DNA from: a virus | Lineage: Duplodnaviria > Caudoviricetes | Length of the DNA stretch: 59,678 bases | IMG/VR virus record: IMGVR_UViG_3300037182_000030 | Span: 1 to 59,678 of that record | Direction: 5' to 3' (one strand) | Shown: in pieces, positions 1 to 59,678 of the stretch | How positions within the stretch are numbered: position 1 is the stretch's first letter | How the letters are laid out: each line of letters opens with the position of its first letter | Made by a program: the position numbers and the translations under genes | Notes under the pieces: generated by a model | Told to the model about the DNA's origin: nothing | Seen by the model: the letters and a program-made list of their open reading frames with translations, nothing else | The model's database searches: none

Positions 1-141
1 GCTGCACTGACGGGTTAGGACTTTTATGAGAACAACAATAATGATAGCTGCAATCCTTTTGGTCGGCGCTCATGGAGTGCCGGAAAGCAAAGTAAATATC
101 GGAACTGGAATAGCCATATTCGGACTGTTTTGGTCACTGGC
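1..141. repeat. Terminal direct repeat (copy of 59538-59678), indicating a circular or circularly permuted genome
   Basis: 1-141 matches 59538-59678 except at 117/59654 and 130/59667 (T vs G). Confidence 0.9.
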
Positions 142-178
142 TTGGGATTTAGTGGAAGCCTTCACTAAAAAGTCCTAA
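26..178 (+). CDS. Cassette 2 cargo: 50-aa two-TM membrane peptide (copy A)
   Basis: MRTTIMIAAILLVGAHGVPESKVNIGTGIAIFGLFWSLAWDLVEAFTKKS; two hydrophobic stretches; stop is the TAA of TAA|C. Confidence 0.75.
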   Translation: MRTTIMIAAILLVGAHGVPESKVNIGTGIAIFGLFWSLAWDLVEAFTKKS

Positions 179-264
179 CGTGGAATCCAGCGATGAGGCG
201 ACGATGGACAACCGAAAAACAAATGCAGCGACTACGCCTCATTCGCTGCGATGACTGGTTAGGA
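173..264 (-). repeat. attC: attC site (attI-proximal, #1)
   Basis: TCCTAAC...ATCCAGCGATGAGGCG / CGCCTCATtCGCTGcGAT...GTTAGGA hairpin with two extrahelical bases. Confidence 0.9.
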
Positions 265-269
265 CTTTT

Positions 270-422
270 ATGCGAACAACAATAATGATAGCTGCAATCC
301 TTTTGGTCGGCGCTCATGGAGTGCCGGAAAGCAAAGTAAATATCGGAACTGGAATAGCCACATTCGGACTATTCTGGTCACTGGCTTGGGACTTGATCGA
401 AGCCTTCACCAAAAAGTCCTAA
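270..422 (+). CDS. Cassette 1 cargo: 50-aa two-TM membrane peptide (copy B)
   Basis: Near-identical paralog of 26-178. Confidence 0.75.
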   Translation: MRTTIMIAAILLVGAHGVPESKVNIGTGIATFGLFWSLAWDLIEAFTKKS

Positions 423-458
423 CATGTATTCTACGCCGCCAAAGGCTGTATAACAGGA
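417..458 (-). other. attI: Putative attI site
   Basis: Last core site (minus strand GTTAGGA) has no attC hairpin and abuts the intI start codon; a second GTTATAC lies 31 nt away (448-454), like an attI direct repeat. Confidence 0.7.
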
Positions 459-1412
459 ATGAGATTTGAGGAGAAATTCAAGCGGGTTTGCCGGGCTGAC
501 CGCAAGCCGCTGACCACGGAACGGTCTTATTGGGCCGTGGCCAGAAGGTTTATTCTCTGGTCAGGCGCGCAGTCGGAAGGGGAATTGCGGCAGGATGCCA
601 CGGAGAATTTCCGCGAGTTTATTTCTGATGAGGCCAACCGGGATATTGCCGCCGCCACACAGGATCTGGCGTTCAATGCGCTGCGCTACATGTTCGAGAT
701 TGTCCTGGACATTCGCCTGGGCGACTTGAAAGGCATTGCCCGCGCGAAACGGCAGGAGGTGATGATTGATGTGCCGCCAATGGATGTGGCCAAGGCCATT
801 GTCAATTCCGTGCCGGGAATGCACGGGCTGATTTTACGCACGCAACTTGGATCGGCGTTGCGGATAAGCGATGCGTTGCGGATACGGGTGAAGGAACTGG
901 ATTTCCGCCGGAGAATGATTGCAATCCAGCGCAGCAAGGGCGGAAAATCGCGGCTGGTGCCCATGCCGGAAAGCCTGGTTCCAGAACTTGAGGCTTTGGT
1001 GCGGGAACGGACGCGGGTGCATGAGAACGATTTGCGTCAGGGCCTGGGCTGGGTGCATTTGCCGGGACAACTGGCGAAGAAATATCCCGGCCAGGACCAT
1101 TCGCTTGAGTGGCAGTTCATTTTCTTTTCAGACCGGATTTCCACCGATCCGCAGACGGGCAACATTGGGCGGTATCACCTGATGCCGGCGGTGGTGCAGC
1201 GGGCGATGGCGGATGCGCGCCGGAAATTGAAAATCACGAAGCATTACACGCCTCACTGTTTGCGTCATGCCACCGCTCAATTTTGGGAGCGGGAAGGAAT
1301 TGAGCATAGCAAGATTCAAGTTTTGCTGGGACACAGTGATTTGAAAACAACCCAACGGTATCTTCTATCTGGTCGTTCAGGTATTCCAAAAGGAATTCCA
1401 ACCCCGATATGA
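459..1412 (+). CDS. intI: Integron integrase (IntI-type tyrosine recombinase)
   Basis: Catalytic R (LRISD), K (SKGGKSR), HxxR (HCLRH), H (LGH), Y (TTQRY), plus the IntI-specific insertion HENDLRQGLGWVHLPGQLAKKYP...WQFIF...STDPQTG..GRYH. Confidence 0.95.
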   Translation: MRFEEKFKRVCRADRKPLTTERSYWAVARRFILWSGAQSEGELRQDATENFREFISDEANRDIAAATQDLAFNALRYMFEIVLDIRLGDLKGIARAKRQEVMIDVPPMDVAKAIVNSVPGMHGLILRTQLGSALRISDALRIRVKELDFRRRMIAIQRSKGGKSRLVPMPESLVPELEALVRERTRVHENDLRQGLGWVHLPGQLAKKYPGQDHSLEWQFIFFSDRISTDPQTGNIGRYHLMPAVVQRAMADARRKLKITKHYTPHCLRHATAQFWEREGIEHSKIQVLLGHSDLKTTQRYLLSGRSGIPKGIPTPI

Positions 1413-1774
1413 ACAAAATAATCGCCATCGCCATCCTGATTGGAATTTCAACCGCACACGGGATGCCTCGGATTGAGGCTCTATCTCAAATCGAATCCGG
1501 CGACAACGACTTGGCGCATGGCCATGCCGGAGAAATTTCCAGATTTCAACTGCTCAAAAGCGTTTGGCGCGCTCACACAGACCTGCCATATTCGGCGGCG
1601 ACGAACGGAATAACGGCAATGAAAGTCGCCATGAAAATAATTCAAGAACGAACGGACAATTTTATTGCCCAGCACGGAAGGGCGCCAACAGACGCCGAAT
1701 GGTATAAAATGTGGAACCCGCGATGTTCAAAAGCAACGGCGCAACGGTTTCAAAATCTCTGCCAGTCGCCATGA
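1409..1774 (+). CDS. Lysozyme-like / lytic transglycosylase protein with signal or anchor peptide
   Basis: Hydrophobic N-terminus; ALSQIESG catalytic Glu motif, GEISRFQL; ATGA overlap with the intI stop. Confidence 0.6.
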   Translation: MNKIIAIAILIGISTAHGMPRIEALSQIESGDNDLAHGHAGEISRFQLLKSVWRAHTDLPYSAATNGITAMKVAMKIIQERTDNFIAQHGRAPTDAEWYKMWNPRCSKATAQRFQNLCQSP

Positions 1775-2208
1775 GAAGCCCAATGGAGCGCAGCTTGAAG
1801 CTTTTCCGTGACGCCGGCTGGACTTGCGACAAAACGGAGCACTACAATTATTTCGGGAATGTTCGCGTTGACCTGTTTAATTTCTGCGACATCCTGGCGA
1901 TGCGACCCGGCGGCGGATTCGTTGCAATCCAAACCGGCGGACGCGGGGAAGTGCGCGGCCATATTCAAAAGATTCTAGCCGAGCCGCGCGCACTCACGTT
2001 TCTTCAGTCGCCGGGAAGAATCATCGTCCACGGCTGGGCAAAAATGGGGGCATTCGGCACAAAGAAAAAATGGGTTTGCAAGGGCATTGAAATCACCGAA
2101 CGGCACTTCAAAAAGTGTCAGAATCGCACACGACCTCCAAAACAGCCAATGTTTTCAATGCTAAAACAAATTGAGATTTCCCTTGCGTTAAACTCATTTA
2201 AGAGTTAA
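1771..2208 (+). CDS. PD-(D/E)XK-type nuclease (Holliday junction resolvase-like)
   Basis: E...L...GW...DLFNFCDILA...AIQ pattern. Confidence 0.5.
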   Translation: MRSPMERSLKLFRDAGWTCDKTEHYNYFGNVRVDLFNFCDILAMRPGGGFVAIQTGGRGEVRGHIQKILAEPRALTFLQSPGRIIVHGWAKMGAFGTKKKWVCKGIEITERHFKKCQNRTRPPKQPMFSMLKQIEISLALNSFKS

Positions 2209-2263
2209 TTTATTGGCAGGTAAAGAAACCACCGCCAAAGAGCGGGCAACCAAAGAAAAGAAT

Positions 2264-2470
2264 ATGAAGACCGAAAAGAAACTCGCAGTTTGGAGACCGT
2301 TGAAAGTTGGCCAGCATGTCCGCTCGACCACATACAAAAAAGGCGCGCACGGAACCGTCAAGGAACGTCTTGATGATTCGATTTCTGGACTTGGGCGATA
2401 CGGCGTGACCCTTGACAATGACCCGAACAACACGGCTGATTTTTGCCGCTACGAACTCCAAGCGATATGA
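2264..2470 (+). CDS. Hypothetical protein (SH3-like)
   Basis: ATG preceded by AAGAAAAGAAT motif; LKVGQHVR...GTV. Confidence 0.55.
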   Translation: MKTEKKLAVWRPLKVGQHVRSTTYKKGAHGTVKERLDDSISGLGRYGVTLDNDPNNTADFCRYELQAI

Positions 2471-2811
2471 GCGCCAACATCTACGCCACCCTGATTTTTG
2501 ACTTCCCCCGGGACAACTCCTTTCCGGGCTGCAACTTCGCAATTCTGGACACGGTTGAAAAACTGGACAGCCAGACAATCGAAGTCCGCGAAACCCGTTT
2601 CAAATTCGAGCCGCGCCGCGTCCGGTTCTATTTGGAAATCTGGACCGGACATTCAACGGCGGACAGCTTCGCAAATCCGATCACCGATGAAGATGAATTG
2701 AGCAGCCACATTGAAAATATGGTTATTGCGGCTGGACTGCCGGGATGCACAATTTTACCCGATTGCATCAATTCTGATTTTGAGCCAAAAAGTGAATTAC
2801 AACCGGCATGA
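2467..2811 (+). CDS. Hypothetical protein
   Basis: ATGA-coupled on both sides. Confidence 0.6.
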   Translation: MSANIYATLIFDFPRDNSFPGCNFAILDTVEKLDSQTIEVRETRFKFEPRRVRFYLEIWTGHSTADSFANPITDEDELSSHIENMVIAAGLPGCTILPDCINSDFEPKSELQPA

Positions 2812-3041
2812 CAACCCCACTCGAATTCAACGGCGCACGCGCAACCTTTTCAGCGATTCAAAATGAAATCGGAAGCGTGTTCAGCAACGGCCTATTTGTG
2901 CCGCGTGGTTCAAAGTTGAGCCTTTGCGCCTGGTGTTCAAAAGATTTGACCGAGCCGCTGGACAAAGCCGGTTACGTTGTAAGCCACACAATTTGCAGCG
3001 ATTGCCAAACAAAACTCAAAGCCGAAAATGACAAAAACTAA
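2808..3041 (+). CDS. Small zinc-finger protein
   Basis: CAWC...SHTICSDC. Confidence 0.6.
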   Translation: MTTPLEFNGARATFSAIQNEIGSVFSNGLFVPRGSKLSLCAWCSKDLTEPLDKAGYVVSHTICSDCQTKLKAENDKN

Positions 3042-3369
3042 AACCACAAAGCAACTGGCCGATGATATCCTTGCGCCGCTGATAAAACATTGCAGCACGC
3101 ATCAGGGAGCGCGTAAAGAAGTTGCCGAACTGTTCAACAAGGGGCTTTCCTCAAAAGTCAGAATCACGACGATCAACAAATGGATCCAGTCGGACGAAAA
3201 GAAACGCATCGAGCCGGCGGGCGGCAGCTTGCTACGACTCTTGGAGTGCTGGCGCGACATCAGACAACCAGACGTTGTGAATTGGCAGGATCAAACCATC
3301 GAGTGCGCGGCCAATGGTTGCGTCCCTTCGCGGACTGGAAACTGCCGCCGTTGCGGCAGAACTTTTTGA
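3028..3369 (+). CDS. Putative HTH regulator with C-terminal Cys cluster
   Basis: RKEVAELFN...VRITTINKW...EP helix-turn-helix-like; C..C...CRRC. Confidence 0.45.
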   Translation: MTKTKTTKQLADDILAPLIKHCSTHQGARKEVAELFNKGLSSKVRITTINKWIQSDEKKRIEPAGGSLLRLLECWRDIRQPDVVNWQDQTIECAANGCVPSRTGNCRRCGRTF

Positions 3370-3370
3370 A

Positions 3371-3513
3371 TTGACAAAATCCAGCCAATGATTACTTTTC
3401 AGACATGCGAAAGTCCGAACAAAATCACTCATGCTCCGTTGGGCAACCGCCCATGTCGCGCTTTCCGGCGCGGGACTTTCGCAGGGCGGGGCATGAGAAT
3501 TCAACCTGCGAAA
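3371..3513 (+). promoter_or_regulatory. Sigma70-like promoter plus structured leader
   Basis: TTGACA-16-TACTTT followed by nested inverted repeats. Confidence 0.55.
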
Positions 3514-4158
3514 ATGAAAAAGAGATCAAACCGATGGTATCAAGGGCATAAATGCGTCATTGTAAAAATCGGCCATTGGCGGGGTTATAACGCCATTCCA
3601 TCCGGCGGATATGATGTAAGCTGTGAATGTGGTTGGGACGGAGGAAACTTCAGCCGGAGAACGCCTGCAAGAGATTCATACCGCGCACACATTGCTAAAG
3701 CGTTAAGCGGCATCTTTTCGACGTGTAAAAGGTGCGGGCAGAGAAAGCCGGCCTGTGAAATGAGAAGCGATTACAAATTCATGTGCCTTTATTGTTTCTC
3801 AAAATTAGGAAACGAATGGTCCAAAAGAAATCCAGACCGGAGCACAGAGCACAAGAGAAAATACCAGTTAATGAAATTCTTCGGCATCACCATAGAGGAA
3901 GTCTATGCGATGCTTAAAGCCCAAAATCATAAATGCGCTATTTGTGGAGGTGAAATAAAATACTCAATAAAAAATCACCCCGGAACAAATGCAAAAGCGC
4001 CACATGTTGACCACAATCATATTACGGGATCGGTTCGCGGGTTATTGTGTTTCAAATGCAATGCAGGCCTCGGAAACTTCGGGGACAAAATTGAGACACT
4101 ATCGGCGGCAATCGCCTATCTAAAAAAACATTTTAGCACAAAAGCAGACTTATGTTAA
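3514..4158 (+). CDS. Recombination endonuclease VII-family protein
   Basis: GITIEE...M...Q...CAIC...HVDHNH.TG.VRGLLC..CN.GLG.F.D motif. Confidence 0.85.
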   Translation: MKKRSNRWYQGHKCVIVKIGHWRGYNAIPSGGYDVSCECGWDGGNFSRRTPARDSYRAHIAKALSGIFSTCKRCGQRKPACEMRSDYKFMCLYCFSKLGNEWSKRNPDRSTEHKRKYQLMKFFGITIEEVYAMLKAQNHKCAICGGEIKYSIKNHPGTNAKAPHVDHNHITGSVRGLLCFKCNAGLGNFGDKIETLSAAIAYLKKHFSTKADLC

Positions 4159-4616
4159 AAGCCATTACGTTATATGAGCCGTTCGCATCGCTAATTTCAA
4201 TAGGGGCGAAAATTAACGAAACGCGAGGCCAGCGGACAAATCACCGGGGGGACATTTGCATCCATGCAGCTTTGAAGGATTACGCAGTTTCGGAAGAAAT
4301 AATCCCAGCCACAATCAAGGCGTTTCGAGATCGCGGGATAATGCCGCAACTGGAATGGAAAGGCTGCATCTTGGCAGTGGTGGATTTGTGGGAGGTGAGG
4401 CCATCCGCAGATTTTATCACTTGTGAAAACGTGCGTCCGCAATTCGTAACGATTAGCGAAGAAGAAAAGAACTTCGGAAATTACAATCCGAACCGATGGA
4501 TTTACCGCACGCGCAATCTTCGCCGTCTGAAAACTCCAATTCCCTGCAAAGGCTTTCAATGCGTCGGCTGGACGGTCCCGCCAGAGATTGAAAAACTTGT
4601 GAGAGCGCAATTATGA
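4152..4616 (+). CDS. ASCH-domain protein
   Basis: KAITLYEPFASLI..G.K..ETR...T.HRG.I.IHA. Confidence 0.85.
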   Translation: MLKAITLYEPFASLISIGAKINETRGQRTNHRGDICIHAALKDYAVSEEIIPATIKAFRDRGIMPQLEWKGCILAVVDLWEVRPSADFITCENVRPQFVTISEEEKNFGNYNPNRWIYRTRNLRRLKTPIPCKGFQCVGWTVPPEIEKLVRAQL

Positions 4617-5026
4617 GCACAACACTTGATGCACAATTCTTAAAAGCGGTAGTTCTCTTGACGGGATTCAAGCCTGAAAAAATGCGTCGCTGTCAGGCCG
4701 CACTTTTGATGATTGGATTTGCCGGGAAGGATTACAGCGCGGCGGACATTCCAGCGGAGCTAACCGATGGAAGTCGCCACATTGCCGGAGCCGCGACGGG
4801 CGCACTTGTTTCAATCGGATTGTTGAACGTGATTCGACGCGAACAATCGCCAGACCCGAAAGCAAAAGGCCGCAAGTTGGATATTTTACGGCTGGCGGAC
4901 ATCGGAAAAGCAAAGGCATGGCTCCGGGCAAACGGATTCAAAGATGAAATTCCCAAAGCGATAAAACCAGCCGGACAAATGGATTTGTTATCGGAACCGG
5001 CACAGCCTATAATTCACCCGAAATGA
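4613..5026 (+). CDS. Hypothetical protein (winged-helix-like)
   Basis: Coupled ORF in operon. Confidence 0.55.
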   Translation: MSTTLDAQFLKAVVLLTGFKPEKMRRCQAALLMIGFAGKDYSAADIPAELTDGSRHIAGAATGALVSIGLLNVIRREQSPDPKAKGRKLDILRLADIGKAKAWLRANGFKDEIPKAIKPAGQMDLLSEPAQPIIHPK

Positions 5027-5313
5027 AACCGAAAACCATCCGCGTAACCTGTAAAGCCGCCGGGACATTGCCGCTTGAAAAACTTTCACCACTTCAGGGA
5101 GACTTAAAGGCACTGACCGAGGAGAATCATGCGCGCGGACGCCAGAAAAAACGCGGGCACGAACATTTCTGGACTGAAGGCGCGAAAATTGAAAACGCCG
5201 CAAGCATCGGCGACGATCCGTATTATACGCTGGCGCGGAAGACACGATTTTCGCCGGAACCGGAAGGCGATATGTTTGACACCATGCGCGCGAAAGGAGC
5301 GGTGACGGCATGA
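5023..5313 (+). CDS. Hypothetical protein; N-terminus resembles the start of ParB-like proteins (possible deletion remnant)
   Basis: IRVTC....LPL..L.PLQG.LK.L. Confidence 0.4.
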   Translation: MKPKTIRVTCKAAGTLPLEKLSPLQGDLKALTEENHARGRQKKRGHEHFWTEGAKIENAASIGDDPYYTLARKTRFSPEPEGDMFDTMRAKGAVTA

Positions 5314-5507
5314 AAGAGCTACTTGAACGAGCAGCCAAATCCGCACGCGCAACCGAATTTGATTTGCGCCAAGCGCACTCGGCGGCGATAGCGGAGAAAA
5401 ACCAATTCGCGGAAATCATTCTCTTGGTGATGATTTCAGACGCGGCACAATTAACCGCCAGATGCAACCGGGCATTGGAAGCCGCAAGCCAAAAGGAGTC
5501 CGCATGA
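5310..5507 (+). CDS. Hypothetical protein
   Basis: ATGA-coupled ORF. Confidence 0.55.
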   Translation: MKELLERAAKSARATEFDLRQAHSAAIAEKNQFAEIILLVMISDAAQLTARCNRALEAASQKESA

Positions 5508-5719
5508 AAGACACCATCAAACAAAAAATCACGGCGGCGCTGAATCAGCTTCAACAAGGCGATCCAGACGCGGCCATAAACGCCATTGACGAAATCTTGA
5601 ACTGGCAAGTATCGCCGGCACAGATTAAACTCATCCTCACCATCGAAAAACTCCGAGCCAAGATTCAGGATGCAATTGACTGGCTGCGGGCTTACTATTT
5701 AACCGCATGGCGATGGTGA
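5504..5719 (+). CDS. Hypothetical protein
   Basis: ATGA-coupled, GGAG upstream. Confidence 0.55.
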   Translation: MKDTIKQKITAALNQLQQGDPDAAINAIDEILNWQVSPAQIKLILTIEKLRAKIQDAIDWLRAYYLTAWRW

Positions 5720-5922
5720 ATTTATATCTTGTGCGCGACAACCCGGCAAACGCGGCCAGGCTTTTCCGTCGCGTCGGCCAGCCAAGCAACATGGCGGACA
5801 TCTGGATTCCACGGAGCGTCACAAAACGGATCACGAAGTTTCCGCCAACGGACAATCCAAAGGATTTGAGATTGACGCAATGTGACATCGAGGATTGGTG
5901 GGTGGACAAAAACCATTTGTGA
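5707..5922 (+). CDS. Hypothetical protein
   Basis: IWIPRS...IEDWW motif common in small phage proteins. Confidence 0.55.
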   Translation: MAMVNLYLVRDNPANAARLFRRVGQPSNMADIWIPRSVTKRITKFPPTDNPKDLRLTQCDIEDWWVDKNHL

Positions 5923-6075
5923 AAACATCAGTTTTAATTTACGCCGCGCTTTTCCTCCTGATAAACTTTGCAGGATCGCTCGTCTCATGGCGCAACCGGC
6001 ACGCGCCAAAAAACGACAACACAATCACACCAAGCGACCTCTGAAAGCCGCTCTCAACCAAACCTCACGCGAAAA

Positions 6076-6441
6076 ATGAACGCCACAACACCCCAAAACG
6101 GGCAAATCACAGGAAACCTGAAAACCATCGCCGAACTGCCAGATTCAACTTTGCAACTTGTCCGCGATCTTGTTGAAGGAAAAATAACCCATGACCCAGC
6201 CCGTCCAAAAATGACGCGAGTGCCGTCAGCCGAAAAACCGCCGCAGCCCGTCGAGCAAACTCCATTCGGATATTTCCACAAGCCGAACCACGACGGCAGG
6301 ACATTCAAGCACATCGTCAGCGGCGAAAAGCTCACCGTGAAATCCAGAAATGTTTATGGCCGGCTCATCGTCATTTTCGGGGACGGACATTTGGGAACGG
6401 TCGGAGACAGGGAATTGGAACTGGTTTATCTGGCCATCTGA
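6076..6441 (+). CDS. Hypothetical protein
   Basis: ORF directly upstream of the methyltransferase. Confidence 0.55.
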   Translation: MNATTPQNGQITGNLKTIAELPDSTLQLVRDLVEGKITHDPARPKMTRVPSAEKPPQPVEQTPFGYFHKPNHDGRTFKHIVSGEKLTVKSRNVYGRLIVIFGDGHLGTVGDRELELVYLAI

Positions 6442-7710
6442 ATGAAGTCTGAAATTAAAATCCTGCACGGCGACAATCGGGAAGTGATGAAAACTTTCGC
6501 GGACAATACGTTTCATGCCATCGTCACAGACCCGCCTTACGAACTTGGCTTTATGGGAAAGAAATGGGACAACAGCGGCATTGCCTACGATCCCAAAGTC
6601 TGGACGCAAGCATTGCGCATCTTGAAACCCGGCGGTTACCTGCTTTCATTTGGTGGTTCACGGACGTATCACCGGATGGCTTGCGCGATTGAAGATGCCG
6701 GGTTTGAAATCAGGGATATGATTGAATGGCTTTACGGCAGCGGCTTCCCAAAAAGTTTGGACGTGAGCAAGGCGATGGACAAGGCGGTTGGTGCGACTCG
6801 CAAGGTTGTCGGAAAAGCAACTCGTCATTCTGGTCAAAGCTACAAATGGGCGGATGAAATTCGTCACCCAACGCATAGCGAGGAGAAATCCGCCATCACC
6901 GCACCCTCAACTCCAAACGCTCAACTTTGGAGTGGTTACGGCACGGCGCTGAAACCGGCGCACGAACCAATTTGCGTTGCGCGGAAGCCGCTCATCGGGA
7001 CGGTGGTTGAAAACGTGCTGGCACACGGCGCGGGCGCAATCAACATTGATGCGTGCAGGATTGGAACGGAGAGGCGCACTTATGATTTGAAAGGTAATGC
7101 GCCGGGCAGCAAAACAATCAATCAATTATCCCGAAAAGATGGAAGCGATAATCCGAACGCCAAAGCCCTTGGCTCGTATGGAACAGGCTCAAAACAAATA
7201 AAAATCGGCGAGAAAACAACACAAGGCCGATTCCCTGCAAACCTGATTCTTGACGAAGTGGCCGCCGCGATGCTGGACGAACAAAGCGGTCAACTCACAA
7301 GCGGGAAACTTGGGGCCGTCACTACACCAAAACAAAATGCCGTGTTCGGAAAATTTGCAACCGCGAATGTAAATGATTTTGAAGCCAACACCGGCGGCGC
7401 ATCTCGTTTCTTCTACACAGCCAAAGCATCCGGCACAGACCGGGGCAACAACGTCAAAGGCGCGCTGCCATTATTCGGCGTTGCAGAGGAAGAATTTCGC
7501 AATACGCATCCAACGGTAAAGCCCGTCGCCCTGATGCTTTACCTTTTGAAACTTGTCTGCCCGATGGTGGAAGGAATCAAGCCGCACGTCCTCGATCCGT
7601 TTCTTGGCAGCGGCACAACGGCGATCGCCTGCAAGCAACTTGGAATTGACTGCACCGGAATCGAGTTGGAAGCGGAACACATCGCCATCGCCAACGAACG
7701 TCTAATATGA
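6442..7710 (+). CDS. DNA N4/N6 methyltransferase (beta class)
   Basis: IVTDPPY; HPTVKP; VLDPFLGSGTT. Confidence 0.92.
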   Translation: MKSEIKILHGDNREVMKTFADNTFHAIVTDPPYELGFMGKKWDNSGIAYDPKVWTQALRILKPGGYLLSFGGSRTYHRMACAIEDAGFEIRDMIEWLYGSGFPKSLDVSKAMDKAVGATRKVVGKATRHSGQSYKWADEIRHPTHSEEKSAITAPSTPNAQLWSGYGTALKPAHEPICVARKPLIGTVVENVLAHGAGAINIDACRIGTERRTYDLKGNAPGSKTINQLSRKDGSDNPNAKALGSYGTGSKQIKIGEKTTQGRFPANLILDEVAAAMLDEQSGQLTSGKLGAVTTPKQNAVFGKFATANVNDFEANTGGASRFFYTAKASGTDRGNNVKGALPLFGVAEEEFRNTHPTVKPVALMLYLLKLVCPMVEGIKPHVLDPFLGSGTTAIACKQLGIDCTGIELEAEHIAIANERLI

Positions 7711-7925
7711 AAACGATGAAAAGCAGCAGCCGGGCACGCGGCTCAAACCGGGGAGGATGCGGCGGCGGTTATGAAGCGACAGATCCAGATTTCGACACAA
7801 AGAAATTGGCCAAACTGAAAGCCGACTACGCCACTTGCCCGGAACAATGGCGCGCAACATTCCTTGGAGGATTGAGCCGGTTTGAAGCAAAGGTCGTCAC
7901 CGGACAGATAAACCCAGGCCAGTAA
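7707..7925 (+). CDS. Hypothetical protein
   Basis: ATGA-coupled ORF. Confidence 0.5.
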   Translation: MKTMKSSSRARGSNRGGCGGGYEATDPDFDTKKLAKLKADYATCPEQWRATFLGGLSRFEAKVVTGQINPGQ

Positions 7926-7968
7926 ACCCTTGACAAATACAGCTTGTCAGCAGCATTGTAATTCCAGA

Positions 7969-8523
7969 ATGAAGAAGAAACGCAAGCCGCCAGTCAAGCT
8001 TCCCCCGCCTGCACCGAAAGGAAACCAGCGGGCCAAAGGCAACAAGGGCGGCGGCAGAAAAAGCCTTTTCCGAAAGCACATGATCGGGCCGGCAAAGATG
8101 CTTGCAAAACTTGGAGCGACAAACGCAGAAATGGCAGAAGCATTTGGGGTTACATCAAACGCAGTCAGGGGATGGCGTGAAAACAATCCTGTGTTTTCTG
8201 CCACCATAAAAGACGGAAAGGACGAATCAGATAACAGGGTTGTGGAATCTCTTTTCAAACGCGCCACCGGCTACAGTCATCCAGACGTTCACATTTCAAC
8301 TTACGAGGGGAAACCAATCGTCACCAAAATCACGAAGCACTATCCACCGGACGCGACAAGCTGCATTTTCTGGTTGAAGAATCGCCGTTCAAACGAATGG
8401 AAGGACCGGAGCGAAAACATTCTCCAAAATCCAGACGGGACGGCGCTTGAGCCAATCACTGTCAAAGTCATCGGCGGCACAATCCCAAAAGCGAAAACTT
8501 CCAATGAAGAAAGCCAAGCCTGA
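7969..8523 (+). CDS. terS: Terminase small subunit
   Basis: APKGNQRA.GN.GGGR, HTH (GAT..E.A..FGV), V.ESLFKRATGY, HYPPD..S.IFWLKNR; lies upstream of TerL. Confidence 0.85.
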   Translation: MKKKRKPPVKLPPPAPKGNQRAKGNKGGGRKSLFRKHMIGPAKMLAKLGATNAEMAEAFGVTSNAVRGWRENNPVFSATIKDGKDESDNRVVESLFKRATGYSHPDVHISTYEGKPIVTKITKHYPPDATSCIFWLKNRRSNEWKDRSENILQNPDGTALEPITVKVIGGTIPKAKTSNEESQA

Positions 8524-9928
8524 AAAGAGCAAGCTCATGGCGGGGATTGAATACGAGTTGCGCGGCGGAAATGGAGAGCTTTTCAATTCGACAGAACAAG
8601 AAGTGATGCTGGCCGGCGGCGCGGAAACCGGGAAAACAGTGGCGGCAATTCTGAAGGCACACAAAAACTGCGGCAGCATTCCGGGCGTCCAAGGCGCGAT
8701 TGTCAGAAAGACGCAAAGCTCATTGGTTGGTTCGGTCGTAAAAAGCTATCTGCGAATAATCGAGCCAAACAAACGCGGAATAAAAATCTACGGCGGCGCA
8801 AAACCAGAACGATTCATTTACCCAAACGGTTCGGTGATTTGGATGGGTGGAATGGACAACCCAAACAAAGTGCTTTCGAGTGAGCGCGATTTCATATATT
8901 GCAACCAGGCAGAGGAGTTGACGCTGGATGATTGGGAAACACTTTTAACCCGCGCGACTGGACGAGGGGCGGTTGTGGAGCACGCGCAGATTTTCGGGGA
9001 CTGCAATCCGGGCGGTTCAATGCACTGGATTCGGAAAAGGGCTTCACTGCGTCTATTGAAGGCGATTCACAAAGACAATCCGAGCCTGTTCACAATCAAC
9101 GGCGAGATAACACCGCAAGGAAAACGCAGCCTTGCCGCTTTGAATAATCTGACTGGCATCCGGCGGAAAAGATTGCTTGAAGGAATTTGGGCAACGGCGG
9201 AAGGCGCGGTCTATGACATGTTTGATTCTTCAATTCATGTTTGCGTTCGTGACTGGCGCGAAATGAAGCGATGGTTTCTGGCGATGGATGAAGGCTACAC
9301 AAATCCTGCTGCGATTCTGTTAATCGGAGAGGACGGCGACGGAAGGCATCACGCATTCAGGGAATTTTACAAACGCGGAGTTTTGCAAGCCGATGTAGTG
9401 GCATTTGCAAAACGATGGTTCACGGACGTTATCGGAGCAGCGCTTGGAGAATACGAATTAAACGAAGGCAAAACGCGCGGCGAATGGATTCAAGGCGTGT
9501 CGCCAGTTGGAGCGAAAAGGGCGGACGCCGCCGCGTGCGATGAAGCCGCCGCCGGGCTGATAGCCGATTTGAATAACGCGGGGATCACAGCCTACCCAGC
9601 AAAGGGACGGGTGCTGGACGGAATAAATCGCGTTCAAAACCGACTCAAAAAAAGAGGCGACGGAAAGGCAAGGTTGACGATTGACCCGGCTTGCACAGAA
9701 TTCATAAACGAACTGGAATCATACGTCTGGAAACCGGAAAAGGATGTTCCCGAAAAGGAGAACGACCATTTGTGCGATGCCTACCGATATTTACTCGACT
9801 ACCTGAACGAGCCGACCGGCGCATTTGAATCAGCATCGGACATCCTCACCGGCAAAACAGGGGACATCGAAACCCCGGAGGCAATCCAGACGGATGAGGT
9901 TGAATTTGGTGACATGGAAATAAATTGA
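8504..9928 (+). CDS. terL: Terminase large subunit
   Basis: GGAETGKT Walker A, NQAEE Walker B, DCNPG, MDEGYTNP nuclease, NDHLCDAYRY. Confidence 0.93.
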   Translation: MKKAKPEKSKLMAGIEYELRGGNGELFNSTEQEVMLAGGAETGKTVAAILKAHKNCGSIPGVQGAIVRKTQSSLVGSVVKSYLRIIEPNKRGIKIYGGAKPERFIYPNGSVIWMGGMDNPNKVLSSERDFIYCNQAEELTLDDWETLLTRATGRGAVVEHAQIFGDCNPGGSMHWIRKRASLRLLKAIHKDNPSLFTINGEITPQGKRSLAALNNLTGIRRKRLLEGIWATAEGAVYDMFDSSIHVCVRDWREMKRWFLAMDEGYTNPAAILLIGEDGDGRHHAFREFYKRGVLQADVVAFAKRWFTDVIGAALGEYELNEGKTRGEWIQGVSPVGAKRADAAACDEAAAGLIADLNNAGITAYPAKGRVLDGINRVQNRLKKRGDGKARLTIDPACTEFINELESYVWKPEKDVPEKENDHLCDAYRYLLDYLNEPTGAFESASDILTGKTGDIETPEAIQTDEVEFGDMEIN

Positions 9929-9974
9929 AGATGGCTGTTGACAGTCTCACGCCATTCTGTGATATTCATAACGC

Positions 9975-10238
9975 ATGAGCGCAAAACCAATTCCAACGAT
10001 GACATGCCCGAAGTGTAACGGTCATGGCGTGCTGCCGCTGACGGTTGAACTTCACAACACTTTTCTGATTGTCGAAAAGTTGAAAGAGGCATCGGCGGCG
10101 CAGATTCAGGCCAAGCTCGACACCGCTGGAAACTTCCACGTCACGGCTTTCAACAATCGGCTGGAATTCCTTTACAAACTCGGACTTCTGAAACGCGAAA
10201 AGAAAAGCCGCCAATGGATTTACTCGCTCGCAAAATAA
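9975..10238 (+). CDS. Zn-ribbon plus winged-helix DNA-binding protein
   Basis: CPKCNGHG; NNRLEFL..LGLL.R...RQWIY; TTGACA at 9938. Confidence 0.55.
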   Translation: MSAKPIPTMTCPKCNGHGVLPLTVELHNTFLIVEKLKEASAAQIQAKLDTAGNFHVTAFNNRLEFLYKLGLLKREKKSRQWIYSLAK

Positions 10239-10268
10239 AAACCATCAAACCAAAACAAAGCAAAGAAC

Positions 10269-10739
10269 ATGAAGACAATGACATTCCAATTTCTGCCGTC
10301 AGGTGTTCACACCATTGACGTTGGATTCCAAAATAAAAAGTTAAACGTCACGGTGGAAATCACCAGCGACACGGCAATCATCCTGAATTGCGACCTTCAA
10401 AACAGCATTAAGGAATTCCCAAAACGTCCGCCGGTTATTTTCACGGACGGCAGCGAACGCAACGCGGCCTTGTGGCCGGAGAAACTATTCTGGAAGGACG
10501 GCGGCGTATTTTGCACGGCAAAGCTAGCATCTGGATTCAAGCCCACAAACAGAATGGCCATGTGCGCGGCATTCAAGACGGATGCTGAATACAAAACAGC
10601 AAGGCGAGGGAAAATTCCGAATCCGCGCCGGGGAAGTAAAAAGAACCCGGCCATCTTGACAGGGTTGCCGCCAAACCAAATCGGATGCATCGGCACACAC
10701 AAAATCACATCATTCAAATCAATCCAACCAATCGAATAA
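10269..10739 (+). CDS. Degenerate paralog of the prohead-protease domain
   Basis: Colinear similarity to the 16069-16582 region of 15163-17502. Confidence 0.6.
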   Translation: MKTMTFQFLPSGVHTIDVGFQNKKLNVTVEITSDTAIILNCDLQNSIKEFPKRPPVIFTDGSERNAALWPEKLFWKDGGVFCTAKLASGFKPTNRMAMCAAFKTDAEYKTARRGKIPNPRRGSKKNPAILTGLPPNQIGCIGTHKITSFKSIQPIE

Positions 10740-10741
10740 TT

Positions 10742-11500
10742 ATGAAGATTCACGCTCTTGCAAAACTGTTCCCTGAAATCACCGGCCAAGACTTCAAAGA
10801 CTTGGTTGCCAGCATCAAGGCCCACGGCCTGATGGAAGAAATCGTAACGCTCGACGGCCAGGTGCTCGACGGGCAAAACCGGCTCAAAGCCTGCAAAGCT
10901 GCCGGCGTTGAGCCAAAATTCAGAGAGTTCACCGGGAAAGACCCGCTCGCCTTTGTTGTCGCAGAAAACATCGCCCGTCGCCACCTGACAGCCGGCCAGC
11001 GGTCGTTGCTTGCGGTCAAGATTTCAGAATGTGGGAATTCCCACATGACCCAAGAGAAAGCCGCGCAAAAGCTACACGTTTCGCGGGAATCAGTTTCACT
11101 TGCCAAGCAAATCAAAGGCAAATCTCCGAAGCTTGCCAAGCGAATCGAAGCCGGAAAAATCAGCTTGAACGAAGCCCACCGGAAAATAAACCCGAAGCCG
11201 CTGCCACGCGGCGGACTGGCGGCGGAGGCAATCCGGGCGAAGCAGGCAGAGGCACAGAAGCCAGCGGCCTTGAAGGGAATTGACATGGGCAAAGTTGACC
11301 GCCTCAATTCACAGGAGCCGCCGGAAGGATTTGGTGCAGATGAAATTTCAAAGGCGTTAAATCCGAACTCGCCAATCACGCCAAAAGAATTCCAGTCGGC
11401 ACTCGACGCGCTTGAAGCTAAAATTCCAGCGGAAGCTGATCACAAGCCGTATTTCAACGCGGCGAGCAAACTGGCCGAACGCTTGGCGCAACACAAATAA
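10742..11500 (+). CDS. ParB N-terminal domain protein with HTH
   Basis: IH.LA.LFP...L..SIKAHGL..I.....LDG.NRL.AC...N.ARRHLT. Confidence 0.85.
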   Translation: MKIHALAKLFPEITGQDFKDLVASIKAHGLMEEIVTLDGQVLDGQNRLKACKAAGVEPKFREFTGKDPLAFVVAENIARRHLTAGQRSLLAVKISECGNSHMTQEKAAQKLHVSRESVSLAKQIKGKSPKLAKRIEAGKISLNEAHRKINPKPLPRGGLAAEAIRAKQAEAQKPAALKGIDMGKVDRLNSQEPPEGFGADEISKALNPNSPITPKEFQSALDALEAKIPAEADHKPYFNAASKLAERLAQHK

Positions 11501-11766
11501 TGAAAACCCTGTTATTCAAAACGGAAGTGCCAGTCAGAAACACCGACACGATCCCTGACGAAATGCCAGCATCGGTGTCAATTGATTTCTGCATGATAAA
11601 TCCAAAAACGGCGGAAATGGAAAAATGCGAGCCGACAGAAGCACTGTTCAATGCCGGCAGACTTTGGACTCGCACAATTCGGAAAAGCGCCGACGGCAAA
11701 GAGGAAACAAATTTTAGTCTGGTTACGGCTTGTTGTTTCGGTGACAATCCATTGGTAATCCAATGA
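11500..11766 (+). CDS. Hypothetical protein
   Basis: Coupled ORF. Confidence 0.5.
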   Translation: MKTLLFKTEVPVRNTDTIPDEMPASVSIDFCMINPKTAEMEKCEPTEALFNAGRLWTRTIRKSADGKEETNFSLVTACCFGDNPLVIQ

Positions 11767-11767
11767 C

Positions 11768-12130
11768 ATGAAAACACTCACACAAAAAATGCGGGAGGCG
11801 GACGAAAAACATCCGCCGATTCCGATGCGCGAATACAAAGGCGTCCCGATTAAATTCGATATTCGCATGACGCGGAAAGGTCGGGCACTGCTTGCGAAAC
11901 AGGAAAAGAGAGAACAAACGCTGTTTTTTTCGCTGGCAAAAGAATTGGAAAAGATTCGCGCCAAGATAAAGCGCAACCCAGTTGTCAGTGTGAAGCGCGG
12001 AATCAAAAAACGCGGAAAACAATTTGACCGATGGAAATTCAAAAACGGCACGACGATGGACACGCCATCTGGCGATACTTTTATGATTGCCTGCGACCCG
12101 CGAAATCCAATTAAAATATCATGCGACTGA
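11768..12130 (+). CDS. Hypothetical basic protein
   Basis: Contiguous ORF. Confidence 0.5.
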   Translation: MKTLTQKMREADEKHPPIPMREYKGVPIKFDIRMTRKGRALLAKQEKREQTLFFSLAKELEKIRAKIKRNPVVSVKRGIKKRGKQFDRWKFKNGTTMDTPSGDTFMIACDPRNPIKISCD

Positions 12131-12510
12131 AATCACTTTTCAAACCGTTCACCTGGGCACTCGACAAGCTGCACGTCTTTCGAGTGAACCATCTTTTCAT
12201 CACGCCAAAGGAAGGCCGTAGGCTGATGCAGGCTTACGCCAATAAATGCGAAGCCGACTTTGGCCAGCATCGTGAAGCGTTCAAGGCGGCACTTTTCGAC
12301 CTGCAAGAAATCAGAACCAAGCCGCACCGGAACCTTTACGAAATCAAAATCTTCGTGAACCGGGATTCGCTGGAAACTGGCATCGGCGAGAAAGTGGCCA
12401 TCGCAGACATTTCAATGCAGGTCGCAAAACTGATTGTCGAACGCCATCAAAATCACAAAAACAAAAACAACCATGAGCCAAAACCTGAAATTCAAACCGC
12501 TCGGCAATAA
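12121..12510 (+). CDS. Hypothetical protein
   Basis: Contiguous ORF. Confidence 0.45.
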   Translation: MRLKSLFKPFTWALDKLHVFRVNHLFITPKEGRRLMQAYANKCEADFGQHREAFKAALFDLQEIRTKPHRNLYEIKIFVNRDSLETGIGEKVAIADISMQVAKLIVERHQNHKNKNNHEPKPEIQTARQ

Positions 12511-12817
12511 AATCCTTGTCGAGCCAAACCCGGTAGCGGACAAAATAGGCAGAATCTTCCTGCCGGAAAACGCAAAGGAGAAATCCTTGGAAGGAACGGT
12601 CATCACGCTCGGCACCGGCAAGCGGAACAAGAGCGGACAGCGCATCACATTCTGGAATGACGTGGGAGAAAACAAACCCGCCAGAGTTTCTTTCTTCGAG
12701 GTCAAGCCGGGCGACAAAATCATTTACGGAAAATTTGCAGGAACGGAACTTGCAATCGGCGGCAGAAAGTTCAACCTGATTCATGCGGATGATGTGCTGG
12801 CAATTTTGGACACCTAA
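12473..12817 (+). CDS. groES: Co-chaperonin GroES (Cpn10)
   Basis: KPLGNKILVE...GRIFLPENAKEK...G.V..G.G...VKPGDKIIYGKFAGTE...DVLAI. Confidence 0.92.
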   Translation: MSQNLKFKPLGNKILVEPNPVADKIGRIFLPENAKEKSLEGTVITLGTGKRNKSGQRITFWNDVGENKPARVSFFEVKPGDKIIYGKFAGTELAIGGRKFNLIHADDVLAILDT

Positions 12818-12924
12818 CCCATGCGAGGCATGAGCGTGAAAGCCGATGCGAAATGTATGCGAGGGACATCTGACAGAAACATTCAGTGTGGCTTGACTGA
12901 TGGAGAGACATCACCACAAATCCT

Positions 12925-13182
12925 ATGAGCGAAGAATCCTGCGGACGCTGCAAACACTTCCGACTATTCCACGGCGAGCAAAAGGGATTGTGCTACGGTC
13001 AGCCGCCCGTTTGTTTTCCATCAGGCGACGAAAGCCGCGCGCCGAAAGTTCCTTTCCATCGGCCAGCCTGTCATTTCTTCTCGCCATTGCCGGAAGGCGA
13101 AAAGCCGGCGGTCAAAGGCAAGGGCAGCTACGAGACGCCGGGGGATGCTTTGAAGCAAAGGCGTGAAACGAAGCGTCAATGA
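12925..13182 (+). CDS. Cys-rich hypothetical protein
   Basis: CGRCKHF...GLC...PP...P.V....C..F. Confidence 0.6.
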   Translation: MSEESCGRCKHFRLFHGEQKGLCYGQPPVCFPSGDESRAPKVPFHRPACHFFSPLPEGEKPAVKGKGSYETPGDALKQRRETKRQ

Positions 13183-13355
13183 AAATAATTTCCCAACACA
13201 CCAGAACCGGCAGGGAGCGCCGGGGTTGTCAATCGTTGGGAGGGGTCCCCACCTCAAGCCCGTTGGCAGCCAAACTTCAAACCGCAGCCGGAGCGGGTGA
13301 CTCTCATCCGGCATTTCAATTTCGGTAAATAAATGTTGCGCCCGCCGCGCCCGCT

Positions 13356-15158
13356 GTGAAATGTTCAGGCGTGGCCAAGATTTTCGGCTGGAACATAACG
13401 CGCTCGGCACCAAAGATTCGAGCAGTCGGAACCGAGTTTGAAACTCGCTCACTACAAAACATCGTCAAGGCTGGAGCAGGCCGGACCATCGCAGACGGTG
13501 AACGATTCGCAAACCTTCCAGCAGTCCGCCACACATCGGAAGTCATCACCGGAAACGATTCAGACATTTCAGGCCGGGCAGTCTTGAACGATCCCCGCGA
13601 AGCCTACTGGTCAATCCTTCCAAACAAAATCCAACCAAAGCAGGCGCAATGGATGTTGCGTGCGGCGGCTGGCGGCGACCTTTGGCAGCAATGGCGGTTG
13701 CTCGCGGCGATGACGGACACCTGGCCGAAGTATGCGATGGCCATGCACCAACTCCGCGAAGCCGTCAGCTACGTCAAATACGGCGTCCATGCTTTCACCG
13801 AAGAAGGCCAAGACCCGACGCCATCAGCGGTGGACCGGCGCAATCTGGTTTCGCGTGCGCTCGCAACCATGTCCCCAAATCCGTTCAACGATGAAAAGCG
13901 GCAGGCGGGAATGATTTACAATTTCACCGATGCGGTCGGAATGGGGATTGCGATGGAGGAAATCATCTGGCGCGATCCGGCAAGAGCACCGGGCGGCAAA
14001 TGGGAACGCCTGCCGAAAGCAACGGCCTGGACTCACCCGCGCCATTTCTCATTCAACCAAAACGGCGAGGCGATTATTTTTGCGAACGCAATGAGTTTGG
14101 AAGTCGGCGACTACCGGCGTTACGGAAAAGGCATCGGCGAAATCCCGAATCCGAACAAAATGATTTGCTCGCAATTCATGTCACTGTCAGGGACTTCATT
14201 GACAAGCGGACTTGGACGGCGTTTGGTTTGGTGGTGGTGCGCTCGTCAATTCGGATTGGATTTTGTTTTACGTAATGCAAGTGTGTTCGGTGCAACTTAC
14301 GTTGATTTCACATTCTCGCCGGGCTGTCTTGTAACCGAAAGGGAGGCATTGCTGTCAGCGGTGCAAAAAGGAATGGCAAACCGAGTCATTGGACATCCGC
14401 ACGGAACGGAACTTAAATTGGTGAACCCCGCAAATTTAAGCCCTGAAAATCCTCAACGCTGGCTCATCGAAGAATCAGACCGAGAAGTGCTTTACCTTTT
14501 GCTCGGTCAAACCGGCTCGACAATTTCAGCGCCTGGAAAACTAGGAGGCGAGGACACGCACAACGACGTGAAGCAAGAGCGGGTTTCAGGCGTGGCGGAA
14601 TGGGTTTCACAAAATCCTTTGGACCAGTTTGCCCGCGCAGTTCTCCGCGTGAACTACGGAGACGAGGAAGAATGCCCGTCATTCAAGCCGGACTTCACCA
14701 AGCCTTTGAACGCGGCGGAAGTCGGCACACTTTGCACGGCCATCAGTTCGAGCAAAGTCCCGGTCAAGACAACCGAGTTTTATCAAAAGACCGGATTCAC
14801 AACTCCGCAGGAAGGCGAGCCGGTCATTCAAGCTGGCGAAATCAAAATCATGGGCAAGCCTTTGACCGACGATGAAAAGCACGAACAGGATTTGCAACGG
14901 CAAATGGAAATTGCCGAAGCGCAACAGGAATTGGCCGGAGGCGGAGGCGGTGGAGACGACCAAAGACCGGGGCAGCCGGCCAAAGCCAGACAACCAATGA
15001 GCGGCCTAAATTACCGACGATTGCTGGTCACTGCATCGGACGCGGACTTGATCGAGCTTGAAACCCTCGTCACCGCCGTCGAAACCGCTCCGCACAAAAA
15101 CGGGGAATATCTCTTGCTTCAAAACAAGCTGAAAAGCATAAATTCAAATCGAAGGTAA
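13356..15158 (+). CDS. Portal protein (Mu gp29/DUF935-like)
   Basis: Position after the terminase; DAVGMGIAMEEIIW, GLGR.L.W, LLGQT.S...G..G...H..V...R, LRVNYG. Confidence 0.8.
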   Translation: MKCSGVAKIFGWNITRSAPKIRAVGTEFETRSLQNIVKAGAGRTIADGERFANLPAVRHTSEVITGNDSDISGRAVLNDPREAYWSILPNKIQPKQAQWMLRAAAGGDLWQQWRLLAAMTDTWPKYAMAMHQLREAVSYVKYGVHAFTEEGQDPTPSAVDRRNLVSRALATMSPNPFNDEKRQAGMIYNFTDAVGMGIAMEEIIWRDPARAPGGKWERLPKATAWTHPRHFSFNQNGEAIIFANAMSLEVGDYRRYGKGIGEIPNPNKMICSQFMSLSGTSLTSGLGRRLVWWWCARQFGLDFVLRNASVFGATYVDFTFSPGCLVTEREALLSAVQKGMANRVIGHPHGTELKLVNPANLSPENPQRWLIEESDREVLYLLLGQTGSTISAPGKLGGEDTHNDVKQERVSGVAEWVSQNPLDQFARAVLRVNYGDEEECPSFKPDFTKPLNAAEVGTLCTAISSSKVPVKTTEFYQKTGFTTPQEGEPVIQAGEIKIMGKPLTDDEKHEQDLQRQMEIAEAQQELAGGGGGGDDQRPGQPAKARQPMSGLNYRRLLVTASDADLIELETLVTAVETAPHKNGEYLLLQNKLKSINSNRR

Positions 15159-15162
15159 TTTT

Positions 15163-17502
15163 ATGGCTTGGAAACTGAAAAAAATCGGCGGCAAATGGAA
15201 TTGCGTGAACACGGAAACGCGGCAGAGCGCCGGGCCGTCTGACTCTCTGGCGATGGCCAAAGAACATCTCCGCACGTTGAATTCTGACAGCCCGACAGCG
15301 GCGAGCGAACCCGCCGGAAGTGATGTTGTTTATTGTGGCGCTCCGGTAAAAGCTAAAGGCACAAGCGAAGGCGTTTCAAAATCTTGGGAAGCAAGGCGGA
15401 AAAATTCATTCCCGTCGCGCGAGTTGAAAGTTGGAGACAAAATTAAATTGTATTCCAAGCAATACGAAACCCACTCCGGCGATCAAAAGGTCAAGGGCGT
15501 AAGCGAGCATGGATTCAAAGCTGGCGAAAGCTCCATTCTCCATTCCGACGTTGACGAAGGACATTTTGCAGTTGAAAAAACCGTTGAAGGATTGAAAGCG
15601 AGCGACCCAATGACACCCAAACTGACAGACATTGTGAAAGCGAGTGACGAAAGCCAAATCTCTTTGGACGATTTACGCCAGCAAGTCCGCGCGCTCGCCG
15701 CCGAAGACTCACGCTTTGTCACCGCCTCTGGTGAAATGGCTCTGCCCAGCGGCCAGCCCTACTGCGACAACATCCTTTTGAAAGACGGCGCGTTCTCGGC
15801 AATCCTTTGTTGCGGCGATTCAAAAATGTGGGAAGTCGGCTTTGAAGTCAGCGCCGGTGAAGTCACCGAATTGCTGGACGATGCAAAGCCGGTCAAGGTC
15901 CAGCGCCACTACGTCGCGGCAAGCGAGCCGTTCAAGTTTAACGGCAAGAATGTTATTTCAGCGACCGGCGCAATAGTCCCCGTTGAAGTCGAAGAATTTG
16001 AACTGGTTTATTGCAAGGACGCCGGCAACCAGCTTCCCGCCGAAAAAAAATGGGAATTCGGAAAGCCCGTCGAATTCATGTGGGCGCCGGGCGGCAAAAC
16101 ACAAATCACCGCTGGCTGCGCGGGCCGGAGCCTTCGCCTTTGGGTTATTGGTGACGCAAAAGGCGCGAGCGATGTTCAAAACTCTTTTGCAACCGCCGTT
16201 GCCGCCTCACCTCGTCGCTTGCCTTACGGCTGCATCGAGCATCAGGAAAAGGAACGGGCTTTCGAGCCGAAACAATTCGCGTGGAAAGAATCACCGGAGC
16301 CTGGAATTTACTGCTCGGCCATCCCGACAAAGCTCGGCGAGTCAAACGTGAACGGCAGAATGCAGACCAGCTTCTCGCCTTGCTTCCGCCACGACGCGCG
16401 ATTCAGCACGGCCAAATGCACAGACTGTGACAAGGGCGCAACGGAATGCGAATGCGACGGCACGCTTGAATTTCCAAACGGCGTGCGCGGCAGCGAATCA
16501 AACCCGGCGCACATCGTCGGCGTGTTTGAAAAATCAGTCGGCAGTCTGACCAACTGGCCGGCGTTCAAAGATATATTGCCGGTGACGGCCAAAGAGCCGG
16601 ACACGACCACGCGGGCAACGGGCACGAGCGAAGGCGTTTCAAAATCATGGGAGACGCGGAAAAAAGAAAATCCAAACTTCGGTTTGGCGAAGGGTTCAAT
16701 TTTCGGCTTGTCAGAACGCGCCTACACAATGTCAACACAGGCGGCGATAACGAACAAACACGAAGACCACATTGAAGCTGGCAAGGCTCATTTTGAAATG
16801 AAGAAAGCGCACGACGCCGAAGCGTTAGAAAAACGCAAGGCTGGAAACGAAAGCGCAGCCAAAGAGCACGACCGGATTGCTCACGCTCACAACACCGAAC
16901 TTGACCGGCACATCAAGCTCGCCAAAAAATCACCCGATGCGCCTGACTGGGCAAAGGCGACTGACGCAGTTTTGATTCAGGGCATGACATCGGAGCCAGT
17001 GAAGCCCACCTTGGAAACCATTTACGCAAAGCACGCAGGGGAAGTGGTGACAGCAGGCGCGCCAGCGGGGAATAAGAACGCGGCGGGGGCGCATGAAATG
17101 AGCAGGATGGCGGACATATCCAGCGCACGCGCAAACGAGTCTGGTTCTTTTTCAGACCATGTTGAAGCCACCGTCGCGCACCATGACGCTTTCCAAGCCC
17201 ACATGAACGCAGCCGAAAAAGACACCGGCGGCGGCGCGACTCATTACAAGAAGGCTGGCATCCACGCAGCGAAGAGCGACTTCCACGCGGGGAAAGCGGA
17301 GGAAGTGAGAAAGTTCGGAAGAAAGCTGACACCTGACCAAGCGGCTGCTTTGAAAGAACACTCGAAAGCATCCGAACCAACCGCCGGCACAGCGACCGGC
17401 AAAAAGCCGACACTGGAAACCATTTTTGCAAAGCGTCCAAAGTTGACGCTCGAAACAATTTACGCCCGTGGCGTGAACGGCCAACCCGCAGGCCGCAATT
17501 GA
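15163..17502 (+). CDS. Mu gpI-like prohead protease with long repeat-rich extensions
   Basis: P.G...I, IEH, F.W, FSP.F, SLTNWPAF motifs; repeated GTSEGVSKSWE.R and KPTLETI.A. Confidence 0.65.
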   Translation: MAWKLKKIGGKWNCVNTETRQSAGPSDSLAMAKEHLRTLNSDSPTAASEPAGSDVVYCGAPVKAKGTSEGVSKSWEARRKNSFPSRELKVGDKIKLYSKQYETHSGDQKVKGVSEHGFKAGESSILHSDVDEGHFAVEKTVEGLKASDPMTPKLTDIVKASDESQISLDDLRQQVRALAAEDSRFVTASGEMALPSGQPYCDNILLKDGAFSAILCCGDSKMWEVGFEVSAGEVTELLDDAKPVKVQRHYVAASEPFKFNGKNVISATGAIVPVEVEEFELVYCKDAGNQLPAEKKWEFGKPVEFMWAPGGKTQITAGCAGRSLRLWVIGDAKGASDVQNSFATAVAASPRRLPYGCIEHQEKERAFEPKQFAWKESPEPGIYCSAIPTKLGESNVNGRMQTSFSPCFRHDARFSTAKCTDCDKGATECECDGTLEFPNGVRGSESNPAHIVGVFEKSVGSLTNWPAFKDILPVTAKEPDTTTRATGTSEGVSKSWETRKKENPNFGLAKGSIFGLSERAYTMSTQAAITNKHEDHIEAGKAHFEMKKAHDAEALEKRKAGNESAAKEHDRIAHAHNTELDRHIKLAKKSPDAPDWAKATDAVLIQGMTSEPVKPTLETIYAKHAGEVVTAGAPAGNKNAAGAHEMSRMADISSARANESGSFSDHVEATVAHHDAFQAHMNAAEKDTGGGATHYKKAGIHAAKSDFHAGKAEEVRKFGRKLTPDQAAALKEHSKASEPTAGTATGKKPTLETIFAKRPKLTLETIYARGVNGQPAGRN

Positions 17503-17537
17503 ACCAGCGGAAAACAAAAAACCAACACAGCACCAAA

Positions 17538-19289
17538 ATGAAAATCATACTGAAAACGGTGCCCGCATCCTCAAAGTTCAAAGCGGGCGACACCATCGAA
17601 GCTACCGGAGCAGAACTTGACGTGCTAACCGAAGCCGGGCACGAATACATCACGGCATCAGAACACGCGGCGAATGAAAAGATTCGTCTGCAAACCGAGC
17701 GCATGGTTGCGCGGCGCGAAGCCAACGTGGTCAAGGCCATCGAAGGCGGCATCCAGCGCGGCGCGTTCCTGCCCAAAGAGGACACAGCCACGGTCAAAGC
17801 CAAGGCTCTGAAGATGGAAGAATTCAGCGACGGCATGGGCGTTGAATACATCGAAGGGCTACCGGCAAAAGCCAGTGGAGCCGACCCGCTCAAAGGCCGC
17901 AAGCTGACCGGCACAGACGGCGAGGGTGAACAAATCCGGGCTGGTGATTTGAGTTTCCGCGACACGTTCGCGGCTTACGTCACGGCGAGCGAGCCGTTTG
18001 CAAAGTGCCAGCGCAACGGCGGCATTTATGCCAAGGCCATCAGCGGCAGCGAAGGCGAAACCACTAAGGCAGTCGAGGAAGTCTCTGCGCTTTCCCGCAA
18101 AAAGACCGCCGTGGTTCAAAGCATCTACGACATGGTTCGCGCCGGCGCGGATTACAAGTGGGCAGACGTGGTGAAGGCCGCAAGCTATTCCGATCCTGCT
18201 TCTGGCAACCCTCTCGGTCAACTGAACCCAGATATGCTCGTCATCAGCAATTTCGGATTCTTGGAGCCGCAACTTGCCCCGCTTGACGACATCACGACAG
18301 ACTGGAGCGACCTGGCAATGAAGTTCGAGCAAACCGCACTCTCACGTTACCTCAAGGTGCCCGGCTTCCAGGCCAAGGCGACAGGCTCGCAATGGTCATT
18401 CGCCACCGGAGCGAGCGTGGATGTGAATGTTCAAATGTCTCATTACATCGGCGCAGCTTTGGCATGGGATGAAAATGTGATGGGCGCGACGACTCGAAAT
18501 CTGCCCGTTGAATTCCGCACGCCGATGCTTTCGTCCATTGGCCAAGCCATCCTTTACTACCTCATTGATAATGCCATCAATGGAAATACCCGGTTGACCA
18601 ACCTTGGGACAACTTCCTCAACCATCAAACCGAACGGAAAGCCCGACGGAATCAATGCCGGTTCAACCTTCAAGCTGAAGGGTGTTGCTGGAAAGACAGA
18701 CATCGGGACTTTCACTTCCGATCTGCCGACTGCGATGGACTTGGCTTTGTTCCCCGGCGGTGACGAGGATGAAGCCAGCCGAGACTTGAGCCGCTGGGCT
18801 TGGGTGCATTCGACTGTTTATGCCGCCGCCACTCGCGACCCGGCTTTGCTCTTGAATCAGACGCTTCAACGCCTGGAAAACAAGATCAATCCGAACGTGC
18901 TAGCAACCGGAAAAATCAACCGGCTCGGCAACATCATCTTCCGCAAATCGCAACTGGTTTCCGACCAGAACACGCTTGCGGTTGACCCGAACAACGCGAG
19001 CGCGCAGATCGTTGTCCCCGGCGATTACACCAAGGCATCCGTGCTTGGTTTGGCCGGGACGCGCAGCAGCTTGGTGTTCACGAGCCGCCTGCCGGTTGAC
19101 TACACACAGGGGCTTGGCGTTACTGGCGGTTACGCGACGGAGATAATGACCTCGCCGAAGATGGGAATCAAATTTGTGCTGTTCAAGTTCCTTGACCACA
19201 AATACGAAACGGCGAACATGGTTCTAAAAATCATGTTCGGGACGGCACTGGGCGACGAGCGCCAGATATTCCCGATGGTAAACCAATAA
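17538..19289 (+). CDS. Major capsid protein (with N-terminal scaffold-like region)
   Basis: Position after the protease; size; followed by a strong hairpin. Confidence 0.65.
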   Translation: MKIILKTVPASSKFKAGDTIEATGAELDVLTEAGHEYITASEHAANEKIRLQTERMVARREANVVKAIEGGIQRGAFLPKEDTATVKAKALKMEEFSDGMGVEYIEGLPAKASGADPLKGRKLTGTDGEGEQIRAGDLSFRDTFAAYVTASEPFAKCQRNGGIYAKAISGSEGETTKAVEEVSALSRKKTAVVQSIYDMVRAGADYKWADVVKAASYSDPASGNPLGQLNPDMLVISNFGFLEPQLAPLDDITTDWSDLAMKFEQTALSRYLKVPGFQAKATGSQWSFATGASVDVNVQMSHYIGAALAWDENVMGATTRNLPVEFRTPMLSSIGQAILYYLIDNAINGNTRLTNLGTTSSTIKPNGKPDGINAGSTFKLKGVAGKTDIGTFTSDLPTAMDLALFPGGDEDEASRDLSRWAWVHSTVYAAATRDPALLLNQTLQRLENKINPNVLATGKINRLGNIIFRKSQLVSDQNTLAVDPNNASAQIVVPGDYTKASVLGLAGTRSSLVFTSRLPVDYTQGLGVTGGYATEIMTSPKMGIKFVLFKFLDHKYETANMVLKIMFGTALGDERQIFPMVNQ

Positions 19290-19300
19290 CAAAATTAAAG

Positions 19301-19328
19301 GCCGCTCTCCGGTAAAACGGGGAGCGGC
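19301..19328 (+). terminator. Hairpin after the capsid gene
   Basis: GCCGCTCTCCG-GTAAAA-CGGGGAGCGGC. Confidence 0.45.
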
Positions 19329-19366
19329 AAAACTAAAAACCAAAAAACATCAATCTGAAAATCACC

Positions 19367-19915
19367 ATGAAAAATAAATTCATCATCCTAACGGCGGGGC
19401 TGGCACTGATTGGCACGGTTTGCCAGGCGCAATACAACGTGAACACGTTTGGGGTTACTACTCCAATCAACAGCACGCTTGGAAACCTGACCATCGGGAC
19501 AACGACGACGAATGGACTCTATACGCAGACCATTGCGCCAACGTCCACGGAAACAAATCTGGTTTGCCTGAATCGCGGATTTAACAGTGATACGATTTCG
19601 CTGCAATTCTCGGCTGGCGTGATGGCATCCAGTAGCAGCAACACGGTTGCATTTGTGTTGAGTTCGTCAACGGGCTACATCCCGATTACAACGACCGCAA
19701 ACACGAATTGGAATCAATCCACATCGCCCCGAATGTCATTTGGAACCGTTACGCTGGCGTTTGCAGGAACGTCGGTAACGACCAACATTGTGCTTGGGCC
19801 GACGACCGGCTATTGCGCCGGGACGAAGCTCTACGTTGAAACCATCGGCATGGGCACAGCTTCGACCGGGAATTTCCTGACGAATTACAGCGTCAGCGCA
19901 ATGCCTGGCAAATAA
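19367..19915 (+). CDS. Thr/Asn-rich protein with Sec signal peptide
   Basis: MKNKFIILTAGLALIGTVCQA|Q. Confidence 0.7.
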   Translation: MKNKFIILTAGLALIGTVCQAQYNVNTFGVTTPINSTLGNLTIGTTTTNGLYTQTIAPTSTETNLVCLNRGFNSDTISLQFSAGVMASSSSNTVAFVLSSSTGYIPITTTANTNWNQSTSPRMSFGTVTLAFAGTSVTTNIVLGPTTGYCAGTKLYVETIGMGTASTGNFLTNYSVSAMPGK

Positions 19916-19979
19916 CCGCAGTTCGCCGCCGGCCTTTGGGTATCCTTTCCCACTGGCCGGCGGCTTCTGGATTTGAATT

Positions 19980-20687
19980 ATGCCGAGTAATTGGATCACA
20001 CCAACGAGTTTTCAACTCGCCGCCGTTCTCAACTCGGCAGTCATGGCCAAGGCAAATGAGAACACGGATTCTGACACAGTTGAGCAGTTGCAAGTCAGCC
20101 CGCCGCAGCAACCGATAGCTTTCAATCCAGACCTTGCTGACAGGGCGACGGATTTAATCAATCTCGTCGTCGCGCAAGTCCGCGAAGCAATCCAGATTGC
20201 CGGAAGAATTCCGCTTTCCGTTACACCAGCCGCAGTCCCGCCGAAAGCCGTCCGCCACGTTTTAAACATCGCCGCATTTCAACTCATCAATTCCACACCG
20301 AATTTGCAGATGGTCATCATCACGGAAAAAGGCGCTTCGATGCCTTTCCAGACGTTTTACAAAGAGGGGCTGGCCTACATCGAAGGACTGGAAAAAGGCG
20401 CGGGCTGTTTGCCGCCATCCGACCCGACAGGAATTGACTACCTGACCGCAGTTGACCCGAACACAAATCCGGCAGTCAGCGCCGTCCACTCGCTTCCAAT
20501 CATCGGAGAGATTGACATGAGCACGGACAACGCACTCGGAGGCAGAAAGCACGGCGGCACAACTCCGCCAAACGGTTTCCAATGTGGAAACATCGGCGAC
20601 GTGTATGAGCAAAAGGACGCCAGCGGAGCCATCCTGAAAATCTGGGAAAAGACTTACGGTTGGGGAAATAACATTGGCTGGACATGA
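19980..20687 (+). CDS. Head-tail adaptor (Mu gp36-like)
   Basis: Position; V...VR.AI....P......VP.....H.L.IA. Confidence 0.5.
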   Translation: MPSNWITPTSFQLAAVLNSAVMAKANENTDSDTVEQLQVSPPQQPIAFNPDLADRATDLINLVVAQVREAIQIAGRIPLSVTPAAVPPKAVRHVLNIAAFQLINSTPNLQMVIITEKGASMPFQTFYKEGLAYIEGLEKGAGCLPPSDPTGIDYLTAVDPNTNPAVSAVHSLPIIGEIDMSTDNALGGRKHGGTTPPNGFQCGNIGDVYEQKDASGAILKIWEKTYGWGNNIGWT

Positions 20688-20869
20688 AAACCACGGCACG
20701 CATCATTGAACGGGTGAACTGCCCTGCGTGCGATTTTCCGTTAAGCGTCGAAAGACACCACGCCCGGCCAATTTGCTTTTGCATCACGCAAGGCTGCTCG
20801 CAGTTCGGAGTGAAATTTTACGCGCCAGTGACCGAGATAAAACTTGAGCCGGTGGAAAAGAAGCCATGA
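20684..20869 (+). CDS. Small zinc-finger protein
   Basis: CPAC...C....C. Confidence 0.5.
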   Translation: MKTTARIIERVNCPACDFPLSVERHHARPICFCITQGCSQFGVKFYAPVTEIKLEPVEKKP

Positions 20870-23364
20870 CACTTTTGGATTCAAATGAGATTTTGGAAGC
20901 CAGCGAACAGGCTGGACATCCGTTTCATGGGAATCAGTGGACAGTAAATCGGATGGTCGGAGAAGAAATGCAGACGCACACATTTTCAAAAGGAGAAAAG
21001 GTTGCGGTGTCATTCAACGGGAAACATTATCCGGGCAAGGTTGTTGGAATCAGTCACGCGATACGAAAAGCGACCATTGAATTTCCAAAGCCCGGCGGAA
21101 CCTACCGAGCGCAGCACGATTTCGGGACTATTTACAAACACACCGAACCGGAAAGCGCACCAAAGGATGAAACAAAAAACCGTGCGGCCCTCGACAAGAT
21201 AATTGACCGCGTGAACAAAAAAAATGAACCGGAAGGCGGATGGTCTGACAACGACAAAGTGCCGGTTGAATTTCAAAGCTATCAAAGCAAAGCCAGCGAC
21301 ACGCGGCGGGAAAGCCTGGCCAATCGTCTTGGTGAAATCATTTCAGCAGTCCACGTCAAAACCTACACGGAGATCAGGAACGGAAAATCGGTGACAGTCC
21401 GCGAGCACGAGGACAAGCGCACGAAACAGGACAAGCCGCAAGCCGCGCCAAAGCCTTTGAGCATGGAAGAAATCAAAGACAAGGTGAAGTCGGCAATCGA
21501 AACCGCAAAGGAAAAGGTCGGCGGCGCGCTTCAAAAGCCAGTCGTGCAAACGGAAGAGGAAGATCGAGACGCCGCAATAAAATCAATCAAGGACAAAGAA
21601 TTTCCGATTACTGATTCACAATGGTTTGACCGTGCTCGCGTGAAACTTTCCCGATCTGCCCAATCCAAAAGCCTCTACGCGCAAATTCAACTCGACCCAA
21701 AAAGCTATGAGGCGGCGAAGGGGTTGGAAAAGAAAGGCTCCTACGGATTTGAAAAAGTGCGCGCCGAAGACGCCGCCGAATTTGACGAGAATAAAGCCCT
21801 GCCAGATTTCGCTTATGATGATGCGGTGATAGTGGACATTCGCATAAGCGACCATCCCGCAACCGAATCAGCAAAGAGCGAGCCAGATATTGATATTCGG
21901 ATTGGAAGCGAAAGACTTCAGCGCAAAGATGGCCGACCTGATGCACCGGATTATCGCTTTCCAACATGGCAAGCGGCGATGGATGCCTGCGTGGACATTG
22001 CAAGAAAATTCAATGGCGACGTTAAATCACCAGCCGAAAAACCAAAGCTGCAAACCGACACTCCCGAATTCAAAGCCTGGTTCGGAGATAGCAAGGTGGT
22101 GGACAAGGACGGGAAGCCGCTGGTGATGTATCACGGCACAACGAAGGATTTTACCGAGTTCAAAAACTATGAGGAGTATGGCGGCGGACACGGCGAAATC
22201 CATTTCTTCACCACGAACAAGGATTACGCAAATGTTTATGCCGAGGACAAGGGGAGCAAAGAGGGCGGCAACATCATTCCGGTTTATCTGCGCTCTGAAA
22301 AACTATTCGACACAACCAACCCGGCGCACATGGCATTGGTAAAAAAATCATTCAGGGCTGATGGCATGGAGCCGTGGGAACAAAAGGCTTACATCGAAGA
22401 TTATTTTCACAAGGGATTGCCGCTTTGGGATAACGGAGACATGATTCGCATGGCGCAGAAAAACGGATTTGACGGAATCAAAATGGTTGAACGAAAAAGC
22501 GGAATTGAATCCATCGGCGTGTTTTCACCAAACCAGATTAAATCTGCAATTGGAAACAAGGGCACCTGGAGCCGAACGGATAACAACATCACCGCCACCG
22601 ATCATTCCGTTGACATCACCGAAATGATTCAAGCCATCCGGCGCGAGCGTCTTTCCCGCCGAATCACCGAAATAGTGAAGTGTGCGAATTCTGAGACGAC
22701 CCCCTTCACACCCGCACAAACAAAGGCCAAAAACGCGCAGGCTCGCCAACTTTCAGAAGCCATTTACGAGGCGGCGGCAATCGCAGCAGCACACAAAATC
22801 GAGGCGGACAAAAAGGAAAAGCGAAAAAAGGAAATCGCCGCCATCCTTTTGCTCCTGCTTTTGGCCGGGGAAGATGCCTACCTGAAAATATATTCCACGC
22901 TCGGCACGGACGGATTGAAAAACGCGGACGAAACCCAAATCGGCGAACAGGCCAAAACCTTCGCGGCTAGCCGTCAGGAAAACTTGCAAGAATTCGCCGG
23001 CAAACTCCGCGATGCCATCGGAGAAGCAAAAGCCGAAGCCTTTGGAATGCCGGAAGCCGACGCCGCGCGCCACGTCCGGGAAGCCGCCGTAAAAACTTCA
23101 CAGGTGATGATTGACGTTGAAACCACTTGCACACTCGGCAGCATCGAGATTGACCGGCTGAAGCGCGCTGGCTTTCGCACGGTGATCTGGGACCAATACG
23201 ACCGCCCGACAAAACGCCACTCACACGCTGAAAACATGGAGCTTGGAGTTGTGCCGCTAGGAACCATGTTCCCTTCGGGGCAGCAATATCCGGGCGACCC
23301 GCGCGCTGGCGTCGGAGAAACTATAAATTGTTTGTGTGTCCTTCGAGGAGTTGACCGCGAATGA
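20866..23364 (+). CDS. MuF-like head morphogenesis protein with inserted ADP-ribosyltransferase-like domain
   Basis: C-terminal W....D...R.SH......F......PGDP......INC.C; internal FKAWFGDSKVVD.DG.PLV.YHGT...FFT...YA...PVYL. Confidence 0.7.
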   Translation: MTLLDSNEILEASEQAGHPFHGNQWTVNRMVGEEMQTHTFSKGEKVAVSFNGKHYPGKVVGISHAIRKATIEFPKPGGTYRAQHDFGTIYKHTEPESAPKDETKNRAALDKIIDRVNKKNEPEGGWSDNDKVPVEFQSYQSKASDTRRESLANRLGEIISAVHVKTYTEIRNGKSVTVREHEDKRTKQDKPQAAPKPLSMEEIKDKVKSAIETAKEKVGGALQKPVVQTEEEDRDAAIKSIKDKEFPITDSQWFDRARVKLSRSAQSKSLYAQIQLDPKSYEAAKGLEKKGSYGFEKVRAEDAAEFDENKALPDFAYDDAVIVDIRISDHPATESAKSEPDIDIRIGSERLQRKDGRPDAPDYRFPTWQAAMDACVDIARKFNGDVKSPAEKPKLQTDTPEFKAWFGDSKVVDKDGKPLVMYHGTTKDFTEFKNYEEYGGGHGEIHFFTTNKDYANVYAEDKGSKEGGNIIPVYLRSEKLFDTTNPAHMALVKKSFRADGMEPWEQKAYIEDYFHKGLPLWDNGDMIRMAQKNGFDGIKMVERKSGIESIGVFSPNQIKSAIGNKGTWSRTDNNITATDHSVDITEMIQAIRRERLSRRITEIVKCANSETTPFTPAQTKAKNAQARQLSEAIYEAAAIAAAHKIEADKKEKRKKEIAAILLLLLLAGEDAYLKIYSTLGTDGLKNADETQIGEQAKTFAASRQENLQEFAGKLRDAIGEAKAEAFGMPEADAARHVREAAVKTSQVMIDVETTCTLGSIEIDRLKRAGFRTVIWDQYDRPTKRHSHAENMELGVVPLGTMFPSGQQYPGDPRAGVGETINCLCVLRGVDRE

Positions 23365-23786
23365 ACATCAGCTACAAATTCGACGAAGCGAAGCTAGAAA
23401 GGGATTTGGAAAAAACTCTAACGCAAGTCCAAGACCCCGTTGAAGAGACAATGGCAAAAGCGTTTGAAGATTGCACCCGCGCCAATTTCGGCATGGTTGG
23501 ATTTGAACGTCCGAACGACTGGCCTCCGCTTTCACCGTCTTACGCTTTGAAAGTTGGACGCACTTACGCCACGCTCCAAGTCACTGGGGCGATGAAATCT
23601 CAATTGCGAACGGAAGGGAATGTCGTCAAACTCACTGACGACGAAGTGAATTACGCTTTGAAACATGAACGGGGCCGGGGCGTTCCCGTGCGTTCAATCT
23701 TCCCGATGCTGGGTGGAGAATGTATGCCGCTCACATTGGCTGATGTTATTCGCGCAGCGGGAATGAAGCTTGACCAGATTTTATGA
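23361..23786 (+). CDS. Virion morphogenesis protein (Mu gpG-like)
   Basis: NF....RP..W.PLSP.Y....L..TG.....YA..H..G..VP.R..FP. Confidence 0.75.
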   Translation: MNISYKFDEAKLERDLEKTLTQVQDPVEETMAKAFEDCTRANFGMVGFERPNDWPPLSPSYALKVGRTYATLQVTGAMKSQLRTEGNVVKLTDDEVNYALKHERGRGVPVRSIFPMLGGECMPLTLADVIRAAGMKLDQIL

Positions 23787-24343
23787 GCAACCCAAACGGC
23801 AACGGAAACCCAAGCCCGACGATCAAAGAGGACGCCGAGGCCATCCGCGCGCAACTGGACACCTACGCCAAACCACGCGGCGGACTGACAAAGGTTGTGG
23901 CAAATCAAAGCCATCTCTGGGAAGAAATTTACAACGGCGGTGTCATCGCGGAGCAACCGCGCATCCTGATAATCTGCATCGGCGAAACGGCTCGCGGAGA
24001 ATACGCGGGCGGACAGCGGACAAAACTCCACCGCGTTGACCGCAACTGGCAAGTCATCGTCATGCGCGGCCACGGTTTCAAAAACCTGATGACGGAAGGA
24101 ATCGGGCAGGCGGGAACGCCAGGAGCCATTGAAAGCTTTTACGACGCCTGCGAAACAATCCGCGACGGCATCCGAGTCATGTCCAACATCACGGCAGAGG
24201 ACTTGGTGAATTACAAAGGCATGAGGCCGCTGGCGAACATCGGGCCAACGCCGGTTGCAAATGTTTTTCTTGACTGTATTTGCATAGAATTCGATTGCGC
24301 GGCGGATATACCTGAAATTTTAGTAAATGGCACAACTGGATAA
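23783..24343 (+). CDS. Tail completion/terminator-like protein
   Basis: Position after the gpG-like gene. Confidence 0.45.
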   Translation: MSNPNGNGNPSPTIKEDAEAIRAQLDTYAKPRGGLTKVVANQSHLWEEIYNGGVIAEQPRILIICIGETARGEYAGGQRTKLHRVDRNWQVIVMRGHGFKNLMTEGIGQAGTPGAIESFYDACETIRDGIRVMSNITAEDLVNYKGMRPLANIGPTPVANVFLDCICIEFDCAADIPEILVNGTTG

Positions 24344-24393
24344 AACGACAAAAATAACTTGCAAACCAAACCCACAAACACAAAATTAAACCA

Positions 24394-24825
24394 ATGAAAA
24401 AAACATTCATACTTCTGACGATGGCGGTGATTCTTTCAACCGCGTTCAATCTGTCCGCGCAAACATTCGGCGGCGGCATTTCAATCACCGGCAGCACAAA
24501 CGCGCCGCTGGTTGAAGGCGGGACGGTCAACACCAACACCACCTACATGTCGTTCCCGTCCAAGACGGTCACACTTTCCCAAATCAGCAACACGAACGAG
24601 ACGGCTGTTTTTTCCTACGGCGTGAAAGTCATCGGCGCGAACGGAACGAACGTGGTTTTGATTGCTTCGATCACCAACTCATTTGCCTTGCCAGCGGGAA
24701 CAAACCAGTCCGGGACGGGGACGTGGACAACGAATGTTCCGCAGCAGACAATCCCCGTTCAGATTGTGCCATACGCCCAAGTGGACATCGGCTCCACAAA
24801 TTCAAACACGATTTACGTCCCGTAA
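24394..24825 (+). CDS. Thr/Asn-rich protein with Sec signal peptide
   Basis: MKKTFILLTMAVILSTAFNLSA|Q. Confidence 0.7.
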   Translation: MKKTFILLTMAVILSTAFNLSAQTFGGGISITGSTNAPLVEGGTVNTNTTYMSFPSKTVTLSQISNTNETAVFSYGVKVIGANGTNVVLIASITNSFALPAGTNQSGTGTWTTNVPQQTIPVQIVPYAQVDIGSTNSNTIYVP

Positions 24826-24843
24826 AACTCAACTCACAAAAAT

Positions 24844-25074
24844 ATGATTGCCAACAAAAAAGAGCTTTTACAGGCGGCGCAGATTGCAGCCGCGAAATGT
24901 TCGGCGGGTGAACACCTCGAAACCGCGAAGGCAAAGGTCGCCGCGTTTGAATCTCTCGGAATCCCCGACACTTACTTTCAGGAATTCGGCGGCTACTTCG
25001 ATCAAGCTTACGGGACTTACGAAGCGCTCGAATCGCAGCCAATCGTTTTGCCGGAAAAAATCACCAAACAATAA
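24844..25074 (+). CDS. Hypothetical protein
   Basis: ORF in tail operon. Confidence 0.5.
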   Translation: MIANKKELLQAAQIAAAKCSAGEHLETAKAKVAAFESLGIPDTYFQEFGGYFDQAYGTYEALESQPIVLPEKITKQ

Positions 25075-25078
25075 CGCC

Positions 25079-25672
25079 ATGAAAAATTTACTTTCAAACA
25101 AACTCACGCTGGCCACGATTCTTTTTGTCATGCTCGCGCTGATTCTTCTGGTGGTCGTCGCAATTCATCCGCACGCGACCAGCTTTCTCGCCATCGGCGG
25201 CGTCATTCCACTTTTGGGCATGGCCTGGCCGACGACCAGCACAACTGGAAACGGGAACGCTGCCGTGGGGCAATATCAGGCATTGGGAACCGGCACTTCA
25301 CTTCTTTGGGGGACAAACAACTTTGTTCCGAGCGGGGACGTTGCGGGATTTTTGACTGTCACAAAAATCACACAGAAGCCAATCATCGCCTTTAACGAAA
25401 ATCTTCCGAATGGCGACGGCTTAACAGCAGGAAAAGTAATCGGCCTTGATGGAATCCACACCGAGATTGAAGTCCGCGATGACATCAACCAATCCGTTGC
25501 CTTGCTCACAATTGGGAAATGGATTTGGATTCAAGATGGCGGTGGACTTTTTGGAACACGTTATGCGAAGTATAAAGGGATCATCGTGGACGCCGGATGG
25601 GATGCTGCGCCAAAAACCCCCGCCGGAAGAACGCTTACACTTGAATCGTTTGTGCTCATACCAAATATATGA
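25079..25672 (+). CDS. Putative tail tube protein with hydrophobic N-terminal extension
   Basis: Directly upstream of the chaperone and tape measure; N-terminal TM-like segment. Confidence 0.45.
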   Translation: MKNLLSNKLTLATILFVMLALILLVVVAIHPHATSFLAIGGVIPLLGMAWPTTSTTGNGNAAVGQYQALGTGTSLLWGTNNFVPSGDVAGFLTVTKITQKPIIAFNENLPNGDGLTAGKVIGLDGIHTEIEVRDDINQSVALLTIGKWIWIQDGGGLFGTRYAKYKGIIVDAGWDAAPKTPAGRTLTLESFVLIPNI

Positions 25673-26411
25673 CCCCACAAGAAGCGGAAAAGAAAATCAT
25701 CGAGACGCAGGCCAAACAACAGGCCGACGACAAAATCGGTTTGCAGGCGGCAACCGCAGCGCTCCCCGGCCCGCTGAAAGACGTTTGGGCGCTTGTGCCG
25801 GACATCCAAGTCGGCCCGTTCAAAGTCCGTCGTTTTGTGGACGGGGACTTTATCCGGCTCGCGGCATTCGATCACAAGCTGAACAGCTTCACCGCAGTCA
25901 GCGCATGGCTGGAAAATCCCGAACCGTCAGGCAAGGAAGCGTGGCTCTTGAATTGGATGCTCACCCGTCCGACGATGGAAGTGAAAGACGCCATCAAAGC
26001 CGGTCCCGAAAAAGTCCGCGAACTGGCCGAAAATGAATTCAGCGAATTGAGCGGGATGCAACTCGCGCTCATCATGCGCGCCATCGTCGAGCAGCTTGCC
26101 ACTTATCTCGGAACGCACGTCGAATACAAGCCGGCCACGGAAGGGGAAGCTGATGCAAGCCCCCCAGCTTCGTCCCAGCCTGCGCCGAAGGTTTAGGCTG
26201 GGTAGTAACGAAGGTCGGGCTTCTGATGGAGACTTACGGATGGAGCGAAGAATTTTGTTTGGATGAAATTGACGGCGCAAAATCATGGGTCTGGTATTAC
26301 AGGGCGGTTTCCAGCCGGGCGAGTGTTTGGGGAACCGGAGTGAAAATTGACGGGCTTGGATATGTCGGCAGGGAACGCGAACGATTAAAAGCAACAACGA
26401 AACAGCCATGA
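25669..26411 (+). CDS. Tail assembly chaperone (25669-26196) with -1 frameshift extension to 26411
   Basis: C CCC CCA slippery site at 26160-26166; the -1 frame is open into ORF 26226-26411 (LLMETYGWS). Confidence 0.7.
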
Positions 26412-26635
26412 ATATATCTTTTTTGGAAATGGGAATTGGCCTGTTAAGCTACAAGCTTGAAGCTGAAAACCCATTGCCAGAAAAAATATGGTTTATCAAT
26501 TCATGGGATACAGAATACAACACACCACTGAATTTAATCCGATTCAGGAATGAAAGTGACAGATACAAGCACATCCAAAATCTTTTGGATAAGTGGCAGC
26601 AATTAAAAAAACAACAAAACCAAAATGGGCGCTGA
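26408..26635 (+). CDS. AT-rich hypothetical (moron-like)
   Basis: Lower GC insert between the chaperone and tape measure. Confidence 0.5.
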   Translation: MNISFLEMGIGLLSYKLEAENPLPEKIWFINSWDTEYNTPLNLIRFRNESDRYKHIQNLLDKWQQLKKQQNQNGR

Positions 26636-27995
26636 AGTTTCAGTAGAACTTAAATTGGTTCTCGAAGGAGCCAAAAGACAAGCTGCGGAGTTTGCGAAAG
26701 CAGCCAACCGAATACTTTCGACATCAATAGGCGGCGACATGGGAGCGGTAGCGGCGGGGACAAACAAGGCGGCAGCGGCTCAAGAAAATCTTGCCAGAAA
26801 AACAAAACAGACAACCAGCGAACTCGCCAAGCAAATCGCCGAATGGAGAAAGCTTAATCCAGGTGGGATTGCTCCCGGCCAAAAAATCACTTTCGCAGAT
26901 CAACCCGGAAAGTCGTCAACCAGATTTTCAAGATGGTATCCGGGACAAACCGTTCCAATGACCGGAAGCGGACTGGCAACAAATCCGGCTGAAATTCTGG
27001 CGAAGCAAAGCAGTGATGCATTGCTTGGAAATCTGAAAAAGAATCTTGGTTACGGGATGGCAGATTTGAAGGCTCGAGGTCAGATGGCTCCGCATCTTCC
27101 GTCCGCTCAATTTCCAACACTGCCACATGCGCCGAAAGAGCCAGCGCCAGCATCGGGCATGATGGGTGTTATTTCATCAATGCGCGACGTAACACTTCCT
27201 ATTGGTCAACTGCTGGCATCATTCTACGTCATCATCCGGGCAATAAGTGCCGCTCTTGTGCCGCTGAAAATGTTCGCCAAGATGGTCATGCAGGCGGCAG
27301 AGGCGGCGCGCAAGCTTTACGCCAACGCCTTGATGAGCGGAATGGGGATCGGAATGACGGTCAAGCGGAACATGCTGGCAAACATTCTCGGCGTAAGTGA
27401 AAACGATATTTTTCAATTTGGGCGGCAGATTGCGGCTTTGAATGACCAGTTGGAAACAGCCTACCGGATCACGGCCAAAACAAACGCTTCGATGGCGACA
27501 ACTGGAATTGAATTCAAAGTGCTGGAAGCGAACATGGCCGCGCTCAAAGCGGAAATGGCCGACAAAGTAAGCCCGGAGACTGTGGGATTCACAATGATTC
27601 TTTCAAAGCTGACGGCGGCGACCACTAGCGCAATAGACAAAATAACAACGGCGCATCCTAAATTGGTGGAAATTGGAAAGCGCTCGATACTGCAAACCCT
27701 ATTTGGATTTGTCCCCGGAAGCGCTTTCGACGATATTCGACAAGGAGCCAAGGCAATTGGCCAGAACCAAATTGACAAGGTGGGATCACCGCAAGCCTAC
27801 ATGAAGCAAATGCCCGCCTCGGCTTGGGAGCGCATGGGATTGCAAGTGGGTGGAACCGGCGGGACAAACTACGCGGCGAAAACAGCGGACAGCACGGCTA
27901 AATCCGCGACATATCTTCAACGACTTTTAGAAGCCGCACACAAGGCCGGAAGAATGACCATCACGCGAGGCATGGCGCTTCCATCAGCACCGTAA
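26625..27995 (+). CDS. Tape measure protein (short)
   Basis: Ala/Met/Lys-rich helical protein after the chaperone; C-terminal A.KTA..T....L. Confidence 0.7.
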   Translation: MGAEVSVELKLVLEGAKRQAAEFAKAANRILSTSIGGDMGAVAAGTNKAAAAQENLARKTKQTTSELAKQIAEWRKLNPGGIAPGQKITFADQPGKSSTRFSRWYPGQTVPMTGSGLATNPAEILAKQSSDALLGNLKKNLGYGMADLKARGQMAPHLPSAQFPTLPHAPKEPAPASGMMGVISSMRDVTLPIGQLLASFYVIIRAISAALVPLKMFAKMVMQAAEAARKLYANALMSGMGIGMTVKRNMLANILGVSENDIFQFGRQIAALNDQLETAYRITAKTNASMATTGIEFKVLEANMAALKAEMADKVSPETVGFTMILSKLTAATTSAIDKITTAHPKLVEIGKRSILQTLFGFVPGSAFDDIRQGAKAIGQNQIDKVGSPQAYMKQMPASAWERMGLQVGGTGGTNYAAKTADSTAKSATYLQRLLEAAHKAGRMTITRGMALPSAP

Positions 27996-27999
27996 ATTT

Positions 28000-28518
28000 A
28001 TGAAATGTATTTCCACAACTCCAAACGGCAAGCAGATCACCCTGCCGCCGGTGTTCGCTCACGAAATCACCGCGTCACTCCCGGCAAGGCAGGTCAGCAT
28101 CGCGCAGTTTCCGGCAACGAATCCGAACTGGTCCCGTTATCTTCAGTTGAGCGATGAATATCTTTTCGTGAAACGAGGCAAGGCAGCCGTGGCCATCAGC
28201 ATCGCCGACCTGATAAACCTGGCATTTGTGTTGGAGCCTGGTTTGACGTGGACGCCGCCGGTTATTCTGGTGCAGCCGCAATCAAAGCAATGCAAGAAGG
28301 GCGACGCGGCGACCTTCACGGTGGAGGCCGGCAGCGAATACGACTTGATTTATCAGTGGCAACATTCAGCCGATGGAAAATCATGGGAAAACTGCGACAA
28401 GGAAACGAAGTCAACTTTGAATTGCACGCTGGCTGGATTTTATCGCTGCATCGTCACCGACAACGCAACCGAGCCGGGTTCAATCATCAGCGACCCGGCA
28501 ACTTTAACCGTCGTGTAA
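28000..28518 (+). CDS. Ig-domain protein
   Basis: PVI.VQPQS.....G..ATFTVEA.....YQWQ...G.YRC.VT......S..ATLTV. Confidence 0.85.
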   Translation: MKCISTTPNGKQITLPPVFAHEITASLPARQVSIAQFPATNPNWSRYLQLSDEYLFVKRGKAAVAISIADLINLAFVLEPGLTWTPPVILVQPQSKQCKKGDAATFTVEAGSEYDLIYQWQHSADGKSWENCDKETKSTLNCTLAGFYRCIVTDNATEPGSIISDPATLTVV

Positions 28519-28519
28519 A

Positions 28520-29836
28520 ATGCCAAACGTCCCGAACTATACGCCGCTCGTTGACAACCTCGGCCACGGTGGAGATCGCACCGATGGAACCGGAGGCCGG
28601 ACAGGGACGCCGACGCAGCCCGGGCAGATTGTTGTTTTCGATGCAAGCGGAGCAACGACGATTGACACCATCACCCCGCAAGAGTTGGACGACTCCCCGA
28701 TAATGGAGCGCGCCGAACAATGCACGGTAACGCATCACGTCAGAATGTCATGGAGCGAGGCGTTCATGCGCCTGAACTTTTACGGGCGCGGCGCTTTGCT
28801 CGGAGATTCTTACGGGAATTTTTACCGCGTTTTGTCGAGCAGCATCCAGAGACAACCAGGAGGAAAGGCGTTGCTCACAGTTGTTTCCGAATCAATGTCG
28901 TTTGATGTTCCACCTGATGAATACAGTTTGAGTCCGGTCAAACTCGGTTTGGACATTTTGAAACACCCGCGATACTTTTACGCGCTGATGCCGACAAACC
29001 AAATTCCAAATTTCAGCGGCACGTCAGACACAAGCGCACAGATCAACGCGAAGCAGGCAATCATCCGGGCGATTCAGGCTTACCGGGAAAATGCATTCAT
29101 CCCGACGACTGAAAACATAAACTGCATCACCGGATCGTTGCATGACACAATCATTTCAGCTTTCGTCTCTGGCAAAACTGTTTATCCGGTCAACAATCCG
29201 AATTACAATCCAGACAAACCAGCCACAGCCACGCCAGCAATAGGAACCCTTTTCGGAGGCAACCCATATCCGCCAGCGTGGGCAGCAGACGGAGACGCAA
29301 ACCCGGTAAATTATCTCGTTTCGTTCAACCCTTCAACCGACCCAAACTCAAAGGTTGCAATGGCCTTTGCCGCCGCAAAAGAACTCATCGGGAAACTTTG
29401 GAGGATGGAAGATACACCGCCAGTCAGCGGAGTCGAAATGGTATGGAGCGAGTATTCTTTCCGCCCGCAACTTTTGAATCTTGGCGGCTACGTTGAAGAC
29501 CCGGTTTCAGCAACTCCATCGTTGCCAGATTATTTTTATTCAACCGAGAATCCACCGAACACCGGCCAGACAGTCTTTGATAATTTGAGCCAGTTCAATC
29601 CTCAATGCTACAGCGCGGACGGAATCTACGGTCATGCCGTGAAAATAAGCTGGCTCCGGGACGCAGACACGCAAGAATGTATTCACGGATTGCTATGGAA
29701 GCACACAAGGAAATGGCTTGGCGCCCCAATTGGGGCATGGGATGAAGATTTGAACGCTGGCGGAAACAGCAGCAATTTGAGCGGCGGAAACAGGCCGTCA
29801 GTTGTCGGACATTACAGAAACTTGCTCCTGTCTTAA
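28520..29836 (+). CDS. Tail/baseplate structural protein
   Basis: Position; composition. Confidence 0.5.
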   Translation: MPNVPNYTPLVDNLGHGGDRTDGTGGRTGTPTQPGQIVVFDASGATTIDTITPQELDDSPIMERAEQCTVTHHVRMSWSEAFMRLNFYGRGALLGDSYGNFYRVLSSSIQRQPGGKALLTVVSESMSFDVPPDEYSLSPVKLGLDILKHPRYFYALMPTNQIPNFSGTSDTSAQINAKQAIIRAIQAYRENAFIPTTENINCITGSLHDTIISAFVSGKTVYPVNNPNYNPDKPATATPAIGTLFGGNPYPPAWAADGDANPVNYLVSFNPSTDPNSKVAMAFAAAKELIGKLWRMEDTPPVSGVEMVWSEYSFRPQLLNLGGYVEDPVSATPSLPDYFYSTENPPNTGQTVFDNLSQFNPQCYSADGIYGHAVKISWLRDADTQECIHGLLWKHTRKWLGAPIGAWDEDLNAGGNSSNLSGGNRPSVVGHYRNLLLS

Positions 29837-29837
29837 T

Positions 29838-30404
29838 ATGGCAACGTGTTCAGTTTCAAAAAATGTTTTCCTGCAAGTGCCGCGTGAAAGTTCTGTCATG
29901 CGTTCTCCGCGAGATGCCAATGACGTAAGGCAATTATGGAAGAATGAAAAAAAACTACGCGAGCAACTTCAAAGCGCGCTGAATCAAATCGAAATCGTGA
30001 CGCGGACGGTTGAGAAAATGCGGCGCAGAATTCTTGGCGGCGCAAGTTCACCATCTGGAAGCGGTTGGCAGTGGCAGACACCAAAAAAGGAACTCGACGG
30101 CACGATTCTGATTCCTGGCCCAAACTCAAAAGGAATATCAACGGCGGTTTATATTTCACCACAAAATCCGCTTGTGACAATTGGAGCCACACAATTGACG
30201 CCGGGCGATTTCTTCGGGATAAATGTAATGGCGGAGCCTGGCGTCTGGATAGCTGCTCAAGATGTTCCGCCAGACACCGGCAGCGGTTACTTTGTCCCGC
30301 AAATCCCACCGCAGTTGGGTGTTCCTTCTGGCAGTCCGCTTTCGGGCGATGCTGACGGAACAAACGTGTATTGGATTCCGATCTGGATTTACAGCCCTTG
30401 CTGA
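29838..30404 (+). CDS. Tail structural protein
   Basis: Position; N-terminal coiled coil. Confidence 0.45.
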   Translation: MATCSVSKNVFLQVPRESSVMRSPRDANDVRQLWKNEKKLREQLQSALNQIEIVTRTVEKMRRRILGGASSPSGSGWQWQTPKKELDGTILIPGPNSKGISTAVYISPQNPLVTIGATQLTPGDFFGINVMAEPGVWIAAQDVPPDTGSGYFVPQIPPQLGVPSGSPLSGDADGTNVYWIPIWIYSPC

Positions 30405-30405
30405 C

Positions 30406-33400
30406 ATGAGCAATCCAGTCTCAAGTCCACCGCAACCGGCGAAGTGCGCGGACTACGGCCCGTGCATGAAGCCGAAGCACTACAAGTATGGGTTGAAAGT
30501 CCCGATTTACAAAAACACGACCGACCTGCACGCGCAGAATTCTGGAAACGCTTCAACGGTGGACAGCACAAAGGGAAACTCAAATCTGCAACCGCTTCAC
30601 GCCGACGGATTCTACAGCGATGGCGGGAGTCATAATTGTGGAGATTATTCCAGCGGCACATGCGGAACGCGGTATGACGGCACCAATTATCCGGGCGGCT
30701 ATTCTGGTGGAAGCGTATTCTGCGGGCCGTGGACGCCGCGCCCGCCAGTCAACATGTTTGCTAAGATGGACGCGCTGCTATCGGTTGTGGTGACGAATGG
30801 CGGAACTGGCTACACGGACGGCGCGCTCATGTCGCCGGTGCTGGGTTACGCGCCGGATTCATCCAATCCAGATGACCGCGCGCCGACGTTCAGAATTAAG
30901 TGCACGGCGGGCGTGATTCAAAGCGCAACGGTTGTTGATCCCGGCGCGGTTTATGTTGACCTGACAGCCATCACGACTGCCACACAGACGCCAGCGCACT
31001 CCGGCGGCGCGGCGTTCACATTCTTGAGGCAAGACGCTGTTCACGATTTCGGCGCGTGCAACCTCGTCGGCTGGGCGGCGGTTTGTTCGGCTCGGCAGTG
31101 GCATGGCATCGTGCCGTGGACTTGCTACGAAGGAGTGCCGACAAAGAGCAAGCAATGTTTAGGATCATTGAATTGGGTTGTCTGGGAACCTTATCGTTCA
31201 ACGCCACCAAGCACCAAGTATTTGAAGCTGGTTGCTACAGTGACGCATCAAACTGACATCACCTATGATGATTCAACGCCTGCCGTTCACACCAAATATG
31301 GCCAGACGCGAACCTGTGAAGTTGTCGAGTCGAGCGGGGAAAGGTTGGGAACACTTTCAATTCCTGACGGATACGATGACCCTGCGACCGCATCAGACCC
31401 GACCACGGAACTTGCCACACTTGTTGGCAAGCTGTTGGCTGCGCAGGCAGGAGCGGCTAATTTCTTCTCGCTGTTTTTACAGACTCCGTTTGGAACTGGA
31501 TTTACGATTGACACAACAGGAAAAACCATTTCCACGGACGACGTGAGTGGCAGCGCGACGATGCCGGACTCTGTTGATGGCGACTTAACCATTTCTTCCG
31601 AGGGAATTCCCGATGAGGAGTTCAAATACGACTTCACCAACGGCATATTTTACAGGCATAAAAACCTCCACAGGCTTGTGACAACTGTTGGCACTGCTCC
31701 TTACCTAGAGGATAATAACGGAACGACGATTGACGTGACCTCACTTTCAGACACGGCGCTTCAAATTGATTGGACGACGTTTGACAGCTTGAACACAGGC
31801 GACGAGCCGGGAAGCTATATGGATAGGATAACTGTATATCTTCAGCTTTCAGAACCGAACACATCCGCCACGGTTACCGCCGAAGTGGACGCGAACATGG
31901 AGCCATGGCGGTTGCTTGACCGGACGATGCTGCCGCTGACTACAAACGCTTTCAATGGCATCATGCCGAAAGTTTCGCACAACGAGCGTCAGTTGGATGT
32001 TCAACCAATTCTGGACGGCAGCTTTGACGGAACGATGACGAATTATGCTGACTGGATCAGCACGGGGGTTTGGGGAAAGACTGCTGTGAATGGGTGGAAA
32101 GACATGCAGTGTTACGCCTGGCAAAAGTCAGACGGTTCGTTGAGTTCAAACCCGACTTCCGATTTCGCATCCGTGGCGGCATCCGGGATTGTAAAAATAA
32201 TTGACGGCTCGGTTCTTGGCCAGCCAATCTCCATTGACTCCGGCGGGAACGTGGTGCCATTCGATCCGGCTCTTGGCATCCCGCTGACTTATTTTGACCC
32301 GAACTTTCAAGGCTACGAAGAGTGCGACAATCTGGGCTGGTTCACGGCTTACTTGCATACATACGGCGAATGGTGTCCGAGTTGCGCAACCCAGATGACG
32401 AACAAATGGGAAGGCTCGGCGCTGACATTCGGGCGCACGCGCGTGTGCGGGCCGCAGTTCACTCCGCTGACTGGCATCTGGGCTGTCAAGAGCATCCAGA
32501 CAGGCGTGCGTTACCCTGCCCTGAATCATGCACGCCCATTCGGGAAAGATCGCTGGCTTGTGGACGAATTGCACGTTGGCTGCATCGCCGCCGATGGCAG
32601 TGATTCGAGCTTCACCGGCACCGCTGGGACTCTGGCTGGCGCGGTTGCGATGGCTCCGGGTGATGTCTGGTCATTCTACGGAACTGGCCACGACGGGACT
32701 TATCAAATTGACACCGTGACCGGCTTGAGCTTCACATGCCATTCGCTTTACGGACTTCCGGCGGGATTCACCTATTGGGACAACGGCAGAAATTTGACCG
32801 ACACTATTCATGGCGTGATGTTTAAGTTTCGCTTTCCAAGTTGCCCGCCGTTCGGTGGACGGCTGGCGGTTCAATCCGTGACAGCAGTGGACGATTCAAA
32901 TGGAAACCATCCCGGCTCTCACGCGGGCGACCCCGGCCAACATGCGGGAGTGGATTACATCCCGACGTGCCAGATCGTCACCGAGGCGACGGAAGTGCCG
33001 ATGGATGAAGTTGTGCCAAGTGGCATTCCGATCGCCGTGGATTTTTGTGGCGCGGACATGGCGGCGTTATCGTCCAACAAAACTCCGGTGACGAGCAGCC
33101 TCACGACGTTCAAGGTGCTGGAAACTTACGCGACCATCGCAGCGGCTAAATGGGTTGTGCTTTACGGTGCTCTCGAAGGCGAGACGACGGTGAATTGGAA
33201 GATGCCGGATGCCTCGGATCACGCAATTCCGAAATGGTTCTGGAATTATGACGGCTGGCAGGGGAAACATGATGGCGTCGGGAATATGGTCAAGGGTGAG
33301 TGGACCAAGGATTTCAGGAAGCCCGGCGAATATGCCCGAATGAACGTCGGCGGCTGGACGGCAAACACGGCTTATGCACTCGGTTTTCAAGTGTTCGATT

Positions 33401-34113
33401 CCGGAGGCAATTTGTGGACGGTGACACAAGCCGGAACTTCTGACCCCTCGACAAATCCGTTCACAGGATTAACTCCGGCCATCGGCAATCTCGCTTACGA
33501 CGGCGGGGTGATTTGGACGTGCGATTGGATTTCCGGTTGCGGCACGATATTCGACGACCCGCCCGATTGCTCCGGAACGAATTGCTACGGCTACGACCCA
33601 GACCACACGACGATTGCAGACACCTGTAAAGGCTGGGTCAGTTGCGGCCCGTGGTATATCGTCTGCTCGTCGCACACCGCCGACACGCCGCCAACCGGCC
33701 AAGGCATCCGCGCCGACTTTGCCGACAGCTACGTTGCGCAGATTGACCCGCGTTACGGCTCGGCTCAATACCTCGACTTCATTCAAGGGATGATTGACCC
33801 GATTTATCAATCGCCGCATGTCCCGTGCGGACATCCCGCCGCCAACTGCGAACTCGCCGACCCGCCGACGTGCCCGCCGACGTGCGTGCCCATTGTCGAG
33901 GCGCGGGCGGTCATCCCCGGCTCAACAGGCAGCACAGGGCCGCCCGATGGCGGTGGCGGATCGGGATTGAACGCTGTGCCGCCCGTGATTTTCAATTACA
34001 CCATGTTTAGCCCGGCAACGCACACAATACCCGATAACGTGGCGGCACCGCCTTCGCCTTTGACGCAGCCGGACTCGGTTTATGCGCCGACCGGGATTTA
34101 CCCGAATTGCTGA
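30406..34113 (+). CDS. Large tail/host-recognition protein with carbohydrate-binding-like module
   Basis: VTNGGTGYT repeat; WTANTAYALG..V....GN.W.VTQAGTS; Cys-rich. Confidence 0.6.
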   Translation: MSNPVSSPPQPAKCADYGPCMKPKHYKYGLKVPIYKNTTDLHAQNSGNASTVDSTKGNSNLQPLHADGFYSDGGSHNCGDYSSGTCGTRYDGTNYPGGYSGGSVFCGPWTPRPPVNMFAKMDALLSVVVTNGGTGYTDGALMSPVLGYAPDSSNPDDRAPTFRIKCTAGVIQSATVVDPGAVYVDLTAITTATQTPAHSGGAAFTFLRQDAVHDFGACNLVGWAAVCSARQWHGIVPWTCYEGVPTKSKQCLGSLNWVVWEPYRSTPPSTKYLKLVATVTHQTDITYDDSTPAVHTKYGQTRTCEVVESSGERLGTLSIPDGYDDPATASDPTTELATLVGKLLAAQAGAANFFSLFLQTPFGTGFTIDTTGKTISTDDVSGSATMPDSVDGDLTISSEGIPDEEFKYDFTNGIFYRHKNLHRLVTTVGTAPYLEDNNGTTIDVTSLSDTALQIDWTTFDSLNTGDEPGSYMDRITVYLQLSEPNTSATVTAEVDANMEPWRLLDRTMLPLTTNAFNGIMPKVSHNERQLDVQPILDGSFDGTMTNYADWISTGVWGKTAVNGWKDMQCYAWQKSDGSLSSNPTSDFASVAASGIVKIIDGSVLGQPISIDSGGNVVPFDPALGIPLTYFDPNFQGYEECDNLGWFTAYLHTYGEWCPSCATQMTNKWEGSALTFGRTRVCGPQFTPLTGIWAVKSIQTGVRYPALNHARPFGKDRWLVDELHVGCIAADGSDSSFTGTAGTLAGAVAMAPGDVWSFYGTGHDGTYQIDTVTGLSFTCHSLYGLPAGFTYWDNGRNLTDTIHGVMFKFRFPSCPPFGGRLAVQSVTAVDDSNGNHPGSHAGDPGQHAGVDYIPTCQIVTEATEVPMDEVVPSGIPIAVDFCGADMAALSSNKTPVTSSLTTFKVLETYATIAAAKWVVLYGALEGETTVNWKMPDASDHAIPKWFWNYDGWQGKHDGVGNMVKGEWTKDFRKPGEYARMNVGGWTANTAYALGFQVFDSGGNLWTVTQAGTSDPSTNPFTGLTPAIGNLAYDGGVIWTCDWISGCGTIFDDPPDCSGTNCYGYDPDHTTIADTCKGWVSCGPWYIVCSSHTADTPPTGQGIRADFADSYVAQIDPRYGSAQYLDFIQGMIDPIYQSPHVPCGHPAANCELADPPTCPPTCVPIVEARAVIPGSTGSTGPPDGGGGSGLNAVPPVIFNYTMFSPATHTIPDNVAAPPSPLTQPDSVYAPTGIYPNC

Positions 34114-34114
34114 C

Positions 34115-34438
34115 ATGATTCACGGCCTCGAAAAATTGCGCGGCGGTTCTGATTTCCCGACAATTGGACAGCAGCTTGTTAATGCCGCGGGAGCCGCCGC
34201 CCGCGCGATGGCATCTGTCATGCACGGAAGCCCACTGATTGTGCCGATTGGAGTTGAATTGCAACGTCAGATGATTTGTGCGGATTGTGATGAAAACAAG
34301 TCAGGCAGTTGCCGTGTATGCGGATGTGGTGTCAGCACGCAGTTTGTCCGAAAGACACATCTAGCGACCGAGAAATGTCCCTTGCCAGTCCCGAAATGGG
34401 AAAGGTGGACGCCGCAAAATAAGACAAAAGAAAATTGA
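34115..34438 (+). CDS. Cys-rich protein (R..IC..C......C..CGC....K..L....CP...KW family)
   Basis: Motif seen directly. Confidence 0.65.
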   Translation: MIHGLEKLRGGSDFPTIGQQLVNAAGAAARAMASVMHGSPLIVPIGVELQRQMICADCDENKSGSCRVCGCGVSTQFVRKTHLATEKCPLPVPKWERWTPQNKTKEN

Positions 34439-34443
34439 CACCC

Positions 34444-37400
34444 ATGAAAACAAAAAGCAAATTCGCTTTGATGAAACGGTTATCAACAGCAATTGCAGCC
34501 ATCCTATTTTGCCTGCCATTATTCGGGCAAATTCAAAGCAACGTCCTTACCGGGAAAATTTCAGATTTCAGCATAAAGCCGCGCGCCGGCCTTGTTGTGA
34601 ATTTGAGCATCACCCGGCCAATCAACCGGACGATAAACGGAATTTTCATCAGCAACGATCCCATTCAGGAAACGCCAGACGCAGGAGGGAACTTTGCATT
34701 CACCAACATCCAGGCCGGCATTTACAGATTTTGGCCGCAAGATTCAAGCGGGTCATATTGGACGGTGACGAATTACAACACGACCGGAACGTGGCCGCTG
34801 GCATCATTGGTGACGAGCCAAATTTCTTCGTTCTCAAACCCAGGCACAAATGTTTTCAGCCAAAGTCAGTCACTCGCGCTATTCATTCAGCAATTAAATG
34901 CCGGGACAAACATTTCAGTGGTGAACAATAATGACGGCACATGGACAATATCTTCAACCGGAAGTGGAGGCGGCGGCTCCGGCACAATCACGAACGGCAC
35001 GGGAACGAACGGCGCGGTGGTGACGGTGAACGGCGGGACGATTGTGGTGTCTGCGGCGGCACCGGGTGCCGTTACGACCGGCGACACGCGAACCATTGTC
35101 TTGAGCAACAACGCCAACATGTTCTTCGGCGGCGGATATTCTCCCAGCAACGCTACGCCGACATTCAACTTTCAATACGGGACGGCTTACGATCTAGCTT
35201 CGCAGCAATCGGCGGATTTCAATGCCCGGCAACTGACATACAATTTCCAGTCCGCACTCGATTGGGGAGCGACACCTTACCTTCACGGCACATGGGGCGC
35301 AGATGTTTTGAACGTGGGGACGCTGACGAACGTGAACAACATTTACGGGCCGTCAGCAGGCGGTGCTTCTAGGTTGAGCCTGTATGCAACGGACGTGATT
35401 TTGGAAAATGGGTCTGGAGATTATTTTGAGGCTTCAGCGGGTGGGCTGGTCGCAATGCACTCATCCCTCGGCGGCGACGTGAGCCTTGAAAACGGAATCT
35501 TCAAAGTGACAAATGCTTCCATCGTCGGCGGCATGAGTGGCACGAACATCCAAACAGGCACTATCTCCACCAACAAGGTTGACGCGACGTTCATGGCCGC
35601 GCTAGGAGGTTCTGGAGGCAGCACAGCCAATGTCCTCACAACGAACGCAGGGACGATGCAGGTAGTCAGCGGACCAGTTACGTTGACGAACGCGAATAAC
35701 ATTCTCGGTGGCGACATCTCAAAAGCAACCGGATCGAACACGAACCTTGCCGTTAGCAATTTCCAATTTCCACCGTGGCTTGGTATCACCAATTTCTCAG
35801 TTGGCGAGACGATAATTGAGTCCAACATTTATAGGACTGACCTTTCTGGTTTTGTGGGTATTGTGTCTGGATATACTCCTACCAACCGGGCAAGCTGGTA
35901 TTACAATCCTTATGGCTCATCTCCAAGTTATTACACGAACGATGGTGCTGGCAACGTCACCATGAGCGGCACTTTGAAAGCTGGAACGGTCACTTCGACC
36001 AATGGGTTTATTGGAAATCTTACTGGCAATGCCGACAGTGCGACTAACTTGGTTAACGGAGCAGGTGTTACTAACGTCACGGCGCATGGTGGTCTTTCGG
36101 TTGAATCGGAAGGGGCAACAATACGGATTATCGAGGTGGACGACCCGCAGCCGCACATGATGCTTTTGACGAACTTGGATTCGCTTTACGACATGGCATT
36201 TGCGACCGCCGGGGGAGGGTTTTACTATTACGTCAGCGGGCAGCAGGCGCTTTTTCTGTCGGAGGCTTTAATGACTGTGTATGGCGTGCTGACTCCGGGT
36301 TCCGGCATACAATCTCCACTTGGGAATTATTCAATGTCTGACAGCCTGATCGATTTCTTCGAGCCGGCTTTTGGAGTTGACGCATTCAAGTTTCAACCTG
36401 GCGCAGCGTATTCACTCTCAGGAACGAATGGGAATGTCATTGATATTTATGGCCAGCGGATTTCCGGGTTTTCATTTTCAGGGACAAACATTGATGCAGG
36501 AACGGTCGGCAGCAACAAGCTGGACACGGCAACAAGGGCGATGCTCGGCGGCGGTTCACTTCCAAGCGGTCTGGTGACGAACAATACTCCCGGAGCGGTC
36601 AACATCGCAACGAACTCAACGCTGACGGTGAGCAATCTTGTTGCTGCGCACATTTCCGGCGACATCTCACAGGCTACCGGCGCGAACACGAACCTTATTG
36701 TAAGCCACTTCCAGTTTGACCCGTCGTTTGGGATGACCAATTATTTGTATGGGGGAGCGATGCACTCGGATGCCATTGACGGGAGCTTCGCTTCAAGTTG
36801 GAACCCATATTATGGACTTTTCTACTACACCAATGAGGTTACTCATGTTGTTCGGTCAATGGACGCAGGATTCAACAGCTACCAGAGCGGCAACTTAACT
36901 GTTGGCGGCACAATCTCTGGTAACGCCGGAGGGTTGACATGGCCGAACGGCTCGGCTGGACAGGTTGCAACATTCAGGTCAGACGGCACGATTGCTCCGT
37001 CCAATGCTCCTGCGGGGGGAAGCAGTCTTTACGCTTTTGCGGCGACAAATCTTTTTGCGGGGGCAACACTTACGAACGTTCAATTCGTGGGAACAAACTT
37101 TTTAACCTACACGGACGCAAATGGCAATCATGTCGTCACCAACACGGCAATGGGACAATACGACATCTGGAATCCAGTGACGTTTGCGGAGACAAATTCT
37201 GGACCAATTACTCTGACCACGAATCTAATAGTGGGCGGGACTTTAACTGTCGGTGGAGACATAAACTTTACCGTTGCCAATCCTTTTTTCAACTCTGCTA
37301 GTTATCCAGTTTTCCCGCATGGTATTGATGTGGGTGACGGGGGCGCTTATTTCACTCCTCCGATATGTGCCCGCGCTGGAATTTATAACGATCAAGGCTT

Positions 37401-37692
37401 TCCACTTACTTTAGGAACTTACGGCATAGCCACCTATTCCAGCAACACGCTCGCGCTGGCCTCAATCAGTTTTCCCGCCACAACCGTCAATTGGACGAAC
37501 GCGACTGGTAAAAATATATTTGTGTTCATTGACAATGCCGGAGTCACTGGAACGGCGCTGAAAATAAACGGCACTCAAATATCCAGCACACTTCTCGTAA
37601 CCGGCGACACCATGATTCCATTGCAGCCCGGAGAATACTTTTCAGAAACTTACACAATTGGAACTCCAATTGGAGTTTGGAAACCACAATGA
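34444..37692 (+). CDS. Large Thr/Asn/Gly-rich fibre/adhesin-like protein with signal peptide
   Basis: MKRLSTAIAAILFCLPLFG|Q; internal duplicated SGTNI..GT...NK.D...GDIS.ATG.NTNL.VS.FQF. Confidence 0.65.
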   Translation: MKTKSKFALMKRLSTAIAAILFCLPLFGQIQSNVLTGKISDFSIKPRAGLVVNLSITRPINRTINGIFISNDPIQETPDAGGNFAFTNIQAGIYRFWPQDSSGSYWTVTNYNTTGTWPLASLVTSQISSFSNPGTNVFSQSQSLALFIQQLNAGTNISVVNNNDGTWTISSTGSGGGGSGTITNGTGTNGAVVTVNGGTIVVSAAAPGAVTTGDTRTIVLSNNANMFFGGGYSPSNATPTFNFQYGTAYDLASQQSADFNARQLTYNFQSALDWGATPYLHGTWGADVLNVGTLTNVNNIYGPSAGGASRLSLYATDVILENGSGDYFEASAGGLVAMHSSLGGDVSLENGIFKVTNASIVGGMSGTNIQTGTISTNKVDATFMAALGGSGGSTANVLTTNAGTMQVVSGPVTLTNANNILGGDISKATGSNTNLAVSNFQFPPWLGITNFSVGETIIESNIYRTDLSGFVGIVSGYTPTNRASWYYNPYGSSPSYYTNDGAGNVTMSGTLKAGTVTSTNGFIGNLTGNADSATNLVNGAGVTNVTAHGGLSVESEGATIRIIEVDDPQPHMMLLTNLDSLYDMAFATAGGGFYYYVSGQQALFLSEALMTVYGVLTPGSGIQSPLGNYSMSDSLIDFFEPAFGVDAFKFQPGAAYSLSGTNGNVIDIYGQRISGFSFSGTNIDAGTVGSNKLDTATRAMLGGGSLPSGLVTNNTPGAVNIATNSTLTVSNLVAAHISGDISQATGANTNLIVSHFQFDPSFGMTNYLYGGAMHSDAIDGSFASSWNPYYGLFYYTNEVTHVVRSMDAGFNSYQSGNLTVGGTISGNAGGLTWPNGSAGQVATFRSDGTIAPSNAPAGGSSLYAFAATNLFAGATLTNVQFVGTNFLTYTDANGNHVVTNTAMGQYDIWNPVTFAETNSGPITLTTNLIVGGTLTVGGDINFTVANPFFNSASYPVFPHGIDVGDGGAYFTPPICARAGIYNDQGFPLTLGTYGIATYSSNTLALASISFPATTVNWTNATGKNIFVFIDNAGVTGTALKINGTQISSTLLVTGDTMIPLQPGEYFSETYTIGTPIGVWKPQ

Positions 37693-37928
37693 TCCGCATA
37701 TTTTGTCACACCATGAAATTTCCACTATTCATCGCATCGTTTTTGGTATCACTGCACCTGTCAGCAGCGACTGTTTATCTTGCCCAAACCGCGACGGGTG
37801 ATGGCAGCGGCAGCGGAACGGGAAACCGGATGGCGCTTGTGACCATCAATTCAAGCTGGACGTTGAGCGCGGGATTCCAGATTTGGCCAAACGTAAGAAC
37901 CAACGTCGCCGCCGCAATCATACCATGA
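37690..37928 (+). CDS. Short secreted ORF, probable truncated remnant of a beta-helix protein
   Basis: Signal peptide plus ATVYLAQTATGDGSG, then ends. Confidence 0.4.
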
Positions 37929-38527
37929 AAACAAAATCATTACTCATCGCGTTTCTTTTAATCGGCTGTCTGGGATTCAGCTATCGCCAGCTTGTGCAGT
38001 TGACGACCGTGCCATCGGCGGGCGGGGGTGTAACGACATACACAATAATTCCTTCACCTGTCCCTTCGACTTCTTTGAGAAGCGATTATTCGGGGTTGGT
38101 CGGATTCTGTGCGACAGCAACAAGGGATTTGACCATCACGAAATTAGGAAGGTGGGTGGTGTCTGGAAATAGTCAGACTCACACAGTCTATGTTTACAGC
38201 GGAGATTATGTGGGCGGGGTCAATAGTAGCACAACGGTTCTGGGGTCTGTAACGGTCAACACGTCGGGAGCTACAGTCGGAGAGGTTTTGGAAGTGGTTT
38301 TGTCATCGCCAATTTCAGTGGCGTCAGGGGCAACCATAACCGTTGTAAGTGAGGAAACTTCCGGTGGCGACCAGTGGTATGAAAGGGGAGTTTATACGTT
38401 TTCCGCCGACTTCACGGCCTGTAACTACGCCTATGGTTCGGCTGGTTTTCTGCAAAATGACAACGTCGTCAATCCAAACAATAGTGGTGTCTTTGTGCCA
38501 GTGAATGCGGTCTATACCGTGCCATGA
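37925..38527 (+). CDS. Secreted beta-sandwich protein
   Basis: Signal peptide; G.VGF.....L.IT.LGRW...GN...HTV. Confidence 0.6.
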   Translation: MKTKSLLIAFLLIGCLGFSYRQLVQLTTVPSAGGGVTTYTIIPSPVPSTSLRSDYSGLVGFCATATRDLTITKLGRWVVSGNSQTHTVYVYSGDYVGGVNSSTTVLGSVTVNTSGATVGEVLEVVLSSPISVASGATITVVSEETSGGDQWYERGVYTFSADFTACNYAYGSAGFLQNDNVVNPNNSGVFVPVNAVYTVP

Positions 38528-40269
38528 AACGACTTATTATCTCGGCCTTTATTTTTGTCAGCGCGATGATTTCATCGTTTGCTGCGACTTACTACGTTGA
38601 CTACTCGGCGGGCAGCGACAGCAGCAATGGCACTTCAACTTCAACGCCGTGGCAGCATTGTCTGGGTGATACCAATGCAACCGGCACGGCGGCATCGGCA
38701 ACATTCAGTCCTGGAGACACGGTTTATTTCAAGGGAGGCGTTTCGTATATTCTTGTCGGAGCCGGAATCACAGTCGCGGGCGGTAGTTATGGCAGTCCTG
38801 TCACCTACGACGGAAACAGTTCCGGGTCTTGGGGAACTGGTTCGGCCATCATTACTGATGATTTCAGTTCAAACTCCATCGTGGCATTCACCGTTCCCAT
38901 CCTCATGTCGAATGTAGTTTTCAACAGCTTTTGTTTCACAAATATAGGCGGGTCAAATACTATTCCAGTTGGGAATTTTAACCCGAATGGGTATCCGGCA
39001 AAACCCGGTTCTGGCATAACCGCCAATACCATGCTGAACGTCAAGATTGAGAACTGCAATTTCAGCCGACTGGGTTATTGGCAGGAATGGCCCACAAACG
39101 TCAACGGAAGTTCGCTGCAAGGATGTGCTGTTGGAGCATCTATTTGCGATGGCGTAACAATCACAAACTGTGAATTTGACCGTATCCGCGACCCGGTTTC
39201 CTTTGGCGTTTATGGTGCTTGGAACTTGTCAGTTCAAAACTGTTTCTTCCATGATGAAATGGAATGGGGCCTGACGGTGCTGTGTGTCAATTCATACCGC
39301 AGCAACGTGGTGGTTTCCGGTTGTGTGTTTTCCAACACCGACCAGTATTATGTGGGCACCGGCGCTGGTGGATTGTATCAAGGCTATAATGGCGGCGGCC
39401 CTCACCAGAACGCGATAATGATGTTCAATGGTGAGGGGGAAAGCGGAAACATGGGGATTGACCGCTTTCCCGGAGACACCAATGTTCTCATTTACAACAA
39501 CAAGTTTATCACGACAATGGGTTATCCGGGCGGCACCACGGCGATTTGGTTGCAGGATGGCACCAGCGGATACATCTACAACAATCTTTTCTATCTTTCA
39601 GCGGCCAATAACGCCGTGAATGTGAGCGGGGATTTTACCAATACACCATGCCAGATGGGGATTTTCAACAATACGTTTTACGGTGGAAACATTCAAATCG
39701 TCGTGAGTAGCACAGGAGTCCCGGCATGGCCATCCACCCAGACCAGCACCATTTTGCGTGTAGAAAATAACCTCATCAGCACGCTCAACATCGGAAACAA
39801 CAACGCCTACGATTATGAGATAAACGTGGCGACCGATGGAATAGCGCGTTTGACGAACAGTGTTCTATTTGATTACAACTCATACTTCACCGAACAGGTC
39901 TATTGGGTTCCGATATTTGCCTTGTGGCCGAGTGTTGGCATTTGGGGTCTTATACCAGATTCGCATGTGACTGACCCGCGTCAATTTGGGTGGGAAATTC
40001 ACAGTGTCGCCAATTCATCGCCTCCCTTTGTGAGTGCCGTTCATGTGTCGCCGTTTAACTACGACCTTCATCCGCTGACCAATTCAGCGGCGATTGGGGC
40101 AGGAACGAATCTAACCATCCTCAATCTTCCGGGTCTGGATAAAGATTTGGATGGCAACGCGCGACCGGCAACCGGCCCGTGGACGATTGGGGCGTATAAC
40201 GCGGCAGGAACAAATGCTCCAGCGCCGCCAACAACCTATCCGGGCGGAATGCCGTGGATTTATCAGTGA
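38524..40269 (+). CDS. Secreted right-handed parallel beta-helix protein (pectin-lyase-like fold)
   Basis: ATYYVDY..GSDS.NGTS..TPW, PGDTVYFKGG, IYNN repeats, DLH....S.AI.AG...D.DGN.RP....IGAY. Confidence 0.85.
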   Translation: MKRLIISAFIFVSAMISSFAATYYVDYSAGSDSSNGTSTSTPWQHCLGDTNATGTAASATFSPGDTVYFKGGVSYILVGAGITVAGGSYGSPVTYDGNSSGSWGTGSAIITDDFSSNSIVAFTVPILMSNVVFNSFCFTNIGGSNTIPVGNFNPNGYPAKPGSGITANTMLNVKIENCNFSRLGYWQEWPTNVNGSSLQGCAVGASICDGVTITNCEFDRIRDPVSFGVYGAWNLSVQNCFFHDEMEWGLTVLCVNSYRSNVVVSGCVFSNTDQYYVGTGAGGLYQGYNGGGPHQNAIMMFNGEGESGNMGIDRFPGDTNVLIYNNKFITTMGYPGGTTAIWLQDGTSGYIYNNLFYLSAANNAVNVSGDFTNTPCQMGIFNNTFYGGNIQIVVSSTGVPAWPSTQTSTILRVENNLISTLNIGNNNAYDYEINVATDGIARLTNSVLFDYNSYFTEQVYWVPIFALWPSVGIWGLIPDSHVTDPRQFGWEIHSVANSSPPFVSAVHVSPFNYDLHPLTNSAAIGAGTNLTILNLPGLDKDLDGNARPATGPWTIGAYNAAGTNAPAPPTTYPGGMPWIYQ

Positions 40270-40294
40270 AACAATGGGGAAAGGGGATTGAATT

Positions 40295-40645
40295 ATGAGC
40301 GATCAAGAAAGCAGCAACAAGAAACAGGTTTTCGGAATCAAGGCAAACACCATCATCACCGCCCTGTTCGGCCTGCTTGTAAGCGGCATCGGGCTTGTGA
40401 ACCACATGCAAGCCAAGGCCAGCCACGATGACACGATAAAGTCAGTGATGGATTTGAAACTGGAAATCATCGGCACCTATGTCAGCAAGGCTGATTTCCA
40501 AACTTCCATTGCCGCGCTGTCGTCCACCGACGCAAAACTCTGGGAGAAGGAGGCTGGTTTGACCGAAATTCTTGACAAAAACACCGCCGACATCAATTTG
40601 AAATTGCAACACATCGAGGATTCGTTACCATCAAAGAAGCCATGA
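40295..40645 (+). CDS. Membrane protein with coiled coil (holin/spanin-like)
   Basis: Single TM followed by a coiled coil. Confidence 0.45.
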   Translation: MSDQESSNKKQVFGIKANTIITALFGLLVSGIGLVNHMQAKASHDDTIKSVMDLKLEIIGTYVSKADFQTSIAALSSTDAKLWEKEAGLTEILDKNTADINLKLQHIEDSLPSKKP

Positions 40646-40995
40646 ATCCATTCAAAGTAATCTGGCTGAAAGCTGGCGTGGCTTTCGGCATACCGTTCTT
40701 CACCGCGCTCGGCATCGCGCTTGAGCCGTTCTCAACCGGCGATTCTGCCCAGCCGAATGTTGCGGGCTGGCTCATCATAATCTGCGCGCCGCTCGTTGCC
40801 GGTTTCTCCGGCCTCGGCTCGTTCCTTTCCACCACGTTCGCGGAACACAAAGCCAAGACAGAAGCCGGCTTGGACGATTCTGCGCCGGCTCCGATCACGC
40901 AAGCGCAAGCCGCCGCGCCAAGTGCTGTGTCTTTTCCTTACACAGTGAACACAAGTCCGGTAGGAAGTAATCCAAGCCAGACAAAAATAATATGA
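40642..40995 (+). CDS. Holin-like two-TM protein
   Basis: Two hydrophobic segments; position after tail genes. Confidence 0.5.
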   Translation: MNPFKVIWLKAGVAFGIPFFTALGIALEPFSTGDSAQPNVAGWLIIICAPLVAGFSGLGSFLSTTFAEHKAKTEAGLDDSAPAPITQAQAAAPSAVSFPYTVNTSPVGSNPSQTKII

Positions 40996-41222
40996 GTATT
41001 CGAGATACATACTATAAAAAACAGATAGCTGATGAAGAAAAGTATATCGTTGATGCTATATCTGACGTTAAAAACACTGAGTCTGACAAGATTCAAATAC
41101 TTGCACGACGAATAATGTATTTTGCTGGTTGCATGGTGCATGGTGCAAATCTTGCATCAACAGAGTTGAGGTTGAAACAATGTGAAGAACGCTGGGTAAA
41201 CAGAAAACAAAAACGAAAGTGA
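40992..41222 (+). CDS. AT-rich hypothetical
   Basis: ATGA-coupled ORF. Confidence 0.45.
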   Translation: MSIRDTYYKKQIADEEKYIVDAISDVKNTESDKIQILARRIMYFAGCMVHGANLASTELRLKQCEERWVNRKQKRK

Positions 41223-41434
41223 AATTATGCATAATATCTATTACAATGCGGCGGCGATTCTTGCAGTGATTGGCGGCGGGCTATCCATTCTAGGGATTGT
41301 AAAATCAAATGCAGTGGTGGTCGCGGTGGCCTGTCTGCTAGTGGCAATTGGACTGTTTCTGATTGCTGTAGGGAAAACAAACTAATTTCCACCGGTCGCT
41401 CCGGCGGGGAAGAAACAAAAACAGTAAATCATAT

Positions 41435-41980
41435 ATGAACAAAATAAAAATGACAGTCATCGGCCTCGCGGCACTCGTGCTGGCGGGGGGATCAGTTCAG
41501 GCGCAGTTTACAGACACGAACGCAGCGACGGCTGAAAACAACTTCGTCACCACGGCGGCAAGCTGGTTTTCGTCCATTGACTACACCAAGTCGTGGCCGA
41601 CCAACGAGATTGACTTCGCCGTTGGCGGACTCTGGCAGAATAACAACCAGTGGGCGAACTACCTCAACGTCCAGAAGAACTTCGGAAACCTCGCCGTGGA
41701 CGGTGAAATGGACAATGCTGGAGTGGTCGGGACAATCTACCGTGTCCAGTTTGGCGGCGGTTATCGCTTCCTTAACAGGGGCGACTTGAGCATGACTATC
41801 CTGCTAAATGGGGGATACGACAAAACGCAGAAAGCTGGATTCGCCGAGCCGACATTGCTGCTCCGTAAAATCATGGCACACGGCGCGTTCACTGAAATAG
41901 CGCTGGACTACGACGTGCTGTTCAAAGGGCAACAATCAAATTATCCCGGCTTGAGAATTGGGACAGGATTCACGTTCTGA
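41435..41980 (+). CDS. Outer-membrane beta-barrel-like protein
   Basis: Signal peptide, alternating beta pattern, C-terminal GTGFTF. Confidence 0.65.
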   Translation: MNKIKMTVIGLAALVLAGGSVQAQFTDTNAATAENNFVTTAASWFSSIDYTKSWPTNEIDFAVGGLWQNNNQWANYLNVQKNFGNLAVDGEMDNAGVVGTIYRVQFGGGYRFLNRGDLSMTILLNGGYDKTQKAGFAEPTLLLRKIMAHGAFTEIALDYDVLFKGQQSNYPGLRIGTGFTF

Positions 41981-42039
41981 TCCAAAACGCCGGGCGGCGC
42001 TGGCTCCGTATGGTGCGCAGCCGCCCGGCAATCTAAAAA

Positions 42040-42501
42040 ATGCTCGACACTTTTCCAATCTGCGGTTTTCACATTGCACCCGGTCAATTCTCGACGCGCA
42101 TCTTGAACACCGATTCGTCGGACGCGATGCTGTTCATCAATTGCATCCCGAATTATTATCTGACGAAAGACGGGCGGCTTTTGGAATTGTCACGCGGCCA
42201 GCAGTCGGACGGAATTTCCGCGCCTCAAATTGCAGCGGCATTCGGGCGCGAGCATGGCGGGGACGATTGGATTGCCGGCTGGTATCACGACGGCGGCTAC
42301 CGTTTCGGATTGAGGATTTGGGACTTGGCACTTGAGGAATTTGTGAAATGGGACGCAGCGCATGGACGGTCAAAAGAAGCGTGCGACGATTTGCTCCACG
42401 AATGCGCCGAAGCCTGCGGCGACACAAAGGCGATGGCCGACACTCTTTATTGGGCGGTGGCGATATTCGGAAAGCGGAATTATCAGATGCCAGGAAGCTG
42501 A
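42040..42501 (+). CDS. DUF1353-like protein
   Basis: SDG.SAP......HD..Y......D..L.E.......Y.AV..FG. Confidence 0.7.
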   Translation: MLDTFPICGFHIAPGQFSTRILNTDSSDAMLFINCIPNYYLTKDGRLLELSRGQQSDGISAPQIAAAFGREHGGDDWIAGWYHDGGYRFGLRIWDLALEEFVKWDAAHGRSKEACDDLLHECAEACGDTKAMADTLYWAVAIFGKRNYQMPGS

Positions 42502-42691
42502 TTTCTGTCCGAAAAGCGGCAAAATCAAAGTGTCAGAATTCGCACACGGAATCAAAGGCGGCCAATGTTTTCAACGGGTTTAAGAGACAGGAAATCCAAC
42601 TCCAAAAAAAGATTTGACACCAAACTACCAAAAGAGTAATTTCAACCATCGGCAGGAAATAAAAATCTGCCAGTCAAAAAAAGAAAAGAAC

Positions 42692-42883
42692 ATGAACGCA
42701 CAGCATATCATCAACAAAATCGGGAATCGCATCGGGAGAATCAATCGCCGGCGAATGGAAATTCAGGCGGACATCACCGACGAAATAAATCACGCTGAAA
42801 AAATGAAGCGCGTGCCGTCAACTGGGCATCTCATCGCACAAATCAATCGGCTCGATATGCGCCTCACTGAATTGAAGCCATGA
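42692..42883 (+). CDS. Hypothetical early protein
   Basis: TTGACA at 42614; AAGAAAAGAAC-ATG. Confidence 0.5.
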   Translation: MNAQHIINKIGNRIGRINRRRMEIQADITDEINHAEKMKRVPSTGHLIAQINRLDMRLTELKP

Positions 42884-43046
42884 AACCTGAATCCTCCGAC
42901 ACCCGCGCCGCCGAAATCACAGCCAAAAAAAGATTTGACAGATTCGCCAAAGCGTGAAATACTCACAGCAATGGTGATGCCCGGTCGGGTAGTGTTAGGT
43001 TCGGCCCGGAGGGGCATGGTCAGCTATGGCAACAAAAGAAAAGAAT

Positions 43047-44066
43047 ATGAATGAAGAATCAAAAAGCACGCGGTCACAGGAAATCACATCGGCACTTGCG
43101 CCAGCTTACGCAAAAGCCTCAACGCTCAAATTGTCAAAGGCTGAAATCAAAAAGCTGACGAAGCCATTTGCCGATGACTTGGTTGAAATCCGGCCAAGCG
43201 ACGGCGTTTTATACGTTCCTCATATTCACATCGAAAATCGTCTGACGCAAGTTTTCGGCCCAGGCGGTTGGAGCTTCATTTGCCGCGAGCCGCTTTGGGA
43301 TGAAGGTTCCGGCGAGATCACCGCTGAATATATTTTGCTGGTGAGGGGATATTTCATCGGAGAGGAATTCGGGGAAGAAAAATACAACCCGCTTCAAGGC
43401 GACAAATACGGCGACAAACTTTCGTGCATCCAAGCCAAAGCGCTCCGCAGCATTTGCGGAAAGAAACTGGCGTGCGGCAGTCAGCTTTGGGAACCGGCGT
43501 ATTGTCAAAAATGGATTGCCAAGAACGCCGAACAATATCAGGGCGAGATTTACGACGGTCACCAAACTCAAAAAACAATGTTGTGGCGGAAAAAAGGAGC
43601 CAAGAGCACGTTGAGCGAATCCGAGACGCCGACGCCGCGCGCCAAGAAATACCAGCCAACCGAGGATGACAAGTTTTTGATGCTGCAATGCCTGTCCAGC
43701 CTGCCGAAAGATCAAGTCCTGAAATTCGCCATCGAGCAAAAGATTCTCACCGACGGCCAGACGCTTGAAGATTGGCCGATGGAAAAGGTTGTGGCCGGGG
43801 AAGTCGCCATCCGCAAACTGCAAACCCAAATCATCGGCAGCTTTCCATCAGCCAAGTCGGAGCCGAAAATCTGGCAGGAAACTGAAATCCCATTCGGCAG
43901 CATGAAGGGCAAGAAACTTGGCGAGCTTGCCAAAGACGTTCTCGCCGGATATTGGGAGGCCATGTCCACCGCTGTAATCACCGGGCAGGATGATTTCAAA
44001 AAGGCATTGTCCGACGCCGCCAAATTTCACCACTTGACAAAACTCAAACAAAGCAGTAAAAAATAA
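43047..44066 (+). CDS. Rad52/Mgm101-family ssDNA-annealing recombinase
   Basis: L..PF....VEIRP.DG.LY.PHI....RL..VFGPGGW. Confidence 0.75.
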   Translation: MNEESKSTRSQEITSALAPAYAKASTLKLSKAEIKKLTKPFADDLVEIRPSDGVLYVPHIHIENRLTQVFGPGGWSFICREPLWDEGSGEITAEYILLVRGYFIGEEFGEEKYNPLQGDKYGDKLSCIQAKALRSICGKKLACGSQLWEPAYCQKWIAKNAEQYQGEIYDGHQTQKTMLWRKKGAKSTLSESETPTPRAKKYQPTEDDKFLMLQCLSSLPKDQVLKFAIEQKILTDGQTLEDWPMEKVVAGEVAIRKLQTQIIGSFPSAKSEPKIWQETEIPFGSMKGKKLGELAKDVLAGYWEAMSTAVITGQDDFKKALSDAAKFHHLTKLKQSSKK

Positions 44067-44099
44067 ACCGTCAGTTAAACCAAAAAGAAAGAAAAGAAT

Positions 44100-45023
44100 A
44101 TGAATGACCTGTTAATCGTCCCGAAAATTGGAAACCCGGCACCGGCAGTCTCACCCGAAGCGGAGTCGAAGAAAATGGAATTGCTGGCGCGCTCCGCGCT
44201 TGTGGTTCAAGTCACCAACGAAGCCGAGTTGAAAATCAATGTTGAACAGTCGCAGGAAATCCAGCGGCTTATCAACATCGCCGACAATTCCGGCGAACAC
44301 GAATATCGCCCGTTCAAAACCGTTTGCGATTGGATTTCTTCCACCGTCAAAAAATACAAATTCGACCTCGTGAACGAAAAGGAGCGTCTGAAAAAGATGC
44401 GGGATAACTTCGCAGCGCAAGAGGCGGCGCGCGTCGAAGCCGAGCAGCGGAAGCTTGACGAAGCCCGGCAGAAAGCCGAACGCGAAGCGGCAGCGGCCAT
44501 CGCCGAGCAGGAACGGCAGGCCCGTGAAGCTGCCGAAAAAATTGCCGCCGAAAACCGTCGCATCGAAGGCGAGCGGGTTGAAAAGGAACGCAAGCTGGCA
44601 GCGGCCATCGAAGAACAAAAACGCCTTGAAGGAATGAAGCGCCAGTCAGCGGAAAAGAAAGCCGCCGCTGAAAAAGCAATCGCCGCAGCGCAGGCCGAAC
44701 TTGAAAAGGCGAACGCAAAAAAGGCGCAATCGGTTCCGAACATCGCGCAGGAAATCGCCGCCGAGGTAAAGGTCCAGGCCGCAGTCGAAAACCTTCACAA
44801 GATTCAAACCACCGTCGCGCCGCAAGCCGCCAAAGCCGCCGGCTACGGTGCAAAAAAAGTCGTGAAATACGAAATACTAAACCCGGATTCACTTTACCGA
44901 GTTCGGCCAGAATGGTTTTCACTCATTCCTAAAAAGCAGATTATGAACGATTCAATTACGGAGGCAACATCTTTGCCCGGATTGAAGGTTTGGACCACCA
45001 TCGAAACCCAAACACGCAGCTAA
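44100..45023 (+). CDS. Coiled-coil protein of the recombination module
   Basis: E/A/K-rich helix; C-terminal ...LPGLKVW. Confidence 0.65.
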   Translation: MNDLLIVPKIGNPAPAVSPEAESKKMELLARSALVVQVTNEAELKINVEQSQEIQRLINIADNSGEHEYRPFKTVCDWISSTVKKYKFDLVNEKERLKKMRDNFAAQEAARVEAEQRKLDEARQKAEREAAAAIAEQERQAREAAEKIAAENRRIEGERVEKERKLAAAIEEQKRLEGMKRQSAEKKAAAEKAIAAAQAELEKANAKKAQSVPNIAQEIAAEVKVQAAVENLHKIQTTVAPQAAKAAGYGAKKVVKYEILNPDSLYRVRPEWFSLIPKKQIMNDSITEATSLPGLKVWTTIETQTRS

Positions 45024-45032
45024 ACAATTTAT

Positions 45033-45127
45033 GAACGCGCGGTGTCAGTGCATAGCCGAGTTCCGAACGCGAAAGCGAGTCGGACAAGACTTGGCCGGTG
45101 AAGGCGTGGAGCCTTCCGCGTTCGCCA
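45033..45127 (+). ncRNA. tRNA-like structured RNA
   Basis: 7-bp acceptor stem GAACGCG/CGCGTTC + G + CCA; 5-bp T-like arm GAAGG-CGTGGAG-CCTTC; long central arm. Confidence 0.45.
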
Positions 45128-45134
45128 ATCCAAA

Positions 45135-45746
45135 ATGAACCCAAGCCAAAATATGAAGATACTCTTTTGCGACACGGAAACTTCCGATCTGGCGAACTTT
45201 GAACTTCATGCCAGAGACAACCGCCAGCCCCATATCGCGGCGGCGTCTGCCATCATCACCGACGAAGCCAACAAGGAGCTTGAACGCTTCGCGGCCATCG
45301 CCAAAGAAACCACTTGGACCAGCCAGCCGGCGGCACGCGAGACGCACGGCATCACCCGCGAGCGGTCACTGGCGGAAGGGATTGACGAAAGAATCATCGT
45401 CGAAACAATTCTGGCGATGATTAAGCGGGTGGATTTGATTGTCGCCTTCAATTCCACCTTCGACAAGTTCGTGATTCGGATTGGAGCACGCCGCTTCGGG
45501 CTTTTCACCGACGCCGATGACGTTAGTTGGAAAGCCTTAAACGTCTTTTGCACCATGCGCCCGATGACCAACATTTGCTGTATCCCAAAGAAGTCCGGCA
45601 GCGGTTTCAAATTCCCAAAACTGGCGGAAGCCTACAAGCACGCCTTCGGCAAGGAACTTCAAAAGGCGCATCAGGCGGCACCGGACAACGAAGCCAACCG
45701 GGAACTGTATTTCTGGATTCAGGCGCATCAACCGAAAGGTGAATAA
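45135..45746 (+). CDS. DnaQ-like 3'-5' exonuclease (DEDDh)
   Basis: DTETS, HGIT, VAFNSTFD, CTM, PKL.E.Y, AH.A..D. Confidence 0.88.
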   Translation: MNPSQNMKILFCDTETSDLANFELHARDNRQPHIAAASAIITDEANKELERFAAIAKETTWTSQPAARETHGITRERSLAEGIDERIIVETILAMIKRVDLIVAFNSTFDKFVIRIGARRFGLFTDADDVSWKALNVFCTMRPMTNICCIPKKSGSGFKFPKLAEAYKHAFGKELQKAHQAAPDNEANRELYFWIQAHQPKGE

Positions 45747-45953
45747 GTGTCTAACAAAGAGCCATCAGAGATTGAGAAGGTGGAAGCCAGAATTAACGAA
45801 TGGCGCATGGAATATGACAGAACCAAGACCACGCACGAAATCAGCCGGAGTTACAACCTTGTCAATAAGATGAACGATTTGAACAAAAAGATCAGCCTTG
45901 CGAACAAATGGCTTTCCGAGCAGCGCGCCCCAATGGAGGCGGCAAGGCAATAA
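45747..45953 (+). CDS. Hypothetical coiled-coil protein
   Basis: Contiguous ORF. Confidence 0.5.
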   Translation: MSNKEPSEIEKVEARINEWRMEYDRTKTTHEISRSYNLVNKMNDLNKKISLANKWLSEQRAPMEAARQ

Positions 45954-45954
45954 T

Positions 45955-46734
45955 ATGTCAGCAATCGCCACAGCCTGGGCTTGGAAAACGCCGACGAAAA
46001 GTCCGACGATGAAACTGATTTTGCTCGTGTTGGCTGAATTCGCCACGGAGAAAAACAAGACGGGTGTGAGCATGGAGGGATTGCAGCAATTAAGCGGAAT
46101 GACGCAAGCGCAGGTGGAGTATGCGATTCAAGGGTTAGTGGACGGATTGGCAATTGAAGACACTGGCGCGAGAATCGGGGATCAAAAGAACATCCGCGTA
46201 TTCCAATTGATGCTGCTCAAACCGCTGACCAAAATAAAACGCCGGACGAAGCAAACGAGCCTGGCATTTACAGAGGCCGAAGAAATTTACAAATTGCACC
46301 CCAGACCAGTCGCAAGGCCGCGCTCGCTGAATCTGATAAACAAGGCAATCGCCGCACACGGGTTTGAATTCATCAAAGAGAAAACCGCTCTGTTTGCAAA
46401 GGCGTGGCAGGGCAGAACAGATATTGAGCATTGTGCCCATAGTTCCACTTGGTTTCAGCAGGAACGCTATTTGGACGACATCAAGACGATTGGAGGCTCG
46501 TTTGCGGCAAGAGCAACAGCCGGACCAAAATTCAATGAAGTGCGCGAATATGTTTTGCAGCACGTCACACGAGATGATCGGGGTTGGAGTTCATCGTTCT
46601 ATGGGTATTGGAATGACCCAAAGCGGAACTGGAAAGACAAAACAGGCCAGTCAATAGACTGGAAAGAGCGGCTTTCAAAACAACTTGCAGCATGGCGGGC
46701 ATCCGAACAAAAAACAAATTTGACACCCGCATAA
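45955..46734 (+). CDS. Phage replication initiator (N-terminal HTH)
   Basis: MS..A..WAW......KLILLVLA.FA; IY..HPR.V; H.STWF.QERY.D. Confidence 0.75.
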   Translation: MSAIATAWAWKTPTKSPTMKLILLVLAEFATEKNKTGVSMEGLQQLSGMTQAQVEYAIQGLVDGLAIEDTGARIGDQKNIRVFQLMLLKPLTKIKRRTKQTSLAFTEAEEIYKLHPRPVARPRSLNLINKAIAAHGFEFIKEKTALFAKAWQGRTDIEHCAHSSTWFQQERYLDDIKTIGGSFAARATAGPKFNEVREYVLQHVTRDDRGWSSSFYGYWNDPKRNWKDKTGQSIDWKERLSKQLAAWRASEQKTNLTPA

Positions 46735-46862
46735 AAAAGCCTATGCTCTGGTCATGCAACAATCGAAACTCAACTTCTCCCGGCTTGTCGGCCTCACGGC
46801 CATTTTGCGCCCCGCGCAGGATTGTTGCAGGGCAAGCCGGGGGGACTTTTCAAACTGCAACA
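46720..46862 (+). promoter_or_regulatory. Promoter plus structured leader
   Basis: TTGACA-16-TATGCT; nested inverted repeats. Confidence 0.6.
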
Positions 46863-47351
46863 ATGAAAAACCGAATTCCTTACGCCAGCTTAATTAAGCA
46901 TAGCCACTGTTTGGGCGGAAAGCACACTCGCACATATCACGCATGGGAGGCAGCAAAGCAAAGATGCTATAATCCAAACACTCCAAACTTCAAGGATTAT
47001 GGAGGAAGGGGAATACGCATGTGCCGAAGATGGAGAAACTCATTTGCCAACTTTCTTCACGACATGGGGCCAAAGCCGGAAGGGTTGACCTTGGACCGGA
47101 AAAACAACAACGGAAATTACACGCCCACGAACTGCCGATGGGCAACCCGCAAGCAGCAATCCAACAATCGGAGAAGCTGCCGCTTCATAAGATTCAACGG
47201 TCAGACAAAAAACATTTCCCAATGGGCAAAGTTCACTGGAATAGGGCGCAGAACTTTAGCGCGGAGAATTGATGAGGGTTGCTCCCTGAAATCCTTGCTG
47301 GACGGTGACGATTTAGCAACTTCAAACAAACCGGCTGAACCACCAACCTGA
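46863..47351 (+). CDS. HNH homing endonuclease
   Basis: W...KQRC.NPN...F..YGGRGI..C.RW..SF.NFL.DMG.KP....LDR.NNNGNY.P.NCRWAT..QQ.NN. Confidence 0.9.
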   Translation: MKNRIPYASLIKHSHCLGGKHTRTYHAWEAAKQRCYNPNTPNFKDYGGRGIRMCRRWRNSFANFLHDMGPKPEGLTLDRKNNNGNYTPTNCRWATRKQQSNNRRSCRFIRFNGQTKNISQWAKFTGIGRRTLARRIDEGCSLKSLLDGDDLATSNKPAEPPT

Positions 47352-47357
47352 CATTTT

Positions 47358-47570
47358 ATGAGCGCACAAATCAAAACACTCGGCGAAGCATTGCCGGAAG
47401 AAATCAAACGCTGCACAGAATTGCTTTCGCAATATGCAGCCATCGGGCCGGCTGGAAATTTCGGCGCGGCAATGATAAGACTGGACATCCAAAACGGCGT
47501 TAATGCTCTGGCATCAGGCGACGTGGTAGCGATGTTGGCCGCTCACGAAGCACTCAAAGGCTGTAAATAA
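47358..47570 (+). CDS. Conserved small phage protein
   Basis: LGEALP.E..R..ELL..Y..IGPAG.FGA.MI...I......A.GDVVAM. Confidence 0.65.
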   Translation: MSAQIKTLGEALPEEIKRCTELLSQYAAIGPAGNFGAAMIRLDIQNGVNALASGDVVAMLAAHEALKGCK

Positions 47571-47620
47571 TTTCTGTCTCACGGGCAGGAAAATAAACCA
47601 TCAACAAAAAAGGAAAGCAC

Positions 47621-47998
47621 ATGGCAACAAAAAAAGACAAAAGCAAAGCACCGCTGAAAGACCTGAAGGACATCCCCGGCGGCACAAAGTCCGAAAAGGG
47701 CAAGCCGCAGGAACTCCCCGGTGTCACCGGCCCCGGCGTGGAGCCGATGTCCATTCCGACGCTGGACAAATTCATCGTCAAATATGAAACCGCCAAAGCG
47801 AAGCGGTGTGCGGAGTCGCCGGGAGAACTCCAGGCCAAGAAGGAACTGAAATTCGCGCTGCATCAGCAGGCGGCGAGCCTTCCGGTAAACGCGGAGGGAT
47901 TTCGATTTTACAGATCGTCAGACTATGAAAAGGACTACACCTTGGAAGAAACCCTTAAAGTTAAATCCATGAACGCAGACGCCGGGGACCCTGATTGA
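47621..47998 (+). CDS. Hypothetical protein
   Basis: A-rich leader; intact ORF. Confidence 0.55.
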   Translation: MATKKDKSKAPLKDLKDIPGGTKSEKGKPQELPGVTGPGVEPMSIPTLDKFIVKYETAKAKRCAESPGELQAKKELKFALHQQAASLPVNAEGFRFYRSSDYEKDYTLEETLKVKSMNADAGDPD

Positions 47999-48137
47999 CA
48001 ATCAGCAAAAAGGCATTATGCTCTTGTTGTGTCACAGTTCAATCAATCTGCCGCTTGCTCCGAACGCTTCACCGCGTCTATGCGCTTTCCTGCGCACTGT
48101 GACACACGGAGCGAGCGGCGTCTCAATAGGTGTCACA
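47995..48137 (+). promoter_or_regulatory. Promoter plus structured leader
   Basis: TTGACA-16-TATGCT; nested inverted repeats. Confidence 0.6.
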
Positions 48138-48773
48138 GTGAACTTAAAACCACATCCCCAAATAAAAAACGAAACAGGCAAGAAATACGGGAGATTGTTT
48201 GTGGAGTCTTTAGGGGTTATCAAAAAACGGAAGGCTTACTGGAAGTGTGTTTGCGATTGCGGAAAACATTGCCAGATTTGTGGAACGTCGCTTAGAAATG
48301 GAATGACGCAATCGTGCGGTTGCTGGCGTCAAGACACCGCAGCATTGCGAGCCTACAAACATGGAAGCGCAATAACAGAATCAACAGAATACAGATCTTG
48401 GAAACATGCAAAAAACAGGTGCCAAAACAGTAAAAACAAAGCCTTCAAATACTACGGAGCTAGGGGAATAAAGATTTGCAATCGGTGGAATCATTCATTT
48501 GAAAATTTCTTAAAAGACATGGGCAAAAAGCCGACAGGGAAAAGCCTTGACCGTAAAAACAACAACGGCAATTACACGCCAAAGAACTGCCGGTGGGCAA
48601 CACCATACGAGCAGTCAAACAACAGCCGACATTGCAGAATCATAAAATACGGCGGTATCAGTAAAACGCTTAAAGGATGGGCAGATTGGAGCGGCATAAA
48701 TATCAGAACCTTACATTCAAGGCTGAAAAACAAAACAATTGGAATGGCCTTAAATACGCCAGTCCGAAAATAA
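48138..48773 (+). CDS. HNH homing endonuclease
   Basis: G.KYGRL.V....W.C.CDCG...L..G.T.SCGC...YGARGI.IC.RW..F.NFL.DMG..P...LDR.NNNGNY.P.NCRWAT. Confidence 0.9.
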   Translation: MNLKPHPQIKNETGKKYGRLFVESLGVIKKRKAYWKCVCDCGKHCQICGTSLRNGMTQSCGCWRQDTAALRAYKHGSAITESTEYRSWKHAKNRCQNSKNKAFKYYGARGIKICNRWNHSFENFLKDMGKKPTGKSLDRKNNNGNYTPKNCRWATPYEQSNNSRHCRIIKYGGISKTLKGWADWSGINIRTLHSRLKNKTIGMALNTPVRK

Positions 48774-48774
48774 A

Positions 48775-49059
48775 ATGACACCGCTCGAAACGCTTTTGGC
48801 GCAATGGTGGCCAAACGTCAGGCCGTCCGGGGATAAAAATATATTCCTCGTTCGGTCGCGTTCATCGCCGAATGTCTGGCGGCGCGTGGATGCCCAAGGG
48901 CGTTTCGGGATTGGTATTTGCAACTGTCCTGACAACCAGAAAAACAAAAACCCGTCATGCCATCATATTCAATCCGTTCGCGGGTGGATTATGCAGGTGA
49001 CAATGTATTCGGAAATAAAAAAAGACTTGGAAGGCAGCCGAAAGCCTGTTACAAATTGA
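48775..49059 (+). CDS. SWIM zinc-finger protein
   Basis: CNCPD......C.HI. Confidence 0.65.
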   Translation: MTPLETLLAQWWPNVRPSGDKNIFLVRSRSSPNVWRRVDAQGRFGIGICNCPDNQKNKNPSCHHIQSVRGWIMQVTMYSEIKKDLEGSRKPVTN

Positions 49060-49078
49060 CCCGACGAAAGAAAAGAAC

Positions 49079-49618
49079 ATGACAAAAAACGAAGCCATCG
49101 CAATCGCCTATTTCAAAACGCTGGTGGAATCATTTATCGCTCATCCCCAGGATTTGAAGGTATCGGCAATAGAGGACGCGGATTGGGTGTCTGTGCGGCC
49201 ATCATGCAACTCGAAAGATTTTGGGCGCATTGTCGGCAGCGGCGGAAAACTTTATATCATTTTGAAAATGTTGATGGGTTTGGCGGGAAAGAAGGCCGGC
49301 AAAGAATTTTTGCTTCAAAGGATGGCTCCCGCACAAGGCGACAGAGAATTCATCAACCCGACGCCGGCAAAAGAAAATTGGAGCAAGTCAGACACGGAAA
49401 AAGTCGGGTGGATTCTTCGGGACATTGCCAAAGGCGTTTTGAAAAACGATTTTGCTTTCCACGCCAAAGGCGACACCGAACGGACGGTCTTAAAAATCGC
49501 AATTGACGACAACGAACCGCTTCCAATCCAGCACGAGGATTTGATTTTTGCATTGAGTCGAATCATCGGGGCGGTCGGAAACGTCTTGGGAAGGGAAATC
49601 AAAGTCGAATCGGCCTGA
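49079..49618 (+). CDS. KH-domain RNA-binding protein (KhpA-like)
   Basis: LV...I.HP.D..V......D.GRIVG..G. Confidence 0.7.
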   Translation: MTKNEAIAIAYFKTLVESFIAHPQDLKVSAIEDADWVSVRPSCNSKDFGRIVGSGGKLYIILKMLMGLAGKKAGKEFLLQRMAPAQGDREFINPTPAKENWSKSDTEKVGWILRDIAKGVLKNDFAFHAKGDTERTVLKIAIDDNEPLPIQHEDLIFALSRIIGAVGNVLGREIKVESA

Positions 49619-49639
49619 CGGTCAAACCAAGAAAAGAAT

Positions 49640-50062
49640 ATGAGCCTACAACACACCACAGCGCGCCGGAGCCAGCCCAAGCCATTTGCATCCGCGAAGG
49701 CGGCTGGCGTAGCAGGGAGGCGGCAAGTCGCGAGCCGGACAGCCAAAAAACGGGCTGGTGATGAATGTCCAACGTGTGGCCAAAAAGGAGAGCGGGTCGA
49801 GCCGGAAATCATGCTGTGCAGAAATCCTCACTGCGGAACGGAATTTTTCAGAGTATTGTTCCACATGGCACAAAAAACAATCCATCGCCGATGCGTTTGC
49901 GGACGGCTCAAAGAGCGAGTCGAAAAGCGATATTGCCGCAAGTGCGGAATCCTTCACGGCATGAGAATGCACGCCGCGCACATTGGCCGGGGGACTGGAC
50001 CGAACGCCAGGTCAAAGAAAATTCAACGGTTGATGCCGTCATTGCCATTGGAGGAAACATGA
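49640..50062 (+). CDS. Zinc-finger hypothetical protein
   Basis: CPTC, C.NPHC, C.C, C..C. Confidence 0.5.
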   Translation: MSLQHTTARRSQPKPFASAKAAGVAGRRQVASRTAKKRAGDECPTCGQKGERVEPEIMLCRNPHCGTEFFRVLFHMAQKTIHRRCVCGRLKERVEKRYCRKCGILHGMRMHAAHIGRGTGPNARSKKIQRLMPSLPLEET

Positions 50063-50631
50063 TTCAGCGCAAAACACTATTCAGCGATGACAGAAAATTC
50101 CGCTACACGCTTTGGCGGGAATTTTATCCGATTTTTGCGACCGATGGCGCCGCCGGGAAAGTTCCAATCGAAGGGAACAAGTCGCATCATTTTGTGATGT
50201 TCATCGGCCTGAATCCGTCCACCGCAACAGAAACAGAAGACGACCCCACAAACCGACGTTGCATCCGGTTTGCGAAGGAGTGGGGATTTGGAGCTTACTG
50301 CATGACGAACCTTTTTGCATTTTGCACGGCCTATCCGAAAGTTTTGACCGAAGCTGGACATCCAATCGGCGAGCCTGGGAATTACATCACAGTCGGAAAC
50401 GCAGGTTTTGATAACCGGAATGACTATTGGCTTTATCTGACTGGCCGCGAAGCTGGTTTAATCGTCGCCGCATGGGGATCGTTTCCGCAAGCTGTAGAGC
50501 GAGCAAAAACAATCCGCAAAATGTTCGCCGGGAAACTTTACTGCCTCGGACAAACCGCCAATGGAAGCCCAAAGCATCCTCTTTATTTGCAAGCCGACAC
50601 GAAGCCAATCCTTTACGATGAACCAAAATGA
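50059..50631 (+). CDS. DUF1643-family protein
   Basis: RY.LWR; FIGLNPSTA....DDPT.RRC..FA..WG; NLFA; VAAWG; G.P.HPLY. Confidence 0.88.
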   Translation: MIQRKTLFSDDRKFRYTLWREFYPIFATDGAAGKVPIEGNKSHHFVMFIGLNPSTATETEDDPTNRRCIRFAKEWGFGAYCMTNLFAFCTAYPKVLTEAGHPIGEPGNYITVGNAGFDNRNDYWLYLTGREAGLIVAAWGSFPQAVERAKTIRKMFAGKLYCLGQTANGSPKHPLYLQADTKPILYDEPK

Positions 50632-51146
50632 TTGCCCGCCGAAAAACACCAAGACCGCTCGCCTTATGGACTCAACTACCAGGGGCGCGTTTGACGCCTT
50701 CGCCAAAGGGACGCCAGCGAGAAAAGAATGGCGCAAGTGGATTCCGTTCCTTCACCCGGTCGAAATACTTATCGAAATTGCCAAGGCAAAAGCCGATCAA
50801 AAAAGTGTCCACTAAAAAACAAAAGTCAGACCGGCTTTACATGGCCATCGCAAAAGAGCATCGCCGGCAGCCGGGCAACGATTATTGCCGGGTTAAATTC
50901 GCGCTGACAAGACGAGTAATTCCGGCAACTCACACGCACCACATTCGAGGCCGACTGAAAACTCTGAAATTCGACACGCGATTCTTTTGCCACACGACAT
51001 TTGAAAATAATCTTTGGCCTCACAGGAATCCAAAAAAGGCGCAAGCGTTGGGATTGATCGCTGGGCCGGGAGAGTGGAACGTCGCGCCAAATGACGCGGA
51101 AACTGAACGGATCAAAAGCTGGATGATTGAAAAAGGAATCTGGTAA
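50628..51146 (+). CDS. HNH-like protein; its stop forms the distal boundary of the array
   Basis: C......AT..HH.RGR; ends TGG TAA|C. Confidence 0.55.
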   Translation: MIARRKTPRPLALWTQLPGARLTPSPKGRQREKNGASGFRSFTRSKYLSKLPRQKPIKKVSTKKQKSDRLYMAIAKEHRRQPGNDYCRVKFALTRRVIPATHTHHIRGRLKTLKFDTRFFCHTTFENNLWPHRNPKKAQALGLIAGPGEWNVAPNDAETERIKSWMIEKGIW

Positions 51147-51238
51147 CGCATAGCTCTGCCATGAACACCGCGCCAACGATGCCCGATTGCAATGAAACCG
51201 CCAACGCGGTGGTCATTGGCAGCAGCGCATGGTTAGAC
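51141..51238 (-). repeat. attC: attC #16 (distal)
   Basis: TAAC-GCTCTGCCATGA / TCATtGGCAGcAGC-GTTAGAC. Confidence 0.85.
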
Positions 51239-51988
51239 GCCATTGTGTGTGATGACAATGTGAAAGTCCTCTCCGGCCTGCCTGATGCGTGTATAGACCT
51301 GACGGTAACAAGCCCACCGTATGACGACATCTTCGCGTATGGTGGTCACTCGTGGGACTTCAACGCGCTCGCGGCGCAACTCGCCCGCGTGACAAAGCCG
51401 GGCGGCGTGGTGGTGTGGATAATCGGCGACCAGACAAAGAACGGCGCGGAAACGCTGACGAGCTTCCGGCAAGCTCTCGCCTTCGACGCGCTCGGACTGC
51501 GGATGCACGACACGATGATCTACGAGAAATCCGGCGTGGCATACCCTGACAGCAACCGATACCTGCAAGTCGTGGAATGGATGTTCGTCATGTCGAAGGG
51601 AAAACCGAAAACCGCGAACCTGCTGCGTGACCGGCCAAATAAATACGTCGGCACGATGGGCGGCAACGGACGCGGCGGACTGTGCAAGCGAAATGAGAAC
51701 GGCATCCGCTTCAACATCTGGCGATACCCGACTGGCCGCGACAACTCGACAAAAGACCGCGTGGCATACGAGCATCCGTGCGTGATGCCGGAAGCTCTCG
51801 CCCGCGACCATATCCTGACGTGGAGCAAGGAAGGTGAAACCGTGCTGGACTGCTTCGCTGGCAGCGGCACGACTCTGAAAATGGCACGGGAAACCAACCG
51901 CCGATACCTCGGCATCGAAGTGAATCAAACCTATGTGGACATCATCAACAAACGCCTCGAAAACCATGCGCTCCCGCTTGGCGTCTAA
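51161..51988 (+). CDS. Cassette cargo: DNA N4/N6 methyltransferase
   Basis: VTSPPY; HPCVMP; VLDCFAGSGTT; start codon inside attC. Confidence 0.92.
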   Translation: MNTAPTMPDCNETANAVVIGSSAWLDAIVCDDNVKVLSGLPDACIDLTVTSPPYDDIFAYGGHSWDFNALAAQLARVTKPGGVVVWIIGDQTKNGAETLTSFRQALAFDALGLRMHDTMIYEKSGVAYPDSNRYLQVVEWMFVMSKGKPKTANLLRDRPNKYVGTMGGNGRGGLCKRNENGIRFNIWRYPTGRDNSTKDRVAYEHPCVMPEALARDHILTWSKEGETVLDCFAGSGTTLKMARETNRRYLGIEVNQTYVDIINKRLENHALPLGV

Positions 51989-52072
51989 CATTGAGTCCAG
52001 CCATGCCGGGGCTGTGACTCCCAAATGAAACTGAAGCGGCCAACCGGCATTGGCTGCGACGATTTGTTGGGC
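51983..52072 (-). repeat. attC: attC #15
   Basis: GTCTAAC-GTCCAGCCATGCCGG / CCGGCATtGGCTGcGAC-GTTGGGC. Confidence 0.88.
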
Positions 52073-52103
52073 AGGCCGGTCTGAAAATAAGTGAAAATAA
52101 ATC

Positions 52104-52132
52104 TTGCTATCCGAACCGCTTGGGTTTAATCT
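52104..52132 (+). promoter_or_regulatory. Cassette-internal promoter
   Basis: TTGCTA-17-TAATCT, ATG 7 nt downstream. Confidence 0.55.
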
Positions 52133-52139
52133 CTCTTCA

Positions 52140-52388
52140 ATGAAAACATACTATGCCACCGCAAAAGACTGCAAAGAATTTGATACCGCAATCGCGAGCC
52201 TCCGGCCACTCGCAATCTCAATAGCGGAGACGCGCCGGTTGCTCGTAATGGCTGGGGTCGGAACATTCGGCACGGAAAAAGAACGCCAGATGCTTGCGAA
52301 ATTTGAGGATAAAATCACCAAACTCCAAACGAAGCTCTATAAACGCGCTCAAAAGGCTTGGTATCATTCCGCAGGAACCGTCCAATGA
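52140..52388 (+). CDS. Cassette cargo: hypothetical protein
   Basis: MKTYYATAK... Confidence 0.6.
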   Translation: MKTYYATAKDCKEFDTAIASLRPLAISIAETRRLLVMAGVGTFGTEKERQMLAKFEDKITKLQTKLYKRAQKAWYHSAGTVQ

Positions 52389-52528
52389 ATAAGGCCGCTC
52401 AATCTCTCGGACGCCTCGGCGGTCTAGCGAAGTCGAAAGCCAAGACTGCCGCTGCGCGTCGTAACGCAAAACTCGGTGGACGCCCGAAGAAAACCAAACG
52501 CTCGGCCCGGCGGCCTAACGCCGCGTGA
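52385..52528 (+). CDS. Cassette cargo: small basic GGRP peptide
   Basis: MNKAAQSLGRLGGLAKSKAKTAAARRNAKLGGRPKK...; not in the ORF track. Confidence 0.7.
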   Translation: MNKAAQSLGRLGGLAKSKAKTAAARRNAKLGGRPKKTKRSARRPNAA

Positions 52529-52620
52529 TGAGCCACGCGAGAATTTTATGAAACCAAAAACACTGAAAAAGACCAATCGCAAACCCGTAACCCGCGTTGG
52601 CTCCGGCACGCTTGTTAGCC
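52513..52620 (-). repeat. attC: attC #14
   Basis: GCCTAAC-GAGCCACGCG / CGCGTtGGCTC-GTTAGCC. Confidence 0.8.
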
Positions 52621-52856
52621 GACGGGTGAGGCTTGAATTTATGGTAGTGCCAGAACTACTCGCTACCAAAGCGTATGTCCCGACCCCGGTGCGCTGCAAA
52701 ATAATAGACCCGGAAGCAATCTTTCTGACGGGCATCTTGGGTGACAGTGGCCGCAAACTGGTAAAAGCTGGAATTGAGTTCTACTTTACGAAGCGTCTTG
52801 CTAACAAGTTAATCTCAAAGCGAATTGCCGTGAAGTCGGCTAACGAAAAAAGCTGA
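52548..52856 (+). CDS. Cassette cargo: hypothetical protein
   Basis: Start inside attC #14, stop inside attC #13. Confidence 0.6.
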   Translation: MKPKTLKKTNRKPVTRVGSGTLVSRRVRLEFMVVPELLATKAYVPTPVRCKIIDPEAIFLTGILGDSGRKLVKAGIEFYFTKRLANKLISKRIAVKSANEKS

Positions 52857-52963
52857 GCCACGGCGACGGGAAACAATCTCCGACTGCAAATGAAACAACC
52901 AAATAACCAAATAGCGCCGAAACTGACGGGGCAGTCGCCGTTGGCTCCGGCGCGTTGTTATGG
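52838..52963 (-). repeat. attC: attC #13
   Basis: GGCTAAC-GCTGAGCCACGGCGAC / GTCGCCGTtGGCTCcGGC-GTTATGG. Confidence 0.88.
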
Positions 52964-53499
52964 CTCAAATTATGAATAAACTGACTCAAAAAATTCGGTC
53001 TGCTTACGAGCAAATTAAGAAGCGGCCATTCGACCGCCTTCCGCTTCACGGCGTTGGGGCGGAAATTGGCGTCTATCGCGGCATCCACGCCCGTAAATTT
53101 CTCAACCGCATTGCCGTCCAAAAGCTCTACGTCGTTGATCCGTGGATAAACTACACGCAAATGTTTGATCTGCCGCAAGCGGAGCGCATCTGTCACTTTC
53201 TGCTGGACGGGTTTGAGGATAGGTGTGTTTTCTGCAAAGCCACGGCGCAGACGGCCAATCTCCCGCAACTGGACTTCGCCTACATAGACGCGTTGCACAC
53301 TGATGAGGGCGTAACTGCCGACATGGAAACAATCTGGCCGCTGATAAAGCCCGGCGGAATCATGGGCGGTCACGACTTTGACACGAACTGGCCGGGAGTG
53401 GTGCAAGGCGTCATCCGATTCGTGGCGAAAAACAACCTGACGCTTAACGTCCAGTCGCCGGATTGGTGGGTGGTCAAAAGCCATAACGACCCGAACTGA
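52960..53499 (+). CDS. Cassette cargo: class I SAM-dependent methyltransferase (Methyltransf_24-like)
   Basis: GAEIGVYRG, VDPW, DFAYIDA.H, IKPGG.M.GHDF. Confidence 0.85.
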   Translation: MAQIMNKLTQKIRSAYEQIKKRPFDRLPLHGVGAEIGVYRGIHARKFLNRIAVQKLYVVDPWINYTQMFDLPQAERICHFLLDGFEDRCVFCKATAQTANLPQLDFAYIDALHTDEGVTADMETIWPLIKPGGIMGGHDFDTNWPGVVQGVIRFVAKNNLTLNVQSPDWWVVKSHNDPN

Positions 53500-53591
53500 G
53501 ACACCGCCGATGTGCGGTGTCCGAACTCTAAAAAATCTTATGGCAAAAAAGAAAGCGTCAACGGCGGTTGTCTCCAGTGAGATGGTTCGGC
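53481..53591 (-). repeat. attC: attC #12
   Basis: CCATAAC-ACTGAGACACCGCCG / CGGCGGTtGTCTCcAGT-GTTCGGC. Confidence 0.88.
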
Positions 53592-53908
53592 AGCCGGATA
53601 ACCTGTATCTCCAATGGCACGGGGATGCTGAACCGACCGACTCACCAATCAGCGTGATGGATGTCACATGGTCACGAGATAAAATCTGGCCGTATGACAT
53701 CGAATATGCCCGCGTCCCAAACGATGCCTTCATCGCCCCACTGATGAGGTGGCTGGTGCAACGGGAAGGAAAATGCGCGGCGACAACCATGAGCATCCTT
53801 AAACGCAAGCTCGACCGCTACATCGAAACCGCCAATCACGAAGAATGGCGCAAGCTGCCGAACGTCCTGCGTGAGCCAAGCGGGACTGACGGCTCACGAT
53901 TGAAATGA
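53540..53908 (+). CDS. Cassette cargo: hypothetical protein
   Basis: P...YLQW......VTW..D.I...DIEY.R phage-type motif. Confidence 0.65.
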   Translation: MAKKKASTAVVSSEMVRQPDNLYLQWHGDAEPTDSPISVMDVTWSRDKIWPYDIEYARVPNDAFIAPLMRWLVQREGKCAATTMSILKRKLDRYIETANHEEWRKLPNVLREPSGTDGSRLK

Positions 53909-53946
53909 CAGCGACAACCCGCTTTGGCTCCACGCAGTTGTTGGGC
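53857..53946 (-). repeat. attC: attC #11
   Basis: GCCGAAC-CGTGAGCCAAGCGGG / CCCGCTTtGGCTCcACG-GTTGGGC. Confidence 0.88.
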
Positions 53947-54402
53947 AGGCCGGCTGAAAATATACAAATGAAAATACATCTGATAATCGAAATCGAGGAC
54001 GACGGAAAGACGCGCCGCGCCACCGTGCAGCGCGTGGCGAAAGTCGCGGAACTCAACGGCGACCGTGAACTGCTCATCGCGCCAGCCGCCGCGCTCGAAA
54101 TCATCAAGAAACAGAAGCGTGCAAAAATCGCGGATGTCGCGCCCGCGCCAGTGCCGCCGCTACCTGAACCGGACGCGCCGAAAATCGAGCGCAAAGGCTC
54201 CGGCCCGCAATTCGATCCCGGCTTTCTGAAAATCATCGAGGATGCGCCCGAACCGTTCACGCGCCGGAGTCTCGCGGTGAGTAGCGGCTTGAAAGTCGAG
54301 GACGTGACACAACGGCTAATCCGGCTGCACAAGAAAGGCTGGATACACCAGCCCGCCCGCGAAATGTGGGTGAGAACCAAAACCTTTGGAGAAAAGCCGT
54401 GA
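53905..54402 (+). CDS. Cassette cargo: protein with C-terminal winged helix
   Basis: PFT...LA...GL....V...L.RL.KKGWI. Confidence 0.6.
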   Translation: MTATTRFGSTQLLGRPAENIQMKIHLIIEIEDDGKTRRATVQRVAKVAELNGDRELLIAPAAALEIIKKQKRAKIADVAPAPVPPLPEPDAPKIERKGSGPQFDPGFLKIIEDAPEPFTRRSLAVSSGLKVEDVTQRLIRLHKKGWIHQPAREMWVRTKTFGEKP

Positions 54403-54680
54403 GCAACTTCGACAAGCAATATGCGCGGCAAGGTGGCCGGTGCTTCTGGTGCCAACATCTTGTGCCAGTCGCGGCCATGACCCGCGACCATATCGAGCCA
54501 AAAACCCACGGCGGCGCAAACGACTGGTCAAACATCGTGCTGGCCTGCGCCAAGTGCAACGAAGCCAAGTCCGCGCTCCATGTCGGCAGCATCCGGTTCG
54601 ACAAGAGGCTGCGGAAAGTAATGCGCGGAGAAATCTATCGCTTCATCCGCCGGGAAACATTCAAACACAACGCGACATGA
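54399..54680 (+). CDS. Cassette cargo: HNH endonuclease
   Basis: Q.GRCFWC......T.DHI.P...GG.N...NIVLAC..CN..K. Confidence 0.85.
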   Translation: MSNFDKQYARQGGRCFWCQHLVPVAAMTRDHIEPKTHGGANDWSNIVLACAKCNEAKSALHVGSIRFDKRLRKVMRGEIYRFIRRETFKHNAT

Positions 54681-54687
54681 ACCGGCT

Positions 54688-54816
54688 GCCCAACGACTGA
54701 CTTCAGACACCGCCGACAATATGCAAACCAACTCTGAACCAACTGCGATGCCCGCCGAAGCCAACAACTCCCGAACCGCCAGCGATGAGGCGGTTGTCTG
54801 CAAGGAATTGTTGGGC
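54688..54816 (-). repeat. attC: attC #10
   Basis: GCCCAAC-CTTCAGACACCGCC / GGCGGTtGTCTGcAAG-GTTGGGC. Confidence 0.88.
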
Positions 54817-55077
54817 TGCGGTGGTAAGACTGCCATCAAACCATACAAGGAACTAAAACCGTGTCCTTTCTGTTTCGGTGCGGCCTGCCTCCATCGTCGG
54901 CGGTCGGTGAACAATGCCGTAGGCCACGCGAAAACCGGGTGGGTGTATCACGTCCACTGCACCGACTGCGGCGCTCATTTTCACGAGGACGGAAACGAAG
55001 GAAGTGCTGTCTCGCGCTGGAACTCACGAGAGCAGCCCAACGGTCGGGATCAGAGGCCCGGCGACCAAAACGCATGA
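54721..55077 (+). CDS. Cassette cargo: Lar-family restriction alleviation-like protein
   Basis: ELKPCPFC.G....V.C..CGA......A...WN.R. Confidence 0.75.
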   Translation: MQTNSEPTAMPAEANNSRTASDEAVVCKELLGCGGKTAIKPYKELKPCPFCFGAACLHRRRSVNNAVGHAKTGWVYHVHCTDCGAHFHEDGNEGSAVSRWNSREQPNGRDQRPGDQNA

Positions 55078-55125
55078 ATACGAATGAGACGCAATCGCCG
55101 GGTTCTCTGCATCCCGTGGTTCGGC
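55035..55125 (-). repeat. attC: attC #9
   Basis: GCCCAAC-GATCAGAGGCCCGGCGA / TCGCCGGGTtCTCTGcATC-GTTCGGC. Confidence 0.88.
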
Positions 55126-55418
55126 ATCCCTCGTTCGATGCTGATGGATACCCAACCGAGGAAACCGAACTGGCAATCAAGGCGTGGGACTTTCGAGACG
55201 CGCCCGGCTGGCTGGCATACATCCGCGAGGCGTGGAATCACCACTATGGTAGAATGTGGGAAGACAACGGAACGATCAAGATGGCGACTGGCGGATGGAG
55301 TGGCAACGAATCAATCACGCACTCCATGCGAGAGAACTACATCCTATGGTCGCTGCTTTGGGAATCGTCGCATCGGGGCGGCCTCGAAGTGCTCAGGATG
55401 CCGAACATTTCAAGCTGA
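55074..55418 (+). CDS. Cassette cargo: conserved phage hypothetical
   Basis: D.DGYPTEE....I..W...TGGWSGNE.I......W...W.SS.RGG. Confidence 0.7.
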   Translation: MNTNETQSPGSLHPVVRHPSFDADGYPTEETELAIKAWDFRDAPGWLAYIREAWNHHYGRMWEDNGTIKMATGGWSGNESITHSMRENYILWSLLWESSHRGGLEVLRMPNISS

Positions 55419-55509
55419 GCCACAGGCGCGAACTGAATAAACCGTGAATCTGCAAACCGACATCCAAACGACAGCAGCCCCGCCTGTTGGCTCCGGCGCT
55501 GTGTTAGGC
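55400..55509 (-). repeat. attC: attC #8
   Basis: GCCGAAC-GCTGAGCCACAGGCG / CGCCTGTtGGCTCcGGC-GTTAGGC. Confidence 0.88.
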
Positions 55510-55998
55510 GGCAAGTGTCCGGTGTGTGGCGGGCCGAACCCCAAGCGGCATGGGTCTTTTGAGAAAACTTGTTCTTTAAGTTGCGGCCATAAATTGAGAT
55601 TCCAAACCGACCCCAAAGTAAAAAAGCTTCTGCTAAAATACAGATATGTCTGCCTCGGATGGCACGGAAAAGGAAAAGGCGCGAGGGATAATCCCGACCA
55701 CGCAAACGCCAAAGCCATCCGAGTTCGTGATCCGCTTGGTGTGGTGCATGAAATCAAAAACATAACGTCTTGGTGCCGAAAAAATGAACAACTATTCAAG
55801 CCATACGATAACCCGGAGGCAAAGCTTCCGCTCTGGCGACGCGCACAAGTAGGTCTGACAAGTATTGCTTGCGGAGACAAGTGCTCGTGGCATGGCTGGA
55901 CTGCTGTTTGCGTTTTCGACATAGAAGCTGACCCACTGGCAAGGCGCGTGGCTTTGCCGCCTAACGTGGCGCTAAAACACGGCGGCGATCACCAATGA
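55444..55998 (+). CDS. Cassette cargo: Zn-ribbon plus putative DNA-binding domain protein
   Basis: CPVCG...TCS..C; DP.G....I.N...WCR.N...GW. Confidence 0.6.
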   Translation: MNLQTDIQTTAAPPVGSGAVLGGKCPVCGGPNPKRHGSFEKTCSLSCGHKLRFQTDPKVKKLLLKYRYVCLGWHGKGKGARDNPDHANAKAIRVRDPLGVVHEIKNITSWCRKNEQLFKPYDNPEAKLPLWRRAQVGLTSIACGDKCSWHGWTAVCVFDIEADPLARRVALPPNVALKHGGDHQ

Positions 55999-56066
55999 CT
56001 TTCGACTGCAAATCGAATCTGGAAACTGCGGGGACTCCCGCCGTTGTTTTCAGCAACTGGTTAGGG
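55959..56066 (-). repeat. attC: attC #7
   Basis: GCCTAAC-GCTAAAACACGGCGG / CCGCCGTtGTTTTcAGC-GTTAGGG. Confidence 0.88.
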
Positions 56067-56077
56067 AGCGTCAAACT

Positions 56078-56353
56078 ATGAGCTGGTCACTAAACCTGAT
56101 AGGAAAAAAAGAGGATGTCCAAGCCTGCGTGAAAGCGCAAATCGTGGACACAAAATACGCGCCTGAAATCGGCATGGCAATCATTGCTGAAATCTCGGCG
56201 ATACCAGGGCCAACTGGTGTGCCTGATGGACACTGGAGCGCAACGCACGTCATTGTGCGAGGCAGCGGCCACACTGGCGGCGGCGTGAACGAACTGAAAA
56301 TCGAACCGTTCACGGAATGCAAAACACCTGTGGTAGCACCGCCTGTAACCTGA
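56078..56353 (+). CDS. Cassette cargo: hypothetical protein
   Basis: MSWSLNLIGKK...; coupled to attC-encoded peptide 55995-56081. Confidence 0.65.
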   Translation: MSWSLNLIGKKEDVQACVKAQIVDTKYAPEIGMAIIAEISAIPGPTGVPDGHWSATHVIVRGSGHTGGGVNELKIEPFTECKTPVVAPPVT

Positions 56354-56387
56354 ACCGACGGGGAGCTTGAGCGTCGAAACTCAAGCT

Positions 56388-56497
56388 CCCTAACGATGAA
56401 AGCTGAGCCACCGCTGACTATGGACACACAACAACCAACGACTCCTGCGGCAACCCGCGATGACCAACAGCGGTTGGCTCCGGCGGGTTTGTTAGGC
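56388..56497 (-). repeat. attC: attC #6
   Basis: CCCTAAC-GCTGAGCCACCGCTG / CAGCGGTtGGCTCcGGC-GTTAGGC. Confidence 0.88.
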
Positions 56498-56713
56498 CAC
56501 GTCCGAAAACATGGACTCCAAATAGAATGGTGCCGAGACATCCCGGAAGGCGCGCGAAAACTGGCGGTGAACAGAACTCGTGAAATGCTGATCCACTACG
56601 GGCGCAACATCACCAGCCTGAACATCGAAACCCTAGTGCTGTCTTGCTACCTGCAAGGCATCAATGACTGCTTTGAATACCATGAACATAAATCTAAAAC
56701 TGTGGGCAATTAA
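56420..56713 (+). CDS. Cassette cargo: hypothetical protein
   Basis: Start inside attC #6; L..SCYLQG..D. Confidence 0.6.
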   Translation: MDTQQPTTPAATRDDQQRLAPAGLLGHVRKHGLQIEWCRDIPEGARKLAVNRTREMLIHYGRNITSLNIETLVLSCYLQGINDCFEYHEHKSKTVGN

Positions 56714-56813
56714 AATGATCTTCGTGTGGCGCTGGCGTTGCGGATACTGGGACTGGGACGCATTCCGCGCCGCTTGGAACGTCAAGTGGCCTAACGGCCC
56801 GGATCAGCGATGA
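56682..56813 (+). CDS. Cassette cargo: 43-aa Trp-rich peptide
   Basis: MNINLKLWAIKMIFVWRWRCGYWDWDAFRAAWNVKWPNGPDQR; TGA overlaps ATG 56810. Confidence 0.45.
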   Translation: MNINLKLWAIKMIFVWRWRCGYWDWDAFRAAWNVKWPNGPDQR

Positions 56814-56882
56814 GCGCCACCCAAGACATTCAAATTGAAACCGACGTGCGTGGCGCTCATTCGCTGCATCCGGTGGTTGGGG
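56789..56882 (-). repeat. attC: attC #5
   Basis: GCCTAAC-GATCAGCGATGAGCGCCAC / GTGGCGCTCATtCGCTGcATC-GTTGGGG. Confidence 0.9.
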
Positions 56883-57679
56883 CGCATTTCGAGGACTCAC
56901 AAACTAGAATCATAAACGCCGACTGCCTGAACACGCTCGAAGAAATGGAAGATGGAAGCTGCCATGCTGTAATCACTGACCCGCCGTTCTCGTCTGGTGC
57001 GCGAACCGACGCCGGAAAGAATATGCGCGGCGGGATGCAACGCGGCGCGAAGTGGCAAGAGAACTGGTTCAGTCACGACAACCTCGCCACTCACGGCTTC
57101 AACTATCTGATGCGCCTGGTGGCTGTGGAACTCTACCGTGTGACAACGCCAACCGCGACCGCCCACTTCTTCATAGACTGGCGGATGTATCCGAACCTCT
57201 ACGCCGTGGTGGAGTCGGCGGGATGGATCGCAAAGAATCTCGTGGTGTGGGACAAGAAACACTTCGGGATGGGCGGCAACTACCGCAACCAGCACGAGCT
57301 AATCCTCTACTGCGAAAAGACGGCTGGCGCTGACTTCCGGCAAAAGAACCTCGGCAACGTGATAAGCAGCAAGCGGGCTGAAATGCTGCACCATCCGACA
57401 GAGAAGCCGACCGACATCCTCGGTCTGATGATTCGGGCGGTGACTGACGAGGGGCAAACCGTGCTCGACCCATTCATGGGCAGCGGGTCAACGCTTCGCG
57501 CCGCCAAAGACAACAATCGGAAATCAATCGGCATCGAGATATGCCGAGAATACTGCGAAGTGGCCGCAGCACGGATGGCTCAAACCGTCCTGCCACTGGA
57601 CGCGCCCGCAATGCGCCCCAACGCAGAGTTCAGGAACGCCGCATCTGGCGTTCCCGGACTCGATGGAGGCGTCCAATAG
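56810..57679 (+). CDS. Cassette cargo: DNA N4/N6 methyltransferase
   Basis: ITDPPF; HPTEKP; VLDPFMGSGST. Confidence 0.92.
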   Translation: MSATQDIQIETDVRGAHSLHPVVGAHFEDSQTRIINADCLNTLEEMEDGSCHAVITDPPFSSGARTDAGKNMRGGMQRGAKWQENWFSHDNLATHGFNYLMRLVAVELYRVTTPTATAHFFIDWRMYPNLYAVVESAGWIAKNLVVWDKKHFGMGGNYRNQHELILYCEKTAGADFRQKNLGNVISSKRAEMLHHPTEKPTDILGLMIRAVTDEGQTVLDPFMGSGSTLRAAKDNNRKSIGIEICREYCEVAAARMAQTVLPLDAPAMRPNAEFRNAASGVPGLDGGVQ

Positions 57680-57705
57680 GCGTTTCCTGCAACGATTTGT
57701 TGGGC
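57616..57705 (-). repeat. attC: attC #4
   Basis: CCCCAAC-GTTCAGGAACGCC / GGCGTTtCCTGcAAC-GTTGGGC. Confidence 0.88.
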
Positions 57706-57736
57706 AGGCCGGTCTGAAAATAAATGAAAATAGTTC

Positions 57737-57765
57737 TTGCAACCAAAGCGGCTTGGGTTTATTGT
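57737..57765 (+). promoter_or_regulatory. Cassette-internal promoter
   Basis: TTGCAA-17-TATTGT, ATG 6 nt downstream. Confidence 0.55.
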
Positions 57766-57771
57766 GTGGGT

Positions 57772-57978
57772 ATGAAAACGAACGAAATCAAATCGGTGTC
57801 AGCGGCGCACGGCAAAATGAACATCGTTCACGCGGCGGGCGCGACGGTGGAAGGCTGCACGGCGGCATACTACGCGCTCTGCGGCGACACGCGGGCAATC
57901 CGGCGGTCAATGCGCGGATTTCTTGAAGTGTATGTCCCGGTGAACTGCCCGTCATGCCTTGCCAAGCTCGCAAAATGA
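57772..57978 (+). CDS. Cassette cargo: small Zn-binding protein
   Basis: VH......ALCG......VNCPSC. Confidence 0.6.
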   Translation: MKTNEIKSVSAAHGKMNIVHAAGATVEGCTAAYYALCGDTRAIRRSMRGFLEVYVPVNCPSCLAKLAK

Positions 57979-58289
57979 AAACTGAATGGAAATGGCTACT
58001 CGACTGGATAGCACAAAACGGCAGCGCCGACTGCTTGAACACGCCGCTCGCGCTCGACGCCTGCGAGCGGTTCGGATGGCGCTGCATCAGAACTGGCCTG
58101 CATACGGTGTCAACGCCTCGCGTCGGACGGGAACTGGCGAAGATGGCAAGGGCTGGCTACCTCGAAAAGAGCCGCGCCGGAATCTCCGGACTCGGCTACG
58201 GGTGGCCGAAATGGGTGTGGACATACAGCCTGACAAGTATGGCTGCCCAAATTGCAACGGAGACGGTTGCGAACTCTGCCGCTAAATGA
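57975..58289 (+). CDS. Cassette cargo: winged-helix-like protein
   Basis: GR.L..M...GYL...R.G......GWPKWV..Y.L. Confidence 0.6.
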   Translation: MKTEWKWLLDWIAQNGSADCLNTPLALDACERFGWRCIRTGLHTVSTPRVGRELAKMARAGYLEKSRAGISGLGYGWPKWVWTYSLTSMAAQIATETVANSAAK

Positions 58290-58465
58290 ACATCACAAAA
58301 TATCTGTCTGAAATCGGGCGCAAAGGCGGTAAAGCCAAGAGCCGCGCCAAACTCGCCGCTGCGCGTGCAAATGGGAAACTTGGTGGACGCCCGAAGAAAC
58401 CTAAACGCGCCGCCCGTCTGCCCAACACTAAAGTGAGCAGCGTGATCGTGAGCAACCGTGAATAA
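58286..58465 (+). CDS. Cassette cargo: small basic GGRP peptide
   Basis: MNITKYLSEIGRKGGKAKSRAKLAAARANGKLGGRPKK...; paralog of 52385-52528. Confidence 0.7.
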   Translation: MNITKYLSEIGRKGGKAKSRAKLAAARANGKLGGRPKKPKRAARLPNTKVSSVIVSNRE

Positions 58466-58541
58466 CTCGACAACCATTCTAACCACTGAAACCGTGCCAA
58501 CTGGCGGGAGCAATCACGTCTGCTCCACTGCCTTGTTAGAG
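58420..58541 (-). repeat. attC: attC #3
   Basis: GCCCAAC-AGTGAGCAGCGTGAT / ATCACGtCTGCTCcACT-GTTAGAG. Confidence 0.88.
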
Positions 58542-59276
58542 CACAGGATCGTGGCGCTCTCTGGTGGAAAAGACTCAACCGCTCTCGCTCTCCGGCTCGC
58601 GGAAGTAGAACCGCAAGCGTATCAATTCTGCATCACGCCGACAGGCCGCGAACTGCCGGAAATGCTCGACCACTGGAAAAAGCTGGAATGTCTGCTTGGC
58701 GCTCCGCTGGTGCGAATCCCAGGCCCGTCGCTGCTCGACCTCATCATCAAATACAAGACGCTGCCAAACTTCCGGCTGCGCTACTGCACGCGGGAAGTGA
58801 AAATCGAGCCATTCATCAAATACGCGGAGAGCCTCGCGCCTGCAATCTGCTACGTCGGCATCCGTGCCGATGAAGCCGATGACCGCGAAGGAACGAACTG
58901 GAATGGCATCGAAGGCGTGAAACAAGACCTGCCGCTGGTGCGCTGGGGATGGGGCGTGAACCGCGTAAAAGAATATCTGCGCGAACGCGGCGTGACGATA
59001 CCGGAACGGACGGACTGCGACTGCTGCTATCACCAGCAACTCGGCGAATGGTGGCGGCTGTGGCGCGACCACATAGACCGCTGGATGGAAATCGAAGCTC
59101 TCGAAATCTGGACTGGTCACACGCTCCGCAGTGAACAGCGCGACTCGTGGCCGGCGAGCCTGAAAGAACTCCGCGCAAAATTTGAAGCTGGCTACATCCC
59201 GAAAGGGGCAGCGCAAATGAAAATCCCGCTCGACGTAGCCGAGCGGAAAACAATGTGCGCTTGGTGCGCTCGATAA
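58458..59276 (+). CDS. Cassette cargo: PAPS-reductase-family (PP-loop) protein
   Basis: VALSGGKDSTAL; TG.E.PE; R.CT...KI.P; VGIRADE..R; PL..WG; R..C..C. Confidence 0.85.
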   Translation: MNNSTTILTTETVPTGGSNHVCSTALLEHRIVALSGGKDSTALALRLAEVEPQAYQFCITPTGRELPEMLDHWKKLECLLGAPLVRIPGPSLLDLIIKYKTLPNFRLRYCTREVKIEPFIKYAESLAPAICYVGIRADEADDREGTNWNGIEGVKQDLPLVRWGWGVNRVKEYLRERGVTIPERTDCDCCYHQQLGEWWRLWRDHIDRWMEIEALEIWTGHTLRSEQRDSWPASLKELRAKFEAGYIPKGAAQMKIPLDVAERKTMCAWCAR

Positions 59277-59277
59277 T

Positions 59278-59547
59278 ATGCCATACGAAACCCTACACCC
59301 CGGAAAGAAATGTCCCGAATGCGGCGGCAGGGGAAAAATCTACCGTCACGTTCCGAAATACGCGATAGCCATGCCCGGCGTGGCTGACGACTGGACATAC
59401 GAAGATCAAGAATGCTGGCGCTGTCATGGTGACGGCATCGCGCGTTCGCTGGACGCACGGCTGTGCTCTAACGTAGAAGTCAGCGATGGCGCGTCGCTGA
59501 CCAACCGAAAAACAAACGCAGCGTCCTCGCGCCATTCGCTGCACTGA
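59278..59547 (+). CDS. Cassette cargo: DnaJ-type zinc-finger peptide
   Basis: CPECGGRG...CWRCHGDG; reads through attC #2. Confidence 0.6.
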   Translation: MPYETLHPGKKCPECGGRGKIYRHVPKYAIAMPGVADDWTYEDQECWRCHGDGIARSLDARLCSNVEVSDGASLTNRKTNAASSRHSLH

Positions 59548-59557
59548 CGGGTTAGGA
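59466..59557 (-). repeat. attC: attC #2
   Basis: CTCTAAC-AGTCAGCGATGGCGCG / CGCGCCATtCGCTGcACT-GTTAGGA. Confidence 0.9.
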
Positions 59558-59678
59558 CTTTTATGAGAACAACAATAATGATAGCTGCAATCCTTTTGGT
59601 CGGCGCTCATGGAGTGCCGGAAAGCAAAGTAAATATCGGAACTGGAATAGCCAGATTCGGACTGTTGTGGTCACTGGC

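Follow-up and report, generated by a model that had tools for sequence, protein, structure and literature searches.

The closest described counterparts of the locus reported here are the sedentary chromosomal integrons, typified by the Vibrio cholerae superintegron with its integrase VchIntIA and its VCR sites. In these integrons, many similar attC sites form a long array, the integrase (IntI) has an extra domain, and an attI site lies beside the 5´ end of intI. Their attC sites fold from the bottom strand, which is the intI-sense strand, into hairpins whose R and L boxes are accompanied by extrahelical bases, an unpaired spacer and a variable loop. A different arrangement is found in the 'inverted-integrase' integrons of the Treponema type, in which the array follows the 3´ end of a flipped intI.

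Integron parts are also present within phage genomes. In the available part of Qi et al. 2023 (PMC9892861), complete phage integrons are host-derived, of the Vibrio type or class 1, and are carried by temperate phages or prophages. The virulent phages of its list have attC clusters without an integrase (three sites in TJE1), and several phage CALINs carry DNA methyltransferase cargo.

The window analysed here is the whole 59,678-nt stretch of the IMG/VR record IMGVR_UViG_3300037182_000030. It shares all the chromosomal-integron features listed above and is best read as a functional-looking integron of a distinct integron lineage, resident in a tailed-phage genome (probability roughly 0.82). 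The original prediction of a complete integron (intI, attI and at least 16 attC cassettes) in a phage backbone is thus supported. Its features are given below; bit scores of the attC sites refer to R1, a covariance model trained on eight of the 16 window sites.

459–1412, + strand: intI, integron-type tyrosine recombinase of 317 aa (best family TIGR02249; PF00589, PF13495)
416–458, + strand: attI, hairpin-less GTCCTAAC, predicted crossover AA/C (422/423), then 36 nt to the intI ATG
51145–51234, + strand: attC H1, distal array end, 63 bits
51987–52068, + strand: attC H2, 93.2 bits
52517–52616, + strand: attC H3, 26.2 bits (E 2.2e-4), outside the R1 training set
52842–52959, + strand: attC H4, 29.3 bits, outside the training set
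53485–53587, + strand: attC H5, 27.8 bits, outside the training set
53861–53942, + strand: attC H6, 74.5 bits
54692–54812, + strand: attC H7, 39.2 bits, outside the training set
55039–55121, + strand: attC H8, 77.8 bits
55404–55505, + strand: attC H9, 28.9 bits, outside the training set
55963–56062, + strand: attC H10, 46.7 bits, outside the training set
56392–56493, + strand: attC H11, 40.2 bits, outside the training set
56793–56878, + strand: attC H12, 68.5 bits
57620–57701, + strand: attC H13, 83.2 bits
58424–58537, + strand: attC H14, 29.7 bits, outside the training set
59470–59553, + strand: attC H15, 86.6 bits, followed by a 50-aa membrane-protein cassette copy running off the contig end
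177–260, + strand: attC H16, 88 bits
51161–51988, + strand: N6/N4 DNA methyltransferase (PF01555, 128.1 bits), cassette 51147–51988
52960–53499, + strand: SAM-dependent methyltransferase (Methyltransf_24; PF13578, 51.6 bits)
54721–55077, + strand: Lar-family restriction alleviation protein (PF14354, 46.1 bits)
56810–57679, + strand: second N6/N4 DNA methyltransferase (PF01555, 117.3 bits)
58458–59276, + strand: PAPS-reductase-like protein (PF01507, 31.5 bits; phrog_424, 1.1e-35)
1–178, + strand: 3´ part of a 50-aa-protein cassette copy (ORF 26–178), ending TAA/C
270–422, + strand: attI-proximal cargo, 50-aa predicted membrane protein without a family match (cassette 179–422)

The 16 AAC...GTT hairpins claimed in the original prediction were confirmed on the + strand at the positions above. 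They measure 82–121 nt from AAC to GTT and span 51145–59553 plus 177–260. R1 recovers all of them, on the + strand only, and has no further match at E ≤ 1 anywhere in the window; the eight sites outside its training set are recovered at E values from 3.6e-10 to 2.2e-4. At strict thresholds, nine hairpin candidates are found in the 59.7-kb window, all inside the array. R1 also matches three genuine class 1 attC sites (phage P1 record MH445380; E 4.6e-6 to 4e-5), while Rfam gave no match. The sites display the anatomy of attC: an imperfect hairpin with an R box (AAC/GTT), an L box and a variable loop, a spacer that stays unpaired, and extrahelical bases on a single arm. Of the 21 pairs in the consensus fold, 14 show compensatory changes. 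Among 42 distinct sites, in an alignment fitted to the model, 92.9% of cells are paired (66.7% when shuffled) and 212 cells are double changes (69 when shuffled).

The flanks of the hairpins carry the footprint of cassettes. The six nucleotides 3´ of the GTT of one hairpin are the reverse complement of the six nucleotides 5´ of the AAC of the next in 15 of 16 cases, and the ends of these cassettes would form a perfect R box (6/6) when circularised, as had been claimed; the sole exception is the H2-to-H3 pair (4/6). The corresponding means are 3.06/6 within hairpins and 2.84/6 in 240 other pairings, 2% of which are perfect. The leader after H2 also recurs after H6 and H13. The array is made of real attC cassettes, not of chance palindromes.

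The integrase has TIGR02249 as its best family (229.9 bits, E 4.6e-68), under the 265-bit cut-off of that model, and scores 152.1 bits against a cut-off of 435 with NF011946; both curated NCBIfam integron-integrase cut-offs are therefore missed. The protein also has no match to PF22823, a family that 11 of 51 listed non-clade proteins carry. Its best solved structure is VchIntIA (2a3v, E 1.9e-36), in an alignment that runs through the IntI-specific insert. The insert, whose presence was originally proposed, is shared in the alignment with VchIntIA and IntI1, whereas XerC/XerD lack it. The catalytic residues R135, K160, H266, R269, H292 and Y301 are invariant across the clade. Rooted on XerC/XerD, the tree places all 53 IntI-like rows in a single group (SH-aLRT 100), within which the 22-row clade of the window integrase is monophyletic (SH-aLRT 100). 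This clade comprises about 69 metagenomic proteins, and the window integrase is 29–38% identical to the listed integron integrases. Judged by its sequence, the integrase is a member of a separate, deep IntI clade that had not been described before.

The core site predicted beside the integrase is likewise present: a hairpin-less AAGTCCTAAC ends at 423 (AAC at 421–423), 36 nt 5´ of the integrase ATG (459). Seven other clade loci (L008/L009, L013, L011, L012, L002 and L007) have chained hairpins directly 5´ of intI on the same strand. In all eight loci, variable cassette sequence stops at xxxxxxAAC and a conserved stretch then runs to the intI start; in the seven that include the preceding hairpin, the six bases before this AAC complement the preceding GTT flank. 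The conserved stretch is of two sequence types, tracking two integrase subclades, and the site has the features expected of an attI: it adjoins intI, lacks a hairpin and is lineage-specific. L008/L009 have an IntI 85% identical to that of the window, and two of the three L008 cassettes are N6/N4 methyltransferases on the intI strand. The backbone of L008, the closest long relative, gave no identification as phage or cell, and the clade may not be phage-only.

The molecule that carries the integron has the hallmarks of a tailed phage, with packaging and replication genes together: a large terminase (phrog_2, 3.1e-32), a portal protein (phrog_113, 1e-28), an endonuclease VII and an O-like replication initiator, all backbone genes lying on one strand. 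It is conceivable that a temperate or transducing phage acquired a piece of a host chromosomal integron, as in Vibrio anguillarum phages, which would make the integron bacterial rather than phage-native. Such capture is reported for two Vibrio phages, besides a class 1 mosaic on P1, in the part of Qi et al. 2023 (PMC9892861) considered here. Furthermore, besides the integrase no recombinase was found in the record, and the lifestyle may be temperate. Against this origin, a pattern-based scan of 185,579 species genomes (one each) yielded no clade member, only one weak partial match, and no listed contig carrying the clade exceeds 77 kb. An unrelated complete phage shows the same layout: L002, a virus record of 52,184 bp whose direct terminal repeat measures 127 nt and whose CheckV completeness is 100%. 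Moreover, the array is packed gap-free between phage genes, has the same strand and skew as they do (AT skew 0.18–0.21, the same as the + coding backbone) and overlaps their stop and start codons, and its cargo orientation suits phage transcription rather than a Pc promoter. Acquisition from a host is thus unlikely, and a phage-native integron, as originally proposed, is favoured. The arguments first offered for it fared unequally. The AAC of H1 (51145–51147) does overlap the TAA stop (51144–51146) of the ORF at 50628–51146, and the stop codon of intI overlaps the start codon that follows it, in the ATGA at 1409–1412. The gene 3´ of intI, described as muralytic, has no Pfam or PHROG match, which leaves that claim unsupported, and phage-type cargo was identified for five of the 20 cargo ORFs, the remaining 15 having no family assignment.

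Polarity was assessed with the bottom-strand rule for attC (Nivina et al.). With the + strand folded, every one of the 16 hairpins shows an uninterrupted AAC arm facing an arm with two single-base bulges; the bulged T and C are, besides AAC and GTT, the only invariant columns among the sites. Since the bulged bases lie opposite the 5´-AAC on the + strand in 16 of 16 sites, the + strand is the attC bottom strand. In a class 1 integron used for calibration, the intI1-sense strand carries the 3´-arm bulges and the cargo is antisense to intI1. The predicted attC/attI/intI geometry of the window is therefore classical, the intI-sense strand being the attC bottom strand, and it is the cargo that is reversed: every cargo gene that could be identified lies on the attC bottom strand and runs in the same direction as intI and the phage genes. 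Because this recombinogenic bottom strand is the coding strand, a point that the earlier reader missed, each cassette consists of a hairpin and the ORF downstream of it. The TAA stop of the methyltransferase at 51161–51988 ends exactly at AA/C, and the longest Lar-family ORF begins in the loop of H7. Three long antisense ORFs have no Pfam match.

Under the classical alternative, a cassette would be an ORF with the hairpin downstream of it, recombination would occur at G/TT on the + strand, and the AAC at 421–423 would not be attI. The flank footprint is symmetric and compatible with either reading, and folding energies do not discriminate between the strands, the + strand being the more stable in only nine of 16 sites. 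However, the bulges follow the bottom-strand rule throughout, R1 matches the true class 1 attC sites only when their bottom strand is read, the conserved/variable junction lies at the AAC beside intI in every clade locus, and the array begins with a hairpin whereas the last ORF copy (270–422) has none downstream. Contigs from a permafrost run of another study bear on both sides of the question. A 1,114-nt contig holds 55486–55965 with five differences, between unlike sequence on both sides, and an 864-nt contig holds 53918–54694. In the former, the match sets in close to the GTT side of the hairpin upstream, as the classical polarity allows; yet both matches end at the C of the next hairpin's AAC, so that the downstream hairpin is excluded. 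Since the 99% identity of the cargo in the 1,114-nt contig begins within the 3´ arm of the upstream hairpin, the 5´ arm resembling H4, the hairpin loop was not carried intact with the cargo. Classical polarity of the cassettes is accordingly unlikely, slightly more so than host capture, and cassettes comprising a hairpin and its downstream ORF are preferred. The occurrence of cassettes in other contexts hints at mobility. Among the contigs, which would not reveal rare excised circles or deletions, no product of recombination was seen.

Both contig ends fall in copies of one tandemly repeated 50-aa cassette: segment 1–178 is identical to 245–422 at 166 of 178 nt, and the last 141 nt match the first 141 nt with two mismatches (139/141 identical). 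The original prediction ran the array through a circular junction; with an end overlap lying in a repeat, a record classed as linear in IMG/VR and a CheckV completeness of 69%, closure is unconfirmed. Ends in a repeat could also suggest that a bacterial integron array was misjoined to a phage contig during assembly, and Logan contigs do break inside the array (at 52061–52088, 57694–57721 and 59567–59653). Nevertheless, the backbone–H1 and attI–intI–backbone junctions lie within single long contigs in two runs, which are possibly the source data and thus amount to a second assembler rather than independent data. The 51,758-nt contig of run X1 starts at window position 331 by offset, spans attI, intI, the backbone and H1–H2, and has 50900–52088 at its far end; the 40,645-nt contig of X2 includes 50900–52088. 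Depth is equal on backbone and array in both runs (25.2, 24.8 and 25.6 in X1; 11.3, 9.94 and 10.1 in X2). A chimeric join is thus very improbable. Least credible of all is the proposal that the hairpins, which are intergenic or overlap gene starts, are terminators or REP-like repeats beside an ordinary lysogeny integrase that stays under the curated integron cut-off, since chained flanks, invariant bulges, covariation, cross-matches to genuine attC and the IntI insert would all be unexpected.

For the phage-resident integron, the following mechanism can be proposed. The integrase, whose recombination activity we infer, would most likely bind the folded + strand of each attC hairpin and cleave AAC between A and C. 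Recombination between two attC sites would excise a circular cassette (a hairpin with its downstream ORF), and recombination between attI and attC would insert it at AA/C 422/423, directly 5´ of intI. The cargo is co-directional with intI and every phage gene, so the array is probably expressed by the unidirectional transcription of the phage, or from leaders inside cassettes, and not by way of a Pc promoter, with transcription probably reading through from the array into intI. A look for sigma-70-like promoters on the array's + strand found none, which leaves this route an inference; neither was a Pc promoter found reading into sense cassettes, a direction to which the cargo is antisense. The identifiable cargo would modify DNA or relieve restriction, which suggests a counter-defence role, the likely benefit being a rapid turnover of counter-defence and accessory genes.

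In comparison with the sedentary chromosomal integrons, the window integron sits in a phage genome and has a separate deep integrase clade. All its identifiable cargo is on the bottom strand, and attI sites of the window type lie only about 24–36 nt from the intI start, with no Pc found. The second bulged base is G20´´ in the chromosomal systems, where it is contacted by W157 of VchIntIA (PMC2095811), and C in the window sites; in the structure-match alignment, the residue counted opposite W157 is Q157. Like the Treponema-type integrons, the window has intI and cassette ORFs in the same direction, but its array is 5´ of intI and the ORFs, rather than intI, are flipped relative to attC. Virus Rctr41k is a possible viral example of the flipped-intI type. 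The combination of classical attC polarity with back-to-front cargo is new. Compared with the phage integrons in the available part of Qi et al. 2023 (PMC9892861), with which it shares integron parts within a phage genome, the window has a complete platform with 16 or more cassettes, an IntI lineage of its own and cargo in reversed orientation. An uncultivated peat phage would thus possess a complete gene-capture system of at least 16 swappable cassettes, several of them with anti-restriction genes.

The window is best read as carrying a genuine phage-resident integron (probability about 0.8), with a presumed activity and biological role. Its integrase gene, intI (459-1412, + strand), encodes a 317-aa recombinase with the Pfam families PF00589 and PF13495. 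The best NCBIfam family was TIGR02249 'integron integrase' (229.9 bits, E 4.6e-68), below the 265-bit cut-off; XerC and XerD scored 76 and 61 bits. With a score under the curated cut-off, standard pipelines may label the protein 'integrase' and overlook the element. The best solved structure was VchIntIA (2a3v, E 1.9e-36), aligned without gaps through the IntI-specific segment. The IntI-specific insertion claimed in the original prediction is indeed present: when the window protein was aligned by MAFFT with XerC, XerD, IntI1 and two named integron integrases, its segment LP..L..KYP...W + S.DP..G..R.H fell opposite gaps in XerC and XerD. An IntI tree, also envisaged there, groups the protein with its IntI-like counterparts: in a quick maximum-likelihood analysis of 55 rows rooted on XerC/XerD, the 53 IntI-like rows form one group (SH-aLRT 100). 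The 22 rows of its own branch (hereafter the clade) are monophyletic (SH-aLRT 100), their placement among other IntI lineages being unsettled in this tree, which carries a long-branch warning. R135, K160, H266, R269, H292 and Y301 are invariant across the clade.

The 16 AAC...GTT hairpins originally predicted as attC sites (H1-H16 in array order) were all recovered on the + strand, both by folding and by a covariance model (R1). They run from 51145 to the contig end plus 177-260, with the AAC start and GTT end 82-121 nt apart. A strict arm-complementarity scan gave nine distinct candidates in the window, all inside the array, and a looser threshold placed 22 of 31 candidate pairs within 50-59.7 kb. 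When every site was folded with DNA parameters, the 5' (AAC) arm on the + strand was continuous and the 3' arm had two one-base bulges. Besides AAC/GTT, the only invariant columns of the 16-site alignment are one T and one C, seven columns apart, and these are the two bulged bases. R1 was built from eight short window sites, for which the RNAalifold consensus had 21 pairs, 14 of them with compensatory changes. It gave 43 matches at E <= 1 in 263,826 bases, as follows.

Matches of R1 in the window and in the loci compared with it
Window: 16, all + strand, none elsewhere in the window
L002: 8
L013: 4
L011: 3
L012: 2
L008: 2
L007 and L048: 1 each, an identical site
L006: 2, - strand
L046: 1, E 0.31
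L019 (phage P1 record MH445380 with a class 1 integron, used as calibration): 3 genuine class 1 attC sites, strand opposite the aadA genes, E 4.6e-6, 1.7e-5 and 4e-5

The eight window sites outside the training set were found at E 3.6e-10 to 2.2e-4. R1 missed L002 9294-9390 and L008 7950-8055, both found by the arm scan, and the dfr attC of L019. Over 42 distinct matched sites, 92.9% of cells were paired, against 66.7% when shuffled and 25-41% with partners slid, and double-change cells numbered 212 against 69; the pairing figures favour R1, as the alignment was fitted to the model. Rfam gave no family over the whole window at gathering thresholds. The element agrees with the structural definition of an integron, except for the curated integrase cut-off and the Pc/cargo-orientation rule. 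Many hairpin loops hold a start codon, often in ATGAAAC context (e.g. 51191, 52549, 54721, 58458); in such cases translation of the conserved 3' arm gives the cargo protein its N-terminus, and on mRNA the hairpin would present the start codon in its loop.

The excerpts of PMC2727003 describe T12'' and G20'' as conserved extrahelical bases. In contrast to the second of these, G20'', the window attC sites have a C. VchIntIA W157, one of two residues contacting G20'' according to the excerpts of PMC2095811, corresponds to Q157 in the window protein (manual count on the structure-match alignment), while W219 corresponds to W218. Speculatively, the C bulge may accompany the Q157 change.

The complementary flanks predicted across cassettes were borne out: in 15 of 16 cassettes the 6 nt that follow GTT and the 6 nt that precede the next AAC are perfectly reverse-complementary, the exception being H2 to H3 (4/6). 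The terminal AAC (421-423) likewise has a flank complementary to H16. Perfect inverted repeats reach 6-10 nt past the triplets. The same comparison within one hairpin averaged 3.06/6, and 240 other pairings averaged 2.84/6, with 2% perfect. Joined cassette ends form a perfect R box, and the R box of an array hairpin is a hybrid of two cassettes. As judged from sequence, this footprint appears to be the trace of site-specific exchange that always uses one position within the triplet.

The last cargo ORF is followed by the hairpin-less AAGTCCTAAC (414-423), with the intI ATG 36 nt further on. It had been proposed as the core site beside the integrase, which agrees with a comparison of the window and seven relatives over the 150 nt ahead of intI: in 8/8 loci conservation sets in beyond xxxxxxAAC, the sequence before that point being unrelated.

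Sequence following the AAC
L002, L007, L011, L013: TCTTATTAAGCATCA...; L012 with a variant
L008, L010: TCTTATTCACC...AAAGGATGTATAAC
Window: ATGTATTCTACGCCGCCAAAGGCTGTATAAC

The six bases before this AAC are complementary to the GTT flank of the preceding hairpin in all 7 loci containing that hairpin. Together, the conserved/variable junction and the flank match place the crossover at AAC and define a short, lineage-specific attI. The distance from AAC to the intI ATG is about 24-36 nt in the eight loci, which leaves almost no space for an intI promoter of its own; we infer that intI is read through from the array.

The phage character of the rest of the record, 59,678 bp, classed as linear in IMG/VR and with a CheckV completeness of 69%, is indicated by the following genes. 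All long ORFs are on the + strand.

Backbone genes listed as phage hallmarks
3388-4158, +: endonuclease VII
8447-9928, +: large terminase (phrog_2, 3.1e-32)
13356-15158, +: portal (phrog_113, 1e-28)
45898-46734, +: O-like replication initiator
48018-48773, +: HNH endonuclease

A third DNA methyltransferase is encoded close to the packaging genes and not in the array (6442-7710; phrog_67, 2e-66). A backbone-relative search found terminase relatives in 24 loci and no relative of the ORF upstream of the array. Two of these terminase relatives (88% and 86%) are on 4.4- and 4.8-kb contigs ending before the integron position, and the remaining loci share with the window the terminase alone or a few head genes.

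An assembly chimera, in which the array was wrongly joined to the phage, is improbable in view of the public runs. Two peat runs (X1 and X2, possibly the source data) held 99-100% of the sampled words of the array; 18 other runs held 9-16%, and the small shares in X4 and X6-X20 are not taken as habitat evidence. A 51,758-nt X1 contig ends at 52088 and starts, by offset, at window position 331, so that a single contig joins attI and intI through the complete backbone to H1, the first cassette and H2; a 40,645-nt X2 contig covers 50900-52088. Array depths equal that of the backbone (25.2, 24.8 and 25.6 in X1; 11.3, 9.94 and 10.1 in X2), and array pieces from these runs break only at the repeats 52061-52088, 57694-57721 and 59567-59653. 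The junctions thus lie within long contigs of a second assembly at equal depth, although possibly from the same reads. Several contig joints, with sides of 22-26 letters, skip array parts (e.g. 52618 to 52840, 55509 to 56023); they are read as other cassettes between similar hairpins and not as deletions.

The circular junction of the original prediction is putative. The contig ends overlap by 141 nt with 2 mismatches. At both mismatches the end copy, the start copy and the copy at 270-422 all differ. The attI-proximal cassettes are copies of one 50-aa predicted membrane protein, and an 87-nt piece common to them (59567-59653, 31-117) is at 1.4x phage depth in X1 and 3.6x in X2. The differing copies and raised depth imply at least two copies of this cassette, probably three or more. 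The contrast in depth between X1 and X2 suggests that its copy number differs between populations. The array as a whole comprises at least 16 cassettes.

Cargo also occurs in other contexts. In X3, a permafrost run from another study, 75% of the contigs examined carry on beyond the match as dissimilar sequence. Window positions 55486-55965 occur with 5 differences on a 1,114-nt contig, and 53918-54694 with 62 differences on an 864-nt contig, followed there by 71 unlike letters. Each match ends with the C in the AAC of the hairpin that comes next (55965, 54694), so the samples share cargo in different contexts, with the right-hand limit that the cassette model predicts. The match on the 1,114-nt contig begins in the H9 3' arm, joined to an H4-like 5' arm, and the hairpin upper stem and loop are not conserved with the X3 cargo; exchange between very similar attC arms is one possible, incomplete, account of this left limit. 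Separately, 56174-56466 (the 3' part of cargo ORF 56078-56353 and the 5' half of H11) had a summed depth of 340 in X1, 130 in X2 and 350 in X5, against phage depths of about 25, 10 and 0-8; an abundant other carrier in these peat samples has a close copy of it.

Regarding polarity, Nivina et al. 2016 (PMC5027507, in the excerpted text) place integrase cleavage at the A/C step of the 5'-AAC in the R' box on the bottom strand. They put the extrahelical bases of the wild-type bottom strand on the arm opposite that triplet, and they attribute the sense orientation of cargo relative to Pc to bottom-strand recombination. At 16/16 window sites it is the + strand that combines a 5'-arm AAC with 3'-arm bulges. 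L019 served as calibration: on the intI1-sense strand the attC next to intI1 (4206-4283) carries its bulges in the 3' arm, the dfr cargo runs antisense to that gene, and in the second integron fragment of L019 the aadA cassettes have 5'-arm bulges on the coding strand. By this standard, the attC-intI relation in the window is classical, the intI-sense strand being the bottom strand and attI lying at the 5' end of intI. The cargo, by contrast, probably lies on the attC bottom strand, uniformly reversed relative to classical cassettes. A window cassette would then consist of the C of AAC, the hairpin and the downstream ORF up to the next AA.

Several features fit such hairpin-plus-downstream-ORF cassettes. 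The array opens with a hairpin abutting a backbone gene and closes with an ORF copy that has no hairpin behind it. For four of the five Pfam-supported cargo genes the longest ORF begins within the upstream hairpin, and the fifth begins at the hairpin's GTT. At 51986-51988, 176-178 and 420-422 the TAA of TAA|C is the stop codon of a cargo ORF, and the AT skew of the array (0.18-0.21) is that of the + coding backbone. Three long antisense ORFs had no Pfam match. Two other guides were uninformative: fold energy (+ strand more stable in 9/16 sites) for polarity, and open-frame length (antisense frames equally long) for cargo strand.

Pfam families above curated cut-offs were found for 5 of the 20 cargo ORFs scanned; the other 15 had none.

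Cargo genes with Pfam support
51161-51988, +: N6/N4 DNA methyltransferase
52960-53499, +: Methyltransf_24
54721-55077, +: Lar restriction-alleviation protein
56810-57679, +: N6/N4 DNA methyltransferase
58458-59276, +: PAPS-reductase-like (also phrog_424)

This theme of DNA modification and anti-restriction supports a presumptive counter-defence role for the cargo. Among ten unassigned cargo ORFs searched against PHROGs, the PAPS-reductase-like one alone had a match, and the cassette proteins at 55444-55998 and 56078-56353 had no relative in IMG/VR. An HNH-like motif seen by eye (54386-54700) had no Pfam or PHROG match at the thresholds used and counts as an impression. The small proteins at 52358-52528 and 58286-58465 are mutually similar, the latter alone with a KGG match, below cut-off. 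At either end, cassette 51989-52518 is a paralogue of cassette 57622-58425 (74% and 73% identity). H2, H6 and H13 are each followed by a copy of a 39-nt leader. Directly after these hairpins (52061-52088, 53935-53962, 57694-57721) stands GTTGGGCAGGCCGG(T)CTGAAAATA..., each time preceding a multi-ORF cassette, and assemblies break there. The repeat may be a cassette-borne promoter or leader; a consensus promoter scan did not flag it.

Among 5.8 billion proteins searched, 69 relatives of the integrase were listed at 45-94% identity, beyond which identity falls to at most 38% and source names read integron integrase. In IMG/VR, a single-protein search found none and a profile search found only two clade members plus four distant ones. 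Seven loci share a layout in which intI is immediately preceded, on its own strand, by 1-5 chained hairpins. IntI identity to the window is 85% in L008/L009, 53-54% in L013, L011 and L012, and 51% in L002 and L007. L002 belongs to G001, a 52,184-bp virus record (127-nt direct terminal repeat, CheckV 100%) with a DnaB-like helicase and a weak terminase match, whose backbone shares with the window only part of one large protein. Upstream of its five chained hairpins, L002 has extra R1 sites (1060-1171, 6249-6365, 7053-7148, 7330-7391), some without an intact AAC (e.g. TCTGACG at 7053), which look like decaying distal cassettes. L008 has in common with the window only the integrase and methyltransferase-type cargo (two of its three cassettes are N6/N4 methyltransferases); its backbone gave only a glycosyltransferase, an FkbM methyltransferase, NHL repeats and unknown phrogs by PHROG and Pfam, which yields no phage-or-cell call.

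A pattern scan of one genome each from 185,579 species found no clade member, its sole hit being a 39-residue match in a Gemmatimonadota MAG. The longest contig among those listed for clade proteins is at most 77 kb, against up to 186 kb for named integron integrases. The layout in G001, the lack of a species-genome match and the contig sizes favour, short of proof, a phage-associated lineage. The original claim that the integron is phage-native is accordingly favoured by the clade distribution.

A different arrangement was seen in the partial phage genome Virus Rctr41k (KX853513.1, 4680-10842), from a methane-oxidising/anammox enrichment. Its IntI-like protein, annotated 'xerD', is 32.5% identical to that of the window, and weak R1 matches (E 1.5e-4, 3.3e-3, 0.075) lie downstream on the opposite strand, between genes annotated methyltransferase-like. 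The IMG/VR contig L006 (10001-11744) resembles it. These weak matches would represent a second viral integron geometry, with intI flipped and cargo in the classical sense.

We hold the fuller reading at even odds: a phage-specific integron lineage (own IntI clade, T/C extrahelical code, short attI), its cassette polarity re-wired for array reading within one-way phage transcription, swapping counter-defence genes (DNA methyltransferases, Lar, many unknowns) from a shared environmental cassette pool. If true, a phage-owned integron would put the cassette economy on both sides of the arms race and offer a tractable source of candidate anti-defence genes. Moreover, the uncoupling of cargo from attC polarity in the window would make it a natural test of what determines strand choice and cassette orientation.

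Integrons are regarded as bacterial adaptation devices. A recent preprint (10.1101/2024.07.02.601686, in excerpt) presents chromosomal integrons as reservoirs of anti-phage defence cassettes, and the window element would be the viral mirror of such integrons. According to the excerpts of PMC9892861, integrons in phages have so far been captured host fragments or short attC clusters without an integrase. In that study, Qi et al. (2023) screened 10,705 phage genomes and reported three complete integrons and one In0, all host-type and in temperate phages or prophages, together with 17 CALINs, which had few attC sites and in some cases methyltransferase cargo. In literature searches that covered the article text of PMC9892861, nothing closer was found, and neither an integron lineage native to phages nor cargo reversed throughout an array was described. 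The window element departs from the described cases found in four respects: a separate IntI clade, to date on contigs of virus size; a phage-borne array with 16 or more cassettes; attC sites with a T/C bulge pair; and probably reversed cargo throughout, so that array and intI form one unit co-directional with the phage genes.

Follow-up and report, generated by a model that had tools for sequence, protein, structure and literature searches.

A predicted phage-native integron with its cassettes in mirror image

The locus studied here raises the question of whether an uncultured phage carries a complete integron of its own and, if so, which strand of its attC-like sites recombines and which gene travels with which hairpin. 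The sequence indicates a predicted complete integron, with an integrase, an insertion site and 16 swappable cassettes, and we consider it likely that this is a working, phage-native system built in mirror image. The gene for an IntI-type integrase stands at the downstream end of the 16-cassette array. On the + strand each cassette consists of the C of the R' box, L', a loop, L'' with two extrahelical bases and R'' (GTTRRRY), followed by one to three genes and the RYYYAA of the next R' box.

Extent and content of the array

The window, the whole stretch of 59,678 nt that was analysed, is an entire 59.7-kb phage contig with overlapping ends (59538-59678 versus 1-141, 2 mismatches). Beyond 59678 a contig from one other run continues with letters that, compared by eye, match window positions 142-174. 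A covariance model (R1) seeded with 8 + strand hairpins found 15 sites in the window at E <= 1.6e-4 and a 16th (s07) at E = 0.16. All 16 are on the + strand and within 51141-59557 or 173-264; in the remaining ~50 kb the best R1 match reached E = 0.44 (filters off, 37 matches listed to E = 10). The preliminary description gave the array as 51141-59557; these coordinates are right, but the array continues across the contig ends to 173-264. The hairpins lie immediately upstream of the integrase gene. Hairpins (with R1 scores) and cassette genes (with Pfam match or codon score as basis) are, in order:

51141-51238, +, hairpin s01, bottom-strand polarity, C and T bulges in 3' arm (62.4 bits)
51161-51988, +, cassette 1 gene, N6/N4 DNA methyltransferase (PF01555, E 6.4e-37); start codon within s01 5' arm, TAA stop within s02 R' box
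51983-52072, +, hairpin s02 (90.1 bits)
52140-52388 and 52385-52528, +, cassette 2 genes, the second a small basic protein (codon score; no Pfam family)
52513-52620, +, hairpin s03, outside the R1 seed (25.4 bits, E 1.2e-4)
52548-52856, +, cassette 3 gene, ATG in s03 loop (codon score)
52838-52963, +, hairpin s04 (25.6 bits at 52842-52959)
52960-53499, +, cassette 4 gene, class I methyltransferase, Methyltransf_24 (PF13578, E 1.9e-13)
53480-53591, +, hairpin s05 (26.7 bits)
53510-53908, +, cassette 5 gene, reads 45 nt beyond the s06 AAC (codon score)
53857-53946, +, hairpin s06 (71.8 bits)
53968-54402, +, cassette 6 first gene (cassette genes 53968-54680)
54399-54680, +, cassette 6 second gene, HNH endonuclease (PF01844, E 3.6e-12)
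54688-54816, +, hairpin s07, the weakest, R boxes GCCCAAC and GTTGGGC (14.3 bits at 54696-54811)
54721-55077, +, cassette 7 gene, Lar restriction-alleviation protein (PF14354, E 6e-12)
55035-55125, +, hairpin s08 (76.5 bits)
55074-55418, +, cassette 8 gene (codon score)
55400-55509, +, hairpin s09 (28.2 bits)
55444-55998, +, cassette 9 gene (codon score)
55959-56066, +, hairpin s10 (42.4 bits)
56078-56353, +, cassette 10 gene (codon score)
56388-56497, +, hairpin s11 (37.6 bits)
56420-56713, +, cassette 11 gene (codon score)
56789-56882, +, hairpin s12 (66.0 bits)
56810-57679, +, cassette 12 gene, N6/N4 DNA methyltransferase (PF01555, E 1.3e-33)
57616-57705, +, hairpin s13 (78.2 bits)
57772-57978, 57986-58285 and 58286-58465, +, cassette 13 genes (codon score)
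58420-58541, +, hairpin s14 (24.9 bits at 58422-58539)
58458-59276, +, cassette 14 gene, PAPS-reductase-like (PF01507, E 2.2e-7)
59278-59547, +, cassette 14 second gene, small Cys-rich protein, extends into s15 (codon score)
59466-59557, +, hairpin s15 (84.2 bits)
173-264, +, hairpin s16, nearest attI (89.2 bits)
270-428, +, cassette 16 gene, small hydrophobic protein, TAA stop in last R' box

The cassette 16 gene is a tandem copy of a gene that starts at 59563 and crosses the contig end (7 mismatches in 139). Judged by family names, most of the identifiable cargo appears to serve DNA modification or anti-restriction (methyltransferases, Lar, PAPS-reductase-like, HNH), and the array is probably an exchangeable counter-defence store.

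Integrase and putative insertion site

424-430, +, last R' box, TCCTAAC
431-458, possibly extending into intI, +, attI candidate
459-1412, +, intI, integron-type tyrosine recombinase, 317 aa (TIGR02249, integron integrase)

The intI product matches TIGR02249 at full length in one stretch (E 4.6e-68), with 229.9 bits, below the NCBIfam curated cut-off of 265. Its best solved structure is IntI4 (2a3v, E 1.9e-36), and the only gap in that alignment is a single residue after query residue 194, followed by the ~30-residue IntI-specific insert, itself gap-free. Identity to IntI1 is 35%, and the putative catalytic residues, as we read them, are invariant or almost so among 34 relatives. Contigs of up to 77 kb carry 69 relatives at 45-94% identity, and no IntI relative above 40% identity was found among representative bacterial genomes.

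The final cassette ends with the TCCTAAC box, 28 nt ahead of the intI start codon, and no hairpin was found 3' of its AAC. In two related loci (L061 and L001), homology begins exactly at the AAC that precedes the intI ATG by 25 nt; leftward of this point the sequences are unrelated. By eye, relatives share AAC-N2-3-T[GT]ATT at the attI candidate.

Hairpin architecture and polarity

The stems covary: 87.5% of cells are paired versus 69.1% in shuffles, a value reached by none of 500 shuffles, and both sides have changed in 15 of 23 pairs. In the R1 alignment every one of the 16 sites has, all in the 3' arm, an unpaired T, 6 paired bases, an unpaired C, ~3 pairs, a spacer and GTTRRRY. Of the 16 sites, 10 fold as unconstrained DNA with exactly the single-base bulges C and T in their 3' arm, and 4 more with the T bulge; s04 and s13 fold differently, and 5'-arm single-base bulges occur in 3/16. 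Class 1 attC bottom strands folded likewise bulge in the 3' arm at G,T or C,T (4/4), and in the aadA attC the bulge spacing is the same as in the phage hairpins.

In a class 1 locus (L157) used as a control, R1 matched all four annotated attC sites at 23-30 bits, each on the strand that does not carry the cassette gene. Two of these score 30.0 versus 10.3 and 29.7 versus 10.1 bits on the opposite and gene strands; the others score 27.4 and 23.2 bits, with no gene-strand match among those listed. In bacterial-type integron loci, where the array is upstream of intI, R1 matches fall on the intI-sense strand in 63/64 and 73/74 cases. Vibrio-type attC sites were not recognised by R1.

The phage + strand is thus predicted to have the architecture of an attC bottom strand and, because hairpins and genes both read on it, to encode the genes while corresponding in structure to that bottom strand. 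The preliminary description had argued for this polarity from extrahelical bases in the 3' arm of the + strand, which hold for all sites in the model alignment and for 10/16 in free folds; from their place in the bottom-strand 3' arm of canonical attC, borne out by the class 1 controls (4/4 by folding and R1); and from the intI/attI geometry, which agrees: the array precedes intI and lies on its sense strand, the arrangement of bacterial-type loci.

Under ordinary polarity the + strand would be the attC top strand, each gene would travel with the hairpin that follows it, and the crossover would lie between G and TT of the 3' box. Polarity cannot be read from the boxes alone, given the symmetry of RYYYAAC and GTTRRRY, and stops often fall in or just past the 5' box (TAA in TCTAAC, 51986-88; 426-428). 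In classical cassettes ORFs commonly end inside the following hairpin, and about 11 ORFs do so here. Against this, the bulges occupy the arm opposite to that expected of a top strand, with the class 1 sites as control, and intI and a conserved AAC junction stand at the downstream end, where the last cassette has no following hairpin. We regard ordinary polarity as very unlikely, a view to which the junctions below also contribute.

Coding strand and expression

Six + strand ORFs have Pfam matches above cut-off, and the 8 longest - strand ORFs have none. A codon model that recovered the true strand in 19/19 leave-one-out tests scores + above - in 19/19 comparisons in the array. The cassette genes are thus all predicted on the + strand, opposite to bacterial integrons. 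The relatives compared lie outside the closest group (71-94% IntI identity). Tiling by + strand ORFs exceeds that by - strand ORFs in 8/9 viral-type arrays, with 1 tie, and the reverse holds in 13/13 metagenome arrays, by a crude measure that gave + greater than or about equal to - in 3/10 bacterial genome loci. In related viral arrays 8/10 + strand ORFs have Pfam matches versus 0/10 - strand ORFs. Other viral contigs are thus predicted to share the mirrored layout.

Cassette genes would be read towards intI, many with starts probably in or right after the hairpin (starts inside hairpins are longest-ORF calls only). Transcription could come from upstream phage promoters, from cassette-borne promoters in some, or from both. 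The preliminary description proposed that no Pc would be needed, that phage early promoters would drive the cassettes and that the expression gradient would be the reverse of the classical one. A promoter scan was at chance level (7 found versus 6.6 expected), and the stretch turned up in no RNA run. Some cassettes may carry their own promoter, since three share a conserved post-hairpin motif, part of which reads by eye as a TTGCnA-17-TAnTnT promoter-like element.

The hairpins could instead act mainly at the RNA level, as terminators or as processing or translation signals between accessory phage genes, with a convergent likeness to attC. They lie on the coding strand and are thus present in the mRNA, many loops hold start codons, and R'' (GTTAGGA) offers, by eye, a Shine-Dalgarno-like AGGA. 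This is nevertheless the least probable reading, and we give it hardly any weight: the same model finds attC beside intI in bacterial loci on the intI-sense strand, R boxes, spacer and bulge spacing agree base by base with class 1 sites, AAC junctions are seen where cassettes stand in other contexts, and a terminator scan came close to chance expectation (29 versus 21.6, sd 4.5).

Cassette junctions and the mobile unit

Break points were taken as ends with unlike continuation in Logan contigs of three other metagenome runs, among those listed. All 6 listed right ends (53864 twice, 54694, 54697, 55965, 55966) lie 0-3 nt after the 5' AAC, and none at the 3' box, contrary to ordinary polarity. 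The s07 positions 54694 and 54697 are break points in contigs from runs X3 and X6; at 53864 the cassette 5 gene runs into another hairpin in X3, and contigs of X3 and X4 contain the segment 55486-55965/6 (cassette 9). Among the listed left ends, 58430 and 53484 coincide with a 5' AAC box; 53484, in s05, is a position where contigs of other runs have loose ends, and s14 has break points at 58427, 58430 and 58433. Other listed left ends are off AAC, in the loop or at the 3'-arm start (52028, 53918 and, in two runs, 55486), and loose ends at 52961 and 52618 are by the 3' box, as ordinary polarity would have it. In one other-run contig a 99%-identical gene stands beside a 5' arm resembling another site's. 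Cassettes 2 and 13 are paralogous, and their likeness stops in both at the C of AAC (52519, 58426), which also speaks against ordinary polarity. The tandem cassette copies have the upstream hairpin in common (s15 and s16, 77% identical, the top of 120 hairpin pairs), and the intI-adjacent copy has no downstream hairpin.

Given the polarity, the + coding strand and the junctions at the 5' AAC box, the cassette unit is predicted to be a hairpin with its downstream gene, and recombination appears to use the coding strand. This agrees with the earlier proposal that the cassette genes are inverted, so that attC travels with the gene downstream, and that duplicated copies share their upstream hairpin. 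Its crossover at the 5' AAC fits the right-hand break points, the paralogues and the L061/L001 border. That interpretation is supported in part, for polarity, unit and crossover place; it is weakened by the left ends inside hairpins (52028, 53918, 55486), which are not at AAC.

On this comparative evidence we hypothesize that IntI folds the + strand, cleaves 5'-AAC-3' between AA and C, excises hairpin-plus-downstream-gene units and inserts them at attI just ahead of its own start codon. With the crossover there, the ~11 ORFs that by their coordinates extend 9-75 nt beyond it would change their C-terminal tails on cassette movement.

Alternatively, real attC-like sites could be shuffled mostly by homologous or short-homology recombination between conserved arms, with IntI in a minor or other role (e.g. 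phage integration); the mobile promoter stem-loops of T4-type phages are an analogue. Arms are near-identical in four sites (GCTGAGCCAC / GTTGGCTCCGGC), and listed left ends fall at the conserved 3'-arm start (55486, 53918, 52028) or after the 5' arm (52862, 56419). The phage's Mgm101/Rad52-type annealing protein (43026-44066) could act here, and an exonuclease-like ORF lies at 45135-45746 (RNase_T 23.2 bits, just below the Pfam cut-off of 24). However, unlike hairpins break right at AAC with ~7 nt in common (53864, 54694, 55965), every site retains the full attC architecture with covariation, and an attI-like junction beside an intact IntI ends the array. We therefore hold recombination between arms to be unlikely.

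Comparison with known systems

We found no published description of a phage integron with mirrored cassettes. Like the phage array, the PeSL promoter stem-loop cassettes of T4-type phages have repeated stem-loops between accessory genes and are linked to gene shuffling; to our knowledge they have neither a dedicated recombinase nor attC architecture. Chromosomal integrons contain single inverted cassettes, e.g. toxin-antitoxin cassettes with their own promoters, as exceptions inside ordinary arrays. What they have in common with the phage is a gene whose strand, with respect to its attC, is the reverse of the usual; in the phage 16/16 are inverted, and likewise in related viral arrays.

Qi 2023 (PMC9892861) mentions a toxin-antitoxin cassette that has a promoter of its own, and the phage integrons and CALINs described there likewise combine attC sites and methyltransferase cassettes in phage genomes. 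As presented there, complete integrons are of bacterial origin and were captured (Vibrio, class 1 in P1, a Shewanella prophage), and virulent-phage cases have no integrase; neither a phage-specific IntI lineage nor mirrored polarity is described in the passages compared here. In the Treponema-type atypical integrons, as outlined in PMC3607928, intI and cassette genes are also co-directional, but there it is intI that is inverted, transcribed in the direction of attI with the array lying behind, whereas the phage intI is positioned classically and the inversion affects the genes within the cassettes. Four other loci (L024, L055, L016, L046) have R1 matches downstream of intI on the - strand and resemble the Treponema layout.

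With classical integrons (class 1 and sedentary chromosomal) the phage shares an IntI with the specific insert, an array that precedes the intI 5' end and has its attC bottom strand in the intI sense, R'/R'' boxes, an unpaired spacer, two extrahelical bases near L'', a variable loop and junctions at 5'-AAC-3' (all as set out in Nivina 2016, PMC5027507). It differs in its carrier, a phage, and in having just 28 nt from last cassette to intI start, too short a distance for Pc and Pint as divergent promoters. Every phage cassette gene, moreover, appears to be encoded by the bottom strand and to point at intI, so the mobile unit would be the hairpin and its downstream gene.

Phage genome and integron integrase

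The window is the entire assembly, a single contig of 59,678 nt, and its gene content identifies it as a tailed-phage genome. Almost all of the long ORFs are on the + strand, and they include genes for endonuclease VII and a methyltransferase in addition to those in the following list.

Features of the window
459-1412: intI, 317 aa (TIGR02249 "integron integrase", E-value 4.6e-68, 229.9 bits)
8447-9928: large terminase
13356-15158: portal protein
43026-45746: Mgm101/Rad52-type annealing protein and exonuclease-like ORF, a few kb upstream of the array
51141-59557, continuing at 173-264: array of attC-like hairpins s01-s16, + strand

The first 141 nt recur, with 2 mismatches, as the last 141 nt of the contig, and in our own comparison a contig from sequencing run X2 extends beyond 59678 by 33 letters that agree with window 142-174. 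The two ends of the map therefore meet within the array. Runs carrying the window bear the label peat metagenome. A contig from run X4 skips 1008 nt of the window (49619-50628) and has 30 other letters in their place; the skipped stretch corresponds to a DUF1643 gene (49765-50631), a backbone gene outside the hairpin array that is present or absent between relatives. The exonuclease-like ORF scores 23.2 bits against RNase_T, just below the Pfam cut-off of 24. Together with the annealing protein, it could be a source of single-stranded DNA or promote exchange between hairpin arms through short homology.

The window IntI matches the TIGR02249 model over its full length in one stretch, and the XerC and XerD models only piecewise. 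Its score is below the curated NCBIfam cut-off of 265 bits for integron integrases, which points to a divergent lineage. Pfam identifies Phage_integrase and Phage_int_SAM_4 domains. Among solved structures, the best match is to Vibrio cholerae IntI4 (2a3v, E 1.9e-36), and the alignment to it has a single one-residue gap, after query residue 194, and none in the IntI-specific insert (~195-240). The additional domain of about 30 residues before the HxxR motif that is specific to IntI proteins is thus present. Identity to IntI1 is 35%. Across 34 relatives R143, K160 and R269 are invariant and H266, H292 and Y301 nearly so; from the pattern of the tyrosine recombinase family and the alignment to 2a3v, we take these six to be the catalytic residues.

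A protein database yielded 69 relatives at 45-94% identity, on contigs of up to 77 kb, below which identity falls to ≤38% and the matches are annotated bacterial integron integrases. Among prokaryotes, represented by a single genome for each of 185,579 species, the highest identity of any relative is 40%. A scan of viral contigs with the single protein found no relative, and relatives in these contigs were recovered by an alignment scan. The window IntI is a divergent lineage of the family, found in these searches only on phage-sized or short environmental contigs.

Hairpins of the array

When the arms of all AAC...GTT pairs were aligned, nearly all top candidates fell at 51145-59553 and 177-260. 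This approach was used in place of a whole-hairpin energy screen, which was dropped for lack of discrimination. A covariance model, R1, was built from eight of these hairpins on the + strand. Searched against the window with filters off, it matched 15 sites at E ≤ 1.6e-4 and one more, the sixteenth, at E = 0.16. Every one of these sites is on the + strand within the array region, and the best match elsewhere had E = 0.44. The stem is paired in 87.5% of cells, and 15 of its 23 pairs have changed on both sides, a level reached by none of 500 shuffles; slid controls were 31-41% paired. At gathering thresholds, Rfam has no match anywhere in the window.

Read on the + strand, the 5' half of each hairpin consists of RYYYAAC, a spacer of ~5-7 nt, about three pairs, six pairs, the inner stem and a loop of variable length. 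The 3' half comprises the inner stem, an unpaired T, six pairs, an unpaired C, about three pairs, a spacer of ~5 nt and GTTRRRY. The window hairpins thus have the make-up of attC sites: RYYYAAC...GTTRRRY boxes, an unpaired spacer, extrahelical bases in one arm and a variable loop. In the model alignment the unpaired T and C occupy the 3' arm at all 16 sites, as the preliminary description had it. When folded freely with DNA parameters, 10 of the 16 sites show precisely these two single-base bulges and four more show the T bulge; s04 and s13 adopt another fold, and single-base bulges in the 5' arm occur at 3 of 16. The loops vary more than any other part of the sites; in contigs from other runs, those of s04 and s05 (52880-52920 and 53510-53563) have small insertions or deletions, or a gap of 52 nt.

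Strand identity of the hairpins

The attC bottom strand is described in the available text of one study as 5'-RYYYAAC (R', cleaved in AAC), L', the loop, L'' with extrahelical bases nearby, and R'' (Nivina 2016, PMC5027507). As a polarity control we used annotated class 1 cassettes of the phage P1 isolate L-II. On the coding strand of its aadA cassette, the attC has two extra bases in the arm adjoining the gene, which puts them in the 3' arm of the complementary strand; they are 6 bases apart, with 3 pairs beyond. R1 matched all four class 1 sites on the strand opposite the cassette gene (30.0, 29.7, 27.4 and 23.2 bits). Two of the sites also scored on the strand of the gene itself (10.3 and 10.1 bits), and the other two were not among the matches listed there. 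Freely folded, the four class 1 bottom strands have 3'-arm bulges of G and T or C and T. A reverse model from the four class 1 top strands could not be built because their alignment was too poor, and the reciprocal R1 test was used instead.

The position of the integrase gene provides a second line of evidence. Of the R1 matches, 63 of 64 in 79 metagenome loci and 73 of 74 in 18 genome loci are upstream of intI on the intI-sense strand, and the intI-to-attC geometry of the window is that of these bacterial-type loci. From the class 1 controls and the shared geometry, the + strand of the window is the structural equivalent of the attC bottom strand, which bears out the strand assignment proposed earlier. 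Recombination would accordingly be IntI-dependent and act on the folded + strand, if the structural equivalence extends to function. The Vibrio-type integron of phage Va_90-11-286_p16, on which R1 gave no match better than E = 0.14, is uninformative as a control. On the GenBank virus Rctr41k, which has an IntI-like gene (32.5% identity), the model gave one marginal match (E = 0.036), located elsewhere than upstream of the integrase.

Coding strand and cassette genes

The array genes are coded on the + strand. Six + strand array ORFs have Pfam matches above cut-off (two N6/N4 methyltransferases, Methyltransf_24, Lar, a PAPS-reductase-like protein and HNH), versus none of the eight longest - strand ORFs. 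A codon log-odds model trained on 19 backbone genes of the window picked the true strand in 19 of 19 leave-one-out tests, and in the array the + ORF outscored its - strand rival in 19 of 19 comparisons. A count of the longest open frame in each interval proved noisy, with + ahead of - in just 8 of the 14 window intervals, and ORF tiling and the codon model were used instead.

With the genes on the + strand and the + strand equivalent to the bottom strand, all cassette genes are inverted relative to the classical gene-attC relation. In classical arrays, promoterless genes lie on the attC top strand and are read away from intI from Pc, the cassette promoter; the window genes lie on the bottom strand and read towards intI. 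The mirrored arrangement first noticed in the window is confirmed by the 3'-arm bulges, the class 1 control, and the Pfam and codon evidence.

The longest ORF begins inside the hairpin in 10 of 16 cassettes, judged from predicted starts, and by our own arithmetic the domain begins after the hairpin in the four Pfam domains checked. About 11 ORFs extend 9-75 nt past the AAC by our reading of the coordinates, so their C-terminal tails would change on transfer. A gene for a small, very basic protein occurs in two copies (52385-52528 and 58286-58465) at the ends of cassettes 2 and 13, with a weak, below-cut-off match to the KGG motif (E 0.0042). At least three contigs of run X4 begin matching exactly at 52385, indicating that this gene occurs in other contexts too.

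Cassette borders and junctions

The preliminary description took the cassette unit to be an attC with its downstream gene, exchanged by crossover at AA|C. Natural junctions, of four kinds, point to the 5' AAC box of the + strand. The first is a tandem duplication beside intI, in which s15 and a small membrane-protein gene are followed by s16 and a second copy of the gene. The gene copies differ by 7 mismatches in 139, and s15 and s16 are the most alike of all 120 hairpin pairs (77% versus a median of 57%); the genes upstream of the two hairpins are unrelated. The duplicated copies thus share their upstream hairpin, as had been proposed, and the second copy has TCCTAAC at its end and is not followed by a hairpin. 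The second is the pair of paralogous cassettes 2 and 13, whose likeness runs from shortly after their own hairpins' AAC (ungapped, 74% from 51993 and 57626; by BLAST, from 52033 and 57666) and stops at the C of the next AAC (52519 and 58426). The third comes from the candidate attI border of two related viral loci, L061 and L001, in which homology starts exactly at an AAC 25 nt before the intI ATG, with unrelated DNA on the left.

The fourth comes from contigs of runs X3, X4 and X6 (peat or permafrost), compared with window 44000-59678, in which single cassettes occur at depths far above the phage backbone. Among the matches listed, all six right ends with an unlike continuation lie 0-3 nt after a 5' AAC (53864 twice, 54694, 54697, 55965 and 55966). 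Past 53864, an X3 contig continues into a different hairpin type, so that the gene there lacks "its" downstream hairpin. Two left ends among these matches (58430 and 53484) and two loose ends (58427 and 58433) are also at 5' boxes.

Other ends count against a border at AAC. Among the matches listed, the left ends 52028, 53918 and 55486 (the last in two runs) fall within the loop or where the conserved 3' arm begins, and loose ends lie by the 3' box (52961 and 52618) and after 5' arms (52862 and 56419). In an X3 contig, a 99%-identical gene (5 differences in 480) has a 5' arm like that of another site, with the joint running from 52872 to 55486. Near-identical arms are common to four sites, and alignments can therefore pass through whatever the true crossover is. 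The hybrid hairpins suggest that short-homology recombination is also at work, for which the phage's own annealing protein could be responsible. The listed right ends, two left ends, the paralogues and the duplicates speak for the proposed AA|C crossover, and the left ends inside hairpins speak against it.

At the other end, the array stops at an AAC 28 nt before intI with no hairpin after it, and a candidate attI would have to overlap intI. When the array was searched by nucleotide BLAST, L001 and L002 gave no match and L077 shared 71 nt only, inside intI; relatives at about 50% IntI identity are too distant for cassette-border mapping.

Related arrays in other loci

Viral contigs with IntI relatives (e.g. 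L001, L002, L057-L061, L069 and L077) have R1 hairpins upstream of intI on the intI strand; over the viral contigs, 42 of 47 matches at E ≤ 1 are on the + strand. ORF tiling favors the + strand in 8 of 9 viral arrays, the window included, with one tie. All 13 metagenome arrays and 7 of 10 genome arrays favor the - strand; two of the other three genome arrays are nearly tied, and the third is that of L160, a contig of 54 kb whose IntI is the closest of those borne by genomes. In the related viral arrays, Pfam matches occur in 8 of 10 + strand ORFs (C5 and N6/N4 methyltransferases, PAPS-reductase-like, QueC) versus 0 of 10 - strand ORFs.

A quick tree of IntI (36 rows, rooted at the midpoint, SH-aLRT support only, other loci left out) places the window in a group with L077, L001 and L061 (support 99), to which L002 is sister (support 92). 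Because the remaining co-directional viral loci are on separate branches, at least two to three changes on the tree are required to account for the layout. In four further viral contigs, L024, L055, L016 and L046, the model matches are found downstream of intI and on the other strand, as would be expected of Treponema-type atypical integrons.

The identifiable cargo of the window array and of L002, L057, L058, L060 and L069 is mostly for DNA modification or anti-restriction. The types found in the window and related viral arrays are N6/N4 and C5 methyltransferases, Lar, PAPS-reductase-like proteins, QueC and HNH, which suggests a counter-defense store.

Promoters and transcription

In the expression model of the preliminary description, no Pc would be needed, the cassettes would be transcribed towards intI from phage early promoters, and the newest cassettes would be the promoter-distal ones. 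Promoter and terminator scans of the window gave results at or near chance, and none of the runs listed as carrying the array stretch is an RNA run. The interval from the last AAC to the start of intI is only 28 nt, probably too little room for classical divergent promoters and consistent with co-transcription. A conserved stretch, GGCAGGCCGG(T)CTGAAAATA...AAATGAAAATA..TCT, follows s02, s06 and s13 (window 52066-52135, 53940-53990 and 57699-57770) and, judged by eye, is a motif common to the three (families D4-D6). In two of the three copies it is followed by a promoter-like element, TTGCnA-17-TAnTnT, also recognized by eye. A promoter or regulatory site may be carried inside some cassettes, which may thus bring their own promoter. 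In L002, a perfect TTGATT-17-TATAAT element, again found by eye, lies between the last AAC and intI (9930-9975), and suggests a promoter of intI (Pint) within the attI region of that locus.

Interpretation and comparison with known systems

The core of the preliminary interpretation is supported by independent lines of evidence, drawn from comparison of sequences and predicted structures. A broader joint reading is offered tentatively. The arrays may represent an old, widespread class of integron that belongs to phages and has mirrored cassettes, in which the attC hairpin would form the 5' leader of its gene, containing the start codon or ribosome site, and intI would come last in the array transcript. 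The cassettes would then be a traded pool of anti-restriction and DNA-modification genes, the counterpart of the defense cassettes of bacterial integrons.

Integron theory ties polarity to expression, and selection of the bottom strand is thought to serve the facing of promoterless genes to Pc (Nivina 2016, PMC5027507, available text). An integron with every gene on the recombining strand implies that recombination machinery and expression logic can be uncoupled, and it offers a natural system in which to test the determinants of strand choice. A phage-owned platform for gene exchange, stocked with anti-restriction functions, also bears on phage-host arms races. In practice, integron-finding software may annotate mirrored arrays wrongly if it assumes top-strand genes.

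Single inverted cassettes are known in chromosomal integrons. In the literature searched, we found no description of a phage-specific IntI lineage or of a fully inverted array. Phages with captured bacterial integrons, and integrase-less attC clusters, some with methyltransferases, have been reported (Qi et al. 2023, PMC9892861); the available portion of that report describes neither a phage-specific IntI lineage nor mirrored polarity. The window array also differs from a CALIN, which has no intI nearby, in that intI follows the last cassette after 28 nt. The enzyme and the sites of the window are those of an integron. In the Treponema-type atypical integron, as described in the part of the source available, intI and cassettes are co-directional and intI points towards attI (PMC3607928), with the array downstream of intI. 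The window array lies upstream of the start of intI, with model matches on the intI-sense strand: unlike in the Treponema type, intI keeps its classical position and it is the genes that are flipped inside their cassettes.

Follow-up and report, generated by a model that had tools for sequence, protein, structure and literature searches.

A textbook integron cassette consists of a promoterless gene followed by its attC, and is read from a promoter near the integrase. As described in passages of Qi et al. 2023 (PMC9892861), attC clusters occur in virulent and temperate phages, several with DNA methyltransferase cargo and most without an integrase; the arrays comprise two or three sites in the usual gene orientation, and the three complete integrons, each in a temperate phage, are of host or class 1 type. 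These passages make no mention of bottom-strand genes or of starts within attC; the supplementary tables may bear on orientation. A role of attC in translation is treated in a section of a review of Jacquier 2009 and Hanau-Bercot 2002 (PMC8876359). There, an mRNA hairpin blocks ribosomes, and short ORFs in attC and attI1 (ORF-11, ORF-17, and ORF-18) rescue translation of the next cassette, the small in-site ORF keeping the hairpin open and handing on by termination–reinitiation. These systems have a top-strand gene, an attC that is part of the preceding cassette, and a small ORF distinct from the cargo gene. In the designed sites presented by Nivina et al. 2020 (PMC7439510, in its section on them), placed in linkers or lacZ and tested with IntI1, one stretch of DNA is both a working attC fold and a tolerated peptide. 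The inverted integron-integrase group outlined in Cury et al. 2016 (PMC4889954) has an unusual relative orientation, in that intI points the same way as attC.

The locus described here lies in a stretch of 59,678 nucleotides of phage DNA (the window). Like the phage arrays above, the present array carries DNA methyltransferase cargo, and five relatives lack an integrase; the putative integron of the window is unlike the three complete ones, and its cassettes read as reversed. Two short ORFs, in a3 and a9, resemble those of attC and attI1, whereas the cargo genes would mostly start in their own attC. The overlap of fold and peptide would be as in the designed sites, but natural and N-terminal. 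The relative orientation is unusual as in the inverted group, but here intI and the top strand keep their usual divergence, and the turned elements are the cargo genes. We consider it rather probable that this is a phage-borne integron with reversed cassettes, in which the attC heads its own gene and most likely holds the start codon and the first 15–30 codons. The array would run from 51141 to 59678 and continue at 1–458, with the integrase gene at 459–1412 (Table 1).

Table 1 Sites, integrase, and cargo genes of the array (window positions)
Feature	Position	Strand	Remark
attC a0	51141..51238	+	farthest from intI; outer box TGGTAAC matches no cassette end
attC a1	51983..52072	+	repeated leader of ~75 nt, then gene start far downstream (52140)
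attC a2	52513..52620	+	loop ATG 52548
attC a3	52838..52963	+	ATG 52960 within 3' box; out-of-frame loop ORF 52890–52977 ends just beyond it
attC a4	53481..53591	+	in-frame ATGs 53510, 53540, 53582
attC a5	53857..53946	+	loop ATG 53905; likelier gene start is ATG 53968, picked by other public gene calls
attC a6	54688..54816	+	loop ATGs 54721, 54748
attC a7	55035..55125	+	loop ATG 55074; ATGA overlap with stop of preceding gene
attC a8	55400..55509	+	loop GTG 55444
attC a9	55959..56066	+	loop ORF 55995–56081 spans from preceding gene's stop to ATG 56078
attC a10	56388..56497	+	ATGs 56396, 56420
attC a11	56789..56882	+	ATG 56810 in 5' arm stem, overlapping stop of a 49-codon ORF
attC a12	57616..57705	+	followed by repeated leader; gene start downstream
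attC a13	58420..58541	+	loop GTG 58458
attC a14	59466..59557	+	short site; gene start ATG 59563, 6 nt past box
attC a15	173..264	+	closest relative of a14; gene start ATG 270
Box TCCTAAC without hairpin	417..458		36 nt before intI; no attC by stem aligner
IntI-like tyrosine recombinase, 317 aa	459..1412	+	profile matches, IntI1 identity
N6/N4 DNA methyltransferase	51161..51988	+	first 26 codons in a0
Cargo, no assigned function	52548..52856	+	first 24 codons in a2
Class I methyltransferase (Methyltransf_24)	52960..53499	+	domain match
Cargo, no assigned function	53540..53908	+	first 17 codons in a4
Lar-like restriction alleviation protein	54721..55077	+	domain starts 10 codons past box, no start codon between
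Cargo, no assigned function	55074..55418	+	first 17 codons in a7
Cargo, zinc-ribbon-like head, no assigned function	55444..55998	+	first 22 codons in a8
Cargo, no assigned function	56420..56713	+	first 26 codons in a10
Second N6/N4 DNA methyltransferase	56810..57679	+	first 24 codons in a11, last 19 in a12
PAPS-reductase-like protein	58458..59276	+	first 28 codons in a13

Our own stem aligner finds 16 attC in the window, all on the + strand, with no other + strand match at an equal threshold and four scattered matches on the − strand. All 16 are imperfect hairpins with RYYYAAC and GTTRRRY boxes, in which AAC and GTT are invariant; their lengths of 90–129 nt fall within the 57–141 nt allowed for attC. 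Comparing the 7-mer that follows one hairpin with the 7-mer that precedes the next shows exact reverse complementarity in 13 of 14 cassettes, and the fourteenth has a one-base mismatch that gives a G–T pair on the + strand. This box complementarity across each cassette marks genuine integron sites, as a crossover within the box would leave. The sites are predicted to be recombined by an integron integrase.

The hairpins also define the strand. Each of the 16 sites carries two unpaired bases on the 3' arm of the + strand, at positions 16 and 22/23 from the site end. According to the relevant part of PMC5027507, the bottom strand of attC carries the extrahelical bases, which face the 5'-AAC arm at approximately positions 16 and 23/24; the arrangement expected of attC, two or three such bases on one arm at ~16 and 23/24 with 6 bp between them, is matched in 16 of 16 sites by the pair at 16 and 22/23. 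The stems covary across the sites while both unpaired bases stay invariant. The extrahelical T never changes, and the first extrahelical base is C in the 16 sites, not the usual G, a feature that counts against the reading of reversed cassettes. As a control, the same script was applied to a class 1 integron, where it assigns the unpaired bases to the strand opposite that of aadA. In the window, the coding strand is the attC bottom strand in 13 of 14 intervals, whereas a canonical cassette has its ORF opposite the recombined strand; in the phage arrays overall, ORFs are on the bottom strand in 32 of 36 intervals (28 of 29 among strong calls). Chromosomal arrays of Verrucomicrobiota with this attC family (L134, L169, L193, L189, L167, L171, and L142) have the same arm sequences and unpaired-base positions, and box pairs flank each gene as in the phage array. 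By the same rule they are canonical, unlike the phage array, with top-strand ORFs in 29 of 41 intervals (17 of 22 strong calls) and an ATG 6–23 nt past the box, and their attC are uniform in length (99 nt, or 117–123 nt). No ATG was found inside attC for any of 31 genes of these canonical arrays. The start lies downstream of the box in 31 of 31 bacterial controls and in only 5–6 of 16 window cassettes.

The integrase gene is positioned at the other end of the array. Its product matches TIGR02249 best (E = 4.6e-68, positions 4–297 of 315), as well as PF13495 and PF00589, and shares 35% identity with IntI1 across 95% of its length. The TIGR02249 score of 229.9 bits is below the NCBIfam cut-off of 265, which counts against its identity as an integron integrase. 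The gene diverges from the top strand of the array; beside it stands the box without a hairpin, a putative attI-side junction of the first cassette, and the far end carries a complete attC whose outer box is atypical. The junction between array and intI depends solely on the overlap of the record ends (139 of 141 bases). Since the extrahelical bases identify the coding strand with the attC bottom strand, and intI and the half-site are at the other end of the array, we read the cassettes as reversed, and each attC as sharing a cassette with the gene behind it. Cargo would thus lie on the strand that folds and is cut, and for this reason the cassette unit would be attC then gene, with the hairpin placed 5' of the gene it belongs to. 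The integrase may move such attC-plus-gene units.

The initial annotation had reported ten in-frame starts inside attC, and all ten are present (ATG at 51161, 52548, 53540, 53905, 54721, 55074, 56420, and 56810; GTG at 55444 and 58458), each flanked by the pair of 7-nt boxes of its hairpin and in frame with a long downstream ORF. The ten encoded peptides had also been read correctly (IGSSAWLD, VGSGTLVS, VVSSEMVR, FGSTQLLG, VVCKELLG, SLHPVVR, VGSGAVLG, LAPAGLLG, SLHPVVG, and VCSTALLE), and two ORFs that it described as bridging to the next gene are real, one ending with ATGA on ATG 56078 and the other ending just past ATGs 52960 and 52972. For the window, we counted frames with an in-frame ATG that lies 30 nt or more within the attC and reads open as far as the box: these are 8 of 14 gene frames and 5 of 28 others (p = 0.015), a count that leaves out the two GTG starts. 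Across nine phage contigs (the window and eight related ones) with 51 attC, such an ATG occurs in 28 of 43 cargo frames and in 9 of 86 other frames (p = 2.5e-10); this count omits 8 attC that have no coding frame across the box, detector matches outside arrays, and L031, a near copy of L008. When only frames open over the last 30 nt are compared, the numbers are 28 of 39 and 9 of 49 (p = 4.6e-7). The in-frame leaders have a codon score of +54.7, against −44.1 and −36.5 in the other frames, under a codon model trained on this phage alone, and the gene's frame scores best in 20 of 28 leaders. The median length of sites that contain an inner ATG is 111 nt, against 92 nt for the others. The ORFs upstream end within the attC or close by it, four of them in an ATGA overlap. 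An in-frame frequency no higher than in shuffled controls had been named as an argument against the starts; given the enrichment in cargo frames, the codon usage of the leaders, the start-less stretches after the box, and the upstream stops at attC, that argument fails, the frequency exceeding that of control frames.

It is unlikely, though it is the strongest of the alternatives, that the cassettes are reversed but translation starts at an NTG abutting the 3' box or just past it, the open frames being T-poor untranslated leaders. In eight of the ten cases an in-frame ATG, GTG, or TTG lies right at the 3' box, 8–9 nt before the attC end, and is a potential true start; in five of ten a start follows within 22 nt of the box. 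However, these box-adjacent codons are in the most stable part of the hairpin (−37 to −58 kcal/mol, unpaired probability 0.14–0.30), and loop starts are less paired than they are at 8 of 10 sites. TT or TG before GTT is found in a class 1 attC too, and so belongs to the site itself rather than signalling a start. The leader peptides vary freely, and for the PAPS-like gene five public gene calls begin far inside the gene; but the leaders show the in-frame codon bias, and only 9 of 49 control frames from the same T-poor loops contain an open ATG. In addition, no ATG, GTG, or TTG was found within 60 nt after the box of five window genes, and a start after the box would cut the Lar domain of the restriction alleviation protein. 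ATG 56810 is buried in the stem, which counts against its use as a start. A search for RNA runs containing the stretch returned none.

We therefore prefer starts within the attC. In 10 of 16 window cassettes the gene would start in the variable hairpin loop or at the end of the 5' arm, and would read on through the conserved 3' arm and box. Because of this passage, unrelated proteins would share look-alike stretches, for example VGSGxLLG or SLHPVV. The similar N-termini are by-products of the conserved 3' arm, read in two main frames, and nothing points to their selection as tags. The preceding gene usually stops in the 5' arm or loop, so the hairpin may already be melted by the ribosome finishing it, and the layout predicts translational coupling. 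In at least two further cassettes, a short loop ORF would bridge to a start just past the box. Among 15 attC without an in-frame ATG, five (three of them in the window) have a short attC-started ORF ending at or near the next gene start; by layout, such ORFs fit the termination–reinitiation type. The hand-off that the initial annotation proposed thus holds as far as starts are enriched in the cargo frame, and not as a separate module, since the attC belongs to the cassette of the gene itself.

That annotation had assumed canonical cassettes, gene then attC, with the attC of the upstream cassette lending the start as a shuffle-proof hand-off. We regard this layout as highly unlikely, although several patterns of inheritance fit it. 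Near-identical methyltransferase genes have at least six unrelated leaders and PAPS-like genes at least eight, the switch falling exactly at the 3' box, and the leaders are poorly conserved as peptides; attC and gene are therefore not always co-inherited. Contigs from other samples break at that box (52960/1, 55502, and 55509). In record G005, an attC ~85% identical to a2 is fused in frame to a different ORF, the likeness ending within the 3' box, and in only one of the 14 most alike attC pairs between contigs is the downstream sequence shared. However, the other side of the cassette varies even more. In the 90% cluster of the gene at 53540, the leader pattern is kept in 13 of 14 members while the tails after the other box are of 12 kinds, and a gene 92% identical between the window and G003 has no downstream attC in common. 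The most alike attC pair in the window (rank 1 of 120) is a14/a15, both preceding duplicated genes; the second is a1/a5, both followed by the same repeated leader; and a permafrost contig matches the window from 58430 onward, just past the 5' box of a13. The canonical layout would also need an array that opens with a full attC and closes with a half-site facing the start of intI, and it conflicts with the extrahelical bases, which mark the ORF strand as bottom in 16 of 16 sites, in agreement with the aadA control and the bacterial arrays.

The five related records G001–G005, three of which are incomplete, each have 4–10 arrayed attC sites and no match to PF00589, including one complete genome with terminal repeats, and are CALINs in the sense of at least two attC with no integrase nearby. 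The expected linkage of the N-terminal motif to intI is thus contradicted. As a means of finding arrays, the motif served in part: a DNA probe found related arrays, but most of its 119 matches were single chance matches. It is highly unlikely that the hairpins have lost their integrase function in most of these phages and persist as conserved joints for gene shuffling by the phage's own single-strand annealing recombinase and for translation punctuation, in-hairpin starts being a side effect of tight gene packing: the five records, the Mgm101-type annealing protein and exonuclease also encoded by the window, and breakpoints at both boxes and at arm–loop borders are in its favor, but the invariance of the unpaired bases in covarying stems points to ongoing integrase selection, and intI stands beside the array in the window itself.

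If the cassettes are reversed, the array must be expressed from its far end. The same recombination grammar would be used in reverse inside a phage operon, new cassettes would land last in it, and a start codon and a coding arm must be accommodated within the recombination site. If translation does begin in the loops, as we infer from frame and codon bias, a natural stretch is at once a recombination site, a translation start, and a peptide. To our knowledge, this triple role has so far been shown for designed sites only. In phages of this kind, cassette borders and gene starts will be misplaced by integron finders and gene callers built on the canonical orientation.

A wider reading, which we put forward tentatively and lean against, is that Verrucomicrobiota phages keep their own pool of reverse-sense cassettes, with the attC as a translated, frame-locked joint, and that the window carries a counter-defence integron. 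The 5' box would then be read by the preceding gene as an Asn codon or a stop, the loop would hold the next gene's start, and the 3' arm would be a tolerated N-terminal linker, so that cassettes could shuffle inside a one-directional operon without loss of expression. The window would stock anti-restriction cargo, namely two DNA methyltransferases and the Lar-like protein, mirroring the defence cassettes of bacterial integrons. From this cargo, it would seem that phages gather anti-restriction genes by means of integrons. In the Verrucomicrobiota arrays, 2 of 10 tested ORFs have Pfam matches.

The array lies in a linear IMG/VR virus record of 59,678 bases, for which completeness is estimated at 69% and in which the + strand carries all long ORFs. 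Fifteen hairpin sites, each between an RYYYAAC-type and a GTTRRRY-type box, run from 51141 to the record end, and the array continues at the record start with a further attC and then a lone box (the sixteen attCs are called a0 to a15). The record ends repeat, the first 141 bases matching the last 141 at 139 positions. The tyrosine recombinase matches its best family with E = 4.6e-68 and 229.9 bits, a score below the curated cut-off of 265; its N-domain is SAM-like (PF13495), and across 95% of its length it shares 35% identity with IntI1. A search of the integrase protein against viral contigs found no relatives. In 13 of 14 cassettes, the 7-mers after one hairpin and before the next are exact reverse complements of each other; in the fourteenth, the mismatch pairs as G-T on the + strand. 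Read from sequence, this complementarity is the footprint of crossover within the box. Two or three tandem copies of the small membrane-protein cassette occur, with 92% identity among them; their attCs share 77-78% identity, with compensating changes in the stem.

Features of the window (positions on the + strand)
Feature	Position	Description
Repeated record ends	1-141; 59538-59678
Membrane-protein cassette	26-179; 270-425	tandem copies
attC a15	173-264
Lone box	417-423
Tyrosine recombinase (IntI-like)	459-1412	317 aa; best family, integron integrase model TIGR02249
Recombination genes upstream of array	43026-45746	Mgm101-type single-strand annealing protein and RNase T-like exonuclease
attC a0	51141-51238
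attC a1	51983
attC a2	52513
attC a5	53857
attC a10	56388
attC a11	56789
attC a12	57616
attC a13	58420
attC a14	59466
Array cargo	start 51161	N6/N4 DNA methyltransferase
Array cargo	start 54721	Lar-like restriction-alleviation protein
Array cargo	start 56810	N6/N4 DNA methyltransferase
Array cargo	start 58458	PAPS-reductase-like protein
Array cargo		Methyltransf_24 protein
Array cargo		HNH nuclease
Repeated leader	52066-52140; 53940-53967; 57699-57772	from the 3' box of a1, a5 and a12
KGG-like small genes	52385-52528; 58286-58465
49-codon ORF	56664-56813	stops on ATG 56810

According to excerpts of Nivina et al. 2016 (PMC5027507), unpaired extrahelical bases mark the bottom strand of an attC. 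A MAFFT alignment of the 16 attCs, in which the 5' arms were misaligned, yielded no consensus pairs in RNAalifold, and we used instead a stem aligner written for this analysis, which anchors at both boxes and reports the unpaired bases of each arm. In all 16 attCs, the extra bases are on the + strand 3' arm, 9 and 15/16 nt before the GTT box (16 and 22/23 from the site end). Over the whole window, the aligner gives only these 16 sites on the + strand and four scattered matches on the - strand. In a control, a class 1 integron on a plasmid record, the extra bases G and T are at the same positions, on the strand opposite aadA. By the published rule, the attC bottom strand here is thus the + strand, on which the ORFs lie. 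The unpaired T and C are unchanged across the window attCs and the stems vary; the first extrahelical base is C, where the usual base is G. When viewed on the top (-) strand, intI and the array run away from each other on either side of 424-458, the arrangement of ordinary integrons. Next to intI is a cassette with only a box, without a hairpin, and the far end has a full attC, whose outer box (TGGTAAC) matches nothing. Therefore, from the extrahelical strand and the platform layout, the cassette for the integrase is 'C, attC, gene, RYYYAA', and each attC probably lies 5' of its own gene. The initial annotation had proposed that each cassette carries its own ribosome hand-off through the hairpin, which is close in spirit, but it places the cassette border wrongly, as judged from the extrahelical bases and the platform. 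On this reading, the integron cassette occurs here in a reversed variant with a coding attC, whose translation we infer from sequence.

The ten starts, the ten N-terminal peptides and the two bridging ORFs previously assigned to the attCs are all in place in the window. Among the 16 junctions are ten where an in-frame start codon (ATG or GTG) lies within the attC and no stop follows before the box, one (at 52960) with an ATG within the 3' box itself, and five where the gene starts downstream of the box, two of these after a repeated leader of ~75 nt. For the genes at 53540, 54721, 55074, 56420 and 56810, the nearest ATG, GTG or TTG past the box is 63-129 nt away. In the Lar-like gene (54721), starting at that codon would cut into the Pfam domain, whose first position lies 10 codons past the box. 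In eight of ten cases, the starts agree with those of public gene callers, for which the exact sequences are on record.

The commonest 3' arm, used as a DNA probe, matched 119 viral loci, mostly single chance matches. The arrays counted are those of the window, five related phage records fetched whole (G001-G005) and three further viral loci (L008, L070 and L071), with 51 attCs in total; detector matches outside arrays and L031, a near copy of L008, were excluded. In 43 of the 51 attCs the coding frame crosses the 3' box, and these enter the frame count. The criterion was an in-frame ATG lying 30 nt or more inside the attC, with no stop before the box; 28/43 gene frames and 9/86 other frames carry such an ATG (p = 2.5e-10; nine phage contigs). 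The initial observation thus holds, and the pattern is not chance. The numbers are 8/14 against 5/28 in the window only (p = 0.015) and 20/29 against 4/58 in the remaining phage contigs. When only frames without a stop in the final 30 nt are counted, so that those ended by the TAG in the box drop out, the numbers become 28/39 against 9/49 (p = 4.6e-7). Median attC length is 111 nt with an inner ATG and 92 nt without (p = 0.004). Under the phage codon model, with stop codons set to zero, the in-frame score of the 28 attC-encoded leaders, 451 codons in all, is +54.7, and the two shifted frames give -44.1 and -36.5; the in-frame reading scores best in 20 of the leaders (Wilcoxon p = 4.8e-6). In five of the 15 attCs lacking an in-frame ATG, an out-of-frame ORF starts in the attC and ends 13-23 nt past the box, near the gene start. 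Two more ORFs with 3'-arm-type strings (RIGSGDLLG and VRSGELLG) are on the - strand of G005 at 6480-6830 and 6810-7150; the detector gave no attC at either ORF, so the array counts are lower bounds.

Folded as RNA, the window attCs have energies of -37 to -58 kcal/mol. The surroundings of the loop starts are mostly unpaired (mean 0.46-0.77), and box-abutting in-frame NTG codons are in the stem (0.14-0.30); a0, a10 and a11 are exceptions, and the ATG of a11 (56810) is buried in the stem. Upstream genes terminate inside the next attC, and four stops overlap the following start as ATGA. Because upstream genes stop there, a ribosome ending the upstream gene would already have opened the 5' arm beside the next start. 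Experiments have demonstrated the same logic with ORF-11 of attI1 and with short ORFs of class 1 attC sites (reviewed in PMC8876359, section 3.2). We lean towards most loop starts in the attCs being used for translation. No RNA run is listed as containing the window, and window words were nearly absent from two metatranscriptome runs of one study. The AAC of the 5' box is read as Asn in every ORF running through it (ten boxes: window 51983-59472 and 173-423), the third frame is never used, and in three cases the upstream ORF terminates at the TAA of the box. Because the ORFs always read AAC as Asn, crossover at AA|C would not disrupt this codon. The look-alike peptides correspond to two main frames of the conserved 3' arm, with xGSGxxLLG-type strings in one and SLHPVV in the other; there is no sign of selection as tags. 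Gene 56420-56713 shares its last stretch with the 49-codon ORF, which also crosses the a11 5' box and could be a genuine small gene or serve only for coupling.

Variation around these genes was read from 90%-identity protein clusters. In the cluster of gene 53540, 13 of 14 members have one leader pattern of constant length, and the tails past the box (..KLPN) have 12 forms; in the 54721 cluster, two members have a common leader and different tails. Units of 'attC plus gene' would be expected to show this constant leader with a variable tail. Ranked 1 of 120 for likeness among the window's attC pairs, a14/a15 heads duplicated genes, and the second-ranked, a1/a5, heads the same repeated leader. 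A permafrost contig matches the window from 58430, just past the a13 5' box, into the gene, and other contigs end at the 5' box ends 54694 and 55965/6. However, several observations argue against attC-gene linkage: unrelated leaders number at least six for the methyltransferase at 51161, where all end in ..WLD, and at least eight for the PAPS-like gene, contig breaks are also found at 52960/1, 55502 and 55509, and a2 is ~85% identical to a G005 attC heading a different gene, the likeness ending inside the 3' box. From leader variety, box breakpoints and unshared flanks, exchange thus occurs at both boxes. The attC types are common to unrelated cassettes here, much as in chromosomal integrons. 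As a guide to the travelling flank, attC likeness was rejected: the 14 most alike pairs across contigs share the downstream flank in one case and the upstream flank in none. When the window is compared with G003 and G005, breakpoints fall at both boxes and favour neither cassette border.

A two-arm-core pattern found multi-site arrays in Verrucomicrobiota genomes, with 13, 10, 9, 5, 5, 4 and 3 sites by the detector, and these served to test the strand rule outside the phages. Between these sites, the better-coding strand is the top strand in 29/41 intervals (17/22 strong calls), compared with the bottom strand in 32/36 intervals of six phage records (28/29 strong; Fisher p = 1.5e-7), under a codon model whose training set, the long genes of this phage, might favour the phage calls; only intervals of 100 to 2500 nt were counted. 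Of ten bacterial top-strand ORFs, two match a Pfam family above cut-off (DMP19 and SMI1/KNR4). In three related phage records, tblastn matches to both methyltransferases and the PAPS-like protein sit on the detector's attC bottom strand. With the bacterial arrays read canonically, gene then attC, none of 31 genes has an inner attC ATG, and the ATG is mostly 6-23 nt past the box. Chromosomal arrays with the same attC family suggest that the host group is Verrucomicrobiota (Limisphaerales and relatives). Five Verrucomicrobiota MAG loci (L134, L167, L169, L189 and L193) hold large chromosomal arrays of this family, with up to 13 detected sites in 8 kb. In one peat run, attC-type words reach a depth of several hundred to over a thousand.

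The five related phage records, among them a complete genome with terminal repeats and a 91% complete record, have no match to the window integrase or PF00589. The linkage of the N-terminal motif to intI proposed earlier therefore fails (0/5), and the arrays of G001-G005 are of CALIN type, attC clusters without integrase. The Mgm101-type protein and exonuclease encoded upstream of the window array could drive short-homology exchange at conserved attC arms in such integrase-less relatives. Excerpts of published work already describe phage integrons and CALINs, some with methyltransferase cargo (PMC9892861), synthetic attC sites within coding sequence (PMC7439510) and inverted integrase orientation (PMC4889954 and PMC9668308). 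In the titles and abstract openings of the literature searched, we found no description of cargo on the attC bottom strand or of cargo starts inside attC.

A consensus promoter scan of the array gave no + strand site and three sites, all on the - strand, against 4.1 expected, and did not flag the repeated leader after a1, a5 and a12. This leader reads GTTGGGCAGGCCGG.CTGAAAATA... and, in contigs from other samples, is interrupted at 52080 by an insertion of 29-33 nt. Of the three cassettes headed by this leader, two also end in the related KGG-like genes.
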